Below, one piece after another: positions 1-64,000 of a DNA stretch of 64,000 nucleotides. Source of the DNA: an uncultured Pseudomonadales bacterium (GTDB lineage Bacteria; Patescibacteriota; Microgenomatia; UBA1400; PJMF01); contig CAYMSV010000002.1 of the NCBI GenBank assembly GCA_964393205.1, positions 226,767-290,766 on the forward strand. Reading direction: 5' to 3'. The translations under genes were made by a program, and so were the position numbers. Within the stretch, counting starts at the first letter, position 1. The number at the start of each line of letters is the position of its first letter. The notes under the pieces are model-generated. The model was not told the DNA's origin, ran no database searches, and worked only from the letters and a program-made list of their open reading frames with translations.

Positions 1-46
1 AAATCTCAATCGCAAAAGCAATAGAAAATTTTGCTACAATAGAAGA

Positions 47-1813
47 GTGCTAAAACGCTTATTATCATCGTCCTCGCTTCTTATTTTAGGATGCACTGTA
101 TTGTTTTTTTTGACTCTCAATGCAGTTAGCTTTAAACAGCCAGCTAGAGCTATTGATGAAGTAGACAAAATACAGCAACAAATTGATCAACTGGATGAGT
201 TAAAAAAACTTTCTGAAGCAGCTACTACACCACTGGAGGCTGAGGTTGCAACTTTGGAATCTCGCATTCGATCGGCTCAGGCAGGTATCAATAGTGCTAA
301 GGTGCAGGCGGCTGAATTGGCTACTAGTATAGAAGAGAGAGAAGAGGATTTAGCTTATCATTATCAACTTTTTGCCAATCGAATTGCCGAAAGTTACAGA
401 CGCATTCGCAGCTATAATCCCTTAGTGTTAATTTTTACTAGTCAAAGCGCTGCTACCTTGACAAAAAACCTAGCTTATCAGGAGTCAGCAAAAGTTCAGG
501 ACGATCGCTTGATTCGCTCAATTTCTGAAGAACTCAAACAACTGGCTAGTGATAAAAAAGAATTAGAAGAAACAGAAGTACGTTTAGCTGCCCTACAAGT
601 GCAACTAGATGAGCAAGCAGACTTTTTTCAAGGAGAAATTGATAAGGCGAAGAGTTATCAGGCAGAACTGAGTGGAAAAATTGCTGAACTTTCAGCAAAA
701 CAACAGGCAATTTTGAATGCTCGTGCTGGTTCTTACACTACTTCTGTAGGAGATGTGCCTTTAGCAGATGATTTTAATGCCTCAATTGCTTTTAAAGCAC
801 AAGCTCCAAATAATAGTTTTGCAGTATTTTCTTTTGGGGCTTATACACATCGAAACGGTATGAGCCAGTATGGAGCGAAAGCCAGAGCAGAGAGTGGTCA
901 GTCAGCTGAACAGATATTATTAGCTTATTATCCAGGTTCACGCTTAGAAAAAAACTATAATGCCATGAATCAAATTAGTGTCGAAGGTTACGGAAGTATT
1001 AGTTTTGAAGGTCAATATTTGCAAGGTATTTATGAGATGCCAGCTTCCTGGCACACTGAAGCACTCAAGGCTCAGGCAATTGCAGCTAGAACCTACGCTA
1101 TTCGTTACACTGACAATGGCAGTCGTTCTATTTGCACTACTGAAAGGTGTCAAGTTTTTAAAAATAGTCCAAAAGGTAGTGATTGGCAAAAAGCGGTAGA
1201 TGCTACAAAAAATTGGGTATTAGTTGATGGAGAGGGTAAACCAATTTCTACCCAATATGCTTCCACCCATGGTGGTTATACTAATTTCATAGGTTGGGAT
1301 TTGGATGGTAGTTATAGTAGTGGTTCGTGGAGTACTATAGCTTGGGAAAATCGAGCTAATAGCCCTTGGTTCTATAAATCTTGGTATCGATCTGGTTATT
1401 CAAGTAGTGGTGCTAATTGTGGCCGCAGTCATCCTTGGCTTTCTCAAGAAGATTTTAGTGATATTCTTAATGCTTACATCGTGCGACAAAACCCTCAGGG
1501 AGCAGATACTGAAAGAATTCAACCAGTGACAATTAATGAGTGTCAAATTGGTGGTCAGGGTGGAAATCCCTTTTCTAATGCAGAGTTGAGAGATTTAGCT
1601 AATAAATCTGGTGGAACTGTTACTAAAGTTAACTCGGTGAGTGTTAGTCATAATAGCAATGGTCAGACTAGTCAAGTTAGTTTTAGCACCAATCGTGGCA
1701 ATATAAGTATGAGTGGTAGTGATTTTAAAACAATTTTTAATTTACGCGCGCCAGGCTACTTAAGAATTCCACAGAGTAGTTTTACTTTTTTCAATATTGA
1801 ACACAAACAATAA
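47..1813 (+). CDS. SpoIID/LytB-domain protein with N-terminal signal/anchor and coiled-coil region
   Basis: GTG start at 47. No in-frame stop exists upstream, so the gene could extend past the window edge. Hydrophobic N-terminus (LLILGCTVLFFLTL), then a long coiled-coil-like stretch. The C-terminal half carries a SpoIID-like signature (HRNGMSQYGAKA, motif GMSQYGA). Confidence 0.6.
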   Translation: MLKRLLSSSSLLILGCTVLFFLTLNAVSFKQPARAIDEVDKIQQQIDQLDELKKLSEAATTPLEAEVATLESRIRSAQAGINSAKVQAAELATSIEEREEDLAYHYQLFANRIAESYRRIRSYNPLVLIFTSQSAATLTKNLAYQESAKVQDDRLIRSISEELKQLASDKKELEETEVRLAALQVQLDEQADFFQGEIDKAKSYQAELSGKIAELSAKQQAILNARAGSYTTSVGDVPLADDFNASIAFKAQAPNNSFAVFSFGAYTHRNGMSQYGAKARAESGQSAEQILLAYYPGSRLEKNYNAMNQISVEGYGSISFEGQYLQGIYEMPASWHTEALKAQAIAARTYAIRYTDNGSRSICTTERCQVFKNSPKGSDWQKAVDATKNWVLVDGEGKPISTQYASTHGGYTNFIGWDLDGSYSSGSWSTIAWENRANSPWFYKSWYRSGYSSSGANCGRSHPWLSQEDFSDILNAYIVRQNPQGADTERIQPVTINECQIGGQGGNPFSNAELRDLANKSGGTVTKVNSVSVSHNSNGQTSQVSFSTNRGNISMSGSDFKTIFNLRAPGYLRIPQSSFTFFNIEHKQ

Positions 1814-1818
1814 AAAAA

Positions 1819-3663
1819 CTAAATTCCTTGTAAGTATTTAGCACTCCAAGGTCGATAATTACTATAATAGTAGTCTTCACGAATGATTTCTCCAAATTTG
1901 TCGCGAATAATATTCGTAAATTCTGCCTTAATTCCAGAACTAGCCCAATCAATCTGTTTAATTTTTCCTGTTGGTAAGCTGGGGTCTGGAATGTAAACTG
2001 GCTCTAGAGCAGCTTGGTAGCCCCAGGATTTATAATTAACAATTTCACTAGTTCGTCCATCACTGGTGCCATAAATTTTAACTGTCATATATAGCTTTTC
2101 TGAATCACTTTGAAATTCTAAGAGAATGTGACCTAGAGTGTCGTTAATAAAGCGTAAATCAACGTTGCCACTATAGACAGTGGCGTCAAATCCTGGTTGA
2201 TTATTGATTTCATAATAACTAACCCGATAAGAGTGGGGAAGACGCCGAGTGATTTCTAGACCGGCATTTAAAACTGCTCGAAAAAGTGTACTACTAACTT
2301 GACAGACGCCACCACCGGGAGCCAAATGAGTGGCCCCGTCTCGGATAATGTAAGCTTCGCGGTAACCTGTAGCACTACTGACATCGCCTAGAGCTTTGTT
2401 AAAGGAAAATTCTTCGCCAGGAGGGATAATAATCCAGTTGAGAATCTGATTAGTCAAGTCGACATTAAAAATACGACTGGCAATTGAACCATAATACCAG
2501 CTTTCGCCAAAACCAATAATTTCTTTAATTCCAAAATCATTAGTTTGGCCAAGAGTAATTTCTGCTTCTTGGCTAGTCATATCTAGTTGGAAAAAATCTT
2601 GATCATTTTCTTCAATCTCTTTTAAATTTTGTTCATTTTCTAGGGTTTTTAAAGCTTGAATAATTTTGTTTTTTAATTTATTTTCGTTAACCCTTAAACC
2701 TTTGAGATCAGGGGTAAACTGATCAACTACAATTTGTTCTTTTTCATCACGGTGAAATTGGAAACTGGCATTTTGTGCGGGGCGATTAATGTGAGTAGTT
2801 TTATCCTCGATTAAATTGATTAATTCCTCTTCATCAAATAATTTTTCATTGATTCCATCTGGGAATTTTAGAATACTTATTAGTTCGCTGTCGTTAAATT
2901 CAATGCGCTGATATTCTCCAGTAAAAACTAAGCGTTCTCCAACTATAGTTTTAACCCTATTAAGAGCTTTTTCTATTTGTTCTTGATTGAGAGCAGCACT
3001 ACTTGAAGCGATAATTGCCTCTATCATTAAATCCTTTTCTTCAAGTTCTAGCCAAGGTGTTTCTAAAATTTGATAAATTTTTTCCTGACTTTCTTCAACA
3101 AGCAATTGCCGTCCATCTGCTCCTGGATTAATTAGTAAGGATTGTGGATTTCCAGAATAATTAAGAGTGGCGCTGGCCGGCTGTCCAACTAAATCAAAGC
3201 GCTCGGCTAATTCGGCCAGCGCCTCTGTCATTTTATTTTCCTCAATGCTGGCTTGGGTGTAAAAATGTTTTTTTTGCCATATTTTTTGTAGACGATTAAA
3301 AAAGTTTCCCTCTTTGCCAAAAGCCATTGCTTCATTTAAAGTTTGAGTAAAATTATCATTCAATGTTAGTTGGATGTTTGTTTCTTCAATCGAATTAGGA
3401 TCATATATGATTTGTAAAGGTAATTGATTACTGGCTGTTAACCAGTTGTCAGCTAATTTAGTTTCTGCCTCGCTTAAGTTTAAGCCAGCTATTTTTACTT
3501 GATCAACATAAGTTCCTGGATAAAAACGGTTTTGATAATGCTTAATATAGATTTTGATTAAAATTATTATTCCAATGACAAAAACTAAGCCAAAACTTAG
3601 TAAGTAAATTTTCTTTTGATGGCGGTAAAAGCTCGTCTTGATTGCTTGCAAATTTTTATCCAT
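1819..3663 (-). CDS. VanW-family protein with N-terminal TM anchor
   Basis: N-terminal TM (LLSFGLVFVIGIIILI). C-terminal VanW-like signature GGGVCQVSSTLFRAVLNAGLEITRRLPHS. Confidence 0.6.
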   Translation of the reverse strand: MDKNLQAIKTSFYRHQKKIYLLSFGLVFVIGIIILIKIYIKHYQNRFYPGTYVDQVKIAGLNLSEAETKLADNWLTASNQLPLQIIYDPNSIEETNIQLTLNDNFTQTLNEAMAFGKEGNFFNRLQKIWQKKHFYTQASIEENKMTEALAELAERFDLVGQPASATLNYSGNPQSLLINPGADGRQLLVEESQEKIYQILETPWLELEEKDLMIEAIIASSSAALNQEQIEKALNRVKTIVGERLVFTGEYQRIEFNDSELISILKFPDGINEKLFDEEELINLIEDKTTHINRPAQNASFQFHRDEKEQIVVDQFTPDLKGLRVNENKLKNKIIQALKTLENEQNLKEIEENDQDFFQLDMTSQEAEITLGQTNDFGIKEIIGFGESWYYGSIASRIFNVDLTNQILNWIIIPPGEEFSFNKALGDVSSATGYREAYIIRDGATHLAPGGGVCQVSSTLFRAVLNAGLEITRRLPHSYRVSYYEINNQPGFDATVYSGNVDLRFINDTLGHILLEFQSDSEKLYMTVKIYGTSDGRTSEIVNYKSWGYQAALEPVYIPDPSLPTGKIKQIDWASSGIKAEFTNIIRDKFGEIIREDYYYSNYRPWSAKYLQGI

Positions 3664-3713
3664 AATAGAGTACTAACAACTATTATATTTTATTGTAGTG
3701 CTTTTATACTTTT

Positions 3714-5639
3714 ATGCCAAATCAAAATCTGCCTCAGCCTAATATACCGGGTCAATCCAATAATCAAACTCCTGTTTCTTCTACACCCCCAACTGCTGAC
3801 AATTCAGATACATCGACAACTACTATCTTCCCTCAGCCTACGCCTGGTATTTCTTCAAGAGAAAATCCAGCCGGTCGGCCACCAGCTAGACCTACTTTAA
3901 CTCCAGATAAATCTTTATCAGAACCAATGCCTTTGGGTTCTCCAGCAGCTGAAGATAAAAGTAAAAACACAAATTCTTCTCAGGATAATCAAAAACTAAC
4001 AATGTCTCAGGATTTATTTAAAAGCGGAACTGTGGCAAAACCACCTCAACCTCAGTTTCCTAGTGAAACTAAACTAGCAGCAAAAGCCACTACTTCTCCA
4101 ATGAATAAGCCCTTAGCCAATAACACTGGTGTTTCCCCCAGTAATTTAGAATCAAATCAGCCAGTGTCTCCGCCAAGTTCACCAGCTCCAGCTCAGGTAT
4201 CTTCTCAGCCAACACCTTCGGCATCAGTTTCAAACACTCCTTCAGCAGAAAACCCAAAACAAACTAAAAAGATAGAAAAAGAAACTGGTAAAAAAGCTAA
4301 GTTTTCACTGCCTAAGCCAATACTAATATTATTAGGAGTATTGTTATTGGGGCTAATTGCTTTTTTAGTTTTTAGAATTTTCTTTGCCCAAGATAGTAGT
4401 CCAACACCAACTCCGCCACCAGCTGAACAGAACAGCGAACCAGTTCAGCCAAAAGAAGTTATTAATATTGTTTATTGGGGTCTATGGGAGGATGGAGAGA
4501 TTTTGAGCAGTATTCTTAGTGATTTTGAAGCTCAAGAAGGAATTAGAGTTGATTATCGCAAACAATCTCATCGGGATTATCGAGAGCGATTAGAACAAGC
4601 CCTTACTTCTGGTAGTGGGCCTGATGTGTTTCGTTATCATATGACTTGGACACCGATGCTAAATGATCAACTAGCAGCCATGCCCACAAGCATTATGTCT
4701 AATGCTGAATATCAACAAACTTTTTATCCAGCTGCTTATGAAAGTTTACAATTAGAAGGTCGCATCGTTGGTATTCCGCTTATGTATGAGGGTCTAGCTC
4801 TTTTCTACAATAAAGAAATGCTGCAAACCGCCAACATAAGTGCACCTACTACTTGGTCAGAACTACGTAGTGCTGCCAACCAACTAACTGTACCCAGCAA
4901 TGTCAGCACTCGTCGAGATGATAATATTACTCAAGGAGGTCTAGCTATTGGCAATGCCAGCAATGTAGAACATTTCTCAGATATTTTAGCTTTATTAATT
5001 TTGCAAAATGGAGGTGATCCAGCTGATCCAACTAGCCAAAATGTTGTAGATGCTTTAACTTTTTATACTAACTTTTTGAAGCAGGATAAAGTTTGGTCAA
5101 ATAATTTACCTAATTCAACAGTTGCTTTTGCTAGAGGTGAAGTAGCAATGATATTTGCTCCATCTTGGAGGGCTTTAGACGTTATAGCTCTTAACCCAGA
5201 TTTAGATTTTGCTATAGCAACTCTTCCTCAACTTTCCAGTGAAGAACAAATTACCTGGGCAACTTTTTGGGCTGAGGGAGTAAATAAGAATAGTGCTAAA
5301 CAAGAGGCAGCTTGGAAATTTTTAAAATATTTGTCTTCGCAAGAAGTTTTGAGAGATTTTTTCAATAGTGCTAGTTTGGTTAGACCTTTTGGAGAAATTT
5401 ATCCTCGTGTTGACATGGCTAGTGAGCTAAGTGATGATCCTTTGTTATCTGCCTTTATTGAAGATGCTCCTTTTGCTCAATTTTCTCCTATGGCTAGTAG
5501 AACCCATGACAACGGAATAAACGATCAAATTATTCAATATTATGCTGATGCAATTAATGCAGTGTTGGCTGGTACAGAACCAGCTAAAGCTTTAGAAGAA
5601 ATTAGTGTAGGGGTGAGTCAGGTTATAGAAAGATACTAA
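3714..5639 (+). CDS. Extracellular solute-binding protein (ABC-type, family 1-like) with long N-terminal Pro/Ser/Thr-rich low-complexity segment and single TM
   Basis: ~200 aa of P/S/T/Q-rich low complexity, then TM (ILILLGVLLLGLIAFLVF) and a PT linker. A periplasmic-binding-protein-like domain follows (VINIVYWGLWEDGE...). No cognate permease or ATPase lies adjacent. Confidence 0.5.
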   Translation: MPNQNLPQPNIPGQSNNQTPVSSTPPTADNSDTSTTTIFPQPTPGISSRENPAGRPPARPTLTPDKSLSEPMPLGSPAAEDKSKNTNSSQDNQKLTMSQDLFKSGTVAKPPQPQFPSETKLAAKATTSPMNKPLANNTGVSPSNLESNQPVSPPSSPAPAQVSSQPTPSASVSNTPSAENPKQTKKIEKETGKKAKFSLPKPILILLGVLLLGLIAFLVFRIFFAQDSSPTPTPPPAEQNSEPVQPKEVINIVYWGLWEDGEILSSILSDFEAQEGIRVDYRKQSHRDYRERLEQALTSGSGPDVFRYHMTWTPMLNDQLAAMPTSIMSNAEYQQTFYPAAYESLQLEGRIVGIPLMYEGLALFYNKEMLQTANISAPTTWSELRSAANQLTVPSNVSTRRDDNITQGGLAIGNASNVEHFSDILALLILQNGGDPADPTSQNVVDALTFYTNFLKQDKVWSNNLPNSTVAFARGEVAMIFAPSWRALDVIALNPDLDFAIATLPQLSSEEQITWATFWAEGVNKNSAKQEAAWKFLKYLSSQEVLRDFFNSASLVRPFGEIYPRVDMASELSDDPLLSAFIEDAPFAQFSPMASRTHDNGINDQIIQYYADAINAVLAGTEPAKALEEISVGVSQVIERY

Positions 5640-5653
5640 AAATAATTAGTTAT

Positions 5654-6685
5654 TTAATCAAGAATTTCAAGAATTGCCTTGGCTACTTTATCCTTATCGT
5701 GTCTTAGTAAGCTGTGGCTGTGACTTTGGTCATGACTGACTAAAACTGTAGATAATAAGCTACGTCTTCTAATTTTTAATTTTGACCAATCAATTTTAGA
5801 TAATTTTTTTTGTTTTTTAGCCTGATTAAGATCATCAAGGACTGGCCATTCATTTTGACTGGCATAGTGTTTAATTACCATTGGAGCAATTTTTTCTCGA
5901 TTAATAAGAATATAATCTGGTTGTCGTTGACAATATTTGGTAACTTCTCTTAAGTGGTCTAGGGCTGACATTTGATGAGTTTGAGAAAAATGTGTCATTA
6001 AATTGAGAACATAAACAAACTTACCTCCAGCATTTAAATTATCTTGCAATGCTTTTGCAAAACCGTTAACCAAAGAGTTGGCTAATAAACTAGCATATAG
6101 ATCGCCTGGACCTAAAATAATTAAGTCAGCTTCTTTAATTGCTTGGGCAGCTCGATGGTAAATTTTTTGAGGTTTTTTGAATTTAATTTTTTTAATTTTT
6201 TGACCGCCGAGCTTGGGATCATCTAAATATTTTTCTCCAATAATTTGCCGATCCTCATAATCTATTACTAAGTCGGCTGCCTGTTCGCTGATCGGGTAGA
6301 CTCGACCAGCAATTTCAAAAATCTTGCTGGCAATTTCAATAGCTCTGGCAGAACTGTCTTTACGTTGTTTGGCCAGATCTTCAAGCGCTGTCAAAATTAA
6401 GTTGCCTAAATTGTGTCCCTTGAGACTAGATTGTTCACTGAATCGATACAAAAGGATATCACGAATTAAAGGTTCATTTTCTCCAGTTGCTAAGGCAGCT
6501 AAGCATTGGCGTAAATCTCCAGCTGGTAAAAAACCGAATTCATCACGAAGTCGACCAGTAGAGCCACCATTATCCGAAACTACCACAATGGCAGTGATTG
6601 CTAGTTGAGGATATTGCTTTAAGCCACTCAAAACTACTGCTGTGCCAGTTCCACCACCAATAACGACTATTTTTTTCTTTTTCAT
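5654..6685 (-). CDS. YvcK/UPF0052 (CofD-like) gluconeogenesis-factor family protein
   Basis: N-terminus KKIVVIGGGTGTAVVLSGLKQY and LRDEFGFLPAGDLRQCLAAL, characteristic of the YvcK/CofD family. Confidence 0.6.
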   Translation of the reverse strand: MKKKKIVVIGGGTGTAVVLSGLKQYPQLAITAIVVVSDNGGSTGRLRDEFGFLPAGDLRQCLAALATGENEPLIRDILLYRFSEQSSLKGHNLGNLILTALEDLAKQRKDSSARAIEIASKIFEIAGRVYPISEQAADLVIDYEDRQIIGEKYLDDPKLGGQKIKKIKFKKPQKIYHRAAQAIKEADLIILGPGDLYASLLANSLVNGFAKALQDNLNAGGKFVYVLNLMTHFSQTHQMSALDHLREVTKYCQRQPDYILINREKIAPMVIKHYASQNEWPVLDDLNQAKKQKKLSKIDWSKLKIRRRSLLSTVLVSHDQSHSHSLLRHDKDKVAKAILEILD

Positions 6686-6727
6686 TTTGCCTTTTTATTT
6701 TAACAGATCATTGGTTAGAATAGGCTT

Positions 6728-7213
6728 ATGGACTTACCAGAAGAACTAAAGACAATTTTACGAGTGAGACAACGCAGTCGTAGCCAACTAACTCTGGTAA
6801 CTGGAGTTTTTGATGTTTTGCATCATCAGCATCGGCAGTTTTTGCAAGCTGCTAAAAAACTTTCTAGTATTTTGTTAGTAGGTCTAGAAACTGATCAGCG
6901 AGTCAGACAATTAAAGGGTCAAGGGCGACCAATTAATTCTGTAGCCAAACGTAAAGAAAATTTACAACAATGGGGCATAGCTGATGTTATTTTTGTCTTA
7001 CCAGCTGATTTTGATCAGGAACAAGTGAGACGAGCTTGGTTAGAGCTTATTAAGCCAGATTATTTAGCCGTATCTAGTCATACTCCCTTTTTGGCTATTA
7101 AAAAGCAGGAGCTTAAAGCTGTAGGCGGTAAAGTTAAAATTGTTCATCAATTTAATCCTCAGGTTTCTAGTAGTAAACTAATTAATAAAGAAACTAAGTT
7201 AAAAAAGGAGTAA
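6728..7213 (+). CDS. Cytidylyltransferase-superfamily nucleotidyltransferase, RfaE/HldE domain II-like (heptose-1-phosphate adenylyltransferase-like)
   Basis: VTGVFDVLHHQH (HxGH-type motif). LKGQGRPINS closely resembles the HldE domain II LKG(P/E)GRPIN. Stand-alone 161-aa protein. Confidence 0.5.
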   Translation: MDLPEELKTILRVRQRSRSQLTLVTGVFDVLHHQHRQFLQAAKKLSSILLVGLETDQRVRQLKGQGRPINSVAKRKENLQQWGIADVIFVLPADFDQEQVRRAWLELIKPDYLAVSSHTPFLAIKKQELKAVGGKVKIVHQFNPQVSSSKLINKETKLKKE

Positions 7214-7217
7214 TTAC

Positions 7218-8591
7218 ATGGCCAAGTCAGCTGCAACTCAATTTGTTTGTCAAAACTGTGGAGCTAGCTATGCTAAATGGCAAGGTCAATGCACAGAGTG
7301 TCAGCAGTGGAATACTTTGGTTGAAGAAATATTAACTCAACAAAGTTTGGGAAAAAAGTCTTCAGTAAAACTATCTAAAACAGCTTTAAGTAAAAAAATG
7401 CTGAATTTTTCTCAAGTCGAGCGTCTAAGCGAAGCAAAACAGCGCTTTCCAACTGCCATTGGGGAGTTAGATCGGGTGTTGGGCGGCGGTTTAGTGGCGG
7501 GAGTAACTGTTTTAATTGGTGGAGAACCGGGAATTGGTAAATCTACGCTTTTAACTCAAATGGTGTTAGCGATGACAGCTAATAATAAAAAAGACTTAAA
7601 CATTTTTTATGTGTGTGGCGAAGAAAGTCCTAATCAAATTAGTTTACGTATAGAAAGAATGTTAAAAAATAGCCAAAGTAAAAATTTACGTGGCAAACTA
7701 AGTCAATCACTACAATTTATTACCAGCAGTGATGTGGATGAAATTACTGCACTGATGTCAACTAAAAAACCAAATTTAGTGATTGTTGACAGTATTCAAT
7801 CAGTGACAACCAGTGATTTGAGTGGGGCTAGTGGCAGTGTTGGGCAAATTAGAGAATCTAGTGCTCGATTAATTGATCAAGCTAAGGCCCAGGGGATTCC
7901 GGTATTCTTAGTTGGTCACATTACTAAAGATGGAGTAATAGCTGGTCCTAAAATTTTAGAACATATGGTTGATACAGTTTTACTGATGGAGGGAGAGCGA
8001 TCTGGTCAATTGAGGATGTTGCGTTCATTGAAGAATCGCTTCGGGGCTAGTGATGAAGTGGGTATTTTCCAAGCTGTGGATTGGGGCTTAAGTGAAGTTA
8101 ATAATCCGAGTGAGCTCTTTTTAGAAAACCAAGATCAAGCTGTTAGTGGGGCAGCCACTGTTTGTGTTATGGAAGGTACCAGACCTTTGTTGGCAGAGGT
8201 TCAAGCCTTAGTCGTTGCTAGTCAATTGGCAATGCCACGTCGAGTTGGTCGAGGTATCGATCTTAATCGCATTCAAGTGTTGGCGGCTGTTTTACAAAAG
8301 CATGCGCGTTTAGCCTTAAGTAACTATGATGTTTTTGTTTCAGCTGCTGGGGGGTTTAAATTAAGCGAGCCAGCTGTTGACTTAGGTTTAGCAGTAGCAA
8401 TTGCTAGTTCGCTGTCAGCAAAAAAAATTCCACAAAAGACAGTTTTTATTGGTGAGATTGGTTTGTTAGGGGAGATTAGACAAGTGGCTTATTTTGAACG
8501 ACGAGTAAAAGAGGCCAAGCGCTTAGGTTTTAAAAAGATTATTTCTGCCAAGACTCACAAGCATATTAGTCAAGTGATTAAATCACTTTAA
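7218..8591 (+). CDS. radA: DNA repair protein RadA/Sms
   Basis: N-terminal C4 zinc ribbon (CQNCGASYAKWQGQCTECQQW). Walker A GGEPGIGKST. KNRFG motif. C-terminal Lon-protease-like domain. Confidence 0.9.
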   Translation: MAKSAATQFVCQNCGASYAKWQGQCTECQQWNTLVEEILTQQSLGKKSSVKLSKTALSKKMLNFSQVERLSEAKQRFPTAIGELDRVLGGGLVAGVTVLIGGEPGIGKSTLLTQMVLAMTANNKKDLNIFYVCGEESPNQISLRIERMLKNSQSKNLRGKLSQSLQFITSSDVDEITALMSTKKPNLVIVDSIQSVTTSDLSGASGSVGQIRESSARLIDQAKAQGIPVFLVGHITKDGVIAGPKILEHMVDTVLLMEGERSGQLRMLRSLKNRFGASDEVGIFQAVDWGLSEVNNPSELFLENQDQAVSGAATVCVMEGTRPLLAEVQALVVASQLAMPRRVGRGIDLNRIQVLAAVLQKHARLALSNYDVFVSAAGGFKLSEPAVDLGLAVAIASSLSAKKIPQKTVFIGEIGLLGEIRQVAYFERRVKEAKRLGFKKIISAKTHKHISQVIKSL

Positions 8592-8770
8592 TTATTTAGC
8601 TAAATTTAGCAATTGCAAAATTTTAAGAGTTTTCCCAAGTTTTTCGCAAAAATGTGATTGTTTATTTTAATGTGGATAACTTTATTTTTTCTCTCAAGTT
8701 ATTGTCTAAAAAAAATAATATCGGATATTCAAAAAAAGCTAATTTTTAAATTATAGGATATCATTAGTGC

Positions 8771-8799
8771 TTGTAAAAATTATAAAAACTGCTAAAATT
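8771..8799 (+). promoter_or_regulatory. Candidate sigma70-type promoter for rho (TTGTAA - 17 nt - TAAAAT)
   Basis: ttgtaa at 8771-8776, a 17-nt spacer, and taaaat at 8794-8799, inside a 760-nt AT-rich intergenic region upstream of rho. Found by eye only. Confidence 0.3.
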
Positions 8800-9351
8800 A
8801 TTTTTGTCTTAGTACTTTAATTAAAACAGGAATTTCTAGCCGTTTTTCAAACGCTTAGATTAGTCTTTAGTATAGATATAGATTAGTTTAAGGATGTTTC
8901 GAAAAAGGGTGGAATAAAAAATCCATCCCGTTTAAGTCTTGGGTTTTAAGGCAGTCAAGAACCTAAACAGAATGGATTGTTGAGAACATTGTTACCGCTG
9001 ATAGTTCACAAATAACAATGTAATCCTGTCGTTGTTGAAAAATATCAACAACTGATCGCTTATTAAGCTAGCATTTTTTGTCGTCTTTGACAATTCTCGC
9101 TTAAGCTATAAAAAGCTATCAAAAAGTATCATAGCCGAGTAAAGCTGCCTGCACGAAGAACTTTTTGTGGAATCTCGGTCGTTGGGCAGGCTACCGAGAC
9201 TCCGCAGAAAGTTTTTTATTTTTTCTTTAGGCTTGATTTTTTCTCGTTTTTTTGTCATAATCTCCTTGGTTTTCAGTTCTTATTAAGTGATGCCCCTTTT
9301 TTCTTATCTATTTTTTCAAAAAATGAAATTTATTATTTAGAAGGTAATTTT
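8800..9351 (+). promoter_or_regulatory. Long putative 5' leader of rho containing several hairpins
   Basis: 760 nt lie between radA and rho. Hairpins include gttgttgaAAAATAtcaacaac (~9036-9057) and gcctgc...ctcggtcg/ctaccgag...gcaggc (~9146-9215), followed by a T-run at ~9220-9240. Rho genes commonly carry long autoregulatory leaders. Confidence 0.3.
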
Positions 9352-10689
9352 ATGCAAAACAGCCAAGATGCTTCTGTCAAAACTAGTGATAAAAAAACTG
9401 ACACTGGAACAGAATCGGTTAATAAAAGTAAATCAACCACCCGGGTGATTCGACGTCGAGTTGGTCAAAACAATAATCTAAAAACAGATGATCAAAGAAA
9501 AACTCAGTCTGAAAATAAGGGAAAATCTACAAACAATAGTCATCAAGATATGAATAAAAATGACGAAACAATAATTACTGGTATTTTAGACAATTCTAAA
9601 GATGGTCATGGCGTATTACGTCCAGAATTTTCTGAATCAGAGCGTGACGCCTACATTGCTAGCTCACAAATTCGTCGTCTTAGATTGAGACCTGGTGATT
9701 TAATTAGTGGTCCAGCTCGTCAACCTAAGGATAATGAGCGTTATTGGGGTTTATTGCGAGTAGACAGAGTTAATGACCGATCAGTAGAGGAATATCGCCA
9801 GTTAGATCGAAAAAAATTCTTAAGCTTAACTCCAGTTTTCCCAGACGAACAAATTAAGCTAGAAATAGATGTTGAGCCTTTATCCCTGCGCCTAATTGAC
9901 TTAGTAGCGCCAATAGGTAAAGGGCAACGTAGTTTGATTGTTTCTCCGCCAAAAGCAGGTAAAACTACTATCCTTAAAGATATTGCTTTGGGAGTAGCGA
10001 AAAATAACCCAAAAATTCACTTAATGGCAGTTTTAGTTGGTGAGAGGCCAGAGGAAGTAACGGACATTCATCGTCATATTGCCAGAATTACTGATGGTAA
10101 AGGTGAGGTGGCAGCTAGTAATTTTGATGAATCGGCGCAAAATCAATGTCGAGTTGCTGAGCTAGCTTTGGAAAGAGCCAAGCGTTTAGTCGAAGAAGGT
10201 CAAGATGTATTAATTTTATTAGATTCGATTACTCGTTTAGCAAGGGCCTATAATCTAGCCATGCCAACTTCAGGCAGAACTTTGTCTGGTGGTTTTGATC
10301 CAGCAGCTCTTTTTCCACCCAAAAGATTTTTTGGAGCAGCTCGTAATTTTGAAGTTCCAGGATCGCTAACTATTATTGGCACAGCCTTAGTAGATACAGG
10401 TTCTAGGATGGATGACTTAGTTTATGAAGAATTCAAGGGTACAGGCAACCAAGAGTTACATCTGGAGCGTTCTTTAGCTGAGAGACGAATTTATCCGGCA
10501 ATTGATGTTCAACGTTCTGGTACTCGTCGCGATGATTTGTTAATTGATCCAGTTACTTATCAATCTATAATTACTTTACATCGTATGTTAGATATGTTGG
10601 GTAAGGATGAAAGAACTAGTACTTTAATTGATAAATTAAAAAGGACTAAGTCTAATAAAGAATTTTTAGCTTCTCTCAAAGGTGGTTAA
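9352..10689 (+). CDS. rho: Transcription termination factor Rho (with N-terminal hydrophilic insertion)
   Basis: RNA-binding and ATPase domains: LIDLVAPIGKGQRSLIVSPPKAGKTTILKDIA, LLDSITRLARAYN, TALVDTGSRMDD. Confidence 0.9.
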   Translation: MQNSQDASVKTSDKKTDTGTESVNKSKSTTRVIRRRVGQNNNLKTDDQRKTQSENKGKSTNNSHQDMNKNDETIITGILDNSKDGHGVLRPEFSESERDAYIASSQIRRLRLRPGDLISGPARQPKDNERYWGLLRVDRVNDRSVEEYRQLDRKKFLSLTPVFPDEQIKLEIDVEPLSLRLIDLVAPIGKGQRSLIVSPPKAGKTTILKDIALGVAKNNPKIHLMAVLVGERPEEVTDIHRHIARITDGKGEVAASNFDESAQNQCRVAELALERAKRLVEEGQDVLILLDSITRLARAYNLAMPTSGRTLSGGFDPAALFPPKRFFGAARNFEVPGSLTIIGTALVDTGSRMDDLVYEEFKGTGNQELHLERSLAERRIYPAIDVQRSGTRRDDLLIDPVTYQSIITLHRMLDMLGKDERTSTLIDKLKRTKSNKEFLASLKGG

Positions 10690-10694
10690 GCTTT

Positions 10695-11843
10695 ATGTTA
10701 AATAGAAATTTACATCAGCGCAGCCATAGAAAATCTAGACCCCTTGCTAAAGACTTGCAGGATTTCATTGTTTTTTTAAGAGCGTATGTCAAAATTCGTC
10801 TTTATGTGCTTTTTGATTTTTTTGAACGCCTCAAAGATGGTTTAGTTGCTGTTTTACATCAAAAAAGAGGTAAATATACCAGGCCATTTTTGCATTTTGG
10901 AACCATTGCTCTTAGTTTTGTGATGGTGATTTTTGGCCCACGTATTTTAAGTGCTAGTGAGGAAGCGCCAGATGGTCAGTTGGTTTTGGCTACGCCTATT
11001 TTAGCAACTTCCACAGCTAGTGCTCCAGATTTTTATACTTATCAAGCAGAAGAAGTTCGTCAATATCGAGGAGGAGAAATTATTTCTCATGTTGTCGAAG
11101 AAGATGAAACTATTTCTAGTATTGCTGAAAGATACGGTTTGCGCAGCGAAACCGTTTTATGGGCTAACAATTTAACAGAGAAAAGTACTATTAAGCCTGG
11201 TCAAACTTTAGAAATTTTACCGGTTGATGGTGTAAGACACAAAGTTGTTCGAGGAGATACTATTTATTCGATCGGTAAAAAATATGGTTTGAGTGGTTCT
11301 CAAGTGCAGATGATTGTTGACTATCCTTTTAACGAATTTCTTAACGATGAAACTTTTGATTTAGTAGCAGGACAGTTTTTGATGGTTCCAGAGGGAGAAT
11401 TAAAACCTGTTGTCAGCATAGCAAGCACTTCTCGTAGTACTTTTGGAACAATTACTCCAGACGCAGGTACTGTTTCAGCAACTGGAGCATTTATTTGGCC
11501 AGCTAGCGGAGGTATTAGTCAGGGCTATACTTTTTATCACAAGGCAATAGACATCTCTAATCGAGCTGGAGGGGCAATTTTAGCTGCTGATGCTGGTGTG
11601 GTGACTGTTGCTGGATGGGTTGATGGTTACGGCTATGGTAATCGAGTAATGCTTGATCACGGGAATGGCTTCGTAACTCTTTATGCCCACTTAAGTGTAG
11701 TTCAAGTACGAGTTGGCCAAAGAGTAGGACGTGGGGACGTACTTGGTCAAATGGGTAGCACTGGTCGAAGTACTGGTACTCACCTCCACTTTGAAATTCG
11801 CCAAGGTGGTGCATTACAAAATCCACTTAGTTTTTTAAGATAA
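10695..11843 (+). CDS. Membrane-anchored peptidase M23 with two LysM domains
   Basis: TM near the N-terminus. Two LysM-like modules (DETISSIAERYGL, GDTIYSIGKKYGL). M23 signature HKAIDI...GYGYGNRVMLDHGNGFVTLYAHL...GSTGRSTGTHLHFEI. Confidence 0.8.
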   Translation: MLNRNLHQRSHRKSRPLAKDLQDFIVFLRAYVKIRLYVLFDFFERLKDGLVAVLHQKRGKYTRPFLHFGTIALSFVMVIFGPRILSASEEAPDGQLVLATPILATSTASAPDFYTYQAEEVRQYRGGEIISHVVEEDETISSIAERYGLRSETVLWANNLTEKSTIKPGQTLEILPVDGVRHKVVRGDTIYSIGKKYGLSGSQVQMIVDYPFNEFLNDETFDLVAGQFLMVPEGELKPVVSIASTSRSTFGTITPDAGTVSATGAFIWPASGGISQGYTFYHKAIDISNRAGGAILAADAGVVTVAGWVDGYGYGNRVMLDHGNGFVTLYAHLSVVQVRVGQRVGRGDVLGQMGSTGRSTGTHLHFEIRQGGALQNPLSFLR

Positions 11844-11852
11844 GGTTATTTC

Positions 11853-13070
11853 ATGATTGATCTTGTTACTCTTAAAATAATGGCAGGCGACGGTGGTAGG
11901 GGAAAAATTTCTTTTCGGCGTGAAAAATATGTACCTAAAGGTGGTCCTGATGGTGGTGATGGTGGTGATGGTGGGTCTATTATTATTCGAGCTAGCAATG
12001 CTATTTCAACCCTACGCCAGTATGCAGGAGTTAAAGAAATTGCAGCTAAAGATGGTCAAACGGGTCGCAAGCGCAAACAGCATGGTCAGCAAGCTAAGGA
12101 TGTATTAGTTGAGGTTCCAGTAGGCACAACTGTAACTTTATTAGCAGAAAATGAAACTAGTGCCTATCGAAGACAGCGTTATGGTTTTGTTAATGAAGAT
12201 GGTAGTCAAAGATTATTGAGATCGGCAGATTTACAACCAGGCCAGGTGCCTAGTGGCCGTATTGCTCGTCAGCGTTATTTTATTGATTATGATGTGGTTG
12301 ATGGCAATCTCAATTTGGAGCCAGATGCAATTCAAGTTTTAGCAGAACCAGAAGAAATTTGTCGCTTGATGGAATCTGGTCAAGAGTTGGTGCTTTGTCA
12401 GGGAGGTTTTGGCGGACGAGGTAATACTCATTTTAAAAGTAGTAAAAAGACTACTCCTCGCGAAGCAGAACATGGTACTTTTGGTGAACGAAAACTAATT
12501 AAATTGGAATTAAAGTTATTAGCAGACTTAGCTCTTGTCGGTTTTCCTAATGCCGGTAAAAGCACTTTTTTATCAAAGGTAACTGCTGCTAATCCTAAAA
12601 TAGCTAGCTATCCTTTTACCACTTTGGAACCCAATTTAGGAATTATGAAAGTGAAAAAATCAACTCAAGAAATAGTGGTGGCTGATATACCTGGTTTAAT
12701 TAAGGGTGCTAGTCAAGGAAAGGGCTTAGGACATGACTTTTTGCGTCATATTGAAAATTGCCAAGCACTAATGTATGTACTCTTTTTAGAGGAAAACATT
12801 GTGTTTGATACTTCCTTGTCACTTGAAGATAAGAGTCAACTGCTTTGGGATCAATATCAAAGTCTTAATTTAGAGCTTAGCCAACATGATGTTGGTTTGT
12901 TAAAAAAACCAAATATAGTGACACTCAATAAAACGGATTTATATTCTCCAGAAGAAATAGAGATTTTTAAGAAGGCTTTTAAAAAACAAAAAATTGACTT
13001 ATTGGGCTTTAGTGCTATTACTGGTCAGGGTTTAGAAAACATAGTAGAAGCTGTTGAAAAGCTGTTTTAG
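11853..13070 (+). CDS. obg: GTPase Obg/CgtA
   Basis: Obg fold N-terminus (DLVTLKIMAGDGGRGKISFRREKYVPKGGPDGGDGGDGG). G-domain GFPNAGKST, DIPGLI, NKTD. Its 4-bp 3' overlap with the convergent gene is noted. Confidence 0.9.
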   Translation: MIDLVTLKIMAGDGGRGKISFRREKYVPKGGPDGGDGGDGGSIIIRASNAISTLRQYAGVKEIAAKDGQTGRKRKQHGQQAKDVLVEVPVGTTVTLLAENETSAYRRQRYGFVNEDGSQRLLRSADLQPGQVPSGRIARQRYFIDYDVVDGNLNLEPDAIQVLAEPEEICRLMESGQELVLCQGGFGGRGNTHFKSSKKTTPREAEHGTFGERKLIKLELKLLADLALVGFPNAGKSTFLSKVTAANPKIASYPFTTLEPNLGIMKVKKSTQEIVVADIPGLIKGASQGKGLGHDFLRHIENCQALMYVLFLEENIVFDTSLSLEDKSQLLWDQYQSLNLELSQHDVGLLKKPNIVTLNKTDLYSPEEIEIFKKAFKKQKIDLLGFSAITGQGLENIVEAVEKLF

Positions 13071-15136
13071 TTAAGAGCTTCTTCTTCAGAAGTTAATCTA
13101 TTTTCGCGCAATAAATTTGAGGTTTCTTGTTCGTTGAGTAGGTTGGTGAGGCTAGAATCTTCTGTTGCTTCTAATAGTGGTTCTGTTCCTGGATCAATTA
13201 TTTCAGGTTCTAAATTCAAAACTTGAGATTCAGCTTGTGTTTCAGCTTGAGTTCGTAATTGATCAGCTTGTTCACTGACTGCAGCTAATTCTTTTTCAAC
13301 TATAGTGTAATCTTCTAAATCAGTTTCCGGATTGATAAGGGCGAGGGCTTGTTGTAGAGCATTTTCTGCCTCTAAAATTTGTCCACCTTGGATGTAAGCT
13401 TGAGCTAGATTGTAGTAGGCAACAGCTAAATCTGGTTTTCGCTCAATTGCTTGAATAAAGAAGTTGCTTGCTTGTTCCCATTGCTCAAGTCTCATAAGCA
13501 ATAATCCGAGATTCATTCTAACTAAAGGATCATTGGGACTTGTTAAAACAGCTTGAGACAAAGATTCGAAAGCCAACTGGCCAGCATCTTCGGTGACTTC
13601 TAGAAGTTGTAAATATACGTTAGTTAACACCAACCAGTTTTGATAAAATTTTGGTTGTAAAATTGTTGCTGCCCTAGCTTCGGTAATAGCAACATTAATT
13701 AGTTCTAGTACTTGCTCTTGATCTACTGGAGTAATATCTGTTTTGTTTGATAGAGCTATTGCCAACTCTAGAGAGGTAGTTGCATAATTTCTTCGCCAAA
13801 TTGCTGAGCGGTTAGCTAAATTTCGTGCCTGTTCTTGTTTAACAAAAGCAAGGTTAAAATCTTCTTTGCTTACAGCTACTGTAGCTTGATAAGTGGCAAC
13901 ATGAGCTGCATAATTTAAGATAAGTTGATAGGCTAGAAAAATCACTCCCGTCATAAACAAAAGTGAAATTGTAGTGAAAGTATAGCGATTAGCCTTGTTA
14001 TTAGGCTGCAGATTAAAGGGATCAAAAAGATTATTGAAGGAAAATTTTTTAATTTTATAGTTGTCTAAATTAGCTGCTAGATAGAAGCTGGTTACTAAAG
14101 CTAATAGCCCTAACATTAATATATTAAGAGGTAAAATTATTTGCCAGATAATTGCTGTAATAATAAAATATTTAAGCACCTGGGCTCTTTGGGTTTTTTT
14201 AATATTTACTAAAGTTATTGTTCTAGATATGAAAAACAACCAACTCAAAAACGCCAATAAACCCCCACTTACAATTAAAGTTAGAGGAAAAGCAGTGGCG
14301 CTTTCAAAACTAAATTGCCAAAACTCAGAAGTATTAAGCCAAGCCGGCTTAAGTAAATGAAAAGCTTGTCCGTAGCTATTTGGGCCAAAACCAAATAAGG
14401 CAGTACGACTAACTGCTAAACTTTCTCTAGCAATAGCTATGCTGGCTGGAAGTGGCAACAATATTGGACTAGTTTCTTGGCTGGGTAGAGCGGCATATAT
14501 ATTAATGCCCAAACCAACAACTAAGGTAGCAATGATTATTTTTTGCAAAATGTTTGATCTTTGACTTTTAGATAAAATATTGGTCACTATTAGGGCAGAG
14601 AGTAGTTGAATGTTTAATAAAACTCCGCCACTTAGGCTAAAAGAGAGGTTGTTGGGAAATTCAAAAACACTTAGTTGATTGAAAATTTGATTAAAACCAA
14701 AACCAAATAGTTGTAATATTGAACCAAAAACAATAATCAATCCAGCAACATTAAGAACCTGTATTAGTTTTTGACTATGATCTTTTTTAATTAGGGTTGG
14801 CGCGAAAATGATGATAGTTGCGAAGCTTAAGAAAAAACCACCCCAACCAACCAGTTGATCAAAGGGATATTGATGAGTAACTAAGCTGCTTAGTAAGATA
14901 CTTCCAGCAAAGAGAACGAGAGGTAACACTAGGGGATTGGAACTAATTAGCCATTTTTTCTCTTTAAAACTCTGAACGATGTAAGTGACCAGAGTACCTA
15001 AAGCTAAGAAAAATAACAGTATGCCTTTGGTGCTAACAAAAGGGTTATTAATGGAGGGAATCAATAAAACAGGTAATAAAAATGCTAAGATTAGAGCGAA
15101 CAAGGTAAAGGCGTTTGTCTTATTGTTTTTGAACAT
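13067..15136 (-). CDS. Polytopic membrane protein of the O-antigen ligase/polymerase (Wzy_C) family fused to C-terminal TPR repeats
   Basis: About 10 or more predicted TM segments. Periplasmic-loop motif LFGFGPNSYGQAF of the kind seen in WaaL/PglL/Wzy_C proteins. The C-terminal ~250 aa form TPR repeats (AYYNLAQAYIQGGQILEAENALQQAL...). Confidence 0.55.
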   Translation of the reverse strand: MFKNNKTNAFTLFALILAFLLPVLLIPSINNPFVSTKGILLFFLALGTLVTYIVQSFKEKKWLISSNPLVLPLVLFAGSILLSSLVTHQYPFDQLVGWGGFFLSFATIIIFAPTLIKKDHSQKLIQVLNVAGLIIVFGSILQLFGFGFNQIFNQLSVFEFPNNLSFSLSGGVLLNIQLLSALIVTNILSKSQRSNILQKIIIATLVVGLGINIYAALPSQETSPILLPLPASIAIARESLAVSRTALFGFGPNSYGQAFHLLKPAWLNTSEFWQFSFESATAFPLTLIVSGGLLAFLSWLFFISRTITLVNIKKTQRAQVLKYFIITAIIWQIILPLNILMLGLLALVTSFYLAANLDNYKIKKFSFNNLFDPFNLQPNNKANRYTFTTISLLFMTGVIFLAYQLILNYAAHVATYQATVAVSKEDFNLAFVKQEQARNLANRSAIWRRNYATTSLELAIALSNKTDITPVDQEQVLELINVAITEARAATILQPKFYQNWLVLTNVYLQLLEVTEDAGQLAFESLSQAVLTSPNDPLVRMNLGLLLMRLEQWEQASNFFIQAIERKPDLAVAYYNLAQAYIQGGQILEAENALQQALALINPETDLEDYTIVEKELAAVSEQADQLRTQAETQAESQVLNLEPEIIDPGTEPLLEATEDSSLTNLLNEQETSNLLRENRLTSEEEALN

Positions 15137-15202
15137 ATTTTCCAGGCTAGTTAATTGTTTTTTTTACTAGTTTATACTACACTAAATACACAAACAATTT
15201 CT

Positions 15203-15925
15203 ATGTTCAATATAGCGAAAAAAACTATTAAAGTGAAGCGGCAGTTGCTCGAAAAATCAGAGAAAAAAACTCAAAAAGCTGTTACTCTAGTAGAACTATT
15301 AATAGTGGTGGCTATTCTTTTATTGTTAATGGTGTCTCTTTATCGAACCATAGGTCGTGAAATAGATAAATCCAGAGATGCTAATCGCAAAAAAGATTTA
15401 AAAGAGATAAAAATTGCATTTGAAAATTATTATAATGACAATAGCTGTTATCCTCCGGATGATATTTTAGAAAACTGTGGAGGAGAAGAGTTAAGGCCTT
15501 ATTTATCAGAGATCCCCTGCGACCCCTTAGGTGTTCCTTATTTATATTTACCAATATCTGATATTTTTGCTAATAATAATTGTGGTGGCTATAGAGTGCT
15601 AACTCGCATAGGTATTATTAATGATCCTGATATAGAAGCAGTTGGTTGTCCAGAAGGTTGTGGAGGAATACCAGCGGGAATTTCTTCACCAGAAAGCTAT
15701 AATTATGGTATAGCTGAAGGAATAGCGCTTGATCAAACCCCGCCACCAGCAGAAACAATAGATCCTGCTCTATGTACACCTGATGAACATTGTTATTGTT
15801 GTCCTGGTCCAGGAAATCAGTGCAATTCTTGGTGGCCATCCTCAGGAGGAGTTTGTAGTGTTGGTGGGCCATACAGAACACTGAATGATTGTTATAATAG
15901 TACAGAGTGTACTCCGTTTTTTTAA
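15203..15925 (+). CDS. Type IV pilin-like protein (class III signal peptide, Ala at -1), Cys-rich C-terminal domain
   Basis: The ORF is open from 15155, but the ATG at 15203 avoids the divergent promoter region. Leader ...KKTQKA|VTLVELLIVVAILLLL has Glu at +5. The block SRDANRKKDLKEIKIAFENYYNDNSCYP is shared with the next two genes. There are 15 Cys in the C-terminal domain. Confidence 0.6.
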   Translation: MFNIAKKTIKVKRQLLEKSEKKTQKAVTLVELLIVVAILLLLMVSLYRTIGREIDKSRDANRKKDLKEIKIAFENYYNDNSCYPPDDILENCGGEELRPYLSEIPCDPLGVPYLYLPISDIFANNNCGGYRVLTRIGIINDPDIEAVGCPEGCGGIPAGISSPESYNYGIAEGIALDQTPPPAETIDPALCTPDEHCYCCPGPGNQCNSWWPSSGGVCSVGGPYRTLNDCYNSTECTPFF

Positions 15926-15938
15926 TTCTAAAATAATT

Positions 15939-16487
15939 ATGTTGACAAAAAATTTAAATAAACAACAAGCATCTTCAGGATTTACGCTATTAGAATTATT
16001 GGTAGTCATGATCATTTTAGCCTTGTTAGCAGGTATAGGACTAATGTCTTTTGGCACTGTACAACAAAAATCTAGAGATAGTGCTCGCAAGCAAGATTTA
16101 GCCAGTATCTCCAAAGCACTTGAGCTTTATCATAATGATTACGGATCTTATCCACTCTCTAGTTCCATAGATGGGCAAATTGAGGGTTGTGGAATGGATG
16201 CATTAGAAGCATGTGTATGGGGAGAGATTTGGTCAAATAGTTCTGACGACACCCTATACATGAACATGTTACCTAAAGATCCTTTAACAAATTGGAAATA
16301 TTATTATCGTCAAGAGAATAATGGTTATTATCTTTTTGCCCGTTTAGAAAATGAAGAGGATCCATCAATGGCACTCAGTGGTGGTAATCCAGCGTTTTAT
16401 GCAAACACCAATTGTAATGGAGAAAGTGATAGTTGCAATTATGTAATTAAGAGCAGTAATTTAAGTGAGGAGCCTACAATATTTTAA
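15939..16487 (+). CDS. Type IV pilin / pseudopilin (canonical G|FTLLE prepilin motif)
   Basis: The ORF is open from 15885, but that would overlap the previous gene, so the ATG at 15939 is preferred. Leader MLTKNLNKQQASSG|FTLLELLVVMIILALLAGIG. The shared block SRDSARKQDLASISKALELYHNDYGSYP. Confidence 0.7.
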   Translation: MLTKNLNKQQASSGFTLLELLVVMIILALLAGIGLMSFGTVQQKSRDSARKQDLASISKALELYHNDYGSYPLSSSIDGQIEGCGMDALEACVWGEIWSNSSDDTLYMNMLPKDPLTNWKYYYRQENNGYYLFARLENEEDPSMALSGGNPAFYANTNCNGESDSCNYVIKSSNLSEEPTIF

Positions 16488-16510
16488 AATTAAGAGGCAA
16501 GGTTTAAATT

Positions 16511-16984
16511 ATGATAAAAATTAGCAAATTTGATCAAGAAAAAAAAGCTTTTACTCTTATAGAATTATTGATAGTTATCGCTGTTATAGGTGTTTTAATA
16601 GCAATAATTTTACCCAATTTAATTGGAATGCGTGAGCGAGCGAGAGACAGTAAGAGAAAAAATGATTTAGCACAACTAAAAACTGCTCTTAGGATGTATT
16701 TTAATGATTATAATAGTTACCCCCAGTCTTCTATTGATGAAAAAATTTGTTGCAGTGATCCCAGTACTTGTGATCAATGTATTGGCAGTACTTTTGAAGT
16801 AGCTGGTCAGACATATACCAAAGATTTATCTGATAACTACACCTATACGCCTCGAGATGCTGGACAAGGCTTTTTGTTAAGCACCACCTTAGAGAACGCT
16901 TCAGATAAAGACATAGCAGCTAGTGTTACTCGCTGTCAGGTTATTTCACCAATACCCAACTTCTTCTACGTGTGTGAAGATTAA
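16511..16984 (+). CDS. Type IV pilin-like protein (Ala at -1, FTLIE motif)
   Basis: Leader MIKISKFDQEKKA|FTLIELLIVIAVIGVLIAII. The shared block SKRKNDLAQLKTALRMYFNDYNSYP. Conserved Cys pairs (CCSDPSTCDQC). Confidence 0.7.
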   Translation: MIKISKFDQEKKAFTLIELLIVIAVIGVLIAIILPNLIGMRERARDSKRKNDLAQLKTALRMYFNDYNSYPQSSIDEKICCSDPSTCDQCIGSTFEVAGQTYTKDLSDNYTYTPRDAGQGFLLSTTLENASDKDIAASVTRCQVISPIPNFFYVCED

Positions 16985-17025
16985 TGCTTCGCAAAAAACT
17001 AAGATAATTTAATCGATATCTTTAT

Positions 17026-18174
17026 TTAGAGATTTAGACCTTCAAGATTAATGCCTTGGAATTCCAAGCCACCACCTTCACCATCTTCTCCAATATTTAA
17101 GGCTGGTGTTTGACACCACTCTCCAGTTACCTGATTTTTAACAATGGCAATTTGATATTGATATTTATTGCCTGCAGTCGTTGAATCATCAGTATATTCG
17201 CGTAAAGACGAGGAGACATTGGTGTCTAAATCAGCAAATCCCGTGTCATTAACATTACGTTGAATAATGAATTTTTCTACGCCTGTTAGTTCTGTATCCC
17301 ACAAAATCAGTAATTCTGTATTCTCGGCATTTCTTTTTAACAAACAACTTGTCGGACGTTCTGGACCAAGATTAGCTGTAGCAAAACTTCCAGCGGTAGA
17401 CCAATTGCCTACGCCACCTTGATTATCAGAAAATCTAATTCTCCAATAATAAGTAGTGCCGTTAAAGGATAGGGCATTACCACCATAAGTTATGTTGGGA
17501 GATCTAGCACCAATAGCTGTATTGGTCATGGTTTGCAAGCCGCTATCCCACATGCTGGTGCCATCAAAATTTATTGATGTGTTGACTTGAACTTGATAAT
17601 AAGTGCCATAATCTCCTGTATTTGGATCTTGAAAAATTGCGCTAAAATAAGGACTAGTAGTTTCAATTTCGGTCGGGTTGGTTAATCCATTTGTCAATAA
17701 AGCTGTTGGAGTTGTGGGTGGAACGTTCATGCTAAATGAAGCAATGCTTGACCAAGCGCCTTCTGTATCTTCTCTGTCATAAAACCTAATCCGCCAATAA
17801 TAAGTACTACCATCTAAGGACAGGGTATTTCCAGCATAAGTTATATCTGGAGATCTAGCACCGATATTTGTATTGGTCATTGCGACTTTACCACTATCCC
17901 ACATACTGCCAGAAAGATCCGCTGTTTCAAAAACTTGTAATTGATAATGCATTCCATAATCATTTATATCTGGATCTTGAAAAATTGCGCTAAATTCTGG
18001 TGAAGTATCGGTAATGCCAGTAGGATTTGTCTGACCTTCACACAGAGGGGCGGTTGGAGCTGTTGGCGGCGTGCCATAAGAAGCATGAGCCGAGCTGGCC
18101 ATAGTTAAACAGGCTAAAGTTATTACAACTAAATAAAAAATTTTTAAGGTTTTTTTGTTTTTTTGTTTGATCAT
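17026..18174 (-). CDS. Secreted protein with two tandem ~115-aa FN3-like repeats
   Basis: Signal peptide (ITLACLTMASSAHA). Two paralogous modules, each ending ...GSTYYWRIRFYD / GTTYYWRIRFSD with shared SAIFQDP..DYG.YYQ.QV...SMWDSG...MTNT.IGARSP.ITY.GN.LS. Confidence 0.5.
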   Translation of the reverse strand: MIKQKNKKTLKIFYLVVITLACLTMASSAHASYGTPPTAPTAPLCEGQTNPTGITDTSPEFSAIFQDPDINDYGMHYQLQVFETADLSGSMWDSGKVAMTNTNIGARSPDITYAGNTLSLDGSTYYWRIRFYDREDTEGAWSSIASFSMNVPPTTPTALLTNGLTNPTEIETTSPYFSAIFQDPNTGDYGTYYQVQVNTSINFDGTSMWDSGLQTMTNTAIGARSPNITYGGNALSFNGTTYYWRIRFSDNQGGVGNWSTAGSFATANLGPERPTSCLLKRNAENTELLILWDTELTGVEKFIIQRNVNDTGFADLDTNVSSSLREYTDDSTTAGNKYQYQIAIVKNQVTGEWCQTPALNIGEDGEGGGLEFQGINLEGLNL

Positions 18175-18175
18175 T

Positions 18176-18844
18176 CTATCTTTTTATAAATTTTTGTTTT
18201 ATTTCTTTTACCTTATCAACTACTTTTTTATTTTTGCTGAGGATAATCCCACTTATTATTAGACCTACAAGAACGACAACTACAATTAGATATGTCATTA
18301 ATTGTTTAGTTCCAATATTGCTGAGCCAATTAGTTTGAGTAGCAAATAGTTTATTGTTTTCATCTTCTGCTTCAATTTCCTCAAGTCCATCTCCTAAAGA
18401 TATTGTGCTTAAAGTCACTTCTTCTTCACCTTCTTCTGATAGGCTAGAAAAATTCTCACTTTTGTCTAATTTGGCCTGAATATCATAGAAACCATCTTCT
18501 AGATTTAAAACGCTAAAGAGAACAAACCAGTTTCCATATTGATCAACGGTTGTTTCTAATTGTCTTTCTCCAAAAATGATAGTAATTTTAGCTCCTGGTT
18601 GGGCCTGACCGGCTATTTTAACCGCATCGCCTTCGGAAACACGCACTCTATCTGATTGGTTTTTATCTACAACCTCATTATTAATGGCAACATAATCTAG
18701 TACTGGTGTCGATTTTTGATTATTTTGACTAACGGACAGAGTGTTGGCCTCTAATTTATTTGGGTAGGAGAAAATAAGTCCAAGTGCAATAAGAGTGGCG
18801 ATGTTTATGAAGAGCTTTGTTTTGTTTGGATGGAATTTAGACAT
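18176..18844 (-). CDS. Hypothetical cell-surface protein, N-terminal signal plus C-terminal TM anchor with K-rich tail
   Basis: N-terminal hydrophobic segment. An acidic stretch (SEEGEEEV...EIEAEDENN). C-terminal TM LMTYLIVVVVLVGLIISGIIL, then KNKKVVDKVKEIKQKFIKR. Lies 1 nt upstream of the FN3-repeat gene on the minus strand. Confidence 0.45.
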   Translation of the reverse strand: MSKFHPNKTKLFINIATLIALGLIFSYPNKLEANTLSVSQNNQKSTPVLDYVAINNEVVDKNQSDRVRVSEGDAVKIAGQAQPGAKITIIFGERQLETTVDQYGNWFVLFSVLNLEDGFYDIQAKLDKSENFSSLSEEGEEEVTLSTISLGDGLEEIEAEDENNKLFATQTNWLSNIGTKQLMTYLIVVVVLVGLIISGIILSKNKKVVDKVKEIKQKFIKR

Positions 18845-18954
18845 TTTTAAAATTTAAATTAATACTATAATAACAGTGTATTGTAAATTTTTCATTTTGA
18901 AAACATGTAATTAGCATATGGCGTTTTTTTTGTAATATTTATATCTAATTTTAT

Positions 18955-21900
18955 CTAGTTGACAATCCACCAGTTAAATTGAACATCCTTATTTAGAGCA
19001 AAATCAAAACCAGCAATAAATTCTGCTTCATTTTCAATAGTAAATGTGCTGTCTAGTAATTTGTTTTTAATATAAATAACTTGATTGTTGGTAGATGTAA
19101 GAGGTGTGATGTAAATCATGCTGTTTTCAGTAAGACGAGAAGTTTTAACTTTCACCTCAGTTTGACCTGCAAGAATGACTGCTTGTCCAGCACTGTTATT
19201 GTTGATATTTGCAGAAGCACTGGCATCAGCAGAAGCACTGGCATTGGCAGGCATCTGATCAATTTTTAGACCACCACGCAAGGTCAGATCTCCGCTGGCA
19301 GACATTGTTGCTATTGGTTCTCCTTTTTCATCTATAAACTCAAAATTATTTTGTCTAATCACTTCTTCGCCCATTTCGTTAGCGACAGCTTGAGCAAGCT
19401 GTATGCGAATATTTTCATCAGGGTTTTCGGCTCTAATGAGATTGGTGAGTAGAGTATCTTTGACTTTTAGCTCTTCAGCAACTTCTAAAGTACCAGCCAC
19501 TTTAAGATCACCACCAATGGTAATTAGACCACTTTCGTCTAGAACTAATAAGTCAGCCATTAAAGATAAGCGGCCTCTACCAGCTGGCTGAATGGATAAA
19601 TCATAATTTTCATTATTTTGGAAAGCTATATAGCCATCTCCCATAGTTAAACCCTCACCGACCAATAGGGTCTGCTTAACTGCCAGAGCTTCTTCAATTA
19701 AAGCACTACCATTAACTTCAAAATAACCATCAATATAAGCATTGTGTGCTGTGATAGTATCACTTATGAAGTTGTTTTCATCATTGTTTAAGTCAGTGTC
19801 ATTATTAGTGTTGTTTAGATCAATGTTGTTATCTTGAGCCACTTGTTCTAGGTATTCTTCAGTAGTAGTGTCATTATTCATCAATGAGGCAAGTAGAGTA
19901 GAGTCTGCTAGTTGCTTGGCAACCGCCGTTTCTAGTCTTTCCTGTAGGCCGTTGATGATGTTGGCATCAACACTATTGGTATAGAGATTGTCGGTAGTTA
20001 TGGACTGGGCATGAAGTTCTCCAGAAACAGAGGCAGTATTCATTCGAGCACTATTAATTTCTGCTTCTTCGGCTGTTAATTGATTTAATTGGCTAGAGCC
20101 TTCAACTGCAAGATTGCCAGCTAGTTGTGCATTACCTTGATTATCGATACTGGCTACATTTTCACCTAAATTATTTTCAATCAATAATTCAGCTAAAATA
20201 GTGGGTTGTTTTTCTGCAACACTTAAGTTGTTATTTGATGTAATTAGCTCATCATTATTGAGGGCTAGTTGAACAACGTCTTTGATATATTGATCGAGAG
20301 TCTGGCCACCAATTTCTATTTGCTCTGTCACAATTTTTTGAGCGTTGAGAAGACTGGTGTTAATGGCAGTTGCAATTGAGTTATTTAATTGAGTAATTCT
20401 TTGATTTGTTTTTTCAACGAAATCAATATACTTGAGATTTAATTCTTGTATCGCTTTTGTTAACAAAGCTGTGAGGTGGACATAGTTAACACTAATTAAT
20501 TTTCCCTCTAGATAGGTGGCAAACATTGGATTAATTTGTTCTATTTCTTCTGCAATAAAACCCAAATCTTTTCTACCATCTTCTCTCCAGATATATTCAC
20601 GAGGGGTGAGCTGCATCAGTGTGTCCAGTCCATCTCCTAGATCTTTGATATCTTCTTTTAAGTTTTGGGTAGACGCACATGGTCTAATAAATTGATATCC
20701 AGTATAAGTAGTACTTGCGCTATAACACAAAGTAGCTCCTCCGCCAGTAGTGTAGTTGTAATACAAGGCATTGTCGGCCATCACATTTGTTGAAGAATGT
20801 ACGCCGGTTAGAGGGGCAGTTTTACCAATTCCCAGGTTGCCATCTTTATCTAGTCTCATTTTTTCAGTTGGTGAGCCTCCGCTAGTGGTAGTGGTCCAAA
20901 ATAATAAATTACCTTCATTTGTGTTGGTGGTTTGTTTTCTAGCTGTTATATAAGCTAGTTCACCACCAGTGGCAGAAGAATCAGTAAATCTGATTTGTCC
21001 AATATCACTAGTTGTTGAAGTAGTTCTTGCTCCGATTAGGTGCAGAATGGCATCTTGTGCGCTGGTTGCGCTAGTTCTAATATAGAGCTCTGGTGTAGCG
21101 CTGGATACAACGTCTAGGGTGCCTGAGGTGCTGGTGTCGCCAATAGCTACGCTACCATCTGAAAGGATATGTAATGCATCACTGCCGCCAACTGAAAATC
21201 CAAGAGAGTCACTAGCGGGATTATACATACCAGTGTCACTATCCGTGCTAAAACTATAAGTAGGGGCCCCAGCACTACCGCTTGCACCAAGCAATTGAGC
21301 AAAATTAATTAAGCTACCACTATTTAGACTTACTTGATCACTGGCAGCAGCAATAGTAATGTCTCCAGAAGTATTAGAAATTACAGAACTTGTACCACCA
21401 ACGATTAAACCACCCCCTCCACCTCCACTCATAGGAAATTCAACTGTTCCATCATCTTTTAAGGTCATAACGACAGCATCGGCAGTTTCAGTCCAGGAAG
21501 CAGTTGATTTTAATACAATATCCAATTGTGTTCCTGGTCCAGAGCCACTAGAGCTATAGGAAAACACATTAAAATCAGCTACAGCAGGGAATAGTCCTGA
21601 AGTTGCACCTTTTCTAACTAAACGAAGTAGTGTTTCTGTAGTAGTACTGTTAGCATTAGCACCTATCAATCTTGCCGCAGGTGTATTGCCAATTAATTGA
21701 CTTGCATGGGGAGTTCCAATCTGCAATAGTGCCTCTGGTGCAGTAGTACCAATTCCCAGATTGCCACCGATTACTGCCAATCTAGCGGTGCCAGGAGTGT
21801 GAGAACCGATAGCGGCACTACCTGCAGTAGTCAATGAAACTCCAGAAGAAGCTGGATCTAAAAAATAAGCATTGTTGCTATAGTCCATGACTTTTTCAAC

Positions 21901-24900
21901 AATAGCTGAACCGTCAACCACGAGTTTTTCACCAGGATTAGTGACACCAATGCCAACATTTCCATCTGCTCTTATTCTCATTTTTTCGGTTGGCGCTGCA
22001 TTATCGGTAGAGGTTAAAAAAGCTAGTGCTCCTTTGTAAGAAGTGCTGCCAATGTCTGTAATTAAACCTCTAATCTGTGCTACTTCTGTTATTCCTCCCG
22101 TAGTTCTGTTTAGGGCAAAACCGATTTGGGCAATATTGTCAACGTGAGCAGCCGTGGTATTAGTAATTCTTTGAGCAGTAGTAGCTGTGCCAAAAGCTCC
22201 AACCACATCCAATTTAGCTCCTGGAGTTATTGTCCCAATTCCGACACTGCTCCCACCAACAAACAAAGCTTCATCGGTATTGTTAGTAATTCTGAAGGCT
22301 CCGCTAGTAAAATTCCAAGTAGTGTTGAAGGCATCCATAGTTAAGGTTTGATCACTAGTAGTTGGACTAACAATACTGTCCCATCTAACTGCTACGTCAC
22401 CTTGACTTGTCCAAGTTGGAGCACCAGCTCCTTGTGAGGTGAGTAATTGACCAGTATCTCCTGCAACAGTAAATGCATAAGCATCTCCAGTACCATAAGC
22501 AACTGTTCCAGCAGTGGGAGTGGCTGTGGAGTTAGTACCACCTCTTGCAATAGCAAGTAATCCTGTCCAACCTAGTGTCCAAGTTCTATCAGTAGTCAAA
22601 TCTTGAGCAACTCCTGAATTAGTTACCGTTACATTAGTATCTTGAGTAATAGTTAAAGATCGATCAGCTCTAACTGCTTCAGTTGCGACAGTGGCTTGAG
22701 ATCCTAAAATAATGTTATCTCCGTTAATAGTAGTATTGGTTCCCGATCTACCAAGAGTTAATCCTGATTGAGTGGTACCACCAATAGCTAGAGTACCAGC
22801 AGCTCTGGTATCTAGATTGCCTCCACCTTGAACTAAGATATCACCAACCACATCCAATTTAGTTCCTGGGGTAGAGGTGCCGATACCAACACTACCACTT
22901 GCATCAATCACAAATGGAGTAGTGTCAGTAGCACTGTCATCAACTCTAAAGGAAGCGGCATTACCCAAGTTTTTAACATAAAGGGGAATGGCTGTTGATG
23001 AAGCCAGAGTAGAAGCAGTTAGTATAGAAGCATCTCCAGTAGCAGTTGAAGCACTACTTTCTCCAAAAGTAAAAGCACTCTTACCGGCAGTAGTTAGTGC
23101 CCAGTTCCAAACTTGAGCAAGATCTCCACTAGCGATAGTGTTAGCAGCTGTAGCAGCAGTAATACCGGATAGTGGTACATTAGAAGCAGCTCCTGGAGCA
23201 GCCCACACTGGCACACCTCCACTCACAGTTAATACATGACCAGTATCACCAATAGTTCTTTTAGCTAGAGTGTTAGCTGCACTAGCATAAAGCATGTCAC
23301 CAGTTGCATAACTTATTTGATTAGTTCCTCCATAAGCTTCAGTAATGGTACTAGCATTCCAAGTACCACTAGTTAAAGTACCAACTGAAGTTAGAGATGA
23401 ATTAATGACCCCTGATCCAAGAGTAGTAGCATTGAGTACTGAAGTATCATTGATGTAATATTCGTTACCTAAACTTAAATTAGCACTACCAGCGACGTCG
23501 AGCATATGGCCTGGATTGATGTCGCCAATTCCTACTTTTCCTCCACCAACATAGAATGCTTCATTACTATTGTTAGTAATTCTGAAGGCTCCGCTAGTAA
23601 AATTCCAAGTAGTGTTGAAGGCATCCATAGTTAAGGTTTGATCACTAGTAGTTGGACTAACAATACTGTCCCATCTAACTGCTACGTCACCTTGACTTGT
23701 CCAAGTTGGAGCACCAGCTCCTTGTGAGGTGAGTAATTGACCAGTATCTCCTGCAACAGTAAATGCATAAGCATCTCCAGTACCATAAGCAACTGTTCCA
23801 GCAGTGGGAGTGGCTGTGGAGTTAGTACCACCTCTTGCAATAGCAAGTAATCCTGTCCAACCTAGTGTCCAAGTTCTATCAGTAGTCAAATCTTGAGCAA
23901 CTCCTGAATTAGTTACCGTTACATTAGTATCTTGAGTAATAGTTAAAGATCGATCAGCTCTAACTGCTTCAGTTGCGACAGTGGCTTGAGATCCTAAAAT
24001 AATGTTATCTCCGTTAATAGTAGTATTGGTTCCCGATCTACCAAGAGTTAATCCTGATTGAGTGGTACCACCAATAGCTAGAGTACCAGCAGCTCTGGTA
24101 TCTAGATTGCCTCCACCTTGAACTAAGATATCACCAACCACATCCAATTTAGTTCCTGGGGTAGAGGTGCCGATACCAACACTACCACTTGCATCAATCA
24201 CAAATGGAGTAGTGTCAGTAGCACTGTCATCAACTCTAAAGGAAGCGGCATTACCCAAGTTTTTAACATAAAGGGGAATGGCTGTTGATGAAGCCAGAGT
24301 AGAAGCAGTTAGTATAGAAGCATCTCCAGTAGCAGTTGAAGCACTACTTTCTCCAAAAGTAAAAGCACTCTTACCGGCAGTAGTTAGTGCCCAGTTCCAA
24401 ACTTGAGCAAGATCTCCACTAGCGATAGTGTTAGCAGCTGTAGCAGCAGTAATACCGGATAGTGGTACATTAGAAGCAGCTCCTGGAGCAGCCCACACTG
24501 GCACACCTCCACTCACAGTTAATACATGACCAGTATCACCAATAGTTCTTTTAGCTAGAGTGTTAGCTGCACTAGCATAAAGCATGTCACCAGTTGCATA
24601 ACTTATTTGATTAGTTCCTCCATAAGCTTCAGTAATGGTACTAGCATTCCAAGTACCACTAGTTAAAGTACCAACTGAAGTTAGAGATGAATTAATGACC
24701 CCTGATCCAAGAGTAGTAGCATTGAGTACTGAAGTATCATTGATGTAATATTCGTTACCTAAACTTAAATTAGCACTACCAGCGACGTCGAGCATATGGC
24801 CTGGATCTGTATCACCAATACCGACTCGACCGGTACTAGCTTTTATAGTTAATCTGTCGGCATTATTGGTTCTGAGCCAGAAATCGTGATTGGTCATTGA

Positions 24901-26499
24901 TCCAGCAAAAGCGCCACCAGCCGCACCAGTGCCCATAATAAACTCAATATCATTAGTTACATCTCTACCCAAGAAGTAGGCTTTTCCATCGCCCTGAACC
25001 GCTACAGCAGCATTTTGTGATGAGTCAATGACAGCCGATGATTCAGGAGTGATGCCGGTTTGAGCAAATAAGGCTAACCAATTGGTGCCAGCTGCTGAAC
25101 CACTGGTGTGTAGGCTAGCAATTGGATCAGTAGTGCCAATTCCTACATTACCAACTCCATCTGGAGCTAAAACAATATCTCCATCACTGCCACTTTGGGT
25201 TTGAATCATGATCGAATCGGCCTCCAACATTAAGCTACTGCCAGTAGCAGTTTTAATTTCAGGATCATCAGTACCAAGCACCAATTCTCCTTGGTCATTT
25301 AGCATTAACAAAGTGCTATGAGTAGCAATTAAGCTAGGACGAATGCCCTGTACGGTTTCAGAGTTAATGGCGTAGGCTACAGTGCGAATTGGTTGGCGTG
25401 GTGTAAGGGTTTCAGTGCTTGGCGCTGTACCAACCGTAACTTCTAGCCAAACATTGCTATTCTCAGTAAATACACTGTCATCGATAGTTCCACCACAATC
25501 ATGATCGTCGCTACCAGCGCCACTACCAGCTCCAAGATTAGTGCTAAAAATACCGTCTTGATCTGGGGTAATAGCACAAGTATTAGATGACCAGAGCAGA
25601 TTGCCTGAAGTAACATCATCATAGAGCTCAAAAGTGACATCTGTTTCCGCAGCAATGGGAGTGCGGGCGGTATTGGTCAAGCGTCCCTGGAAAGAGAGAA
25701 TCCGATTTGGACTGGTAGGTAGGCTCGGATAAGCAAGTGACAAGACCGCTTGACCGAATTGTTGATAGGCTAGATAGCCTAAGCCGCCAATAAAAAATAA
25801 TAATGCAATAACATTAAGCGCAATAGCTAGTTTATTTGCTCGTTTACGACTTATCTTACTAGCTTGACTAACCTTGCCAAATAAGTTTCGTCTTTTCTTT
25901 GTTCCTTGTTCTTGAGTAAATTTCGCTAAAGTTTCGTCATCACTACTGAGGTTTTGAGTTTGTTGATTTTCGAATTGATCTGTTTGATTTTGAGGGCTAA
26001 TGGCTCTCCTCAAATCAATGTTTTTTGAATCTTTAGTATCAGAGTTATCTTTTTTAGGAGCAAGGGGAATTTCTGACTTGAGTAGGCCCTCTTTTTTTAA
26101 CCAATTTTTAAACTGGCTAACACTGACAATTTTACGCTTAATTGAACTATCTTTTAAACCCTTTTCTCTCTGGTACTTAGCAAAAGCTAAGAGTTTGGGT
26201 TTGCTTCCCAAACCATCTAAATTTTTTTCACCTAGAAAATCTAAAAATTGCTTGATGTCACTTTTGTAATTGCGAATTGTGGTTTTTGAGCGACCGCTCT
26301 TCTTGACTGCCAATAGGTAGTTATTTAGATTTTTTTCGATCTCTTTTGCTACGTTAAGACTATCGTTAGTGCTTTGTTCTTGTTTTTTAGTTTGGCCAAC
26401 TGCTTGATTTTGCAATAACTGCAAGAACTGTTGCTCACCGCTCAGTTTTTTTGCTTCTTTACTGTTTTGCTTGGTAATTTTGTTTATTTTGGCAGGCAT
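18955..26499 (-). CDS. Giant (2514 aa) membrane-anchored surface protein: N-terminal phage-integrase SAM-like (core-binding-like) domain, single TM, tail-fibre-like VGIGT repeats with a 430-aa exact duplication, internal S74-type intramolecular-chaperone-like motif, C-terminal coiled-coil/beta region
   Basis: Residues ~55-140 (YLLAVKKSGRSKTTIRNYKSDIKQFLDFL...SSIKRKIVSVSQFKNWLKKEGLL) resemble the XerD/phage-integrase N-terminal SAM-like domain. TM LAIALNVIALLFFIGGLGYLAY at ~aa 222-246. The extracellular part carries many (V/N)(G/S)IGTxxP motifs. A SxxNLKEDI...L(T/R)P..Y.W.....GFIAEE...I.P segment encoded at ~20560-20690 resembles the Peptidase_S74 autoprocessing module. One continuous ORF. Confidence 0.65.
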   Translation of the reverse strand: MPAKINKITKQNSKEAKKLSGEQQFLQLLQNQAVGQTKKQEQSTNDSLNVAKEIEKNLNNYLLAVKKSGRSKTTIRNYKSDIKQFLDFLGEKNLDGLGSKPKLLAFAKYQREKGLKDSSIKRKIVSVSQFKNWLKKEGLLKSEIPLAPKKDNSDTKDSKNIDLRRAISPQNQTDQFENQQTQNLSSDDETLAKFTQEQGTKKRRNLFGKVSQASKISRKRANKLAIALNVIALLFFIGGLGYLAYQQFGQAVLSLAYPSLPTSPNRILSFQGRLTNTARTPIAAETDVTFELYDDVTSGNLLWSSNTCAITPDQDGIFSTNLGAGSGAGSDDHDCGGTIDDSVFTENSNVWLEVTVGTAPSTETLTPRQPIRTVAYAINSETVQGIRPSLIATHSTLLMLNDQGELVLGTDDPEIKTATGSSLMLEADSIMIQTQSGSDGDIVLAPDGVGNVGIGTTDPIASLHTSGSAAGTNWLALFAQTGITPESSAVIDSSQNAAVAVQGDGKAYFLGRDVTNDIEFIMGTGAAGGAFAGSMTNHDFWLRTNNADRLTIKASTGRVGIGDTDPGHMLDVAGSANLSLGNEYYINDTSVLNATTLGSGVINSSLTSVGTLTSGTWNASTITEAYGGTNQISYATGDMLYASAANTLAKRTIGDTGHVLTVSGGVPVWAAPGAASNVPLSGITAATAANTIASGDLAQVWNWALTTAGKSAFTFGESSASTATGDASILTASTLASSTAIPLYVKNLGNAASFRVDDSATDTTPFVIDASGSVGIGTSTPGTKLDVVGDILVQGGGNLDTRAAGTLAIGGTTQSGLTLGRSGTNTTINGDNIILGSQATVATEAVRADRSLTITQDTNVTVTNSGVAQDLTTDRTWTLGWTGLLAIARGGTNSTATPTAGTVAYGTGDAYAFTVAGDTGQLLTSQGAGAPTWTSQGDVAVRWDSIVSPTTSDQTLTMDAFNTTWNFTSGAFRITNNSNEAFYVGGGKVGIGDINPGHMLDVAGSANLSLGNEYYINDTSVLNATTLGSGVINSSLTSVGTLTSGTWNASTITEAYGGTNQISYATGDMLYASAANTLAKRTIGDTGHVLTVSGGVPVWAAPGAASNVPLSGITAATAANTIASGDLAQVWNWALTTAGKSAFTFGESSASTATGDASILTASTLASSTAIPLYVKNLGNAASFRVDDSATDTTPFVIDASGSVGIGTSTPGTKLDVVGDILVQGGGNLDTRAAGTLAIGGTTQSGLTLGRSGTNTTINGDNIILGSQATVATEAVRADRSLTITQDTNVTVTNSGVAQDLTTDRTWTLGWTGLLAIARGGTNSTATPTAGTVAYGTGDAYAFTVAGDTGQLLTSQGAGAPTWTSQGDVAVRWDSIVSPTTSDQTLTMDAFNTTWNFTSGAFRITNNTDEALFVGGSSVGIGTITPGAKLDVVGAFGTATTAQRITNTTAAHVDNIAQIGFALNRTTGGITEVAQIRGLITDIGSTSYKGALAFLTSTDNAAPTEKMRIRADGNVGIGVTNPGEKLVVDGSAIVEKVMDYSNNAYFLDPASSGVSLTTAGSAAIGSHTPGTARLAVIGGNLGIGTTAPEALLQIGTPHASQLIGNTPAARLIGANANSTTTETLLRLVRKGATSGLFPAVADFNVFSYSSSGSGPGTQLDIVLKSTASWTETADAVVMTLKDDGTVEFPMSGGGGGGLIVGGTSSVISNTSGDITIAAASDQVSLNSGSLINFAQLLGASGSAGAPTYSFSTDSDTGMYNPASDSLGFSVGGSDALHILSDGSVAIGDTSTSGTLDVVSSATPELYIRTSATSAQDAILHLIGARTTSTTSDIGQIRFTDSSATGGELAYITARKQTTNTNEGNLLFWTTTTSGGSPTEKMRLDKDGNLGIGKTAPLTGVHSSTNVMADNALYYNYTTGGGATLCYSASTTYTGYQFIRPCASTQNLKEDIKDLGDGLDTLMQLTPREYIWREDGRKDLGFIAEEIEQINPMFATYLEGKLISVNYVHLTALLTKAIQELNLKYIDFVEKTNQRITQLNNSIATAINTSLLNAQKIVTEQIEIGGQTLDQYIKDVVQLALNNDELITSNNNLSVAEKQPTILAELLIENNLGENVASIDNQGNAQLAGNLAVEGSSQLNQLTAEEAEINSARMNTASVSGELHAQSITTDNLYTNSVDANIINGLQERLETAVAKQLADSTLLASLMNNDTTTEEYLEQVAQDNNIDLNNTNNDTDLNNDENNFISDTITAHNAYIDGYFEVNGSALIEEALAVKQTLLVGEGLTMGDGYIAFQNNENYDLSIQPAGRGRLSLMADLLVLDESGLITIGGDLKVAGTLEVAEELKVKDTLLTNLIRAENPDENIRIQLAQAVANEMGEEVIRQNNFEFIDEKGEPIATMSASGDLTLRGGLKIDQMPANASASADASASANINNNSAGQAVILAGQTEVKVKTSRLTENSMIYITPLTSTNNQVIYIKNKLLDSTFTIENEAEFIAGFDFALNKDVQFNWWIVN
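22278..24806. repeat. Perfect tandem direct duplication, two copies of ~1239 bp identical sequence, period 1290 bp (copy 1 ~22278-23516, copy 2 ~23568-24806), inside the giant CDS
   Basis: Aligned by eye at several sampled positions along the unit, with no mismatches seen where compared. For example tgttagtaattctgaaggctccgctagtaaaattccaagt occurs at 22281 and 23571, and agcgacgtcgagcatatggcctggat at 23491 and 24781. The ~51-bp junctions differ. Each copy encodes 430 aa (VGIGD(T/I)(D/N)PGHMLDVAGSANLSLGNEYY ... SGAFRITNN). Confidence 0.9.
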
Positions 26500-26992
26500 T
26501 AGTTTTTAGCTTTTTTTTGGCTGTCTAATCCAGAGGAGTTAGACAGGGATTTAGCTTCGGTTTTTTAAACTTTTTCCAGTCTAGAGAATTTATAGAGGCG
26601 AAACAAGTAGGGTTTTTTATTCGGGTTTTGGTCAGTTCAGTTAAATATTCACTCCAGAGGTGAGTACTATATATATTGCAAAGTAGTTTCACTCATTTTC
26701 ATGACAATCAAACTTATCTTAAAGAGATCAAAAAATATCATCAGTAAAAAAGTTATTCTTGGTTTTCCGCAAAGTCTTTCACAAAATTGCTAGTTGTGAA
26801 TTTACTCAAAAGTGTTGTACTATGTGAAGTAATATCTAAATATATGCTTTTTATCTGGGTCGTCTACTTGAGTAAAAAGTTTTTTTAATAAGCTCTTTAA
26901 GTCTAAAAACTAGCCTTCGGGTTTAAAATAATGGGGAAAACTCAAATACTGTTATTTTGGGACTAATTTATATTATTGAATTTATTACAACA

Positions 26993-27757
26993 ATGAAGAA
27001 AAATACTCGAAAAATACTCTTGCTTTTATATCCAGCCGAAAATGATCTCCAGAATAATCCAGGCGAAAAACCAATGCTTAGTTTTAGGCAGCTTCGTTTC
27101 TTACTACCCGGATTATCTATGGCTGGTTTAAAGTCTTTATTATTTTATTTAGAGAAAAATGAATACTTATTTAAGCAACAGCTAAATGAAGAAGTTTTCT
27201 ATAGCTTGACAAACTATGGCAGTGACGAGCTGGAACGGCAATTTCCGGCTCTTTCTATTGCGCGTCGACAATGGAGTGGTCAATGGACAATGATTGTCTT
27301 TTTACAATCGATCAAATCTGATCAAAACTTTCGTTATCTAAGAACTTTTCTTTTAAAGAATGGTTGTCTTGCTTTGACGCGTGGAATTTTCCTTTTTCCT
27401 GGTCAATTAAGTGATCTGGTCTTAGCCGAGTTGAATAATCGCTACCGACAAGGGGTAATGGTCTATCAACTAGGAAATTGCATAATTGGAGAAGAACGCA
27501 TTATTATAGGACAAAAAATTTCATTAGCTGATAGTTTAAAAATTTACTCTAGTATTAGCAGAGAGTTGGACGAACTGATAGAGATTACATCGCCAATAAA
27601 AAAATTAAAAGATCAGCATAAATTGACTTTTTATTCGATTTTTGATCGGTTTGAAACTTTTTTGCTGGAAGACAGTGGTCTAATTAAGCACTACTATCCT
27701 CAAGTAGAAGGACCCCTATCTATACTAACTAAATTACAAAAAGTGTTGAAAATATAG
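26993..27757 (+). CDS. PaaX-like winged-helix transcriptional regulator (tentative)
   Basis: The ORF is open from TTG at 26957, but the ATG at 26993 (MKKNTRKILLLLYP...) is preferred. N-terminal wHTH-like region, then a WSGQWTMIVF and RYLRTFLLKNGCLALTRGIFLFPGQL pattern reminiscent of PaaX/PaaX_C proteins. Weak, recognition only. Confidence 0.35.
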   Translation: MKKNTRKILLLLYPAENDLQNNPGEKPMLSFRQLRFLLPGLSMAGLKSLLFYLEKNEYLFKQQLNEEVFYSLTNYGSDELERQFPALSIARRQWSGQWTMIVFLQSIKSDQNFRYLRTFLLKNGCLALTRGIFLFPGQLSDLVLAELNNRYRQGVMVYQLGNCIIGEERIIIGQKISLADSLKIYSSISRELDELIEITSPIKKLKDQHKLTFYSIFDRFETFLLEDSGLIKHYYPQVEGPLSILTKLQKVLKI

Positions 27758-28268
27758 GATTTTTGGGTTTAATTTGCTTAATTAATTTTTTTCTGTCTGG
27801 TATTTATCTGGAGAAAATCTAAAAAAACAACTGTATAGCAGCTATTTTTAGTCTATATTCGTTATATCTTTGGTGTAATTTATTTTAGTTTTATAATTTT
27901 GGGTAGTTTATTTTTTTTCATTACCCAAAACAGATTGATCGATTAGGATATACTTATAATACCGAAAAGGCTAGTTGCGTTAATCTGATTTTAAGATCAT
28001 GCAATAATTATACGGTAATTATGCGTTAATAAAGTTTTGTGTCTTTATTATATTAGTTCGTTTAAAATTCGTGTTTATTTATCTTTTTTAGTGACAATTT
28101 TGGGTCTAATTTTTACTTGTTTTTTATTTGCTTAAAAATAAGGCTTCGTTGATTCTTCGTTTGTATTATTTATATTTTTTAACGTTTTTTATCTACTGTT
28201 TTTTAGATAGTTATAGGATTTAGATACAGCGCTCTTCCCAAACTTTGCTTTTGCGCTAAAATAGGCAT

Positions 28269-30926
28269 ATGGTAAAAATTGAATACAATCATCAGGAAGT
28301 GGAGCGACGCTGCTTAGAACGCTGGAGTAAACTAGCTCTTTTTCAAGACACTCAATTAGACTTAAATCCAGAAGAAATTGATAAAAAGAGTTATTTGCTT
28401 TTTGCTTTTGCTTATCCCAGTGGATCTGGTTTACATGTTGGTCATGTAGAATCAAAAACTGCTCTTGATATTTTGGCTCGTTACCAGAGGATGAACGGCC
28501 AAGCGGTCTATTTTCCGGTTGGTTGGGACGCCTTTGGTTTACCTGCTGAAAACTATGCTATTAGTACCGGCATCCATCCTCGCGAAACAACTAAGTCGGC
28601 CATTGATACATTTAGGGAGCAAATTAAACGTTTAGCAATTTCTTACGATTTCACTAATGAATTAGCCACTAATCATCCAGAATATTATCGCTGGACACAG
28701 TGGCTGTTTTTACAACTATATAAAGAAGGCTTAGCTTATCAAGAACAAGGCAAGGTTAATTGGTGTACTAGCTGTCAGACAGTATTGGCTAATGAACAAG
28801 TGGTTGAGGGTTTATGTGAACGCTGTGAGAGTGAGGTAATACAGAAAGATTTAAAACAGTGGTTTTTTAAAATTAAAAAATATCAAGACGAGTTAATCAG
28901 TGGCTTAGAGGGTCTTGATTGGCCTCAGGCTACTAAGCAACAACAGTTAAATTGGATTGGTCGACATGAAGGGGTTAATATTTCTTATCCAGTTTTTGCT
29001 TTTGGAGAGAAAAATGAGAACGATGCAGTCGAGAGTGAAGCTGTTGCCGAAATAACTTGTTTCACTAGTCGGCCAGATACTAATTTTGGAGCAACTTTTG
29101 TGGTGCTGGCGCCCGAGCATGAATTTGCCAAACAAGTGGCTGCTGAGAAACCAGAGGTAGCTGAGTATTTAGCAAAAGCGGAGAAAAAAACAGAGCTTGA
29201 GCGCCAACAGGAAGGTAAACAAAAAAGTGGAGCTTTTACTGGTTACTATGCCTTTAATCGACTAACTGGTCGCCAGATGCCAATCTGGGTGGCCGATTTT
29301 GTTTTGGCTAATTATGGGACAGGAGCGGTAGTGGGAGTTCCCGGTCACGATAAGCGTGATTTTGAATTTGTGGAATTTGTTAATCGTCAGCATCCAGATC
29401 AGAAATTGGAAGTGATACGGGTGGTAGCTGGGCCTGATGGTAATCAAGAAAAGATTGATCAATTAGACCAGGTTTATGATGGAGAAGGAGAAATTATTAA
29501 TTCCGATTTTCTTAATGCTTTATCCGTTGCAGAAGCTATTGAGAAAATTGCAGATTATTTAGAGGAAAAGGGCTATGGTCAACGAGTAGTAAATTATAAG
29601 TTGCGTGATTGGTTAATTTCTCGACAACGTTATTGGGGAACACCGATTCCCATTGTTTATGATCCAGAGGGGAAAGCTCATCCGGTCAGAGAAGAACATT
29701 TGCCATGGACTTTGCCAGACGATGTAGATTTTAAACCAACTGGTGAATCACCCCTCAAATCTTCAAAAGAATTCAAAGAGCGAGTAAAACGTTTGTATGG
29801 TCAGGGATGGACTCCCGAGTATGACACCATGGATACTTTTGTTGACTCGAGTTGGTATTTTTTGCGCTATTGCGACAGTCGCAATCAAGAAGTTTTTGCT
29901 CGACCAGAACGCCTCAAGAAGTGGTTGCCAGTCGATCTTTATTTAATTGGCCCAGAACACATAGTTTTACATCTCTTATATTCTCGCTTTTTCACTAAGT
30001 TTCTAAGAGACCAGGGTTATTTGGATGTTGATGAACCCTTTGCCAAAATGCGTCATCAGGGGATGATTTTGGGTCCAGATGGCAAAAAAATGAGCAAGAG
30101 CAAAGGTAATGTTATTAATCCAGATGAAATAATTGAGAAACATGGAGCTGACACCCTACGTGTTTATGAAATGTTTATGGGGCCACTAGAGGCTGATAAG
30201 CCTTGGGATGATCGAGCGGTGGCCGGAGTAGCACGCTTTTTGCGTAAATTTTATCGACTTAGTGTGGAGGAAATTGAGGCGATAGCTCAACTCAGGAGTG
30301 AGAGCTCTTTAGACGAGAGATCGGCCTTGTTGCAAAAATTACACCAGACTATTAAAAAGCTGAATGATGATTTACCCAAGCTTAAATTTAACACGGCTAT
30401 TGCTATGTTAATGGAATTGACCAACCTATGGGAAAAAGCTAGTTTAGCTAGGAAAAAATTGGCAATTGAAGAACAAGGTTTGTTGTTTACTGCTCAGGAA
30501 CTATTGAAGTTATTGGCTGTTTTGGCCCCTCTAGCACCTTTTTTAACCGAGGAATTATATAGTCAGACTAAATATGCTTGGCAGAATATTGCTGATCAGA
30601 CCCTTGGTGAAGTAAAATGCGAGACAAATGAGGCGCGAGCGCGTCGTCAAACATTAGAAAGCCTGGAGTTTGCCGAGTCGGTTCATTTAACTAAATGGCC
30701 GAGTTTTGATCCGGCGCTCGCGCAAAGTCAACAGATAACTATAGCAGTTCAAGTTAATGGCAAAGTTCGAGCTGAGTTAACTCTGGATCATGATTTAATT
30801 AATGATCAAGCTGAAGTTTTATCCAGAGCTAAGGCTTTGCCGGCTTTAAATAAATGGTTGGCTGATCAAGAGATTATCAAGGAAATTTATATCCCCGGCA
30901 AAATTATTAGTTTTGTTATTTCTTAG
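28269..30926 (+). CDS. leuS: Leucyl-tRNA synthetase
   Basis: Class I HIGH region (YPSGSGLHVGHVESKTALD). CP1 editing domain. KMSKSKGN. C-terminal anticodon-binding region. 885 aa. Confidence 0.95.
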   Translation: MVKIEYNHQEVERRCLERWSKLALFQDTQLDLNPEEIDKKSYLLFAFAYPSGSGLHVGHVESKTALDILARYQRMNGQAVYFPVGWDAFGLPAENYAISTGIHPRETTKSAIDTFREQIKRLAISYDFTNELATNHPEYYRWTQWLFLQLYKEGLAYQEQGKVNWCTSCQTVLANEQVVEGLCERCESEVIQKDLKQWFFKIKKYQDELISGLEGLDWPQATKQQQLNWIGRHEGVNISYPVFAFGEKNENDAVESEAVAEITCFTSRPDTNFGATFVVLAPEHEFAKQVAAEKPEVAEYLAKAEKKTELERQQEGKQKSGAFTGYYAFNRLTGRQMPIWVADFVLANYGTGAVVGVPGHDKRDFEFVEFVNRQHPDQKLEVIRVVAGPDGNQEKIDQLDQVYDGEGEIINSDFLNALSVAEAIEKIADYLEEKGYGQRVVNYKLRDWLISRQRYWGTPIPIVYDPEGKAHPVREEHLPWTLPDDVDFKPTGESPLKSSKEFKERVKRLYGQGWTPEYDTMDTFVDSSWYFLRYCDSRNQEVFARPERLKKWLPVDLYLIGPEHIVLHLLYSRFFTKFLRDQGYLDVDEPFAKMRHQGMILGPDGKKMSKSKGNVINPDEIIEKHGADTLRVYEMFMGPLEADKPWDDRAVAGVARFLRKFYRLSVEEIEAIAQLRSESSLDERSALLQKLHQTIKKLNDDLPKLKFNTAIAMLMELTNLWEKASLARKKLAIEEQGLLFTAQELLKLLAVLAPLAPFLTEELYSQTKYAWQNIADQTLGEVKCETNEARARRQTLESLEFAESVHLTKWPSFDPALAQSQQITIAVQVNGKVRAELTLDHDLINDQAEVLSRAKALPALNKWLADQEIIKEIYIPGKIISFVIS

Positions 30927-30976
30927 AACATTTTGTAATTGTCAGTTGTTTGTCAACTTAGCGTTTAATAATTTGT

Positions 30977-31648
30977 TTGATGACAATTAAACATTTATCT
31001 AGGCGTCTTTTTCTACTCATTTTCCGTTTTTTACCATTTTGTTTGATAATTATAGCTCTCAGTCTGGCTTGGCCGGCTCTCGAATCCTTGCGAGCTTCAG
31101 CGGAGAGTTTAGAGTGTTATTGTCCTAGCTGCCCTGAAAACTTGCTACCAGAGTCAGGTTTGCAAAAACTAGGTCGAATCAAGGTTGAAATCGCTGGGGC
31201 AGTAAACAAGCCAGGAATTTATGAACTTGATTTAGGGCAAAGAAGAGCCGATTTATTAAAGTTAGCTGATGGTATAAATGCCGAGGCATCTCTAGTGTTT
31301 ATGGCCAAAACCTTCAATCTCAGCAGCATCTTAAATGATGGGGAAAAAATATACATTCCTTATGCTTGGGAGGAAGAATGGCAATTAGCGTCTCTAACAA
31401 ATCAGGGGGTCTCATTAGAAAAAACTGAAGCGCTAATCGGTCATAGCTCCTCTGAAAGTGCTAATTCTCAATTAATTTCAATTAATACGGCTAGTGCCAA
31501 AGAATTAGAAAATCTACCAGGAATTGGTGAAAAACGAGCCAGTGATATTGTTTCTAACCGCCCCTTTTCCAGTCTAAATGAACTAGTGAGCAAGGGTGCG
31601 GTTACTCAAACCATTTTTGATTCAATTAAAGAATTAATTACTTTGTGA
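30977..31648 (+). CDS. comEA: ComEA-family DNA-binding competence protein (TM anchor, SLBB-like domain, C-terminal tandem HhH)
   Basis: N-terminal TM. Its C-terminus INTASAKELENLPGIGEKRASDIVSNRPFSSLNELVSKGAVTQTIFDSIK is the canonical ComEA helix-hairpin-helix pair. Confidence 0.8.
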   Translation: MMTIKHLSRRLFLLIFRFLPFCLIIIALSLAWPALESLRASAESLECYCPSCPENLLPESGLQKLGRIKVEIAGAVNKPGIYELDLGQRRADLLKLADGINAEASLVFMAKTFNLSSILNDGEKIYIPYAWEEEWQLASLTNQGVSLEKTEALIGHSSSESANSQLISINTASAKELENLPGIGEKRASDIVSNRPFSSLNELVSKGAVTQTIFDSIKELITL

Positions 31649-31822
31649 GGAAAAGTAAGGAGGAAATAATTTAAAAGAATTTTGTGAAAGATTTAGCATA
31701 TTATTATAGGATTTTAGAGCTTTCAATAAAGTGCAAACTGCTTTAGCAAAGATTCTAATTGATTGCTAAAAAGTGACTACTTTTTTAGTTAATAGAGAGT
31801 AAACAAGGGAATAAAGCAACTT

Positions 31823-33229
31823 TTGACTTTAATATTACTTTTTAGATCAGTTGTTTGTATGACTTATAAGAGAATTAATAAAATAAAAAGAACGTTTTTG
31901 ATATTATTTACAATATTTATATTATTGCATAATTTTAAATTTATATTTTATACCCGAAACTGGCCATTTTTCTCGATTAGTACACACAAACAGGCTAATT
32001 TTTTCTTAAATAACTATAAAACCAAAAGAATAGCGAAAATAGCTATTTTAAATATCAAGAATTACTATAAAACCACTTATTTTTCTTGTCTTTTATCTCA
32101 AGTTGGGGACTATTACAAAAATATACAGACTAGATCATTTAGCAAGTCCAACGCTTACTTGTTAAAGATATTGAATAGCTTAAAAAGATTGTTAAAAGCG
32201 ACTAAAGGACTATTTGATTTAACATATATTTCGTTAAAGTATCGGTTTTTTAGGGTTAAAAATCAACTTTTAATTATGCGGGAAAAACTTGTCTGGTTAC
32301 TTGAGGGAAGTTTTTCCACTCGAGAAGCTACTCTGGGTAAAGCTTTTGTCTTTGCAGAGCTGTCTGGAGCCCCCGAGACTCTCTATCACTCTTTTAAAGT
32401 TATAGGGATATTGCATTTGATTGCTGCTTCTAGTGCCAATATACATTTAATTCTCTTCTTTTTAAAGCCCTTATTAGCTCTTCTTGAGGTTTGGAAAGGT
32501 CAAAAATTATTGTCTTTAGCAAGTTCGATAATTATTGCTATTTATTTTTGCTTGATAAATGGGCATTTTAATCTAGTTGATTCTAGTCCTTCAATTCTAC
32601 GCGCCTCATTATCATGTGTTCTAGCTGTTTTAGCTAATAGCTATTTCAATTTGTCAGTAAAGCGCCTTAATTTACTTATCTTAGTAGGAATATTATGCCT
32701 TTTTATCAATCCTTTTTATCTCCAAGCCTTGGGGTTTCAATTGAGTTTTTTGGCTACTTTCATTATTCTTTTTTATTGGCCATATATCAGAAAAAAGATT
32801 GCTAAATCAAACTTAATGCTTAGTATGACGGTACAATTTTTTCTATGGCCCTTGCTCATTTTCTATTTTTCTAATGTTAATTTGATTGCTATACCAGCCA
32901 ATGTTTTATTATCACCTCTGGTAGAATCATTAACTTTTGTTTATTTTATATTTATTAGTAGCAAAATCCTTGATTTTCACTTTTTAGCTGATTTTTGTAG
33001 TAATTTGATATATTTTGTTTGTAATATATTTTTTAAATTTTTAGATTTTTTAGAAAAAATGCCTGCTAAATCTATTGATATACATCAAAATAAAAGTCTG
33101 GTGATTGCTGTCTTAATTCTTATTCAAGTTTGTATTACTTATTTAATTTTGCGAGAAAAAAAACTATATTTTAAAAAAAATAAATATAGGATATTAACTA
33201 AGTGGGCTAATTACTTAGCAAAACAATGA
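31823..33229 (+). CDS. comEC: ComEC/Rec2 competence channel, membrane (competence) domain ORF
   Basis: Polytopic membrane protein with HLIAASSANIHLILFFL, similar to the ComEC HLLAISGLH motif. Ends in TGA overlapping the next ATG (caATGAaa). Confidence 0.7.
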   Translation: MTLILLFRSVVCMTYKRINKIKRTFLILFTIFILLHNFKFIFYTRNWPFFSISTHKQANFFLNNYKTKRIAKIAILNIKNYYKTTYFSCLLSQVGDYYKNIQTRSFSKSNAYLLKILNSLKRLLKATKGLFDLTYISLKYRFFRVKNQLLIMREKLVWLLEGSFSTREATLGKAFVFAELSGAPETLYHSFKVIGILHLIAASSANIHLILFFLKPLLALLEVWKGQKLLSLASSIIIAIYFCLINGHFNLVDSSPSILRASLSCVLAVLANSYFNLSVKRLNLLILVGILCLFINPFYLQALGFQLSFLATFIILFYWPYIRKKIAKSNLMLSMTVQFFLWPLLIFYFSNVNLIAIPANVLLSPLVESLTFVYFIFISSKILDFHFLADFCSNLIYFVCNIFFKFLDFLEKMPAKSIDIHQNKSLVIAVLILIQVCITYLILREKKLYFKKNKYRILTKWANYLAKQ

Positions 33230-34191
33230 AAAGAGTAGCATCATTCTTAATTTTAGGCTTTTTTATTTGGCAATTTATGACAAAATTCCCTGATAAATCA
33301 GTCAATTTAATAATGTGTGATGTTGGTCAAGGAGATGCTATTTTAATTCAGCAAGGCTTTTTTCAAGTTTTAATTGACACTGGTCCCGATGAAGCAGTTT
33401 TGACTTGTCTTAATCGTTATTTGCCATTTATAGATAAAAAGATTGATGTATTAGTCTTAACTCATTATGACAGCGATCATATCGGTGGTTTTACTAGTTT
33501 GTCGACAAATTACCAATTTGGCACAATTTTTGCTCCCCTAAGCGAAAATAAAGATAGTGAGCTTTTTCTCGAGTTAAATCGGGTTTTTTTTGACTTAATT
33601 GAGCAAGGAACGAGAGTTAAACAGCCGATTTTGGGCCAGCAAATGGCTTATCAGGATTTTAGCCTGGATAATCAGGCCAATCAATTATTGTTTACCTTCT
33701 TAACTCCAGCTGACCTCGAGTTAGAGTTTTTGCAAAGTCTTAATTTTTTCCAGGGGGAGTCCAGGCTACCCGAAACTATATTATCGGCTCTTAATCAAGA
33801 AAATTTTAGAAATTTTAAGCCTCTAGAAAGCACAAATAACCGATCTATCGCTCTTTTATTTGAATATGGCCAGTTGGATATCTTCCTATCTGGTGACCTT
33901 GAGGAAGAAGGGGAGCTTAGCATTATTAGCTCGGCTTTGATAGATCAAGTAGACATCTTAAAAGTAGCGCATCATGGGTCAAAAACCTCAAGTGCACCGG
34001 CTTTTTTGTCTCAAGTGTTACCCGAATTGTCTCTAATTTCTGTAGGTAAAAACAACAAGTTTGAACACCCTTCACCAGAGGTTTTAGACAATTTAGAAGC
34101 TTTTTCTTCTCAAATTGTCCGAACCGATCAAAATGGGGACATCAAAATTGTATTGTTAACAGATGTTTACTATTTTTTAACAACAAAATAA
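33226..34191 (+). CDS. comEC: ComEC C-terminal metallo-beta-lactamase-fold domain encoded as separate ORF
   Basis: MCDVGQGDAILIQ...VLVLTHYDSDHIGG...KVAHHGSKTS, the MBL-fold motifs of the ComEC C-terminal domain. 4-bp overlap with the upstream ORF. Confidence 0.75.
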   Translation: MKRVASFLILGFFIWQFMTKFPDKSVNLIMCDVGQGDAILIQQGFFQVLIDTGPDEAVLTCLNRYLPFIDKKIDVLVLTHYDSDHIGGFTSLSTNYQFGTIFAPLSENKDSELFLELNRVFFDLIEQGTRVKQPILGQQMAYQDFSLDNQANQLLFTFLTPADLELEFLQSLNFFQGESRLPETILSALNQENFRNFKPLESTNNRSIALLFEYGQLDIFLSGDLEEEGELSIISSALIDQVDILKVAHHGSKTSSAPAFLSQVLPELSLISVGKNNKFEHPSPEVLDNLEAFSSQIVRTDQNGDIKIVLLTDVYYFLTTK

Positions 34192-34679
34192 TTTTCTTGT
34201 AATGCTCAATTTTTTTAATTGTCGCTTTTTACAAAAAATAACTGTTGCGAGCAACTTAGCAATGTGGGCAGAATTGCCAAATTGTCACTGTTAAATACTA
34301 TGCAATAAGTTACAAAAAAATGCAAGTTTTTATGTTCAATTATTGATTTTACTAAAATAAAGCCAAGTAAAATTGTGCTCAATTCTTACAGTTTTTTGTT
34401 CATTTTTGCAAAATTTTTTACTAGTTTTTGTTAAGAAAAAATAAATTAAACTCTTTTTTTTCTTATACTTTTTACTCAATTTTTTGATTAAGATCATTTT
34501 TTAGATCACTTCTTGGCTAATTGCCTGGTTTTCTAGGGGAAAGGGCAGGCTTTTGACTTAGTTTTTATTCTGACCGAAGTCAGTCCGAAATAAATTTATA
34601 GATAAATTTACTAAAAGTTAAAAATTGAGTACAAAATTTTTCTCATAAAACACTATAATTAATTTTCAATATTAAAAAT

Positions 34680-36143
34680 ATGAAGAGTAATAAATATACT
34701 CAAAACTGTTCGTCTTTTATTTGTAATTTGTGTCGCTTATCAAATTTTAATTGGTGTTACAATAACCCTATGTTTAACCATCGGCTCCACCAAATTCATC
34801 TAACTAAATTTAAACAAAATTTGCCGCTTTTGACGATTGATCTGCCCACTACTAAATCGATCACGATAATGTTTTTGGCTAATACAGGTTCTCGCTTTGA
34901 ACCGGTAGGAAAAGAGGGTATTGCTCACTTTTTTGAACACATGGTTTTCAAAGGGACGACAAACTATCCAAACGCTAAAAGTTTGGCAAGAACCCTAGAC
35001 AGTGTTGGAGCAGATTTTAATGCTTTCACTAGCAAAGAGTACACTGGCTATTATGTTAAATCGGCAGCCACTAATTTTGATTTATCCCTAGATGTTTTGT
35101 CAGATATGCTTTTTGCACCCTTATTGAGACAAGAAGATATCGATCGAGAAAAAGGAGTGATTATCGAAGAATTGAATATGTATGTGGATATGCCACAGCA
35201 TCATATTAGCAATGTTTTTGAACAATTAATTTTTGCTGATTCAACGCTAGCTCACGATATCATTGGCTACAAAAATAGCATTCGTTCTCTAACTACTGCT
35301 GACTTTCAAAATTTTCTTAATCAATATTATGGACCAGAAAACTTATTGTTGGTGATTGCTGGTGGTTTGGATAAAATTAGTCGGGATCGGGAAGTTTTAG
35401 CAGACAAAGTAGCTTTGGCTTTTAACAAGTTAGAAAATAAACGTGGTCAAAATACTAAGTTGCCCGCACCCAAAGCAAAGCAAAGTGTTGCTGGTCGGCC
35501 CGTAGAAATCAACAAAAACGCCTTTTCTAGGCGTCGCTTTAAACTGATTAAACGAGCTAGTGAACAAGCCCATTTTGTGATGGCATGGCCCTCGCTTGAT
35601 CGTCATCATCCCGATCGCTTTGCCTTATCAGTATTGTCTACAATTTTGGGGGGCAATATGAGTTCGCGTTTATTTACCGAAGTGCGCGAAAAACGAGGTC
35701 TTTGTTATTATGTGCGCAGTAATTCGGAATACTATCACGATAGTGGTTATTTGGGTGCTAGTGCAGGGGTTGATCCAAGCCGCCTAAAGGAGGCTATTCA
35801 AGCCACTAAAGATGTTTTTTATAATCTAGCAAATGCTAGTGGTAAAAAGGGAGAGAGTGGAGAAATTAGTGCTGTTGAGTTGCTACGTGCCCAAAATTAC
35901 CTTAAGGGTACAGCCATACTCAATTTAGAAGAGAGCAATAATGTTGCCCAATTTTATGGGTTTAAAGAGCTTTTAAATAACAAGATTTTAACTCCCGATG
36001 AAGCTTTAGCTAAAATTGATGAAGTTAAAATCGAAGATGTGCAGCGTTTAGCTAAACTTATTTTTCAAAAAGAGCAGTTGCGCTTTGCAATAATTGGCGA
36101 TTTTAGCGATTCTAAGCAAATTCGACAGTGGGCTTTGAGTTAA
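34680..36143 (+). CDS. Peptidase M16 (insulinase/pitrilysin family) zinc protease
   Basis: Inverted zinc motif HFFEHMVFKGT (HxxEH) and EELNMY downstream. The real start may be the in-frame ATG at 34770 (MFNHRLHQIHL...), because the first 30 codons look non-coding and Cys-rich. Confidence 0.75.
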   Translation: MKSNKYTQNCSSFICNLCRLSNFNWCYNNPMFNHRLHQIHLTKFKQNLPLLTIDLPTTKSITIMFLANTGSRFEPVGKEGIAHFFEHMVFKGTTNYPNAKSLARTLDSVGADFNAFTSKEYTGYYVKSAATNFDLSLDVLSDMLFAPLLRQEDIDREKGVIIEELNMYVDMPQHHISNVFEQLIFADSTLAHDIIGYKNSIRSLTTADFQNFLNQYYGPENLLLVIAGGLDKISRDREVLADKVALAFNKLENKRGQNTKLPAPKAKQSVAGRPVEINKNAFSRRRFKLIKRASEQAHFVMAWPSLDRHHPDRFALSVLSTILGGNMSSRLFTEVREKRGLCYYVRSNSEYYHDSGYLGASAGVDPSRLKEAIQATKDVFYNLANASGKKGESGEISAVELLRAQNYLKGTAILNLEESNNVAQFYGFKELLNNKILTPDEALAKIDEVKIEDVQRLAKLIFQKEQLRFAIIGDFSDSKQIRQWALS

Positions 36144-36409
36144 ACTATTTTGATTCTCTATTTTATATATTGATATATTAAACAATGTTTAGACTAGTTT
36201 AAGTCGGAGCTTAGATTTTTCTTCTTTTTTTCTGATCTGTTACTTAATCTTTTGATATTTTGCTTTATGTTTTGATATATCTAAATTAGACAAAAGTTAC
36301 GATCAAAATAATAAAAAACCAGGCCTTTAAAAACTCCGCTTGGCTTTTGCTTGATTTTTTAAGATAATCCCCAATAAGAGATTAATTGAAAAAAGAAAGG
36401 GAAAAGTCT

Positions 36410-36898
36410 ATGAAAGTTACTCGTACTGCCGTTTTGGTTAAGCCTGATGGCTTACAAAGAGGTTTAATTGGTGAAATTATCAGTCGTTTTGAACGTAAAG
36501 GTTTAAAGTTAGTAGGACTCAAAATGTTGAGAATGACTGACAAGCAATTGGATTCCTGGTATAGCGAACATCGTGAGAAAAGTTTTTTTAACGACCTCAA
36601 GTCTTTTATGGGCTCCATGCCTATTGTAGCCATGGTTTGGGAGGGTATAGATGCTGTACCAGTGGTAAGACTTTTAGTTGGTACCACCTTTGGGCGAGAA
36701 GCTGAAGGAGGTTCAATTCGTGGTGATTTTGGAATGAGCCAACAGATGAATTTGATTCATGCTTCTTCTAACAATGAAGACGCCGAGCGAGAAATTGCTA
36801 TTGTTTTTGGGGAAGACGAATTGTTCCATTATCATGGAGTGACCGAGGCAGTGATTTATGCTGAGGGTGAAGCTGAGTTTGACGAAAATGGGGAATAA
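36410..36898 (+). CDS. ndk: Nucleoside diphosphate kinase
   Basis: MKVTRTAVLVKPDGLQRGLIGEIISRFERKGLKLVGLKM. NDK active-site region with ...NLIHASSN... An RBS-like aaagaaagggaaaag lies upstream. The ORF is open from 36386, but the ATG at 36410 fits NDK N-termini. Confidence 0.9.
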   Translation: MKVTRTAVLVKPDGLQRGLIGEIISRFERKGLKLVGLKMLRMTDKQLDSWYSEHREKSFFNDLKSFMGSMPIVAMVWEGIDAVPVVRLLVGTTFGREAEGGSIRGDFGMSQQMNLIHASSNNEDAEREIAIVFGEDELFHYHGVTEAVIYAEGEAEFDENGE

Positions 36899-37105
36899 AT
36901 AGCAAGAAAATTGAGATTCCTTTTACTCAAGTAGTTGATTTTAGTTTTAGCATCACTATATTTTTTTATTTTGGACTAGCTGTCTTGATCAGAATGTCTT
37001 AAATTGCTCAACATTTGTCCTCAAAAATGTGTAATAATTATTTTTAATGAAAAAACCACCAGTATTTGGAGGTTTTCTTATGTTGATAATTAATTTAGTT
37101 AAAAA

Positions 37106-40100
37106 ATGAAAAAAACCAGGCTGCCCAAGGCTGTTTCGATATTAACAATTTCCACCTTGAGTCTTTTGGTCGCTATCATTTGTTTTAAACATTTTATTTC
37201 TAACTCCCAAGCGGGAAGTTTAACTATTACTCATCAGGTTGATTGGGAAGAGGGAACACTGCTCGATGTTGAAGCAGACAGTAAAGAAGGGGAAATTAAA
37301 CTATCTCCTCTCGGTACTTGGGGCGTTCAATCTCTAAAGAGCCCCAATAAACCAATTTCTGTTGGCAGTGCTTTTGGTACTGATGGTACTCATATCTACG
37401 TTGTTAGAGGCTATGGAGACATTACTTTTTGGCGTTATAATCCGGCAACAGATAGTTGGACAGATCTAGCTAATTTGCCTAGAGGTGCGTATTACGGTAT
37501 GGATTTGCAATATTTGGATGGTTATTTTTATGCTATTTTTGGCGGTTATCAACGATCTTTTGCTCGTTATTCAGTTGCTGATGATAGTTGGGAGATGTTG
37601 TCTAGTATTCCTGATTTAGTCCATCAAGGCGGATCCCTAACTAGTGATGGAACTGATATTTATGCAACCAGAGGTAATAATACTCAAGACTTTTATAAAT
37701 ATAGCGTAGATACAGATTCATGGATGCCGCTGGCAGGACCACCAGCTGCTTTGAGAAATGGAGCAGATATTACTTATATTGATGGTTATATTTACACCCC
37801 AAGGGGGAGTAATACGACCACTTTTTATCGCTATTCTGTGGCAAGCAATAGTTGGGAAAGTTTAACTAATGTTCCAGGAACTATGTATGATGATATTGAT
37901 GCTACTACCGATGGGACTTATTATTATCTACCTCGTCAATATAATTCTACAAGTTTTTATCGCTACGATCCTAGTGACAATAGTTGGACAACTTTAGCAG
38001 AAGCACCACTCACATCTCGATACGCTGGTGTCCAATATGTGGAGTCAACAGACTTAATTTATTTCTTCAGAGGTAATGGTGATTATCGTTTTTGGAAATA
38101 TGATCCTAGCACTGATGAATTTTTAGGTCCTAGTGAAGCACCGAGCACTTTAGCTACTGGTTCAGACATGGTTTATCATGATGAATATTTCTATGTGCCT
38201 AGAGGAGCTAATGGTCAAATTTTTTATCGTTTCGATCCTAGTGCTAATAACTGGACCGAATTGGAAAACGCTCCAGAGCGTTTTAATGATGATGTTAAAG
38301 GAGAAGCAGTTGGTGACTATTTATATTTTTTTAGGGGTAGTAATACGCTATCTTTTTATCGTTACCACCCAACTAGTAACACCTGGTCTACACTAGCTGA
38401 TGCCCCTGCCACTGTCAGATTTGGCGCTTCATTAGTTTATCCAGGAACTGGTGATTACCTATATGCTACTAGGGGTGCAACAACAAGCACTTTTTGGCGT
38501 TATCATATTCCCACTGACACTTGGCTGACAGACGCATCAGATATTCCAGACAATGTAAGAGCCTCTTATGGATCAAGGTTAATCTCAGATGGTACTGATA
38601 TCTTTTTTACAGCTGGTATTGGTATTAAGCGAATGTTCAAATACACTGTGGCAACAGGTCTTTGGACTGAATTAGCTGCACTGCCGTATTCTCCATATTA
38701 TGGTTCAGATATCAGTTATGCTAATGGCAAAATTTTAGCTCTAGCAGGTTACTATACTCCAGATTTATATGAATACACCATCTCAAGCAACTCTTGGAAA
38801 AAGTTGGATTCGCTAGACACTTATGGACCGAATGATGTTGGAACTTATAACGGAGCCTCGATAGCATATGACCCCGTAGGAGAAAGTTATTATGTAACTA
38901 GAGGTTATGGTCAAGCTGAGTTGCTTAATTATACGCCTGGCAGCACCACTTATCCAATAACTGGCACTTGGACTTCTCCTGCTTATGATTTGGAATATGT
39001 GGAGTCTTGGTCGGGTATCAGCATTGGTCAAGAAACTCCAGATGATACAATTTTGTTATTCCAATCTAGAACTAGTAGTGATGGTCTGAACTGGACTGAG
39101 TGGCAAGAAATTACCAATGACAACGTAGTCTCTCCAGTCAATAGATTTCTGCAATTAAAGATAACTTTTTCCAGCTCTAGCGATCATGAACTAACCCCCG
39201 TTGTCAGAGATATTAGTTTCAATTATGTCGGTGATCAATCACCGCCAGCCGCACCAGAAAATTTTCTTGGTTTTTCTCGTCAAATCAGTGGCGAATCCTT
39301 AACGAGTGAGAGTTCTTATCGATTTACCAATCCCTATTTTACTTGGGATGCTGCCTTAGATGAACAAACAGCAGTTCAAGGTTATTATGTGTATTTTGGA
39401 CAAAATGAGGACGCTAATCCAGAGGAAGATGGCTTTTTTCAATTAAATACTAATTTCCAAGTTAATCAAACTTTGGAAACTGGCACTTATTATTTGAAAG
39501 TGGCTTCGCAAGATTTAGCCGGTCATACTAGTTCGACAACAACTGGTTTTATATATGATTATCGTGGTATTTCTCCAGCACTAACAAGTACTTTTAGTGA
39601 AACGGGAGATTTTTTAGGAGAAGTCGATTCGATTAATATTAACAACAACTATTTACAATTGAGTAACAACAGTGAAGGTTTTTGGTTGGAAGAGAGACTG
39701 ACTTTTCCACCGGCAAGCATTCAATATGCAGGTAAAAATGCTGCATATTTAGCAGAAGAGGGAAAATTATATGTACTACGTGGAGCAAATAATGCTACCT
39801 TTTATGAATATGATGTGAGTGCGGATACTTGGTCAACACTCGCTGATGCTCCTGGAGCGGTCAGGTTTGGAGGCGGAGTAGTAGAGGGTCCTCCGGGATA
39901 TTTATATGCAGCTCGTGGCAATAACTCTACTGATTTTTGGCGCTATGACATTGAAGCCAATACTTGGGACGCTGATATTGCTAGTGCACCTTTAACCATT
40001 AGTTATGGAGGTTCTCTGGTTTTTGATGGTGAACAATATATTTATGTATTGAGGGGTAACAATTCCAACAATTTCTGGCGCTATGATACTTTTTCAGATG

Positions 40101-43100
40101 AATGGCAGACATTGAGTTCGGTTCAGTTTGGTGCTCCTTCGGACTCTATTAATGATTATGCTCATATTTCTGCTGATATAACCATTGATCGAGAAAACCA
40201 ACTAATTTATGCTACTGCAGGTAATTTAAGACATGGTTTTTCAGTTTATGATATTAATACTGATGCTTGGACAGTTTTGCCAGATACGCCGACCTTAGCT
40301 TATTTTGGCTCGGCGCTTGAATATGACTCTAATACTGAGGCGGTTTATTACACGGCTGGTTATTATTCTCACCACTTTTTTAAATACGATGTTGGTGCTC
40401 AAGAATGGATTCAACTGAGCTCTTCTCCAGACCGTTTTTATTATGGTGGTGGTTTAACTTTAGTGGATGATTATTTATTAGCCTTTAGAGGTGAAAACAA
40501 CACTGGTTTTTATAAATATGATATTGCAAAAGATAGTTGGCTGGTTCCTAATAGAGGCTTATTTGGTCGAGTGTTTGAAACAAATAGTGTGTTTACCACT
40601 AACTATGGGGCAGACATAGTGATGGGAGATGGTGATAATTTTTATTTAACGAGAGGTAACTATGCTGATCAATTTGTGCGCTGGAATCAAACCACAGGTG
40701 CGATCACTAAATTAGCCAACACTCCTGCAGGCTTGCATAATGGTGCTGGTTTGGTTTATGACAACAATCAAAACAAAATTTATTTAACTGGTGGTACCTA
40801 TAATCAAAAATTTTATGTTTATGACATAACTAGCAATGTTTGGAGCGAAGAAACGGCAGATCCTACACCTCTAGTGACAGGCTATGGTTCTTCTATGGTT
40901 TATGATGGAGAACGCTACATTTATCTTAATCGTGGTAGTCATACCACCTCTTTTTATCGTTTTGATACACAAGGTGAAAGTGGAGCAAAGTGGGAAACAT
41001 TAACTAACGCACCCGCTGGTCTTGGTTATGGAGCTAAACTTTTATTTAGAGATGATCTTATTTATACGATGAGGGGTCAGAATGTGGCCAACAACCCCCT
41101 TTATTTTTATGATACCAACACTGAATCTTGGAATACTACTTTATCACCAATGCTATCACCCATCTACAACGATGCTTTTTTAGTTGATGGTAATGAAGGT
41201 CATTTTTATCTAGCTAGGGCTCATAATACTAGCGAATTTTACCGCTATTCATTAACTGGTGATTCGTGGCAACAACTAGCTGATATTCCAGCTCAATTAT
41301 ATGCAGGAGCTTCTGCTGAAAGTAACTTGGAAAACAAAATCTTTGTTTTAACTGGTTCTGGAACTAATAGTTATAGTGATGCTTTATACACCTATGTAAT
41401 GGAAACTGAAGACTCGGCCTTTGTTGAGGAGGGTTCTTATATTTCTCAAACTCATGATTTGGGTGGAGTTTATCGTTGGGCGGGCTTGGAAGTTACTCAA
41501 ACTACACCAAGTAACACTAGTTTAAATATTGAAACTCGCACCTCAGTTGATGGAGAAACTTGGTCAGATTGGGCAGGAGTAACTCAAGCCAAAGAACTTG
41601 TTAATGATCGATATTCCTATCGTATTAATTCTCAAGCCAACCGCTATATTCAAATTAAATTCGAGTTTTCGTCTAGTGATGGTGTATCTTCTCCTAGAGT
41701 AGAAGACTATACAATTAATTATTTCCAAGATCTTGATCCTCCTTCTAATCCACAAGACGAGGGTTTAAGTATTTATAGTCAGGAAGAAGAAGGAGAGCTT
41801 TTAGTTTCTAATGTTTGGTACAACCACGCCAATCCATATTTTGAGTGGCCAGAACCTGAAGAGAGTTATGGAGCTAGCGATACAGCAATTGGTTCTGGAG
41901 TAGCAGGTTATTATGTTTATTTTGGTTCAGATGAACTAGCTGATCCGGCTTTAGATGGTCAGTTTCAGGTAGACAATAGTTTTGAAGCAGATTCGCTAGA
42001 AGATGGAGAGATTTACTATCTGTTAATTAAAACAAGTGATGAGTCGGGCAACATTAATGAAAATATTTGGAACCCTTTTATTTATAAATATGATTCTAGA
42101 GATCCTGCTGCTCCAGAAAATTTAACGGCTGATCCTTCTGGATACACTGCTTTTAATAATTTTAATTTCTCTTGGGACGCTGTGATTCCAGCTGGCGCTG
42201 ACATTGTGGCTTATTGTTACAAAACTGGAGCTAGTGAGGGTGAATATGCTAGTGATCAGTGTATAGAGAGCACGACGGTTGAAGGCATTCCCTCATATAA
42301 GGTAGGAGTGAATACTTTTTATGTTCGAGCTAAAGATCAGGCAGGTAATTATAGTGCTTATGCTAATATTAATTATTTTTATGCTGATATTTCGGCTGCA
42401 CCTGCTCCGCCTCAAAATTTACAAGTTGAACCAGAAACTAGCACCAATAACTTATTTAGTTTTACTTGGGACGAACCAATGTCTGGTACTTTCTTGGGTT
42501 CAGCTTCAAATCTATCCTATCATTATAGTGTTAATGCGCTACCTACTGCTTTTAGCACTTCTACCACTAGTTTAAAATATTTAAATCCTGGTGCCTATGC
42601 AACTTTACCAGGTGAGAACATTTTGTATGTAGCTACTAAGGATGAAGCAGGTAATATTAATTACAGTAACTATGCTCAAGTTTCCTTTTTTGCTAACACT
42701 GTCGCTCCGGGTATTCCTCTTGATGTAGAGATTGCTGACGTTTCGGTCAAAAGTACATCCTCTTGGCGACTAGCTATTTCTTGGGATGAGCCAACAGACG
42801 CGGGTAGCGGAGTAGACAACTATCAAGTATATCGCTCTTTTGATGGAGAAAATTTTGATTTCCATTCTTCCAGCGGTGGTACTTCTTTTGTAGATACAAG
42901 GCTGACTCAAAAAACTCACTACTATCAAATTAAAGCTTGTGACAACACCAATAATTGTGGTGCTTTTTCTGATACGGTCAGTCTCTATCCAGACGGTCGT
43001 TATACAACAGCGGCTGAATTAGTCTCTGGTCCGACAGTCACAGATATTACTACAAAAAAAGCCATAGTTAGTTGGGCCACTGCTAGAACCAGTGATTCAA

Positions 43101-44233
43101 GAGTAGCTTTTGGCACTAGTTCTGGTGAATATGCAGAAACTGAGGTTTCTAGCTCTGAACATGTTTCCAATCACTCTCTAGAATTGGATAATCTATCTCC
43201 AGGAACTACTTATTTTTATGTTACTCGTTGGGTAGATGAGGATGGTAATCGAGGGGAGTCTGAGGAAGCGACCTTTAGCACCTTGCCGCCACCATCAACC
43301 ATGGAGCCGGTTGCCAAAAGTGTTGGTTTAGATTCGGCCCTGATCGAATTTACTTCAAAAAATGCTAGTAAAATTAGGCTTTATTATGGTGAGAGTTCAG
43401 CTTTTGGTGGACTTAAAGAAATTGCTACTGGAACAGCAGAAACTGTCCATACTGTAGAGCTAGATGGTTTAACAGATGGTACTAAATATTATTTTAAGAT
43501 CAATGCGGTGGATATCGATGGCACAGAGTATGAAGGAGAAATTCATGCATTCGAAACCTTACCTAGACCAGAAGTGTCTGATGTTGAAATAACTCAGGTA
43601 GTAGGAACAGCACAAACCACGCTTTTATTGCGCTGGACTGCCAATACTGAGGTTAGTTCAATTGTTACCTATTTTCCTTCTGATCGTCCGGATTTAGCTA
43701 GAGATGAGGTTAATATTGCGCTGAAAAGTGGTCGGCACCGTATGATTCTATACAATTTAGAACCACAAAGAGCTTATACCATCATTATTCGTGGAACAGA
43801 TGTGGCTGGCAATGAGGCTATCAGTGAACCACAGTTAATTACTACAGCTTCAGACACCAGGCCACCCCAAGTTTTAGATCTTAATGTTGAGTCAGAGATT
43901 ATTGGTGAGGGAGAAGAAGCTAAGGCGCAACTGATTGTTACCTTTAAGACTGATGAGCCAGCTAGTTCTCAGGTTGAATATGGTGAAGGTACAGGCACTA
44001 GTTATTCACAAAAAACCCAAGAAGATGGATCACTTAAAGCCAACCACTTAATTGTTATCTCTGGCCTGACTCCTGCAAAAATTTATCATTTGCGCGCCAT
44101 TGCTAAAGATGAAGCTGGTAACCTAGGTGAATCATTAGATAAAGTAGTGGTCACACCTAAAGCCACAGAGAATGCTCTAGATCTAGTATTAAATAATTTA
44201 CAATTTGCTTTTGGCTTTTTGAATAGAAACTAA
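37106..44233 (+). CDS. Giant (2375 aa) secreted/anchored surface protein: two arrays of ~47-aa Kelch-like beta-propeller repeats followed by multiple FN3 / purple-acid-phosphatase-N-like domains
   Basis: Signal/anchor MKKTRLPKAVSILTISTLSLLVAIICF. Repeats of the form ...Y..RG.....F(W/Y)RY......W..L...P... recur roughly every 47 aa at ~aa 80-600 and ~870-1400. The C-terminal ~900 aa hold FN3-like modules (P.AP.NL.......F.W.........V..Y.VY and ...V.LDGL..GT.YYF). Confidence 0.6.
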   Translation: MKKTRLPKAVSILTISTLSLLVAIICFKHFISNSQAGSLTITHQVDWEEGTLLDVEADSKEGEIKLSPLGTWGVQSLKSPNKPISVGSAFGTDGTHIYVVRGYGDITFWRYNPATDSWTDLANLPRGAYYGMDLQYLDGYFYAIFGGYQRSFARYSVADDSWEMLSSIPDLVHQGGSLTSDGTDIYATRGNNTQDFYKYSVDTDSWMPLAGPPAALRNGADITYIDGYIYTPRGSNTTTFYRYSVASNSWESLTNVPGTMYDDIDATTDGTYYYLPRQYNSTSFYRYDPSDNSWTTLAEAPLTSRYAGVQYVESTDLIYFFRGNGDYRFWKYDPSTDEFLGPSEAPSTLATGSDMVYHDEYFYVPRGANGQIFYRFDPSANNWTELENAPERFNDDVKGEAVGDYLYFFRGSNTLSFYRYHPTSNTWSTLADAPATVRFGASLVYPGTGDYLYATRGATTSTFWRYHIPTDTWLTDASDIPDNVRASYGSRLISDGTDIFFTAGIGIKRMFKYTVATGLWTELAALPYSPYYGSDISYANGKILALAGYYTPDLYEYTISSNSWKKLDSLDTYGPNDVGTYNGASIAYDPVGESYYVTRGYGQAELLNYTPGSTTYPITGTWTSPAYDLEYVESWSGISIGQETPDDTILLFQSRTSSDGLNWTEWQEITNDNVVSPVNRFLQLKITFSSSSDHELTPVVRDISFNYVGDQSPPAAPENFLGFSRQISGESLTSESSYRFTNPYFTWDAALDEQTAVQGYYVYFGQNEDANPEEDGFFQLNTNFQVNQTLETGTYYLKVASQDLAGHTSSTTTGFIYDYRGISPALTSTFSETGDFLGEVDSININNNYLQLSNNSEGFWLEERLTFPPASIQYAGKNAAYLAEEGKLYVLRGANNATFYEYDVSADTWSTLADAPGAVRFGGGVVEGPPGYLYAARGNNSTDFWRYDIEANTWDADIASAPLTISYGGSLVFDGEQYIYVLRGNNSNNFWRYDTFSDEWQTLSSVQFGAPSDSINDYAHISADITIDRENQLIYATAGNLRHGFSVYDINTDAWTVLPDTPTLAYFGSALEYDSNTEAVYYTAGYYSHHFFKYDVGAQEWIQLSSSPDRFYYGGGLTLVDDYLLAFRGENNTGFYKYDIAKDSWLVPNRGLFGRVFETNSVFTTNYGADIVMGDGDNFYLTRGNYADQFVRWNQTTGAITKLANTPAGLHNGAGLVYDNNQNKIYLTGGTYNQKFYVYDITSNVWSEETADPTPLVTGYGSSMVYDGERYIYLNRGSHTTSFYRFDTQGESGAKWETLTNAPAGLGYGAKLLFRDDLIYTMRGQNVANNPLYFYDTNTESWNTTLSPMLSPIYNDAFLVDGNEGHFYLARAHNTSEFYRYSLTGDSWQQLADIPAQLYAGASAESNLENKIFVLTGSGTNSYSDALYTYVMETEDSAFVEEGSYISQTHDLGGVYRWAGLEVTQTTPSNTSLNIETRTSVDGETWSDWAGVTQAKELVNDRYSYRINSQANRYIQIKFEFSSSDGVSSPRVEDYTINYFQDLDPPSNPQDEGLSIYSQEEEGELLVSNVWYNHANPYFEWPEPEESYGASDTAIGSGVAGYYVYFGSDELADPALDGQFQVDNSFEADSLEDGEIYYLLIKTSDESGNINENIWNPFIYKYDSRDPAAPENLTADPSGYTAFNNFNFSWDAVIPAGADIVAYCYKTGASEGEYASDQCIESTTVEGIPSYKVGVNTFYVRAKDQAGNYSAYANINYFYADISAAPAPPQNLQVEPETSTNNLFSFTWDEPMSGTFLGSASNLSYHYSVNALPTAFSTSTTSLKYLNPGAYATLPGENILYVATKDEAGNINYSNYAQVSFFANTVAPGIPLDVEIADVSVKSTSSWRLAISWDEPTDAGSGVDNYQVYRSFDGENFDFHSSSGGTSFVDTRLTQKTHYYQIKACDNTNNCGAFSDTVSLYPDGRYTTAAELVSGPTVTDITTKKAIVSWATARTSDSRVAFGTSSGEYAETEVSSSEHVSNHSLELDNLSPGTTYFYVTRWVDEDGNRGESEEATFSTLPPPSTMEPVAKSVGLDSALIEFTSKNASKIRLYYGESSAFGGLKEIATGTAETVHTVELDGLTDGTKYYFKINAVDIDGTEYEGEIHAFETLPRPEVSDVEITQVVGTAQTTLLLRWTANTEVSSIVTYFPSDRPDLARDEVNIALKSGRHRMILYNLEPQRAYTIIIRGTDVAGNEAISEPQLITTASDTRPPQVLDLNVESEIIGEGEEAKAQLIVTFKTDEPASSQVEYGEGTGTSYSQKTQEDGSLKANHLIVISGLTPAKIYHLRAIAKDEAGNLGESLDKVVVTPKATENALDLVLNNLQFAFGFLNRN

Positions 44234-44235
44234 TA

Positions 44236-44643
44236 ATGAAAAAAATTAAAAAAAACACTTGTTTTTCTAAATTCTGTAAAGCAATGCTGGCTGTTGCATT
44301 AATTATTGGTTTATTTTTGGGTTGGTTGATTTTTAATGCCAAAATAAGATCAATAGAAAGACACATTGAAGTGACTTTTGTTAGTCCTCATCAGGCTTTA
44401 GTTTTTTGGAAAAGTAATAGTCAGTCTTTAGGTTATATTAAATCTGGTGAACACAAGTATTGGCGCAGAACAAAAACTTATCAGACAAGCAGTGAGCCAG
44501 GAGATGTACACGCGGTTCTATTAGAAAATGTGCCGATTGAGGGTTTATATATAAGTGTTCATAATGATAACGATAGTGTTCACTATTTTCCAGACATTAT
44601 TGAAATTCGCTATCATCCCGAGTCAATGGAGAATGAGTTATGA
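44236..44643 (+). CDS. Small membrane-anchored protein with one FN3/PAP-N-like domain
   Basis: TM AMLAVALIIGLFLGWLIF, then VTFVSPHQALVFWKSNSQSLGYIKSGE, similar to the terminal FN3 modules of the upstream giant protein. Begins 3 nt after its stop and overlaps the ABC ATPase start by 4 bp. Confidence 0.45.
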   Translation: MKKIKKNTCFSKFCKAMLAVALIIGLFLGWLIFNAKIRSIERHIEVTFVSPHQALVFWKSNSQSLGYIKSGEHKYWRRTKTYQTSSEPGDVHAVLLENVPIEGLYISVHNDNDSVHYFPDIIEIRYHPESMENEL

Positions 44644-45467
44644 AAACTCAAACAAGCAACACATCAAACACTAGCAAACCAATCACTTTAGAGATTAAGG
44701 ATGTTCGTAAAACTTTTAGTATTGGTGATAGCGAAATAGAAATCATTAAAGGTGTGAGCTTTAATGTTCGGCAAGGTGATTTTGTTATTGTCTTTGGTCC
44801 CTCTGGTTGTGGTAAAAGCACAATTTTAAATATTTTGTTAGGGTTGGAGCCTCCTACCCAGGGGACGGTTAATTTTCTCAGTAAAGATCTTTATAAAATG
44901 ACAGAGGATAATCGAGCCCAAGTGCGTAAAAAAGAAGTTGGTACCGTTTACCAGCAGTCTAACTGGATCAAAGCTTTGACAGTAATGGAGAACGTGTCTT
45001 TTCCTTTAACTTTGCAGGGTGTAGATCAAGAAGAAAGGCGAAAACGAGCCGAAGAAGCGTTGGCGCTTGTTGAGATGACTCAAGCTATTGACCAAATACC
45101 GACAGAATTATCGGCTGGACAGCAACAGCGAATATCTTTAGCCAGAGCTTTGATTACCAAACCAAGTTTGCTGGTGGCTGATGAGCCAACTGGTAATTTG
45201 GATTCAAAGGCTAGTGAAGACATTATGGAACTTTTTAAGAGCTTTAATCAAAGGGGACACACTGTGGTGATGGTTACTCATGACTTAGAGTATTTAAAAT
45301 ACGCCTCACGCTCAATCCAAATATCCGATGGGGAAATAGTACAAGAACATAGAGCTAATTCAGAAACACTTAAAAAATTGTCTGTTTCGAAACGTGGCAA
45401 TATTGATTCCTCAAAAAAGGTTGAAAAAGAACAAGTGAGCGATGAAAAGAATGATGAAAAAAATTAA
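44640..45467 (+). CDS. ABC transporter ATP-binding protein (MacB/LolD/FtsE-like)
   Basis: Walker A GPSGCGKST. Q-loop. ABC signature LSAGQQQRISLARAL. Walker B LLVADEPTGNLD. H-loop VTHD. Confidence 0.85.
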   Translation: MKTQTSNTSNTSKPITLEIKDVRKTFSIGDSEIEIIKGVSFNVRQGDFVIVFGPSGCGKSTILNILLGLEPPTQGTVNFLSKDLYKMTEDNRAQVRKKEVGTVYQQSNWIKALTVMENVSFPLTLQGVDQEERRKRAEEALALVEMTQAIDQIPTELSAGQQQRISLARALITKPSLLVADEPTGNLDSKASEDIMELFKSFNQRGHTVVMVTHDLEYLKYASRSIQISDGEIVQEHRANSETLKKLSVSKRGNIDSSKKVEKEQVSDEKNDEKN

Positions 45468-48039
45468 TATTCAACCAGCTAAGATTGCTAAATTTTTTAA
45501 AAACTTTGTAGTTGAACTCTTGGTATTGCTTAAGTTTTTCTTCCTTTTAGCAGTGATGTCACTTTTTAGTCTTGTTGATTTAATTTACAAAATTTTATCA
45601 ATCATTCCCGGTTTGAAAAAATTCTTAAAAAAGAAAGTTAGTCTAAGAAAAAAGATTTTAGATTCGATTGATATTGCTCGTGAGGGTGAAATGACTGGTA
45701 GAGATATTATTCTTTTGGCTACTAAACATTTAAAAGTGAAAAAAGCCAGAACAGCAATTACTGTTGGTGGTATGACCATTGGTTTTGGTTCAATTATCTT
45801 TTTATTATCACTTGGTTATGGATTTGAAAGGTTAGTAGTTTCTCGAGTGACTAACTTAGGAGAGATGAAGCAAGTCGATCTCAGTATTGGTCAAGCTAGT
45901 TCTTTGACTTTTAGTGATCAAGTGATGAAGCAAATCTTAGATATTGAAGCAGTAGAAGAAGCTCTACCAATCGTTTCTTCGGTAGCCAGAGTGAGTTACC
46001 AAAACTCTGTTTCTGATGTGGTGGCTTATGGTGTCACTACTCGCTTTTTGACTGAGTCGGCTACTCGACCTAGCAGGGGCTCTATTTTTGAAAATGAACA
46101 ATATTCTGCTGAAGAATTTTTGAAGATGCAGTTAGAAAAAGAAAAGCAAGAGGCAGAATCAGCAGAGGAAGATGAGGATGGCGAAGTAGCTGGTATAAGC
46201 ATTGAAGTCAATGAAATGGTTGCTATGGGTCAAGAAAGTGCTCAATTAAGTTACTCGATTTATCCTTTGGTTTGGAAAGCAGTTTACGAAAGTCCTTCGC
46301 CCCAAGCTGAGATTATTGGCTACACTAAGCGACAGCCAGGAGAACAGCGAGCTACTGAGGTTTGGGGGCAACCTCATCCTGCCGATAAAGAAAAATTAGT
46401 TCAAAATGCAAATGGCAAACAGTTTAGCACTTGGATTCTCGACGATTTTCCATTGTGGGTGAAAACCACTTGCTCAGCTCAAGATTTGAATTGTATTGAC
46501 GGTGAATACATGAGTCTAAAAGAAGCTGCTCACCAAGCAGTCAAAACCGGATACATCACCAAAGATTCTGTTACCTTGGAAAGGTTTAATATTATTTCGG
46601 TTTCAAAACCGGTATTTGTAGAGGGACAAAGTTTGGGAGAAGTTGAAATAAAAGTTGATCATGACGATTGGTATCAACTTTATAGTCAGCCTAAAACTTC
46701 TTCTCTGATTTTGCTTGAATTCACAAAATTTAGCAAACCTTTGACAGAAACAATTAAGGCAGAATTGGTCATTGGAGAAATGTATTATGGAAAATATGGT
46801 TCAGTTGCTGAAAATGCTTCAGGAAGAAAGTTAGGTTACTGGTTAAAAGCTCAGTGGCCAGTTTGGGAACGGATTGATTGTGGTGAAGGTTGTGACCAAC
46901 ACTTTCTAAGTAAGAGAGATAGTAATAATTCTCAAGAAATGCTCACGGCCTACATACGAGCAGAAGATTTAGAATTATTAGATTTACCTCTTAGTTTGGC
47001 TCGTTCAGGTCAGGTTTTGGGAGAGAGTACAGTCGCAGCTGAAGAAGATGAACTTGCGCTTGATACGGCTACGGTCAGTAGCGGTTTAACAGCAACAGCA
47101 TCAGCCGGAGTTAGTCAAAGCGGAGATGCAGATATTAATAGTTTATTGGCAGAATTTAGCGAAGACGAAGATTTAGAATTAGTTGAAATTATATCGCAAC
47201 TTGAAACGGTTAATCGCGTTGAAAAAATAGTTATGCCTTTTAGAAGTGACGCAAAAAAAGTAGCCTTAGTTAATAAATCAATGTTAAATCTCTTAGGAAT
47301 TGATGAAAATTCAGCTTTGGGAGAAACTTTTACTGCCACTTTAGTTTTTGATGGTAAATTATTTAACCAGTCTGAGTCACTAGTTGAATCAGACGAAGTA
47401 GAGATGACTATTGCTGGAGTTTTGCCAGATGATAAGACTCCAGCCTTCTATTTGCCATTTAGCGATGTTAAGGGTACCGGTATTAGCAATTACTCTCAGG
47501 CAAAAATTATTATTGGTGATCAGGATAAGTTAGCTGCAAGCAGGCAGGAAATTGAAGGAATGGGTTTTCGGACTAATTCGGTGGTAGATACAGTAGAGAG
47601 AATAAATAACTTATTCAAGAGTCTGAGACTAGGCTTATTAGTCTTTGGCTTAGTGGCTTTAAGTGTGGCGGCACTAGGAATGTTTAACACTTTAACGGTG
47701 TCTTTATTGGAGAAAACTAGAGAAGTGGGTTTGATGAAGGCGATAGGTATGAAATCAGAAGAGGTCAAGATGTTATTTTTAGCAGAATCAGTAATTATGG
47801 GTTTCTTTGGTGGAATTTTAGGTTTAATTTTTGGCTTTTTACTCGGTCAGGTTTTAAGTATAGTTTTAAGCAGTATTGCGGTAGCCAGTGGTTTTGATCC
47901 AATTGCAGCCACTTATATTCCTATTAATTTAGCTTTAGCCATTATTGGATCTTCTTTTTTGATTGGAGTTGGTACTGGTTTTTATCCGGCATATCGGGCC
48001 ACTCATATTTCAGCCTTGAATGCTTTGAGGTATGAATAA
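45442..48039 (+). CDS. ABC transporter permease, FtsX/MacB-type, with ~600-aa extracytoplasmic domain
   Basis: A TM near aa 100-125, then a long hydrophilic domain. The C-terminal three-TM FtsX-like module (LGLLVFGLVALSVAALGMFNTLTVSLLEKTREVGLMKAIG...). An extra N-terminal hydrophobic hairpin lies at ~aa 19-58. Confidence 0.75.
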   Translation: MKRMMKKINIQPAKIAKFFKNFVVELLVLLKFFFLLAVMSLFSLVDLIYKILSIIPGLKKFLKKKVSLRKKILDSIDIAREGEMTGRDIILLATKHLKVKKARTAITVGGMTIGFGSIIFLLSLGYGFERLVVSRVTNLGEMKQVDLSIGQASSLTFSDQVMKQILDIEAVEEALPIVSSVARVSYQNSVSDVVAYGVTTRFLTESATRPSRGSIFENEQYSAEEFLKMQLEKEKQEAESAEEDEDGEVAGISIEVNEMVAMGQESAQLSYSIYPLVWKAVYESPSPQAEIIGYTKRQPGEQRATEVWGQPHPADKEKLVQNANGKQFSTWILDDFPLWVKTTCSAQDLNCIDGEYMSLKEAAHQAVKTGYITKDSVTLERFNIISVSKPVFVEGQSLGEVEIKVDHDDWYQLYSQPKTSSLILLEFTKFSKPLTETIKAELVIGEMYYGKYGSVAENASGRKLGYWLKAQWPVWERIDCGEGCDQHFLSKRDSNNSQEMLTAYIRAEDLELLDLPLSLARSGQVLGESTVAAEEDELALDTATVSSGLTATASAGVSQSGDADINSLLAEFSEDEDLELVEIISQLETVNRVEKIVMPFRSDAKKVALVNKSMLNLLGIDENSALGETFTATLVFDGKLFNQSESLVESDEVEMTIAGVLPDDKTPAFYLPFSDVKGTGISNYSQAKIIIGDQDKLAASRQEIEGMGFRTNSVVDTVERINNLFKSLRLGLLVFGLVALSVAALGMFNTLTVSLLEKTREVGLMKAIGMKSEEVKMLFLAESVIMGFFGGILGLIFGFLLGQVLSIVLSSIAVASGFDPIAATYIPINLALAIIGSSFLIGVGTGFYPAYRATHISALNALRYE

Positions 48040-48041
48040 AG

Positions 48042-48113
48042 TGCCTCCACCAAGAATCGAACTTGGATTTAAGGTTTAGGAAACCTTCGTTCTATCCATT
48101 GAACTATGGAGGC
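48042..48113 (-). tRNA. tRNA-Arg (anticodon CCT), 72 nt, no encoded CCA
   Basis: Reverse complement GCCTCCATAGTTCAATGGATAGAACGAAGGTTTCCTAAACCTTAAATCCAAGTTCGATTCTTGGTGGAGGCA. A 7-bp acceptor stem, D arm GTTC/GAAC, anticodon stem AAGGT/ACCTT with loop TTCCTAA, T arm CCAAG/CTTGG with TTCGATT loop. Confidence 0.85.
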
Positions 48114-48156
48114 TGTTTAGCCAATTACGCTTTTTTATAATTTCTTTTTTATTCTA

Positions 48157-48233
48157 TGGTCGGAGATGGCGGACTCGAACCGCCGACCTCGGCGTCCCGA
48201 ACGCCGCACTCTAGCCATCTGAGCTAATCTCCG
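48157..48233 (-). tRNA. tRNA-Pro (anticodon CGG), with encoded 3' CCA
   Basis: Reverse complement CGGAGATTAGCTCAGATGGCTAGAGTGCGGCGTTCGGGACGCCGAGGTCGGCGGTTCGAGTCCGCCATCTCCGACCA. Acceptor CGGAGAT/ATCTCCG. Anticodon stem CGGCG/CGCCG with loop TTCGGGA. T arm GGCGG/CCGCC with TTCGAGT. Confidence 0.85.
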
Positions 48234-48247
48234 CAGCTGTGACGCTC

Positions 48248-49771
48248 TTATTTTAGATTAATTGCGTATAAATTAAAGGGCGAGTCAGGGCTAAAACTGG
48301 TATGAATAATTACCTGACTACCATCTGGCCAAGGATAAATAAATTCATCAGCAAATGGTCCAGAATAAAGTACGGTATTATTATGGCCATCATATTCCAT
48401 AATTTGTACTTTACCATCTGCCACATACAAAAGATGTTTTGAGTCAGGGAACCATTGCAAACTATTTAGTTTGACCCCGGTGTAATAATTACTAAAGTTG
48501 ATGGCTGTTGTTTCTTTATTAATAATACTTTCAGCCTGAAGACGGAGAAAAGCTTCGGGAGAAGATTCTAGTTGACGCATTTCGGTAGTGAACAGATCAT
48601 CACTTAGCAACTGTTTGTCGACATAAGTTAGTTCAATTTCAGTTTTATCTAGATCATTTAACTCATTATTGATGTTAATTAATTCTTCTTCAGTCTCATT
48701 GGGCACTAAATTTTGTAAAGGAAAGCTTGGTCGCAATTCCTCACTCAGGACTAGAAAATTTTTGTCTTCTTCTCGATCATAAACATAAATATTTCCAGCT
48801 TTTAATTCTCTTTCCTCAACTTGATTGCTGGTTGCTGGCAAAGGAGGAATTAAGTTGTCTGCTAAGTTTACGTCAGCAGTGGCAGTGTAGAGTAGGCGTT
48901 TTTTATCTGGGGAGATATAAACATTTTTAGCAGATTCACTAGCGACTCGCAATATCTCTGAAGGAAATTTTTCCAAAAATTGTCGTTCCTTCTGATAAAT
49001 TTCTTCCTCCCAAACGGACAGAGTGTTAGCTCGCAGATGAGAAATATCAGTCTGGTCAAGTAGTGAAATCTTTCTATCAATTGAAATTAAAAATTCTCTG
49101 CCTCCTAATTCTTCATCAACTAAAATCATTAGCTCTCGACTATTGGGTGACCATATAATGTGGGCCTTGTCTAGTTCTAAGCTTGGTACGTCATCGGTGA
49201 TTTGTCTTGGGCCACTTTGCAAAGACAAAAAGTTACTGGTTAACTCCAGTAAATAAAAACCATTATTACTTGAGGAACTAGCTTGATTAACATAGAAAAG
49301 AATTTTCTGACCATCTGGAGAGGGATGAATATTGCTCACACCAGTAAAAGTTAGAGGAGATAAGCTGGGCGCTGCGGGGAAGAGATTAGCATTGGTTTGA
49401 GTCACTAATTCTTTTTGTACTAGTAAATTTTTTTGCCAAACTGAATAGCCTTCCTTAACAATTTTAACCAAGTATTCACCAGGATCGATATAGATAGTGT
49501 CATCGGTAGCTGTAATTAGTCGGTCATTAATAAAAACTTGAGCCCCAGTGGGGAAGGAGTTAACATTGAGTAAACCAGTGTTTGCTACAACACCTTCTTT
49601 GGTTAAGCGCCAATTACCTCGTGCATATTGAATAGCCAAAATACTACCAATAATGACAAAAACTAGGGAAAATAAACTATATCCTAGTCTAGTAGTAAAA
49701 ATTGCTTGGAAAACTTTTTTGAATTGTTTACCAGCTTTTTTAAAAGTTATTTTCTTCTTTTTAGCTGTCAT
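48248..49771 (-). CDS. Membrane-anchored PEGA-domain protein with TolB-like beta-propeller repeats
   Basis: N-terminal TM (LFSLVFVIIGSILAI). PEGA-like segment SFPTGAQVFINDRLITATDDTIYIDPGEYLVKIVKEGY. Repeated blade-like motifs (SPDGQKILFY, SPNSRELMIL, SPDKKRLLYT, FPDSKHLLYV). Confidence 0.55.
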   Translation of the reverse strand: MTAKKKKITFKKAGKQFKKVFQAIFTTRLGYSLFSLVFVIIGSILAIQYARGNWRLTKEGVVANTGLLNVNSFPTGAQVFINDRLITATDDTIYIDPGEYLVKIVKEGYSVWQKNLLVQKELVTQTNANLFPAAPSLSPLTFTGVSNIHPSPDGQKILFYVNQASSSSNNGFYLLELTSNFLSLQSGPRQITDDVPSLELDKAHIIWSPNSRELMILVDEELGGREFLISIDRKISLLDQTDISHLRANTLSVWEEEIYQKERQFLEKFPSEILRVASESAKNVYISPDKKRLLYTATADVNLADNLIPPLPATSNQVEERELKAGNIYVYDREEDKNFLVLSEELRPSFPLQNLVPNETEEELININNELNDLDKTEIELTYVDKQLLSDDLFTTEMRQLESSPEAFLRLQAESIINKETTAINFSNYYTGVKLNSLQWFPDSKHLLYVADGKVQIMEYDGHNNTVLYSGPFADEFIYPWPDGSQVIIHTSFSPDSPFNLYAINLK

Positions 49772-49843
49772 CTAATGAAATTCCTTAATTAATATTTTTT
49801 GCGCCTTGTTCTTGGTTTAGTCTTTGACTATTATATCAATTAG

Positions 49844-50950
49844 ATGCATAAAAGTCTTGATTTTGAACAAAAGTCAAAAAAACCTTCATTGTGGCAAAGA
49901 CTTGATTGGCGACAGGCTTTAGCGATTGATTTGGGGAGTAATGAGATCCGTATTTTCAGAATTAATCGGGTTAAAAAACAAGAAATGGAAATTTTAACAA
50001 TAGATCAGGCTTGTGTAGCAATCAAACGATCTAGTAGAGGAAAAAAAGCCCAAGTTTTGGCTGTTGGTAAAGATGCTTTGGAGATGAGAGAGAGGTTGGG
50101 CGATGAAGTAGAAGTCATTTTTCCGATTATAGCTGGACGGATTATCAATGAAGATATGGCTAAAGTTTTACTCAAAGAATTGTTAAAAAGAGCGCTAAAA
50201 ATTGATAGAATTTTGCCCTTTGTGATTAGTCCGGTGGTAGTAGTGACAGTAAGAGCTGGCACCAGTGAGTTATCGCGACGCAGTTTAAGTCGTTTATTTT
50301 ACGATTTAGGAGTCAGCGAAGTCCATCTATTGGCAGAACCCTTGGCGGCCGCCATTGGTGTCGGGGTTCCTATCGCTGATGCTAGCGGGGTGTTGTTAAT
50401 GCAAATGGGGGCCAGTAGTATTGAGGCGGCCGCTCTAGCTTTAGGTTCCATTGTTAGTTTTCAGAGCAACCTTTGGACTGGGACAATTGCTGGTTGGGAG
50501 TTGGACGAATTACTCCGTGCCTATTTAGTGAAAGAACACCATTTATTGATAACTTTGGAAGCTAGCGAGCAATTAAAAAAGCAAATCAAAATTGATCAAG
50601 GTGATGATTTTTCAATCAAACTAGTGGGTAAAGATTTGCTTAGTCAAAAAGCTAAAACACTTAATATCAAAAATGAAGAACTGTCTAGTGTATTAATGCC
50701 GGTGCTCAAAGATTATTTATTTTTAATTGAACGTCTTTTGGAAGAGATGCCCAACGCTTTGCTGAGTGATGTGTTAGACCGTGGTCTACTTTTATCTGGA
50801 AATTTGTCTAAATTAGCTGGTTTAGATCACTTTTTGGCTAAATCTTTAAAAATGCCGGTTGCTTTGGTTGATGATCCAGATTTAGCAGCAGCTACTGGTG
50901 CATTGACGGTTTTGGAAAATTTGGATTTATTTAAAGCTAGTTTAATTTAG
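49844..50950 (+). CDS. mreB: Actin-like rod-shape protein MreB (divergent)
   Basis: Alignable to MreB along its length: AVGKDALEM (AVGEEAKQM), PIIAGRIINEDMAKVLLKEL (PMKDGVIADF...), EVHLLAEPLAAAIGVGVPIADASGVLLMQMGASSIEAAALALGSIV ([45 protein letters not shown]). Confidence 0.75.
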   Translation: MHKSLDFEQKSKKPSLWQRLDWRQALAIDLGSNEIRIFRINRVKKQEMEILTIDQACVAIKRSSRGKKAQVLAVGKDALEMRERLGDEVEVIFPIIAGRIINEDMAKVLLKELLKRALKIDRILPFVISPVVVVTVRAGTSELSRRSLSRLFYDLGVSEVHLLAEPLAAAIGVGVPIADASGVLLMQMGASSIEAAALALGSIVSFQSNLWTGTIAGWELDELLRAYLVKEHHLLITLEASEQLKKQIKIDQGDDFSIKLVGKDLLSQKAKTLNIKNEELSSVLMPVLKDYLFLIERLLEEMPNALLSDVLDRGLLLSGNLSKLAGLDHFLAKSLKMPVALVDDPDLAAATGALTVLENLDLFKASLI

Positions 50951-52344
50951 GCTTTATTTTTGGTTTTAAGCCAATAAGGTGTTTGTCGACAGAGAACTTT
51001 TTTAGCTAAGAGATTATTGTCTAATAATATTTCAGCAGCCTTTTCTAAGTAAAGGGTATTTTGTGAACCCTTGATTAACACTAGATCTCCTGATTTGAGA
51101 TTGTTGAGTAGAGTTTCACCAGCTAATTGACTATTATTGAAAACTGTAACTTTTTTTAATTTGCCTTCTTTTTCATTTACTTTTTCTTTTAGAATTGCTA
51201 AGGCGTACTTTGTCATCAGTGGTCCTACTAAATATATCTCACTGAAATCCTTGGCTACTAATTGAGCCACGTTTTGGTGAGCTAACTTGGCTTCTTTACC
51301 CATTTCTCGCATATCTCCTAAAATAGCTACTAAGCGTCCAACTCTGTCGTCATTAGCTGCTAACTGACTGGAAAGCTTAATCATTTCCAACATACCAGAG
51401 GCGTTATATGAGCTATCTAATAAATAGCTATTTTTTTTACCAGCCAATAGGCTACTGCGTCCCGCTTCCAGTTGCCAATATTTTTCAATATTATTTTTAA
51501 TCTCACTAAGGCTGAGACCTAATTTTAGGGCTAGTAAAATAGCGCTGGCTAAAGAAGCGCTATAGTGTTGACCAACTATTAATTTAGATAAATTAACCTC
51601 TAGATTTCGATTATTTGTGATTTGTTTTTTTAAGTTTTTACTAATTTCAAAAACAAAACGACTGCCATCTAAGTTAACTTGCCAATCACCAAGGCGTAAA
51701 TCAGCTTCACTTTTTTGGCCAAAACTCAAAATTTCGGCTTGAGTTTGTCGGCTAAATTGCCAGATCAAAGAATCGTCACGATTAATAATTGCCAGACCAT
51801 TTTTGGCTAAAGATTGTGCTAATTTACTTTTTTCCTTGGCAATTTCTGCAACGATGGCCTTTTGGCGTTTTTGTTCATCTGTTTCTGCAACTAATGAGTC
51901 AAAATTTTCACTATGAATAGCACGAGCATTGAGCATGATAGCTATTTGTGGCTGAATAATGCTCAACAAATAGCTCATATTTTTTGGTGGATGAGGGCTA
52001 TCGATACCCATTTCAACTACATAGACGTCAAATTGTTCCCAATTTGTTAATAGTTGCCAAGGAGCGAGTAAAATTAAACGAGCCCAATCCAAAGGAGAAT
52101 AATCTTTGATTTTTAACCCTAAAATATCTAAAGGTATGCCTGATTCCGAATTGGCTTTTTTACTAATTTTAATTTTTAAGCGACCCTTATTTTTCCCTAG
52201 GGCAGCCAGCACAGCTGTCTGACAGCTGGTTTTGCCAGCACTGCCTGTAATACCCACAATTTTAGCTTGAGCATTTTTTTTGAGTTGCAATTTAGCAAAC
52301 AAGCGCAAGTAATAAAGTACAAAAGAGCCTAGTTGTTTTTTCAT
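50947..52344 (-). CDS. murF: Mur ligase family protein, MurF-like (UDP-MurNAc-pentapeptide synthetase-like)
   Basis: Walker-like IVGITGSAGKTSCQTAVLAAL, NSESGIPLDILGL (MurF NNEIGVPL) and VVEMGIDSP. It lacks an obvious MurF N-terminal domain, so assignment within the Mur ligase family is tentative. Confidence 0.6.
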   Translation of the reverse strand: MKKQLGSFVLYYLRLFAKLQLKKNAQAKIVGITGSAGKTSCQTAVLAALGKNKGRLKIKISKKANSESGIPLDILGLKIKDYSPLDWARLILLAPWQLLTNWEQFDVYVVEMGIDSPHPPKNMSYLLSIIQPQIAIMLNARAIHSENFDSLVAETDEQKRQKAIVAEIAKEKSKLAQSLAKNGLAIINRDDSLIWQFSRQTQAEILSFGQKSEADLRLGDWQVNLDGSRFVFEISKNLKKQITNNRNLEVNLSKLIVGQHYSASLASAILLALKLGLSLSEIKNNIEKYWQLEAGRSSLLAGKKNSYLLDSSYNASGMLEMIKLSSQLAANDDRVGRLVAILGDMREMGKEAKLAHQNVAQLVAKDFSEIYLVGPLMTKYALAILKEKVNEKEGKLKKVTVFNNSQLAGETLLNNLKSGDLVLIKGSQNTLYLEKAAEILLDNNLLAKKVLCRQTPYWLKTKNKA

Positions 52345-52368
52345 ATATTTTTTACTTGCCTTAAATTA

Positions 52369-53817
52369 CTAGTGTTTTTGCAAATCCTTAACTGCTGCTT
52401 GGAATTGTTGACCTCGATCTTGATAGTCTTTAAACAAACCAAAGCTAGCACAAGCTGGACTAAGCAAAACTATATCTCCTTGTTGAGCCCATTTTTTTGC
52501 TTGCCCAACAGCTACTGACATATTTTCACAATTTTTAAATTTTGGAAAATCTGCTGTTGCTAAATTGCGTTTTTGCCAGAGGTTTTGCAATTCTTGAAGA
52601 ATTTTTTCTCCAGTAGGAGGAAAGAGCAAAATAGCTTTAACTTTTTGTTCGATGATGGTTTCAATGTACTCAGCGAAATCTAGTTTTTTATCAGATCCAC
52701 CAGCTAAGATAATCACCTTTTCTTGAGGAAAACTGCGAATGGCAGCGCTGCTAGCAATAGGATTAGTGGCAATTGAGTCGTCATAATATTTGACGCCCTC
52801 TATTTCAGCCACCAATTCTAGGCGATGAGCTAAGCCTTTAAAACTTGTAATGCTTTTGCACAGACTTTCTTGGTTAATTTTAAAAATCTGAGCAACGGCA
52901 ATGGCGCTTAAAACATTATATAAATTATGTTTGCCAATTAGATTGACTTGATCAATATCCATGACTTTTATTAAGTCCGAATGATTATTGATTTCTCGCC
53001 AATGAATTTGTTTATCTTTGATAAACAAGCTGTATTTACTTGATTCACTTTCATCTTCGATAGAGTGGCGTAGACGATGATTGTTTCTCACTGCACTTAA
53101 TTCAGCCAATTTTTTAGCGCCAGCCAGATGAGGGTTGTAAACTAGCCAGTCGTTGGGGTTCTGGTAGCGAGTAATAGCAGTTTTTGAAGCAAAATAATGA
53201 TCAAAATCTGCAAAATAATCTAAGTGTTCAGGAGTAACATCTAGGAGAACAGCTACTTGGGGGCTGGCTTTTAATTCAGCTAATTGATGAGAAGAAAGTT
53301 CAGCTACTACCAAAGTATCTTCATCAATGACGGATAGATAATTAAGAGCTGGACGACCAATATTGCCTACCAGGACACTTTTTCGACCAGCTTCACTCAA
53401 GATATCAAAAAGCAATTGACTGGTGGTGCTTTTTCCTTTGCTGCCAGTAATACCAATAATTGTTCCCTGACAGCGATCGAAGAAAAGCTGCATATTAGAA
53501 CTGATTTGTAAGCTAGGATTTAACTCGAGTGCTTCTTGAATAGCTGGTAAAGTGATTGGAATGCCAGCAGTTTTAATTAAGAAATCAAAATCTGCTAATT
53601 CATCAAGATAATGATCGCCAATTTTCCAGATTAAATTATTGTCTTTTCTACCAATTTCTTTCCATTCGGGGAAGTTAGCCCACAATATTTCAGTAGGTGA
53701 TTGATCTGCTAGGGTCAAGATTTGTTCGGGAAATTGCTCACGCAAGTAGTAATAGGTGGAAAGTCCCTCTCTGCCTAAACCCAAGATAATAATGCGACCG
53801 CCAGCCAAATTAGACAT
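52369..53817 (-). CDS. murD: UDP-N-acetylmuramoylalanine--D-glutamate ligase
   Basis: N-terminal Rossmann RIIILGLGREGLSTYYYL. IIGITGSKGKSTTSQLLFDILSEAGRKSVLVGNIGRPALN (the MurD GNIG.P motif). Confidence 0.8.
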   Translation of the reverse strand: MSNLAGGRIIILGLGREGLSTYYYLREQFPEQILTLADQSPTEILWANFPEWKEIGRKDNNLIWKIGDHYLDELADFDFLIKTAGIPITLPAIQEALELNPSLQISSNMQLFFDRCQGTIIGITGSKGKSTTSQLLFDILSEAGRKSVLVGNIGRPALNYLSVIDEDTLVVAELSSHQLAELKASPQVAVLLDVTPEHLDYFADFDHYFASKTAITRYQNPNDWLVYNPHLAGAKKLAELSAVRNNHRLRHSIEDESESSKYSLFIKDKQIHWREINNHSDLIKVMDIDQVNLIGKHNLYNVLSAIAVAQIFKINQESLCKSITSFKGLAHRLELVAEIEGVKYYDDSIATNPIASSAAIRSFPQEKVIILAGGSDKKLDFAEYIETIIEQKVKAILLFPPTGEKILQELQNLWQKRNLATADFPKFKNCENMSVAVGQAKKWAQQGDIVLLSPACASFGLFKDYQDRGQQFQAAVKDLQKH

Positions 53818-53850
53818 ATTAGCTATATTTTAGCATTTTTTACTCCTGCT

Positions 53851-54726
53851 TTGTGCTATGATAAAAAAATGAAGCGTTCATTGTTTCAATTACCGATATA
53901 CACGGCTAGTTGGCAGGAATTTTGGGACTTATTGAAAAGTAGATTAGAACGAAAAGACTCAAAAGATCTATTACTAGTCTTTACTCCTAATCCAGAACAA
54001 ATAGTTCAGGCCAGCAAAAATCAGGACTTTTTTAAAATTTTAAAGACTGGGGATATTTTGTTGCCAGACGGAATTGGTTTACTTTTGGCTAATCGTTTTA
54101 TTCGTTTTCGCCAAACAGCCCGAGCTTTTTTAAAGCTTTCACCAAGCAAACCGGCAATGCCCGCAAAAATCACAGAAAAAATTACTGGAGTGGAAACAAC
54201 AGACAAGCTACTTATGGAAGCAGCTAAAAAAAATTATGTTAGTTTAATTATTGGTGGGCGCAATTATGCTGAGTTTTGGGGGAAAGAAGGGGGAGAATAT
54301 GAGGGAGAAATGTTTGAGGATGAACAAAGTTTGATTCAATTGAAGAGAAACTTATATTGGACTGAAGCTTATCAGGATAAAGAAGAACCTTTGCCGGTCG
54401 AAGATCAAGCACTAGAGAAAATTTTAAAGAAAATTAAACCACAGCTAGTTTTTGTAGCCTTGGGAGCTCCAGATCAGGAAAAGTGGTTAGTAGACTGGCG
54501 CGCGCGTCTTGAACAAGCGGGCGTGGTGGTGGCGATGGCCGTTGGTGGTTCTTTTGATTTACTATTTGGCCGAATCGCGCGCGCCCCTCGTTTATTTCGC
54601 AGTTTGGGTTTGGAATGGTTTTGGCGCTTGTTGCAACAGCCGTGGCGTTGGCGACGTCAATTGCGTTTAATACAATATCTTTTTTTAGTGAGACAAGAAG
54701 CTAGAAGGTGGCAAAAGTTTAAGTAA
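53851..54726 (+). CDS. WecB/TagA/CpsF-family glycosyltransferase (N-acetylmannosaminyltransferase-like)
   Basis: VFTPNPEQIVQASKNQDFFKILKTGDILLPDGIGLLLA and FVALGAPDQEKWL match family hallmarks. Confidence 0.7.
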   Translation: MCYDKKMKRSLFQLPIYTASWQEFWDLLKSRLERKDSKDLLLVFTPNPEQIVQASKNQDFFKILKTGDILLPDGIGLLLANRFIRFRQTARAFLKLSPSKPAMPAKITEKITGVETTDKLLMEAAKKNYVSLIIGGRNYAEFWGKEGGEYEGEMFEDEQSLIQLKRNLYWTEAYQDKEEPLPVEDQALEKILKKIKPQLVFVALGAPDQEKWLVDWRARLEQAGVVVAMAVGGSFDLLFGRIARAPRLFRSLGLEWFWRLLQQPWRWRRQLRLIQYLFLVRQEARRWQKFK

Positions 54727-54742
54727 ATTGAATTAAATCAGC

Positions 54743-55027
54743 TTAATTATCTTTTAACTCATCTGGATTAACGCCTAAGAGCCACAAAACGGCCTCTTTT
54801 TTATAGCGACGATCACCACGAGAGTTAATTCTGATTGCTGGTAACTTACCACGCTTACCCCAACGTTTAATAGTGAGAGGGGAGACTCTGAGTAAATCAG
54901 CGACTTCTCTAACTGTTAGTAGGTCTGGTAAATTTTTTATATCGAGTTTGGCTGCATCTTTAGCTCGGCCAGTTTTTTTATCGAGGTCTTCACCTAGGTT
55001 CGGATTAATGCTTGGGCTATCGCTCAT
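54743..55027 (-). CDS. Small helix-turn-helix DNA-binding protein, excisionase/MerR-like HTH
   Basis: LLTVREVADLLRVSPLTIKRWGKRGKLPAIRINSRGDRRYKKEAV is typical of the excisionase-family HTH_17 domain. Confidence 0.55.
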   Translation of the reverse strand: MSDSPSINPNLGEDLDKKTGRAKDAAKLDIKNLPDLLTVREVADLLRVSPLTIKRWGKRGKLPAIRINSRGDRRYKKEAVLWLLGVNPDELKDN

Positions 55028-55295
55028 TTTCCCTTTCTGTGGCTTTTTTTATTAAGCCTATAAGACTTGTTAATTTTAGTATTTGTTCGATCTATTATGA
55101 TCTATATTCAACAATAGCAGACTAAGACAAATTAAGTCAATAAGCAATTTCTCTTGCTAGATTTAAAGGGCAATAATTAAACAATTTTTATTTTATTTTA
55201 TTAGTTTAAGAAATTGAGAGAAGATTCAATATCCTATAGTTTTTCAAATCTAATAAAAACTATCCCATAACTTTTTAAAGATGATCAAACTACTA

Positions 55296-55323
55296 CAAAA
55301 AACCCCGCCATTTGACGGGGTTT
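55296..55323 (-). terminator. Rho-independent terminator downstream of rplL
   Basis: The minus-strand transcript reads ccccgTCAAATGGcgggg then UUUUU. On the plus strand this is aaaaaccccgccatttgacggggttt at 55296-55323. Confidence 0.65.
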
Positions 55324-55359
55324 AATTAGCAATATTTGTGTTGCTAAATGCTCTCGAGC

Positions 55360-55758
55360 TTATTTAAGCTCAACTACGCAACCAGCTTCTTCCAGCGCTT
55401 TTTTGGCTGCCTCGGCATCTTCTTTCTTGGCGCCTTCTAAGACTGGCTTAGGGGCTGATTCCACGAAAGTTTTAGCGTCACCCAAACCTAAATCAGGCTT
55501 GAGAGTGCGAACTGCTTTGATGGCGGCAATTTTATTGCTACCAGCTTCTTTGAGGATGACATCAAATTCGTCTTGTTCCTCAGCAGCAGGAGCTGCGGCA
55601 GCAGGACCAGCAGCCATCATCATAGGAGCTGCGGCACTAACACCGAACTCTTCTTCGAGGGCGCTGACCAGTTCAGAAACTTCCATTAGGGAAAGTTCTT
55701 TGACTGCATCAACAATTTTTTGCACTTTGGCGCTTAATTTCTTAGCTTCATCTGCCAT
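55360..55758 (-). CDS. rplL: 50S ribosomal protein L7/L12
   Basis: [31 protein letters not shown]..., an Ala-rich hinge, and the C-terminal domain [24 protein letters not shown]. Confidence 0.9.
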
Positions 55759-55826
55759 AGTGATCCTTTCTGTTAATTAGTGGTTTAACTAATTATTAAT
55801 AATTTAATACCTAATATTTAATTAAT

Positions 55827-56333
55827 TTATGCTTTTTTATCAGCAATAGCCTTGAGTACGTAAACTAAATCTTTGCTCTTGGCGGTTAAAGTATTGACTA
55901 AGCCTTGACCCGGACCTTTGAGTCGTTGAATTAACATCACTATTAATTCGCTCTTGCTTGGTAACTTGCTTAATTTCTCGACTTCGCTTAGGGATAAGAC
56001 CTTATCCTCCATGAAACCTTGTTTAATGCTAAGTTTTTTACTCTCTTCATGAAAATTAAAAAGAGCTTTGAATCCAGAAACAGCATCTTCATAGGAGAAG
56101 ACAATAGCGTTCATCCCAGTTAGAGATTCAGTCAATTTACCCTTGCCAATGGCAATATCTATCAAAGTGTTTTTGGTGACAAACATTTCACCACCGGCTT
56201 CTTTGAGGGCATTGCGCAGAGTAGTTAAGTCGTTTACGCTACTTCCTGAATAGTCAACAATCACTAAAGATTTAGCGCGGTCAATCTTTTCTTGAATAAT
56301 TTTCACTTGTTCTAAATTATCTTTGCTAGGCAT
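55827..56333 (-). CDS. rplJ: 50S ribosomal protein L10
   Basis: Immediately upstream of rplL in the canonical order. Length and N-terminal conservation fit L10 (KDNLEQVKIIQEKIDRAKSLVIVDYSGSSVNDLTTLR). Confidence 0.85.
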   Translation of the reverse strand: MPSKDNLEQVKIIQEKIDRAKSLVIVDYSGSSVNDLTTLRNALKEAGGEMFVTKNTLIDIAIGKGKLTESLTGMNAIVFSYEDAVSGFKALFNFHEESKKLSIKQGFMEDKVLSLSEVEKLSKLPSKSELIVMLIQRLKGPGQGLVNTLTAKSKDLVYVLKAIADKKA

Positions 56334-56545
56334 AGTTCCTTTTTATCAATTTTTTTAATTAAAAAATAAGACCAGTTGCTTGGCCAAAAACTAAAGAAAG
56401 GGAAAAATAAATTTTACTTCCTCGGTGTGATGATTAAGCCCTGAGGCCCACACTGTCTTTGGACAACAGAGAAATTATAACAGAGAATACTTGGCTGACA
56501 AGGCGCATTTACAAGTTTTAGTGAATGAGGCATAATAAAAATTAG

Positions 56546-58747
56546 ATGAAAGAAAAAAAATTTATTCCCAGATTGTCTTTAGTAATCTTCGCATTTTTGC
56601 TAATAGCTAGCAGTAGCTTAATTTCAAGTCCAGCTGTTTTAGCAAAAAGCTATAGCATTGATCAGACTCAAATTGAAGTTTTTCTTGAAAGCGATGGTTC
56701 GGCTGAAGTCATTGAAAGACGTATTTTCAATTTTCAAGGGGATTATCGTTTTGTTTATCAGAAGATCAATTATCAAAACGATCAAAGTTTATCTCAATCA
56801 GGTCGGAGTGAACCATATCTGTTGAATAATTTTGAATTATGCGAAGTTGATTTCAGTAGTGGTGTATCACAATTCAATTGTTATCGAGCACTAGAGCGAG
56901 ACCAGGTTGATTTAAATGAAGCACGGGACAATCCAGATGATACTTTTTATGTAGAGCAGCGGGCAAGGGAATATTTTGTACAGTGGCATTATCAGGCCAA
57001 TTTTGAAACAAAAAATTTTGAACTGCGCTATGAAATTGAAAATTTAATTACTGCTCAAGATGATGTCGCTGAGTTCTATTGGCAATTCGTTGGTAGCGAT
57101 TGGGGAATAAATCATGGTCCGGTGGAAATTGTTGTTTGGTTGCCTTCCAACTTATTAGCCTCACAATTGCAAGACGTTAGAGCTTGGGGGCATGGTCCTT
57201 TATCAGGATCAATCAATATTGATAGTTTACCTGGGGACAATGCATTGTATGCAGTCCGTTTTGAAGCCAATTATTTAGCTGCTGGTCAGTTTTTGGAAGG
57301 GCGCATTATTTTGCCGCTCGAAGTTTTTTTTGATGCTGACAGTTTAGTAATGGGTAGTTTAAGTGCTCAAGAAATTATCAAACAAGAAGAAGAATTTATT
57401 GCTCAAACGGAAGCAAAATTCAAACGAGAAGAGTTTTTTGCTAAGGCTTTATTCTTTTTTGCGCTGTTGCTTAGTATTTTAAATTTAGTTTGGTTTATTA
57501 AAAGTTTAGCCCGTCATCTTAAATTAGCTAAAGAAGAGCGCTTACGAGTTTTGCCAGGTATGTGGGAGCCACCTAGCGATTTAGAACCGGCTTTAGTTCA
57601 TCAGCTGTTGCATAAGAGCAAGAAGTTAAGTCCAACAGTTTTTACAGCCACTGTTTTGTCCCTAGTGCATAAAAAAGTATGTCGGATAGTTCGCAGTGAC
57701 AAAAAAGAGGGATTTTTGAAAAAAGACTATCGCTACTTTTTAGAAACGACCGATAAATTAGATCGGGTAGATTTATCTACTGTAGAACAAGAGGTCTATG
57801 ACTTTTTGTTCAACAAGGTAGCCAGGCTCTACAGTAATTACTATCATGAAGCTAGTCGTAAATGGGTAAATGAAAAAAAATTCAATCAACTTTGGCGTCA
57901 AGCTAATCCTAAGGCCAGTCGCGAAGATTTATCAACTGCTCAAGACCAAGCTAGAAAAAATTTAGATTTAAAAGATATTGGCAAATATACCAAAACTTAT
58001 GCGAGTAGTAGTTATAGTTTTTTCAAGGGTTTGGAGGCAAAAGCTTTTAAGGCTAATTTGGCTAAGGGTTATTTTGATGATAAGGTTCACCGTTATGCCG
58101 GCAGTTTTAAAAACTTTAGATTATTGTTGGCACCGGTTGTTAGCTTTTTCTTAATCATTGTTGTGGCAAACTTTGAAGCAGAAACGAGTTCTCTTTTAGC
58201 TCAATCTTGGTTAACTTTGTCTTGGCCCTTTATTATTGCCAACGTAACTTTAGGTTTCAGTGCTGCCATAGTGATGTTGGTATTGCAATATGGTAGTGAA
58301 AAAAGAAGTGAAAAAGGACATCTGGAAGCTGAGCAATGGCTGTCTTTTAAAAAGCATTTAAAGGATTACAAAAAAACCAAAAATTACGCGATTGATTCAA
58401 TTATTCTTTGGGAAAAATATTTAGTTTATGGCACTTTATTTGGGGTGTCGATGAAAGCTCTCTCTCAATTACCAGTCAAATTTAAAGATTGGTCAGAGAA
58501 TGATCAGCGCTCCCTAATGACTTATTGGGGTATGTCTAGTGTAGATTTGAGCAAATCTGCTGTGCTTGACATGAGCAATTTTAATTTGGGTAGTATTAGC
58601 CATTCACTTAATTCACTAGGCAGTGCTTTTCAAACGATTAACAGTGGGGCCTCACGTAGTTATGGTGCTAGTGGGGGTGGTTCAAGCGGTGGATTTTCTG
58701 GAGGCGGCGGTGGTGGCGGTGGAGGTGGTGGAGGAGGAGCCGGGTAA
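56546..58747 (+). CDS. DUF2207-type membrane protein with C-terminal poly-Gly tail
   Basis: Signal peptide and a large extracytoplasmic N-terminal domain. Several TMs in the C-terminal third. The tail GGGSSGGFSGGGGGGGGGGGGGAG is typical of this family. Confidence 0.55.
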   Translation: MKEKKFIPRLSLVIFAFLLIASSSLISSPAVLAKSYSIDQTQIEVFLESDGSAEVIERRIFNFQGDYRFVYQKINYQNDQSLSQSGRSEPYLLNNFELCEVDFSSGVSQFNCYRALERDQVDLNEARDNPDDTFYVEQRAREYFVQWHYQANFETKNFELRYEIENLITAQDDVAEFYWQFVGSDWGINHGPVEIVVWLPSNLLASQLQDVRAWGHGPLSGSINIDSLPGDNALYAVRFEANYLAAGQFLEGRIILPLEVFFDADSLVMGSLSAQEIIKQEEEFIAQTEAKFKREEFFAKALFFFALLLSILNLVWFIKSLARHLKLAKEERLRVLPGMWEPPSDLEPALVHQLLHKSKKLSPTVFTATVLSLVHKKVCRIVRSDKKEGFLKKDYRYFLETTDKLDRVDLSTVEQEVYDFLFNKVARLYSNYYHEASRKWVNEKKFNQLWRQANPKASREDLSTAQDQARKNLDLKDIGKYTKTYASSSYSFFKGLEAKAFKANLAKGYFDDKVHRYAGSFKNFRLLLAPVVSFFLIIVVANFEAETSSLLAQSWLTLSWPFIIANVTLGFSAAIVMLVLQYGSEKRSEKGHLEAEQWLSFKKHLKDYKKTKNYAIDSIILWEKYLVYGTLFGVSMKALSQLPVKFKDWSENDQRSLMTYWGMSSVDLSKSAVLDMSNFNLGSISHSLNSLGSAFQTINSGASRSYGASGGGSSGGFSGGGGGGGGGGGGGAG

Positions 58748-58870
58748 TTTCAATTATTCTTTATGCTATAATTATTGATCAAATGTTAAACATTATCTTA
58801 ACTACCAGCACTACTACCAGCCCCTAGCGGGTATTGTGTGATGGTGTTTAGATAATTGACCAAAGAACGC

Positions 58871-58896
58871 AAACCCGCAATCAAGGCGGGTTTTTT
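58871..58896 (+). terminator. Rho-independent terminator, downstream of the DUF2207 gene and upstream of thrS
   Basis: aaacccgcAATCAAGgcgggtttttt: a 6-bp GC-rich stem plus a T6 run. Confidence 0.6.
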
Positions 58897-58942
58897 GATG
58901 GTAATTATCTACAAAATTCATTAAAATGATTAATAGACAAAG

Positions 58943-60973
58943 ATGGAAGGATTTATGAATCAAGAAGAAAAATTATTCGCTCTACGCCACAGTGCGGAGC
59001 ATGTATTGACCTTAGCTATGGAGCGACTGTATTCGCCCAACAAAAAAAATCAAGGTTTAATTAAGACTGCTAGTGGGCAATTCAAACTTACTAAGCCAGC
59101 GATTGTTAAGGCGATGGGGCCAGCAATAGAGGAAGGCTTTTATTTTGATTTTGACTTATCAAAGGAGGCAGAAAAAGCAGGCTTTCGTTTAATTGAGGCG
59201 GATTTAGCTAAAATTGAAAAAGAAATGGGCAAACTCATTGGTCAAAATTTGTTGATGGAAAGACTGGAGGTGCCAATTGATTTAGCTAGAGCAATTTTTT
59301 ATGACAATCCTTATAAACAGGAGTTATTGGATGAGCTTGCAAAATTAGATGCTAGTCAAACCCAAGTGGATGAATCTTCACTACGCCTTGATCAAGAGCA
59401 TAATCTGGTTCGTCCAGGGATAGTGAGTATTTATTTAACTGGTAATGCTGCACAAATTAAAGCTGATAAGGAATTATTGGAAGGTTTAGATTCAGCTAAA
59501 TTAAGCAATAAAAAAAGTCAGATTGATTTGCAAAGTTTTGTAGATCTCTGCAAAGGTCCCCATGTTGGCAGTATTGGTGAAATTAAGGCTTTTAAGTTGT
59601 TGAGTATTGCCGGTGCTTATTGGCGGGGGACAGAAGACAATAAGATGTTAACTCGCATTTACGGAACGGCATTTGCCAAGCAAGCGGATTTGGAAGAATA
59701 TTTAACCAATCGTCAATTAGCGCTAGAGCGTAATCATCGCAAAATTGGTAAAGAAATGGGACTCTTTGCTGTCATCAGTGAGATTGGTCAGGGTCTACCA
59801 GTTTGGTTACCCAATGGTTATGCAATGCGCCGAGCTATTGAAGATTATATGATTAAATTTGAACGTAGTTTCGGTTATAGTCACGTCTTAACTCCTCATA
59901 TTAATCGCAAAGAATTGTTTGAGAAGTCAGGACATTTAGGCTTTTATGATGAAAATATGTACCCACCTTTGACTTATCATGAGGAGGGAGAGGATTCGGT
60001 TGCCGATGAAACATATTATCTAAAGCCAATGAACTGTCCAGCAGCGATGATGATTTATAATCTTCAGCCTCACAGCTATCGTGAGTTACCACTAAAGATG
60101 GGTGAATTTGGCACTGTTTATCGGCGCGAAAAATCTGGAGAACTGCATGGTTTACAGCGAGTGCGAGGATTTACGCAAAATGATGCTCACATTTTTTGTA
60201 CAGCAGATCAGCTTAAAGAACAGTTTCTAGAAGTCATGGAAATGTTGGAGATTTTTTATAAAGCAGTCGGTTTTGATAACTACAAATTTCGTTTATCTAT
60301 TTCTGATCCAGAAGATAAAAAATTTCAGGCTTGCGGTTCACCAGCTGATTGGCAAAAGGCAGAAGATACAATGCGCCAAATTCTCAAGGAAGCTGGAGTG
60401 GAATATGAAGAGGTTAAGGGTGATGCTGCTTTTTATGGTCCCAAGCTCGACGTTCAAGCAATTAACGTTTTTGGTAAAGAGGATAGTGTTTCTACCATCC
60501 AAGTTGACTTTAATTTACCAGAGCGTTTCGACGTTAGCTATATCGATGAAAAAGGTGAAAAGCAACGACCCTTTATTATCCATCGGGCACTAGTCGGTTC
60601 TTTTGAGCGTTTCTTTTCTTTCCTAATTGAGCATCATGGTGGTGATTTTCCTTTGTGGTTTGCGCCAGTACAAGCTAAATTGTTGCCAATTGCTGATCGG
60701 CATTTAGATTACGCTCAAAAAGTTATGAAGAAGTTATTGGCGGCAGGGGTCAGAGTAGAAATTGATAATCGCTCGGAGCGCTTACAAGCGAAAATTCGTC
60801 AAGCTGAAACAGAGAGAGTGCCTCTCATGCTAATTGTTGGTGATCAGGAGGTAGAAAAAGAAGAATTGAGTCTGCGTACTCGTGCTCAAGCTCAAGGTTT
60901 ACTGCCCGAAGGTTCGATTAAGTTAGAAAAAATAATTAGTGTCGCAACCGCACTGCCAAAACTCAGCTTATAG
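58943..60973 (+). CDS. thrS: Threonyl-tRNA synthetase (lacks N-terminal TGS domain)
   Basis: An N2 editing-domain HxxxH motif near the N-terminus (RHSAEHVL). Class II catalytic core (RVRGFTQNDAHIF, HRALVGSFERFFSFLIEHHGGDFPLWFAPVQ). C-terminal anticodon-binding domain. Confidence 0.9.
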   Translation: MEGFMNQEEKLFALRHSAEHVLTLAMERLYSPNKKNQGLIKTASGQFKLTKPAIVKAMGPAIEEGFYFDFDLSKEAEKAGFRLIEADLAKIEKEMGKLIGQNLLMERLEVPIDLARAIFYDNPYKQELLDELAKLDASQTQVDESSLRLDQEHNLVRPGIVSIYLTGNAAQIKADKELLEGLDSAKLSNKKSQIDLQSFVDLCKGPHVGSIGEIKAFKLLSIAGAYWRGTEDNKMLTRIYGTAFAKQADLEEYLTNRQLALERNHRKIGKEMGLFAVISEIGQGLPVWLPNGYAMRRAIEDYMIKFERSFGYSHVLTPHINRKELFEKSGHLGFYDENMYPPLTYHEEGEDSVADETYYLKPMNCPAAMMIYNLQPHSYRELPLKMGEFGTVYRREKSGELHGLQRVRGFTQNDAHIFCTADQLKEQFLEVMEMLEIFYKAVGFDNYKFRLSISDPEDKKFQACGSPADWQKAEDTMRQILKEAGVEYEEVKGDAAFYGPKLDVQAINVFGKEDSVSTIQVDFNLPERFDVSYIDEKGEKQRPFIIHRALVGSFERFFSFLIEHHGGDFPLWFAPVQAKLLPIADRHLDYAQKVMKKLLAAGVRVEIDNRSERLQAKIRQAETERVPLMLIVGDQEVEKEELSLRTRAQAQGLLPEGSIKLEKIISVATALPKLSL

Positions 60974-61000
60974 TTCTATAAGCTGAGTTGTTGTTTATTT
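60962..61000. terminator. Bidirectional rho-independent terminator between convergent thrS and rplA
   Basis: A perfect 11-bp inverted repeat ctcagcttata-GTTC-tataagctgag (60962-60987) overlaps the thrS stop codon. It is followed by a T-rich run on the plus strand and TTTTGG on the minus strand. Confidence 0.6.
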
Positions 61001-61873
61001 TTCTTCTTCTATTTTGTAATCGACTTTGATTGCTGGTCCCATACTGGGAGCAATAGCTAGTTTGACAACTTTATTCTTCAAAGCTCTCATAACAGTTATT
61101 AAATTTTCTTTGATTTTTTTGTCATCCATGCTAACTTTGCCAATTACCAGATGCATAAGAGGTGCTTTTTTTTCAGTTTTCAGTGTAAAGGCTCCAGCTT
61201 CCATTTCTTTTTTCTTAACTTCTGGTTTAGGAGTTAGAGTGCCATTTTTAGGATTTGGCATTAAACCCTTGGGGCCAAGAATTTTGGCTAATTTAGCAAG
61301 TTTAGGCATCAATTCTGGTGTAGCCAATAATACATCAAAATCAATTTCTCCCTTTTCGACATTCGCTAAGACTTTATCATCGGCAATTACAACTTTTACA
61401 TCTTTGCCAGTGCTGTGAGGGAGTTTGAGATCAACGCTGGTGCCAATTTCTTTAACTACAATATGAGCATCAATGGAAGCATCAAACTTAGCGTATGAGA
61501 ATTTTTTGACCAGAGTAATGGCTTTTTCAGGGCTATAAGTCTTGGTTTTATCTAATTGAGCTCTAACTGCTTGATATTTTTTGCCACGAACTTTTTTAGA
61601 TTTTTTTTGTTTCTGAGTTTTTTCATCTTTAGTGCTGTCTTTTTCTTCAACTTTTTCTTCAGTTTTTTCTTTTTTAGCAGCAGCTTTTGATTCAGTAGTT
61701 GGCTTTGACTTAGTTTTTTTTGCAGACTCTTTTTTAGTCTTTTTCTCAGTTTTTGGCTCAGCTTTTTTCTCAGACTTTTTCTCAGTTTTTGGCTCAGTAA
61801 CTTTTTCTTCGAGTTCGATTTTTTTAACCTCACTCTCAGTTTGAGTCATGTCAACATTTTTTTTGCTTCCCAT
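60995..61873 (-). CDS. rplA: 50S ribosomal protein L1 with ~95-aa Lys/Glu-rich N-terminal extension
   Basis: L1 core from GKKYQAVRAQLDKTKTYSPEKAITLVKKFSYAKFDASIDAHI onward. It is preceded in the same ORF by a K/E-rich low-complexity segment (EKKSEKKAEPKTEKKTKKESAKK...). No alternative in-frame ATG or GTG occurs near the core start. Confidence 0.85.
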   Translation of the reverse strand: MGSKKNVDMTQTESEVKKIELEEKVTEPKTEKKSEKKAEPKTEKKTKKESAKKTKSKPTTESKAAAKKEKTEEKVEEKDSTKDEKTQKQKKSKKVRGKKYQAVRAQLDKTKTYSPEKAITLVKKFSYAKFDASIDAHIVVKEIGTSVDLKLPHSTGKDVKVVIADDKVLANVEKGEIDFDVLLATPELMPKLAKLAKILGPKGLMPNPKNGTLTPKPEVKKKEMEAGAFTLKTEKKAPLMHLVIGKVSMDDKKIKENLITVMRALKNKVVKLAIAPSMGPAIKVDYKIEEEK

Positions 61874-61956
61874 AATTCCTTTCAGTAAAAGTGGTCTTAG
61901 CGACTGGGGTAAAGCTTAAGTCTACCACTTTAATATTTATTAAATTTTATGATTAT

Positions 61957-62382
61957 TTAGTCAACGATATCAACACCCATGCTTTGAGCGGAACCCATGA
62001 CAATACGAGTTGCAGCTTCAAGATCTTGAGTATTAAGATCGGCTAATTTTTCCTCAGCAATTTCTCTTGCTTGAGCTTTAGTTAATTTGCCTTTATTTTC
62101 TCTGCCGGCTAGGGAACTGCCTTTTTTTAGTTTAATTTTTTGCTTAATTAAGTCAGAAACTGGAGGCAGTTTGAGAACAAAGGTGAATGAACGATCTTCA
62201 TAAACAGTAATTTCTGCAGGAATGATTTGTCCGCGTTTGTCTGCGCTTAAATCATTATATTGTTTAATGAAATCCATCATGTTAATTCCAGCTTGACCAA
62301 GAATTGGACCCACTGGAGGGGCTGGTGTAGCATTACCAGCTGGTAAGTTGAGTTTTAAGATTTGTTTGACTTTTTTTGCCAT
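61957..62382 (-). CDS. rplK: 50S ribosomal protein L11
   Basis: MAKKVKQILKLNLPAGNATPAPPVGPILGQAGINMMDFIKQYN is the canonical L11 N-terminal domain. Confidence 0.9.
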   Translation of the reverse strand: MAKKVKQILKLNLPAGNATPAPPVGPILGQAGINMMDFIKQYNDLSADKRGQIIPAEITVYEDRSFTFVLKLPPVSDLIKQKIKLKKGSSLAGRENKGKLTKAQAREIAEEKLADLNTQDLEAATRIVMGSAQSMGVDIVD

Positions 62383-62396
62383 TTAAATACTTTCTA

Positions 62397-63170
62397 TTAA
62401 ACCTTTTTGACTTGTAAGAAATCTAATTCTACTGGAGTTTCTCGACCAAAAATATTAATTAAAACAGTAACCTTACCTCTTTCTTCATCGATTTGGTCAA
62501 CAGTGCCCAAGAAGTCGTTGAAAGGACCATCGGTAATACGTACTGCTTCACCATCAACAAAGTCAGCTTTGTATTGAGTGTCGCTTTGTTCAGCATATTC
62601 CATAATTGCTTCGACCTCACTTTTTGGCAGTGGGGTGGGGCGACTACTCATGCCCACGAAGCCAGTTACTCCTTCAGTAGTGCGAATAGCGAGCCAAGCA
62701 TTATCTGTCATTTCCATTTCTACTAAAATGTAGCCGGGAAAAATCTTTTCACTGACAGTACGACGCTGTCCGCGTCTGATTTGAATTTTGTCTTGAGTAG
62801 GAATAAATACTCGCAAAATTTTATCAAGTAAATGCAGGGTTTCAGTTCGTTGTCTTAGGGCTTCTGCCACTTTTTTTTCGTGACCAGAATAGACGTGCAC
62901 CACATACCAACGAGCTTTTTTGTTAGTTAAATCACTAATAAAAATTAAATTCTCATTAACCTGTTTTTCATTCTCGATTTCTTTTTTTTCTTCAGTTTCT
63001 TTTTCTTTTTTGCTTGCAGCTTTTTTTTCTACAGCTTTCTTTTCTGAGACAACACTTTTTTTAGCAGTTTTTGCTTTTTTTGTCTTAGATTTTGCTGGTT
63101 TTTTTGTTTCTACCACAACTTCATCTGCTTTTTCAGCTTTTGTACTAGTGGTTTTTTTGCGCTTTGCCAT
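62397..63170 (-). CDS. nusG: Transcription antiterminator NusG with ~85-aa Lys-rich N-terminal extension
   Basis: NGN domain ARWYVVHVYSGHEKKVAEAL. C-terminal KOW (GEAVRITDGPFNDFLGTV). Preceded by a K-rich segment (KSKTKKAKTAKKSVVSEKKAVEKKAASKKEKETEEKK). Confidence 0.85.
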   Translation of the reverse strand: MAKRKKTTSTKAEKADEVVVETKKPAKSKTKKAKTAKKSVVSEKKAVEKKAASKKEKETEEKKEIENEKQVNENLIFISDLTNKKARWYVVHVYSGHEKKVAEALRQRTETLHLLDKILRVFIPTQDKIQIRRGQRRTVSEKIFPGYILVEMEMTDNAWLAIRTTEGVTGFVGMSSRPTPLPKSEVEAIMEYAEQSDTQYKADFVDGEAVRITDGPFNDFLGTVDQIDEERGKVTVLINIFGRETPVELDFLQVKKV

Positions 63171-63214
63171 AAATGCCTTTTGACTTGCTTTTTGCGAAAA
63201 GTAATTATACCAGA

Positions 63215-63415
63215 TTAAACGAAAACTGCCATTAGCTTTTGAAAGATGAAATCAAAGAGTCCTACATAGAGGGCTAATAGTAGACTAACAACAATTACCA
63301 GCACAGTTAGATTCTTGGTAGCTTCTTTATCTGGCCAGCTAGTTTTTCCAAGTTCAGTTTTAACTTCGACTAAATAGTTTTTAATTGCTTGCAACATAGA
63401 GTGGCATTCTATCAC
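63215..63415 (-). CDS. secE: Preprotein translocase subunit SecE
   Basis: 66 aa, a single TM (LTVLVIVVSLLLALYVGLFDFIF), immediately upstream of nusG in the canonical order. Confidence 0.7.
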   Translation of the reverse strand: MIECHSMLQAIKNYLVEVKTELGKTSWPDKEATKNLTVLVIVVSLLLALYVGLFDFIFQKLMAVFV

Positions 63416-63972
63416 AAATCAAGTTTTTTATTTTCTGGAATTGCTAGTTGTTCTTGTTCTATTTTTTGTTTAATTTTTTGTTCTATTTTGTTCTGATTTT
63501 TTTTATTGCTCATATCCTTTTTCTTTTTTGAGGATTTTTGCGGATCTTGAGTTAAGCCTAGAATAATAAAAACTATAGCAATTATTATTAATAAACCAGC
63601 TAGGGCTAAATATTGCCAATTAAAACTATTGAAAAAATTAGCTAGAGCTGCTGATAAATTAGCAAAAATAGCTGTGGGTTTCTTTTCAGCAATTTCTTCT
63701 TTGTCCTCATCAGCAATCGCCGTTGGTTCTGTTTCCAATTTGTCAGTTTCTACTTCCTCTATTTCGGCTGAAATAGTGTTAGATTCAATTGTTGGCTCTG
63801 GAGTAGCACTGAGGGTTGCTTCTTCACTCAGCTTTTCATCTTCTTCAAGACTAATGTCTTTTTTCTCAATAACTTCTATTGGTTGAACGACAACAGCTGC
63901 CTCTTCACAAGTTGGGCTTTCAGGATTGCTAGCTAGGCGACAACGACCTTGATAACAACGATAATTAGCCAT
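63412..63972 (-). CDS. Hypothetical membrane protein (N-terminal Cys cluster, acidic linker, one TM, K-rich tail) translationally coupled to secE
   Basis: MANYRCYQGRCRLASNPESPTCEEA... then an E/D-rich region, TM LALAGLLIIIAIVFIILGL, and a KKKKDMSNKKNQNK tail. 4-bp overlap with the secE start. Confidence 0.4.
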   Translation of the reverse strand: MANYRCYQGRCRLASNPESPTCEEAAVVVQPIEVIEKKDISLEEDEKLSEEATLSATPEPTIESNTISAEIEEVETDKLETEPTAIADEDKEEIAEKKPTAIFANLSAALANFFNSFNWQYLALAGLLIIIAIVFIILGLTQDPQKSSKKKKDMSNKKNQNKIEQKIKQKIEQEQLAIPENKKLDL

Positions 63973-64000
63973 ACAGTCGCGATTAGTATTACAACCGTGA

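Follow-up and report, generated by a model that had tools for sequence, protein, structure and literature searches.

The window, i.e. the whole stretch of 64,000 nucleotides analysed here, contains at positions 37106-48039 a cassette of four closely packed genes, all located on the + strand, as are all features given below with coordinates. A preliminary description of this DNA had given exactly the same coordinates, and its four co-directional reading frames were borne out by the ORF listing. The first gene (37106-44233) encodes a giant protein of 2375 aa with Pfam matches to Kelch, fn3 and Pur_ac_phosph_N, which is a putative secreted partner or client of the ABC system encoded downstream. 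It is followed by the genes of a small type II membrane protein (44236-44643; 135 aa), an ABC ATPase of the FtsE/LolD/MacB-NBD type (44640-45467; 275 aa) and a type VII ABC permease (45442-48039; 865 aa). The spacer between the genes of the giant and the small protein comprises 2 nt, and not 3 nt as first described, whereas the reported overlap of 4 nt (ATGA) was found between the genes of the small protein and the ATPase. The overlap between the genes of the ATPase and the permease amounts to 26, 17 or 14 nt, as three ATGs come into question as start. The alternative start at 45451 is possible and is implied by an identical database protein (P0001) of 862 aa.

A scan of the cassette for promoters and terminators yielded signals no stronger than in shuffled sequences. 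A Shine-Dalgarno-like GGAGG at the giant gene and an upstream ORF of 9 codons overlapping its ATG were both discarded, since neither is kept in a relative with 70% identity; the GGAGG probably belongs to a conserved hairpin instead. In the window, mreB and a gene for a PEGA-domain protein are located near the cassette, and Mur ligase genes occur farther along in locus L001.

Domain structure of the giant protein

The giant protein consists of a Sec signal, two successive units of about 12 Kelch repeats, a beta domain and an Ig-like domain, and a terminal array of FN3/PAP-N domains. The Sec-type signal peptide (37106-37213; residues 1-36) shows a basic n-region, a hydrophobic core of 19 residues and the sequence SQA followed by G, with the hydrophobic segment extending over residues 6-32. 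These features agree with the signal or anchor proposed earlier. AXA-like sites are present in the giant protein and its homologues (SQA, VRA, ARA), and 41 of 53 complete proteins possessing the C-terminal tail described below have an N-terminal hydrophobic segment. The signal peptide is presumably cleaved; otherwise, the protein would be anchored by its N-terminus, with an inverted geometry. According to the hydrophobicity profile, no transmembrane (TM) segment occurs beyond the signal peptide, and none is present at the C-terminus.

Kelch block 1 (37364-38983; residues 87-626) comprises 12 repeats, each of which was detected by a self-derived repeat HMM with i-E values from 1e-10 to 1e-21, as well as by Pfam Kelch_1, Kelch_6 and NANM. 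Kelch block 2 (39743-41605; residues 880-1500) comprises 11 detected repeats (880-1402) and one degenerate unit recognized by eye; Pfam Beta-prop_ATRN-LZTR1 matches residues 938-1146 of this block. The repeats of both blocks are about 44-47 aa long. Their HMM consensus agrees with the one given previously, and the two blocks of repeats were likewise recovered, whereas the count of about 11 per block had to be corrected to about 12. With this number, an arrangement in four propellers of six blades each is more likely than one in two giant propellers.

Between the blocks, a beta-rich domain (residues 627-740) and an Ig-like domain (741-865) are located (38984-39700), and this unit is duplicated at residues 1510-1750. 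The Ig-like domain showed a weak match to Big_13. Residues 627-740 had no sequence match in Pfam or the PDB, nor did a PDB sequence search with the segment of beta domain and Ig-like domain yield any. The head contains an internal duplication, its two halves aligning in BLASTP with 6e-77 and 30% identity across about 800 aa. The second beta-rich and Ig-like unit is followed by a stalk of FN3/PAP-N-like domains (together 41633-44152; residues 1510-2349), in which segments match fn3 and Pur_ac_phosph_N. With 55-66% identity, this is the best-conserved part of the giant protein among the loci with a long permease (class I, see below).

The profile searches thus found the Kelch, FN3 and PAP-N similarities that had been proposed. 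On the giant protein, Kelch_6 (1.1e-39, 133.5 bits), Kelch_1 (1.6e-24, 85.4 bits), fn3 (7.9e-19, 68.1 bits) and Pur_ac_phosph_N (PF16656; 2.6e-14, 54 bits) were all above threshold; the latter two, which reached it on the whole protein, were confirmed on single segments, and the runs of Kelch repeats are long enough to close propellers. With E values up to 1, Pfam gave no fold for the beta-rich domains, the ectodomain insert of the permease or the small protein, but only marginal, non-significant matches to NADH5_C and Paratox.

A conserved C-terminal tail

The last 26 residues of the giant protein (2350-2375; 44153-44230) form a conserved tail, TPKATENALDLVLNNLQFAFGFLNRN, which is a candidate docking or sorting peptide. 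Its consensus over 72 non-identical sequences is ITPKAT(E/D)NAL(D/N)LVxxNLxxxFGFLG. The tail was the extreme C-terminus in 127 of the best 150 library matches, in proteins of up to 4418 aa; it is covered by no Pfam or NCBIfam model. A homologue search with the C-terminal 112 aa of the giant protein returned 20 short fragments. No NCBIfam sorting domain (LPXTG, PEP-CTERM, PGF-CTERM, MYXO-CTERM and similar) matched the giant protein, and a match to MXAN_2561 was below the cut-off and covered an FN3 domain at residues 2275-2355. The tail is moderately amphipathic (helical hydrophobic moment 0.32-0.37), at a level that is borderline in comparison to shuffled sequences (3-7%). Its mean hydrophobicity is 0.34-0.45, and D, N, E and Q residues are conserved in it.

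The small protein, the ATPase and the permease

The small protein possesses a TM anchor at residues 8-40 and one extracytoplasmic beta-sandwich-like domain. It was seen in 27 loci, exclusively in class I and always between the genes of the giant protein and the ATPase; a homologue search with its sequence gave 4 matches. The FN3 domain that it had been said to share with the giant protein was only partly recovered: hhalign gave a weak alignment to the final FN3 domain of the 2375-aa protein (E 2.9e-4, probability 40%), whereas no Pfam match was obtained.

The ATPase (Pfam ABC_tran, 1.5e-35) exhibits intact catalytic motifs, as read from the sequence: GPSGCGKST (Walker A), LSAGQ (signature), LLVADEPT (Walker B, including the catalytic Glu) and VTHD (H-loop). 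FtsE, LolD and MacB were its best NCBIfam models, all under the equivalog cut-offs; the highest score was that of FtsE (209.7 bits; cut-off 264.85).

For the permease, FtsX (PF02687; 3.9e-17, 62.8 bits, cut-off 25.5) and MacB_PCD (PF12704; 2.9e-12, 47.7 bits, cut-off 27) were identified by Pfam. An AF2 model (mean pLDDT 86) was used in Foldseek searches, in which LolCDE, MacB and YtrEF were the top matches, beside HrtBA, FtsEX and BceAB (E 2e-13 to 1e-4). Fold and domains thus corroborate the MacB/FtsEX type suggested before. Four TM helices, a large ectodomain between TM1 and TM2, FtsX and MacB_PCD domains, the fold and an intact cognate ATPase characterize the protein as a type VII permease. 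Hydrophobicity and the AF2 model place TM1 at about 101-136 and the ectodomain at about 137-713, followed by three C-terminal TM helices. The FtsX domain (47581-48036) comprises, as AF2 helices, TM2 (714-757), the coupling helix (759-767), TM3 (772-815), TM4 (828-855) and a C-terminal helix (858-864). These C-terminal helices are among the most conserved regions of the family (0.79-0.90), the coupling helix reaching 0.90, and TM1 is likewise highly conserved. Ahead of the canonical TM1, a family-specific hydrophobic helix (45475-45597; residues about 12-52) is present in both permease classes (occupancy 0.89-1.0), with poor sequence conservation (0.37). The extra N-terminal hydrophobic element noticed previously was thus recovered (hydrophobic segment 18-58); the AF2 model shows it as a single helix of 41 residues, although it may still be the hairpin proposed.

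The ectodomain, described earlier as having about 600 residues, indeed comprises about 580-600 residues between TM1 and TM2; what had been called giant is a normal Porter/Sabre domain with two inserted SH3b-like modules. Module 1 (46204-46596; residues 255-385) occurs in all family members, whereas its tandem duplicate, module 2 (46609-47001; residues 390-520), is restricted to the long (class I) permeases. The modules are about 130 aa long; each includes an extension and two Cys residues that are almost invariant. The nearest structural neighbours of the inserted modules appear to be SH3b cell-wall-binding domains. A Foldseek search of the ectodomain insert against the PDB gave no significant match, a PDB sequence search with the insert gave none, and no SH3 sequence match (SH3_3/SH3_5-type profiles) was found for the modules in Pfam or the PDB. 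In comparison to the SH3b domains of lysostaphin and phage endolysins and to the SH3b-like C-terminal domain of TagH, a subunit of the teichoic-acid ABC transporter, the modules differ by their length of about 130 aa, the Cys pair and the absence of a sequence match. Their ligand could be peptidoglycan or the tail of the partner protein.

Distribution and linkage

Relatives of the permease are widespread in the ultra-small Patescibacteria, with 389 among the GTDB species genomes. In each of the 65 unique GTDB loci in which the sequence upstream exceeds 2.5 kb, the tail HMM found a large ORF for a partner protein next to the permease, whatever the flanking genes. The reverse search gave the same picture, since 50 of 52 metagenome loci found via the tail and offering at least 2 kb downstream contained the permease. 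At 70% and at about 44% identity of the permease, the whole cassette is found amid unrelated flanking genes. The four genes, which might have proved unlinked, keep together in relatives as distant as 35-45% identity, where other genes flank them. Linkage is also kept despite rearrangement: in L046 the orientation is divergent and two tail proteins are present, in L017 ATPase and permease are fused, and in L005 the ATPase is encoded elsewhere.

The head of the partner protein varies and may be Kelch, LamG, DUF2341 or EPTP, while the C-terminal FN3/PAP-N stalk and the tail are kept; the FN3/PAP-N array of class I recurs in class II partners, whose heads are different. Even permease relatives as distant as 37-39% identity, aligned over 55-60% of the query, adjoin proteins headed by LamG/DUF2341 with the same FN3/PAP-N C-terminus. 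It is the conserved stalk and tail of the partner, and not the propellers, to which the transporter is linked. In class I, the small protein, the second SH3b-like module and the double-Kelch head occur together, and 17 of these loci contain orthologues of the giant protein (2367-2413 aa) at the same position. There, the giant protein shows 50-66% identity in comparison to about 44% for the transporter and is thus conserved as well as the transporter or better, which argues for a built-in envelope structure and not for a fast-evolving adhesin. Its nearly constant length and its identity of 50-66% across deep lineages suggest that the giant protein of class I belongs to the core of the envelope and is not an adhesin that varies.

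These data also bear on the assumption that the transporter is an ordinary efflux or resistance pump of the MacB/BceAB/YknYZ type, with a surface protein encoded in its operon only by chance. Source databases annotate it as 'antimicrobial peptide transport system permease' and similar, and its fold is common to drug and peptide exporters. Nevertheless, this explanation is highly improbable: adjacency is near-universal in both search directions, from 35 to 100% identity and across rearrangements, features of the permease subclass co-vary with the small protein and the head of the giant protein, and the cassette encodes neither a MacA/HlyD adaptor nor a BceRS-type sensor.

A role in anti-phage defence was also considered and discarded, as PADLOC detected no more than generic similarity of the P-loop and LolE-TM kind. 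A phage origin was dismissed likewise; tblastn of the permease against phage records yielded only distant FtsX-domain matches covering at most 24% of the query. No description of the cassette was found in the literature searched.

Comparison with known type VII ABC systems

Every characterised type VII ABC system has a dedicated extracytoplasmic protein partner, namely EnvC, LolA, MacA or TesA (PMC5985334, PMC12646458, PMC7668044, PMC8333309). Together with the synteny, this precedent leads to the reading of the cassette as an ABC transporter that works on its giant partner, and thus possibly as a new variant of the theme of type VII ABC transporter plus partner.

In FtsEX, a helical element serves to hold the partner, on which ATP-driven movements act without transporting it (PMC7668044, PMC5985334). 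As in FtsEX, the cassette encodes a separate ATPase and a permease of the FtsX fold with four TM helices, presumably a homodimer, and the partner is encoded nearby. It would be conceivable that the ABC transporter, bound to peptidoglycan via its SH3b-like modules, controls a wall-modifying activity, with the giant protein as effector or scaffold. The ATPase scores best against the FtsE model, the SH3b-like modules point to peptidoglycan, and mreB, the PEGA-domain gene and, in L001, the Mur ligase genes lie in the surroundings. Such a regulator of wall remodelling is nonetheless improbable, because the equivalog cut-offs are missed widely (FtsE 209.7 versus 264.85 bits; FtsX models 32-34 versus 225-255) and the cell-wall gene neighbourhood is not kept in other loci. 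Moreover, the FtsEX partners EnvC, PcsB, CwlO and RipC combine a coiled coil with a LytM-, CHAP- or NlpC-type domain, whereas Pfam and NCBIfam detected no LytM, CHAP, NlpC/P60, amidase or coiled coil in the giant or the small protein. The partner is instead a propeller/FN3 protein of 2375 aa without any hydrolase or activator domain or long coiled coil, and its candidate for docking is the C-terminal tail of 26 residues. The ectodomain, with about 580 aa, Sabre and SH3b-like inserts, also differs from the small Porter/X-lobe of FtsEX.

The best structural match was LolCDE (Foldseek E 2e-13). In this system, a Sec-exported protein is recognized by its terminal anchor, which is then moved out of the membrane plane at the expense of ATP. 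The transporter of the cassette might likewise be an assembly or release factor: the amphipathic tail would be located in the outer leaflet or in the cavity of the transporter and would be extracted once by means of ATP, and the giant protein would be pushed or handed through the wall to the wall, an S-layer or the medium. Synteny and tail support this extraction as well as the preferred reading of an ABC transporter working on a giant partner, and the best Foldseek matches were LolCDE-lipoprotein complexes. LolCDE and YbbAP extract hydrophobic moieties (PMC8333309, PMC12646458), and one ABC pair beside two tail proteins, as in L046 and L142, is what a signal-recognising handler predicts. Even so, a LolCDE-like function appears rather unlikely. 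To be inserted stably into the membrane, the tail is too polar (mean hydrophobicity 0.34-0.45), and its conserved polar residues suggest protein-protein recognition. The cassette contains a single permease gene and not a LolC/LolE pair (TIGR02212 69.3 versus 362.45 bits), no conserved LolA-like acceptor or lipobox was seen, and the client carries its signal as a peptide at the C-terminus instead of a triacyl group at the N-terminus. A released protein would furthermore have no visible retention.

With MacAB-TolC and the Gram-positive MacB homologues Spr0693-0695 and YknXYZ, the permease shares MacB_PCD and FtsX domains and a Porter/Sabre ectodomain, and the ATPase of L017 is fused N-terminally as in MacB. 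In contrast to MacAB, neither the window nor related loci with listed genes contain a MacA/HlyD adaptor, the score is low (PRK10535 70.6 versus 966 bits), SH3b-like modules and the N-terminal helix are additionally present, and the linkage is to a giant protein and not to a small-molecule or peptide substrate. YbbAP-TesA is a type VII ABC system which recruits a specific extracytoplasmic protein and acts on envelope components (PMC12646458). Structural matches to YbbAP were obtained (9ge7, 9ge6); however, YbbP is duplicated with 8-10 TM helices, TesA is a small lipid hydrolase, and YbbAP-TesA has neither a tail motif nor SH3b-like modules.

The concept also resembles the Lap system, in that a very large, repeat-rich surface protein with a terminal element is encoded alongside a transporter. 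The giant adhesin LapA is retained in LapE of its type I secretion system via a terminal retention element. The Lap system, which occurs in a diderm, comprises a T1SS ABC exporter of type IV fold, and its adhesin, which has no Sec signal, is retained by a module at the N-terminus and secreted by means of a signal at the C-terminus, whereas the giant protein of the cassette is Sec-dependent, its ABC transporter is of type VII and the conserved element is the C-terminal tail. A related review is available (PMC8277102).

Proposed function of the cassette

The cassette is tentatively regarded as a conserved envelope module of Patescibacteria, in which a dedicated type VII ABC transporter quite possibly works on the giant protein and is not a pump for small solutes. 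After Sec export, the tail together with the last FN3 domain would dock on the permease dimer, candidate sites being the stalk cavity and SH3b-like module 1, which is highly conserved. The stalk of the giant protein would start at the membrane and its propeller heads might be displayed outside the wall, while the SH3b-like modules would fix the complex to peptidoglycan, provided that they bind it. ATP binding and hydrolysis could be transmitted by the stalk helices (mechanotransmission, as in FtsEX-EnvC) and thereby load the fibre, hold it or switch its conformation. In the long subclass, the anchored, FN3-like protein of 135 aa may be an extra adaptor at the base of the fibre. The operon linkage fits stable anchoring and transient handling (export, extraction, release) alike.

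It is possible, though not probable, that the ITPKAT...NALDLV...FGFLG tail is a new sorting or anchoring signal and the type VII ABC transporter its dedicated receptor or motor. This would be an ABC-driven counterpart of sortase or exosortase, by which Patescibacteria would attach giant surface structures, possibly the fibres or the surface layer observed on CPR cells, to membrane and wall, and power them.

Patescibacteria (CPR) make up a large share of bacterial diversity, have tiny genomes and live an attached lifestyle that depends on the cell surface. To our knowledge, almost nothing is known about how they hold or use giant surface proteins. Such proteins have been listed only as candidates (PMC13059738). 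The cassette provides a testable link of a conserved C-terminal tail to a type VII ABC transporter of its own and to modules resembling wall-binding domains. If this reading is true, a giant structural protein would represent a new class of partner beside EnvC, LolA, MacA and TesA, and the tail would be a newly defined motif by which hundreds of giant proteins are recognizable as clients of a single machine.

Locus organization and surroundings

Four plus-strand ORFs occupy positions 37106-48039 of the window, as the preliminary description had proposed, and encode the giant protein (37106-44233; 2375 aa), a small protein (44236-44643; 135 aa), an ABC ATPase (44640-45467; 275 aa) and a permease (45442-48039; 865 aa). 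The genes had been described as joined by 3-nt spacings or 4-bp overlaps; a 4-nt ATGA overlap was indeed found, but the spacer measures 2 nt and the ATPase and permease genes overlap by 14-26 nt, according to the choice among three possible start ATGs of the permease. A database protein identical to the permease comprises 862 aa and so points to 45451 as the start. The unit is well delimited, since a 207-nt gap separates the giant gene from the upstream ndk gene and two tRNA genes follow on the opposite strand past the 3' end (48042-48113, beginning 3 nt past the permease stop, and 48160-48233). The window (GC ~37%) also encodes LeuRS, ComEC, an M16 peptidase, NDK and MreB, and in relationship it stands closest to Woesebacteria, Pacebacteria and other Microgenomates-type Patescibacteria.

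Upstream of the giant gene, a stretch at ~37040-37105 is conserved between the window and the 70%-identity relative (L001). It comprises a hairpin-like AAAACCACC...GG(A/C)GGT element with a T-rich run after it, and may be either the terminator of ndk or part of a leader. A 9-codon ORF preceded by GGAGG, whose end overlaps the giant gene start (ATGA), is present in the window and not in L001. An Rfam L10_leader is located at 56351-56480 (minus strand), upstream of rplJ/rplL-like ORFs; in the 44%-identity relative (L002) rplJ/rplL directly adjoin the cassette.

A second giant ORF in the window (18955-26499, minus strand; 2514 aa) is unrelated to the cassette and lacks the tail motif described below. 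In its product a Phage_int_SAM_1-like domain lies at the N-terminus, on the cytoplasmic side, and is followed by a TM segment (~235-258) and a huge extracytoplasmic part including a Peptidase_S74 (endosialidase chaperone) domain; GC in this region is 0.41-0.43 vs ~0.36. The two genes directly downstream (17026-18844, minus strand), one for a 382-aa product bearing two Ig_Rha78A_N domains and one for a 222-aa product without Pfam match, may make up another surface-protein operon.

Domain architecture of the encoded proteins

The N-terminus of the giant protein is typical of a Sec signal peptide: its n-region is basic, its hydrophobic core spans 19 residues, and an SQA/G site follows. Comparable AXA-like sites are present in homologues. 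Two blocks of about 11 Kelch-like repeats had been anticipated; residues 87-626 contain 12 repeats and residues 880-1402 contain 11 detectable ones, with one degenerate unit further on recognized by eye (Pfam Kelch_6, 1.1e-39). Each block is followed by a ~110-aa beta-rich domain and an Ig-like domain, and the 830-aa unit of block plus both domains is duplicated within the protein (BLASTP 6e-77). Pfam and PDB sequence searches gave no match for the first beta-rich domain (residues 627-740). The expected C-terminal series of FN3/PAP-N-like domains fills the last 600 residues (Pfam). Apart from the signal, no TM segment was found, and no sorting-signal model of NCBIfam matched.

The permease contains MacB_PCD and FtsX domains (Pfam), in agreement with its proposed MacB/FtsEX type, and Foldseek groups it firmly with LolCDE, MacB, YtrEF, HrtBA, FtsEX and BceAB. 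An AF2 model built on a 99-sequence alignment (mean pLDDT 86) shows the canonical four TM helices together with a coupling helix and a C-terminal one, and places the ectodomain between TM1 and TM2. The extra N-terminal hydrophobic element, noticed earlier as a hairpin, is present and was modelled as a single 41-residue helix. Alignment occupancy splits the permeases into two classes. Long permeases (820-900 aa, including that of the window) carry two copies of a ~130-aa beta-rich module (residues 255-385 and 390-520); short ones (650-750 aa) carry only the first copy. On either side of the modules are a helix of low complexity and an acidic, disordered linker. Foldseek matches of the modules were not significant, those of top probability being SH3b-bearing enzymes, and no sequence-level match was found in Pfam or PDB; the modules are therefore named only SH3b-like, with moderate confidence. 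In module 1, 16 columns are conserved at ≥90% across the family, including G309, W331 and the nearly invariant cysteine pair C344 and C351.

The ATPase possesses the full set of catalytic motifs; its best-scoring models were FtsE, LolD and MacB-NBD, with scores below every equivalog cut-off. Beyond the ABC domain, its C-terminus is extended by a low-complexity stretch of ~40 residues rich in Lys, Glu and Ser (~236-275; window 45345-45464), whose gene segment overlaps the permease gene start. Homologous ATPases range from 249 to 318 aa.

The small protein is anchored by a TM segment at its N-terminus, carries a single extracytoplasmic domain and has no match in Pfam or NCBIfam. The FN3 echo claimed for it was recovered as a weak hhalign match between its family profile and the giant protein's last FN3 domain (E 2.9e-4, probability 40%). 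It occurs in 27 loci, all of the long class.

Conservation and spread of the cassette

Gene content and order, for which a synteny search had been suggested, are kept at 70% and ~44% permease identity. At 70% the flanking genes are those of the window, and at ~44% the cassette adjoins ribosomal protein or tRNA-synthetase genes. In distant short-class relatives the permease lies beside proteins of 1469-1969 aa, in which Laminin_G_3/DUF2341 heads replace Kelch and the C-termini consist of the same FN3/PAP-N array.

A search of one genome per GTDB species yielded 389 permease relatives, and the DNA of 80 loci was taken. The C-terminal 60 residues of the giant protein were made into an HMM, which was run on 87 loci and matched 78 ORFs; among 81 unique loci, such an ORF was present in all 65 with >2.5 kb upstream. 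Its distance to the permease is bimodal, with ~720-800 nt in the short class (ATPase alone between) and ~1130-1250 nt in the long class (small protein and ATPase between). The linkage is kept even where two tail-bearing proteins diverge from a single ABC pair (locus L046, 657-12115), where ATPase and permease are fused (L017, 8957-12337; 1126 aa) and where the ATPase is encoded elsewhere (L005). In L142 the HMM matches at two places, and L151 and L153 have the tail-bearing ORF downstream of the permease-family ORF. Many MAG contigs with this Patescibacteria-type cassette (L008-L087) are labelled in public records as 'uncultured Pseudomonadales', 'Gammaproteobacteria', 'Bdellovibrionales' or 'TM6', and these labels look like mismatches to the sequence content.

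The C-terminal tail

The most striking conserved element of the giant protein is its last ~26 residues. In 72 non-identical sequences this region has the consensus HLRa.SkD.agN.g.SiDtVtITPKATenALdLVi.nL...FGFlg, with 2-8 further residues before the stop. When 1.84 billion representative proteins were searched exhaustively with the profile, 1372 hits had E ≤1e-3 and 401 had E ≤1e-10. The full profile lay at the extreme C-terminus in 127 of the 150 best hits (proteins up to 4418 aa); the others were generic Ig-like repeat proteins matched in the FN3 part only. Divergent tails retain [IL]T[PG][KRQ]xxx[SN][AV][LIF][DQ][LI][IV][IV]xxLxxxFG[FW]L. The periodicity is helical, not beta, with a moderate hydrophobic moment (0.32-0.37; borderline vs shuffles), and no Pfam or NCBIfam model covers the tail.

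In the reciprocal direction, a metagenome scan was seeded with the tail, and a permease-family ORF was found in 50 of the 52 loci that extend 2 kb or more past the tail stop, mostly downstream on the same strand. An efflux pump unrelated to the giant protein is thus less likely, being contradicted by this two-way synteny.

The 17 long-class orthologues of the giant protein are nearly constant in length (2367-2413 aa) and share with it 50% identity over the Kelch blocks and 55-66% over stalk and tail, which is at least the identity of the permeases (~44%). Judged from these values, the giant protein does not resemble a host adhesin in rapid diversification, and a structurally constrained envelope component would fit better. 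Family-wide, one head is exchanged for another (Kelch, LamG, DUF2341, EPTP), while the base of the stalk and the tail stay the same.

Relation to known systems and putative function

The transporter shows every testable feature that defines the type VII ABC superfamily. It is not an orthologue of FtsEX, LolCDE or MacAB, as equivalog cut-offs were not reached and the partners required were lacking. In comparison to described systems, new features are the giant Kelch/LamG-headed FN3 fibre as partner, the conserved tail on this partner, and the SH3b-like inserts and extra N-terminal helix of the permease. No description of the cassette was found in the full-text literature searched, and giant adhesin-like proteins of Patescibacteria have so far been named just generically (PMC13059738).

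In type VII ABC systems, mechanical work is done outside the membrane and acts on a partner protein dedicated to the system, as in FtsEX-EnvC, LolCDE-LolA, MacB-MacA and YbbAP-TesA (PMC5985334, PMC7668044, PMC8333309, PMC12646458). Here, the near-obligatory genomic partner is a protein with Sec-type export and a conserved C-terminal stalk and tail. In the model we tentatively prefer, at somewhat below an even chance for the whole, the tail and the last FN3 domain would dock on the permease dimer. Binding of peptidoglycan by the SH3b-like modules, if it occurs, would tie the ABC complex to the wall; alternatively, module 1 itself might be the tail receptor. The stalk would project the propeller heads outward, and ATP-driven stalk movements might load, hold or switch the fibre, with the anchored FN3-like small protein as a possible accessory at its base in the long class. 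In the main rival, which appears rather unlikely, the tail would be extracted or handed over just once, in Lol-like fashion, for assembly or release. An FtsEX-like control of wall hydrolysis is less likely still, as no hydrolase or activator domain was found. With considerable doubt, though slightly less than for a Lol-like hand-over, the tail may represent a new sorting or anchoring signal that is read by an ABC motor.
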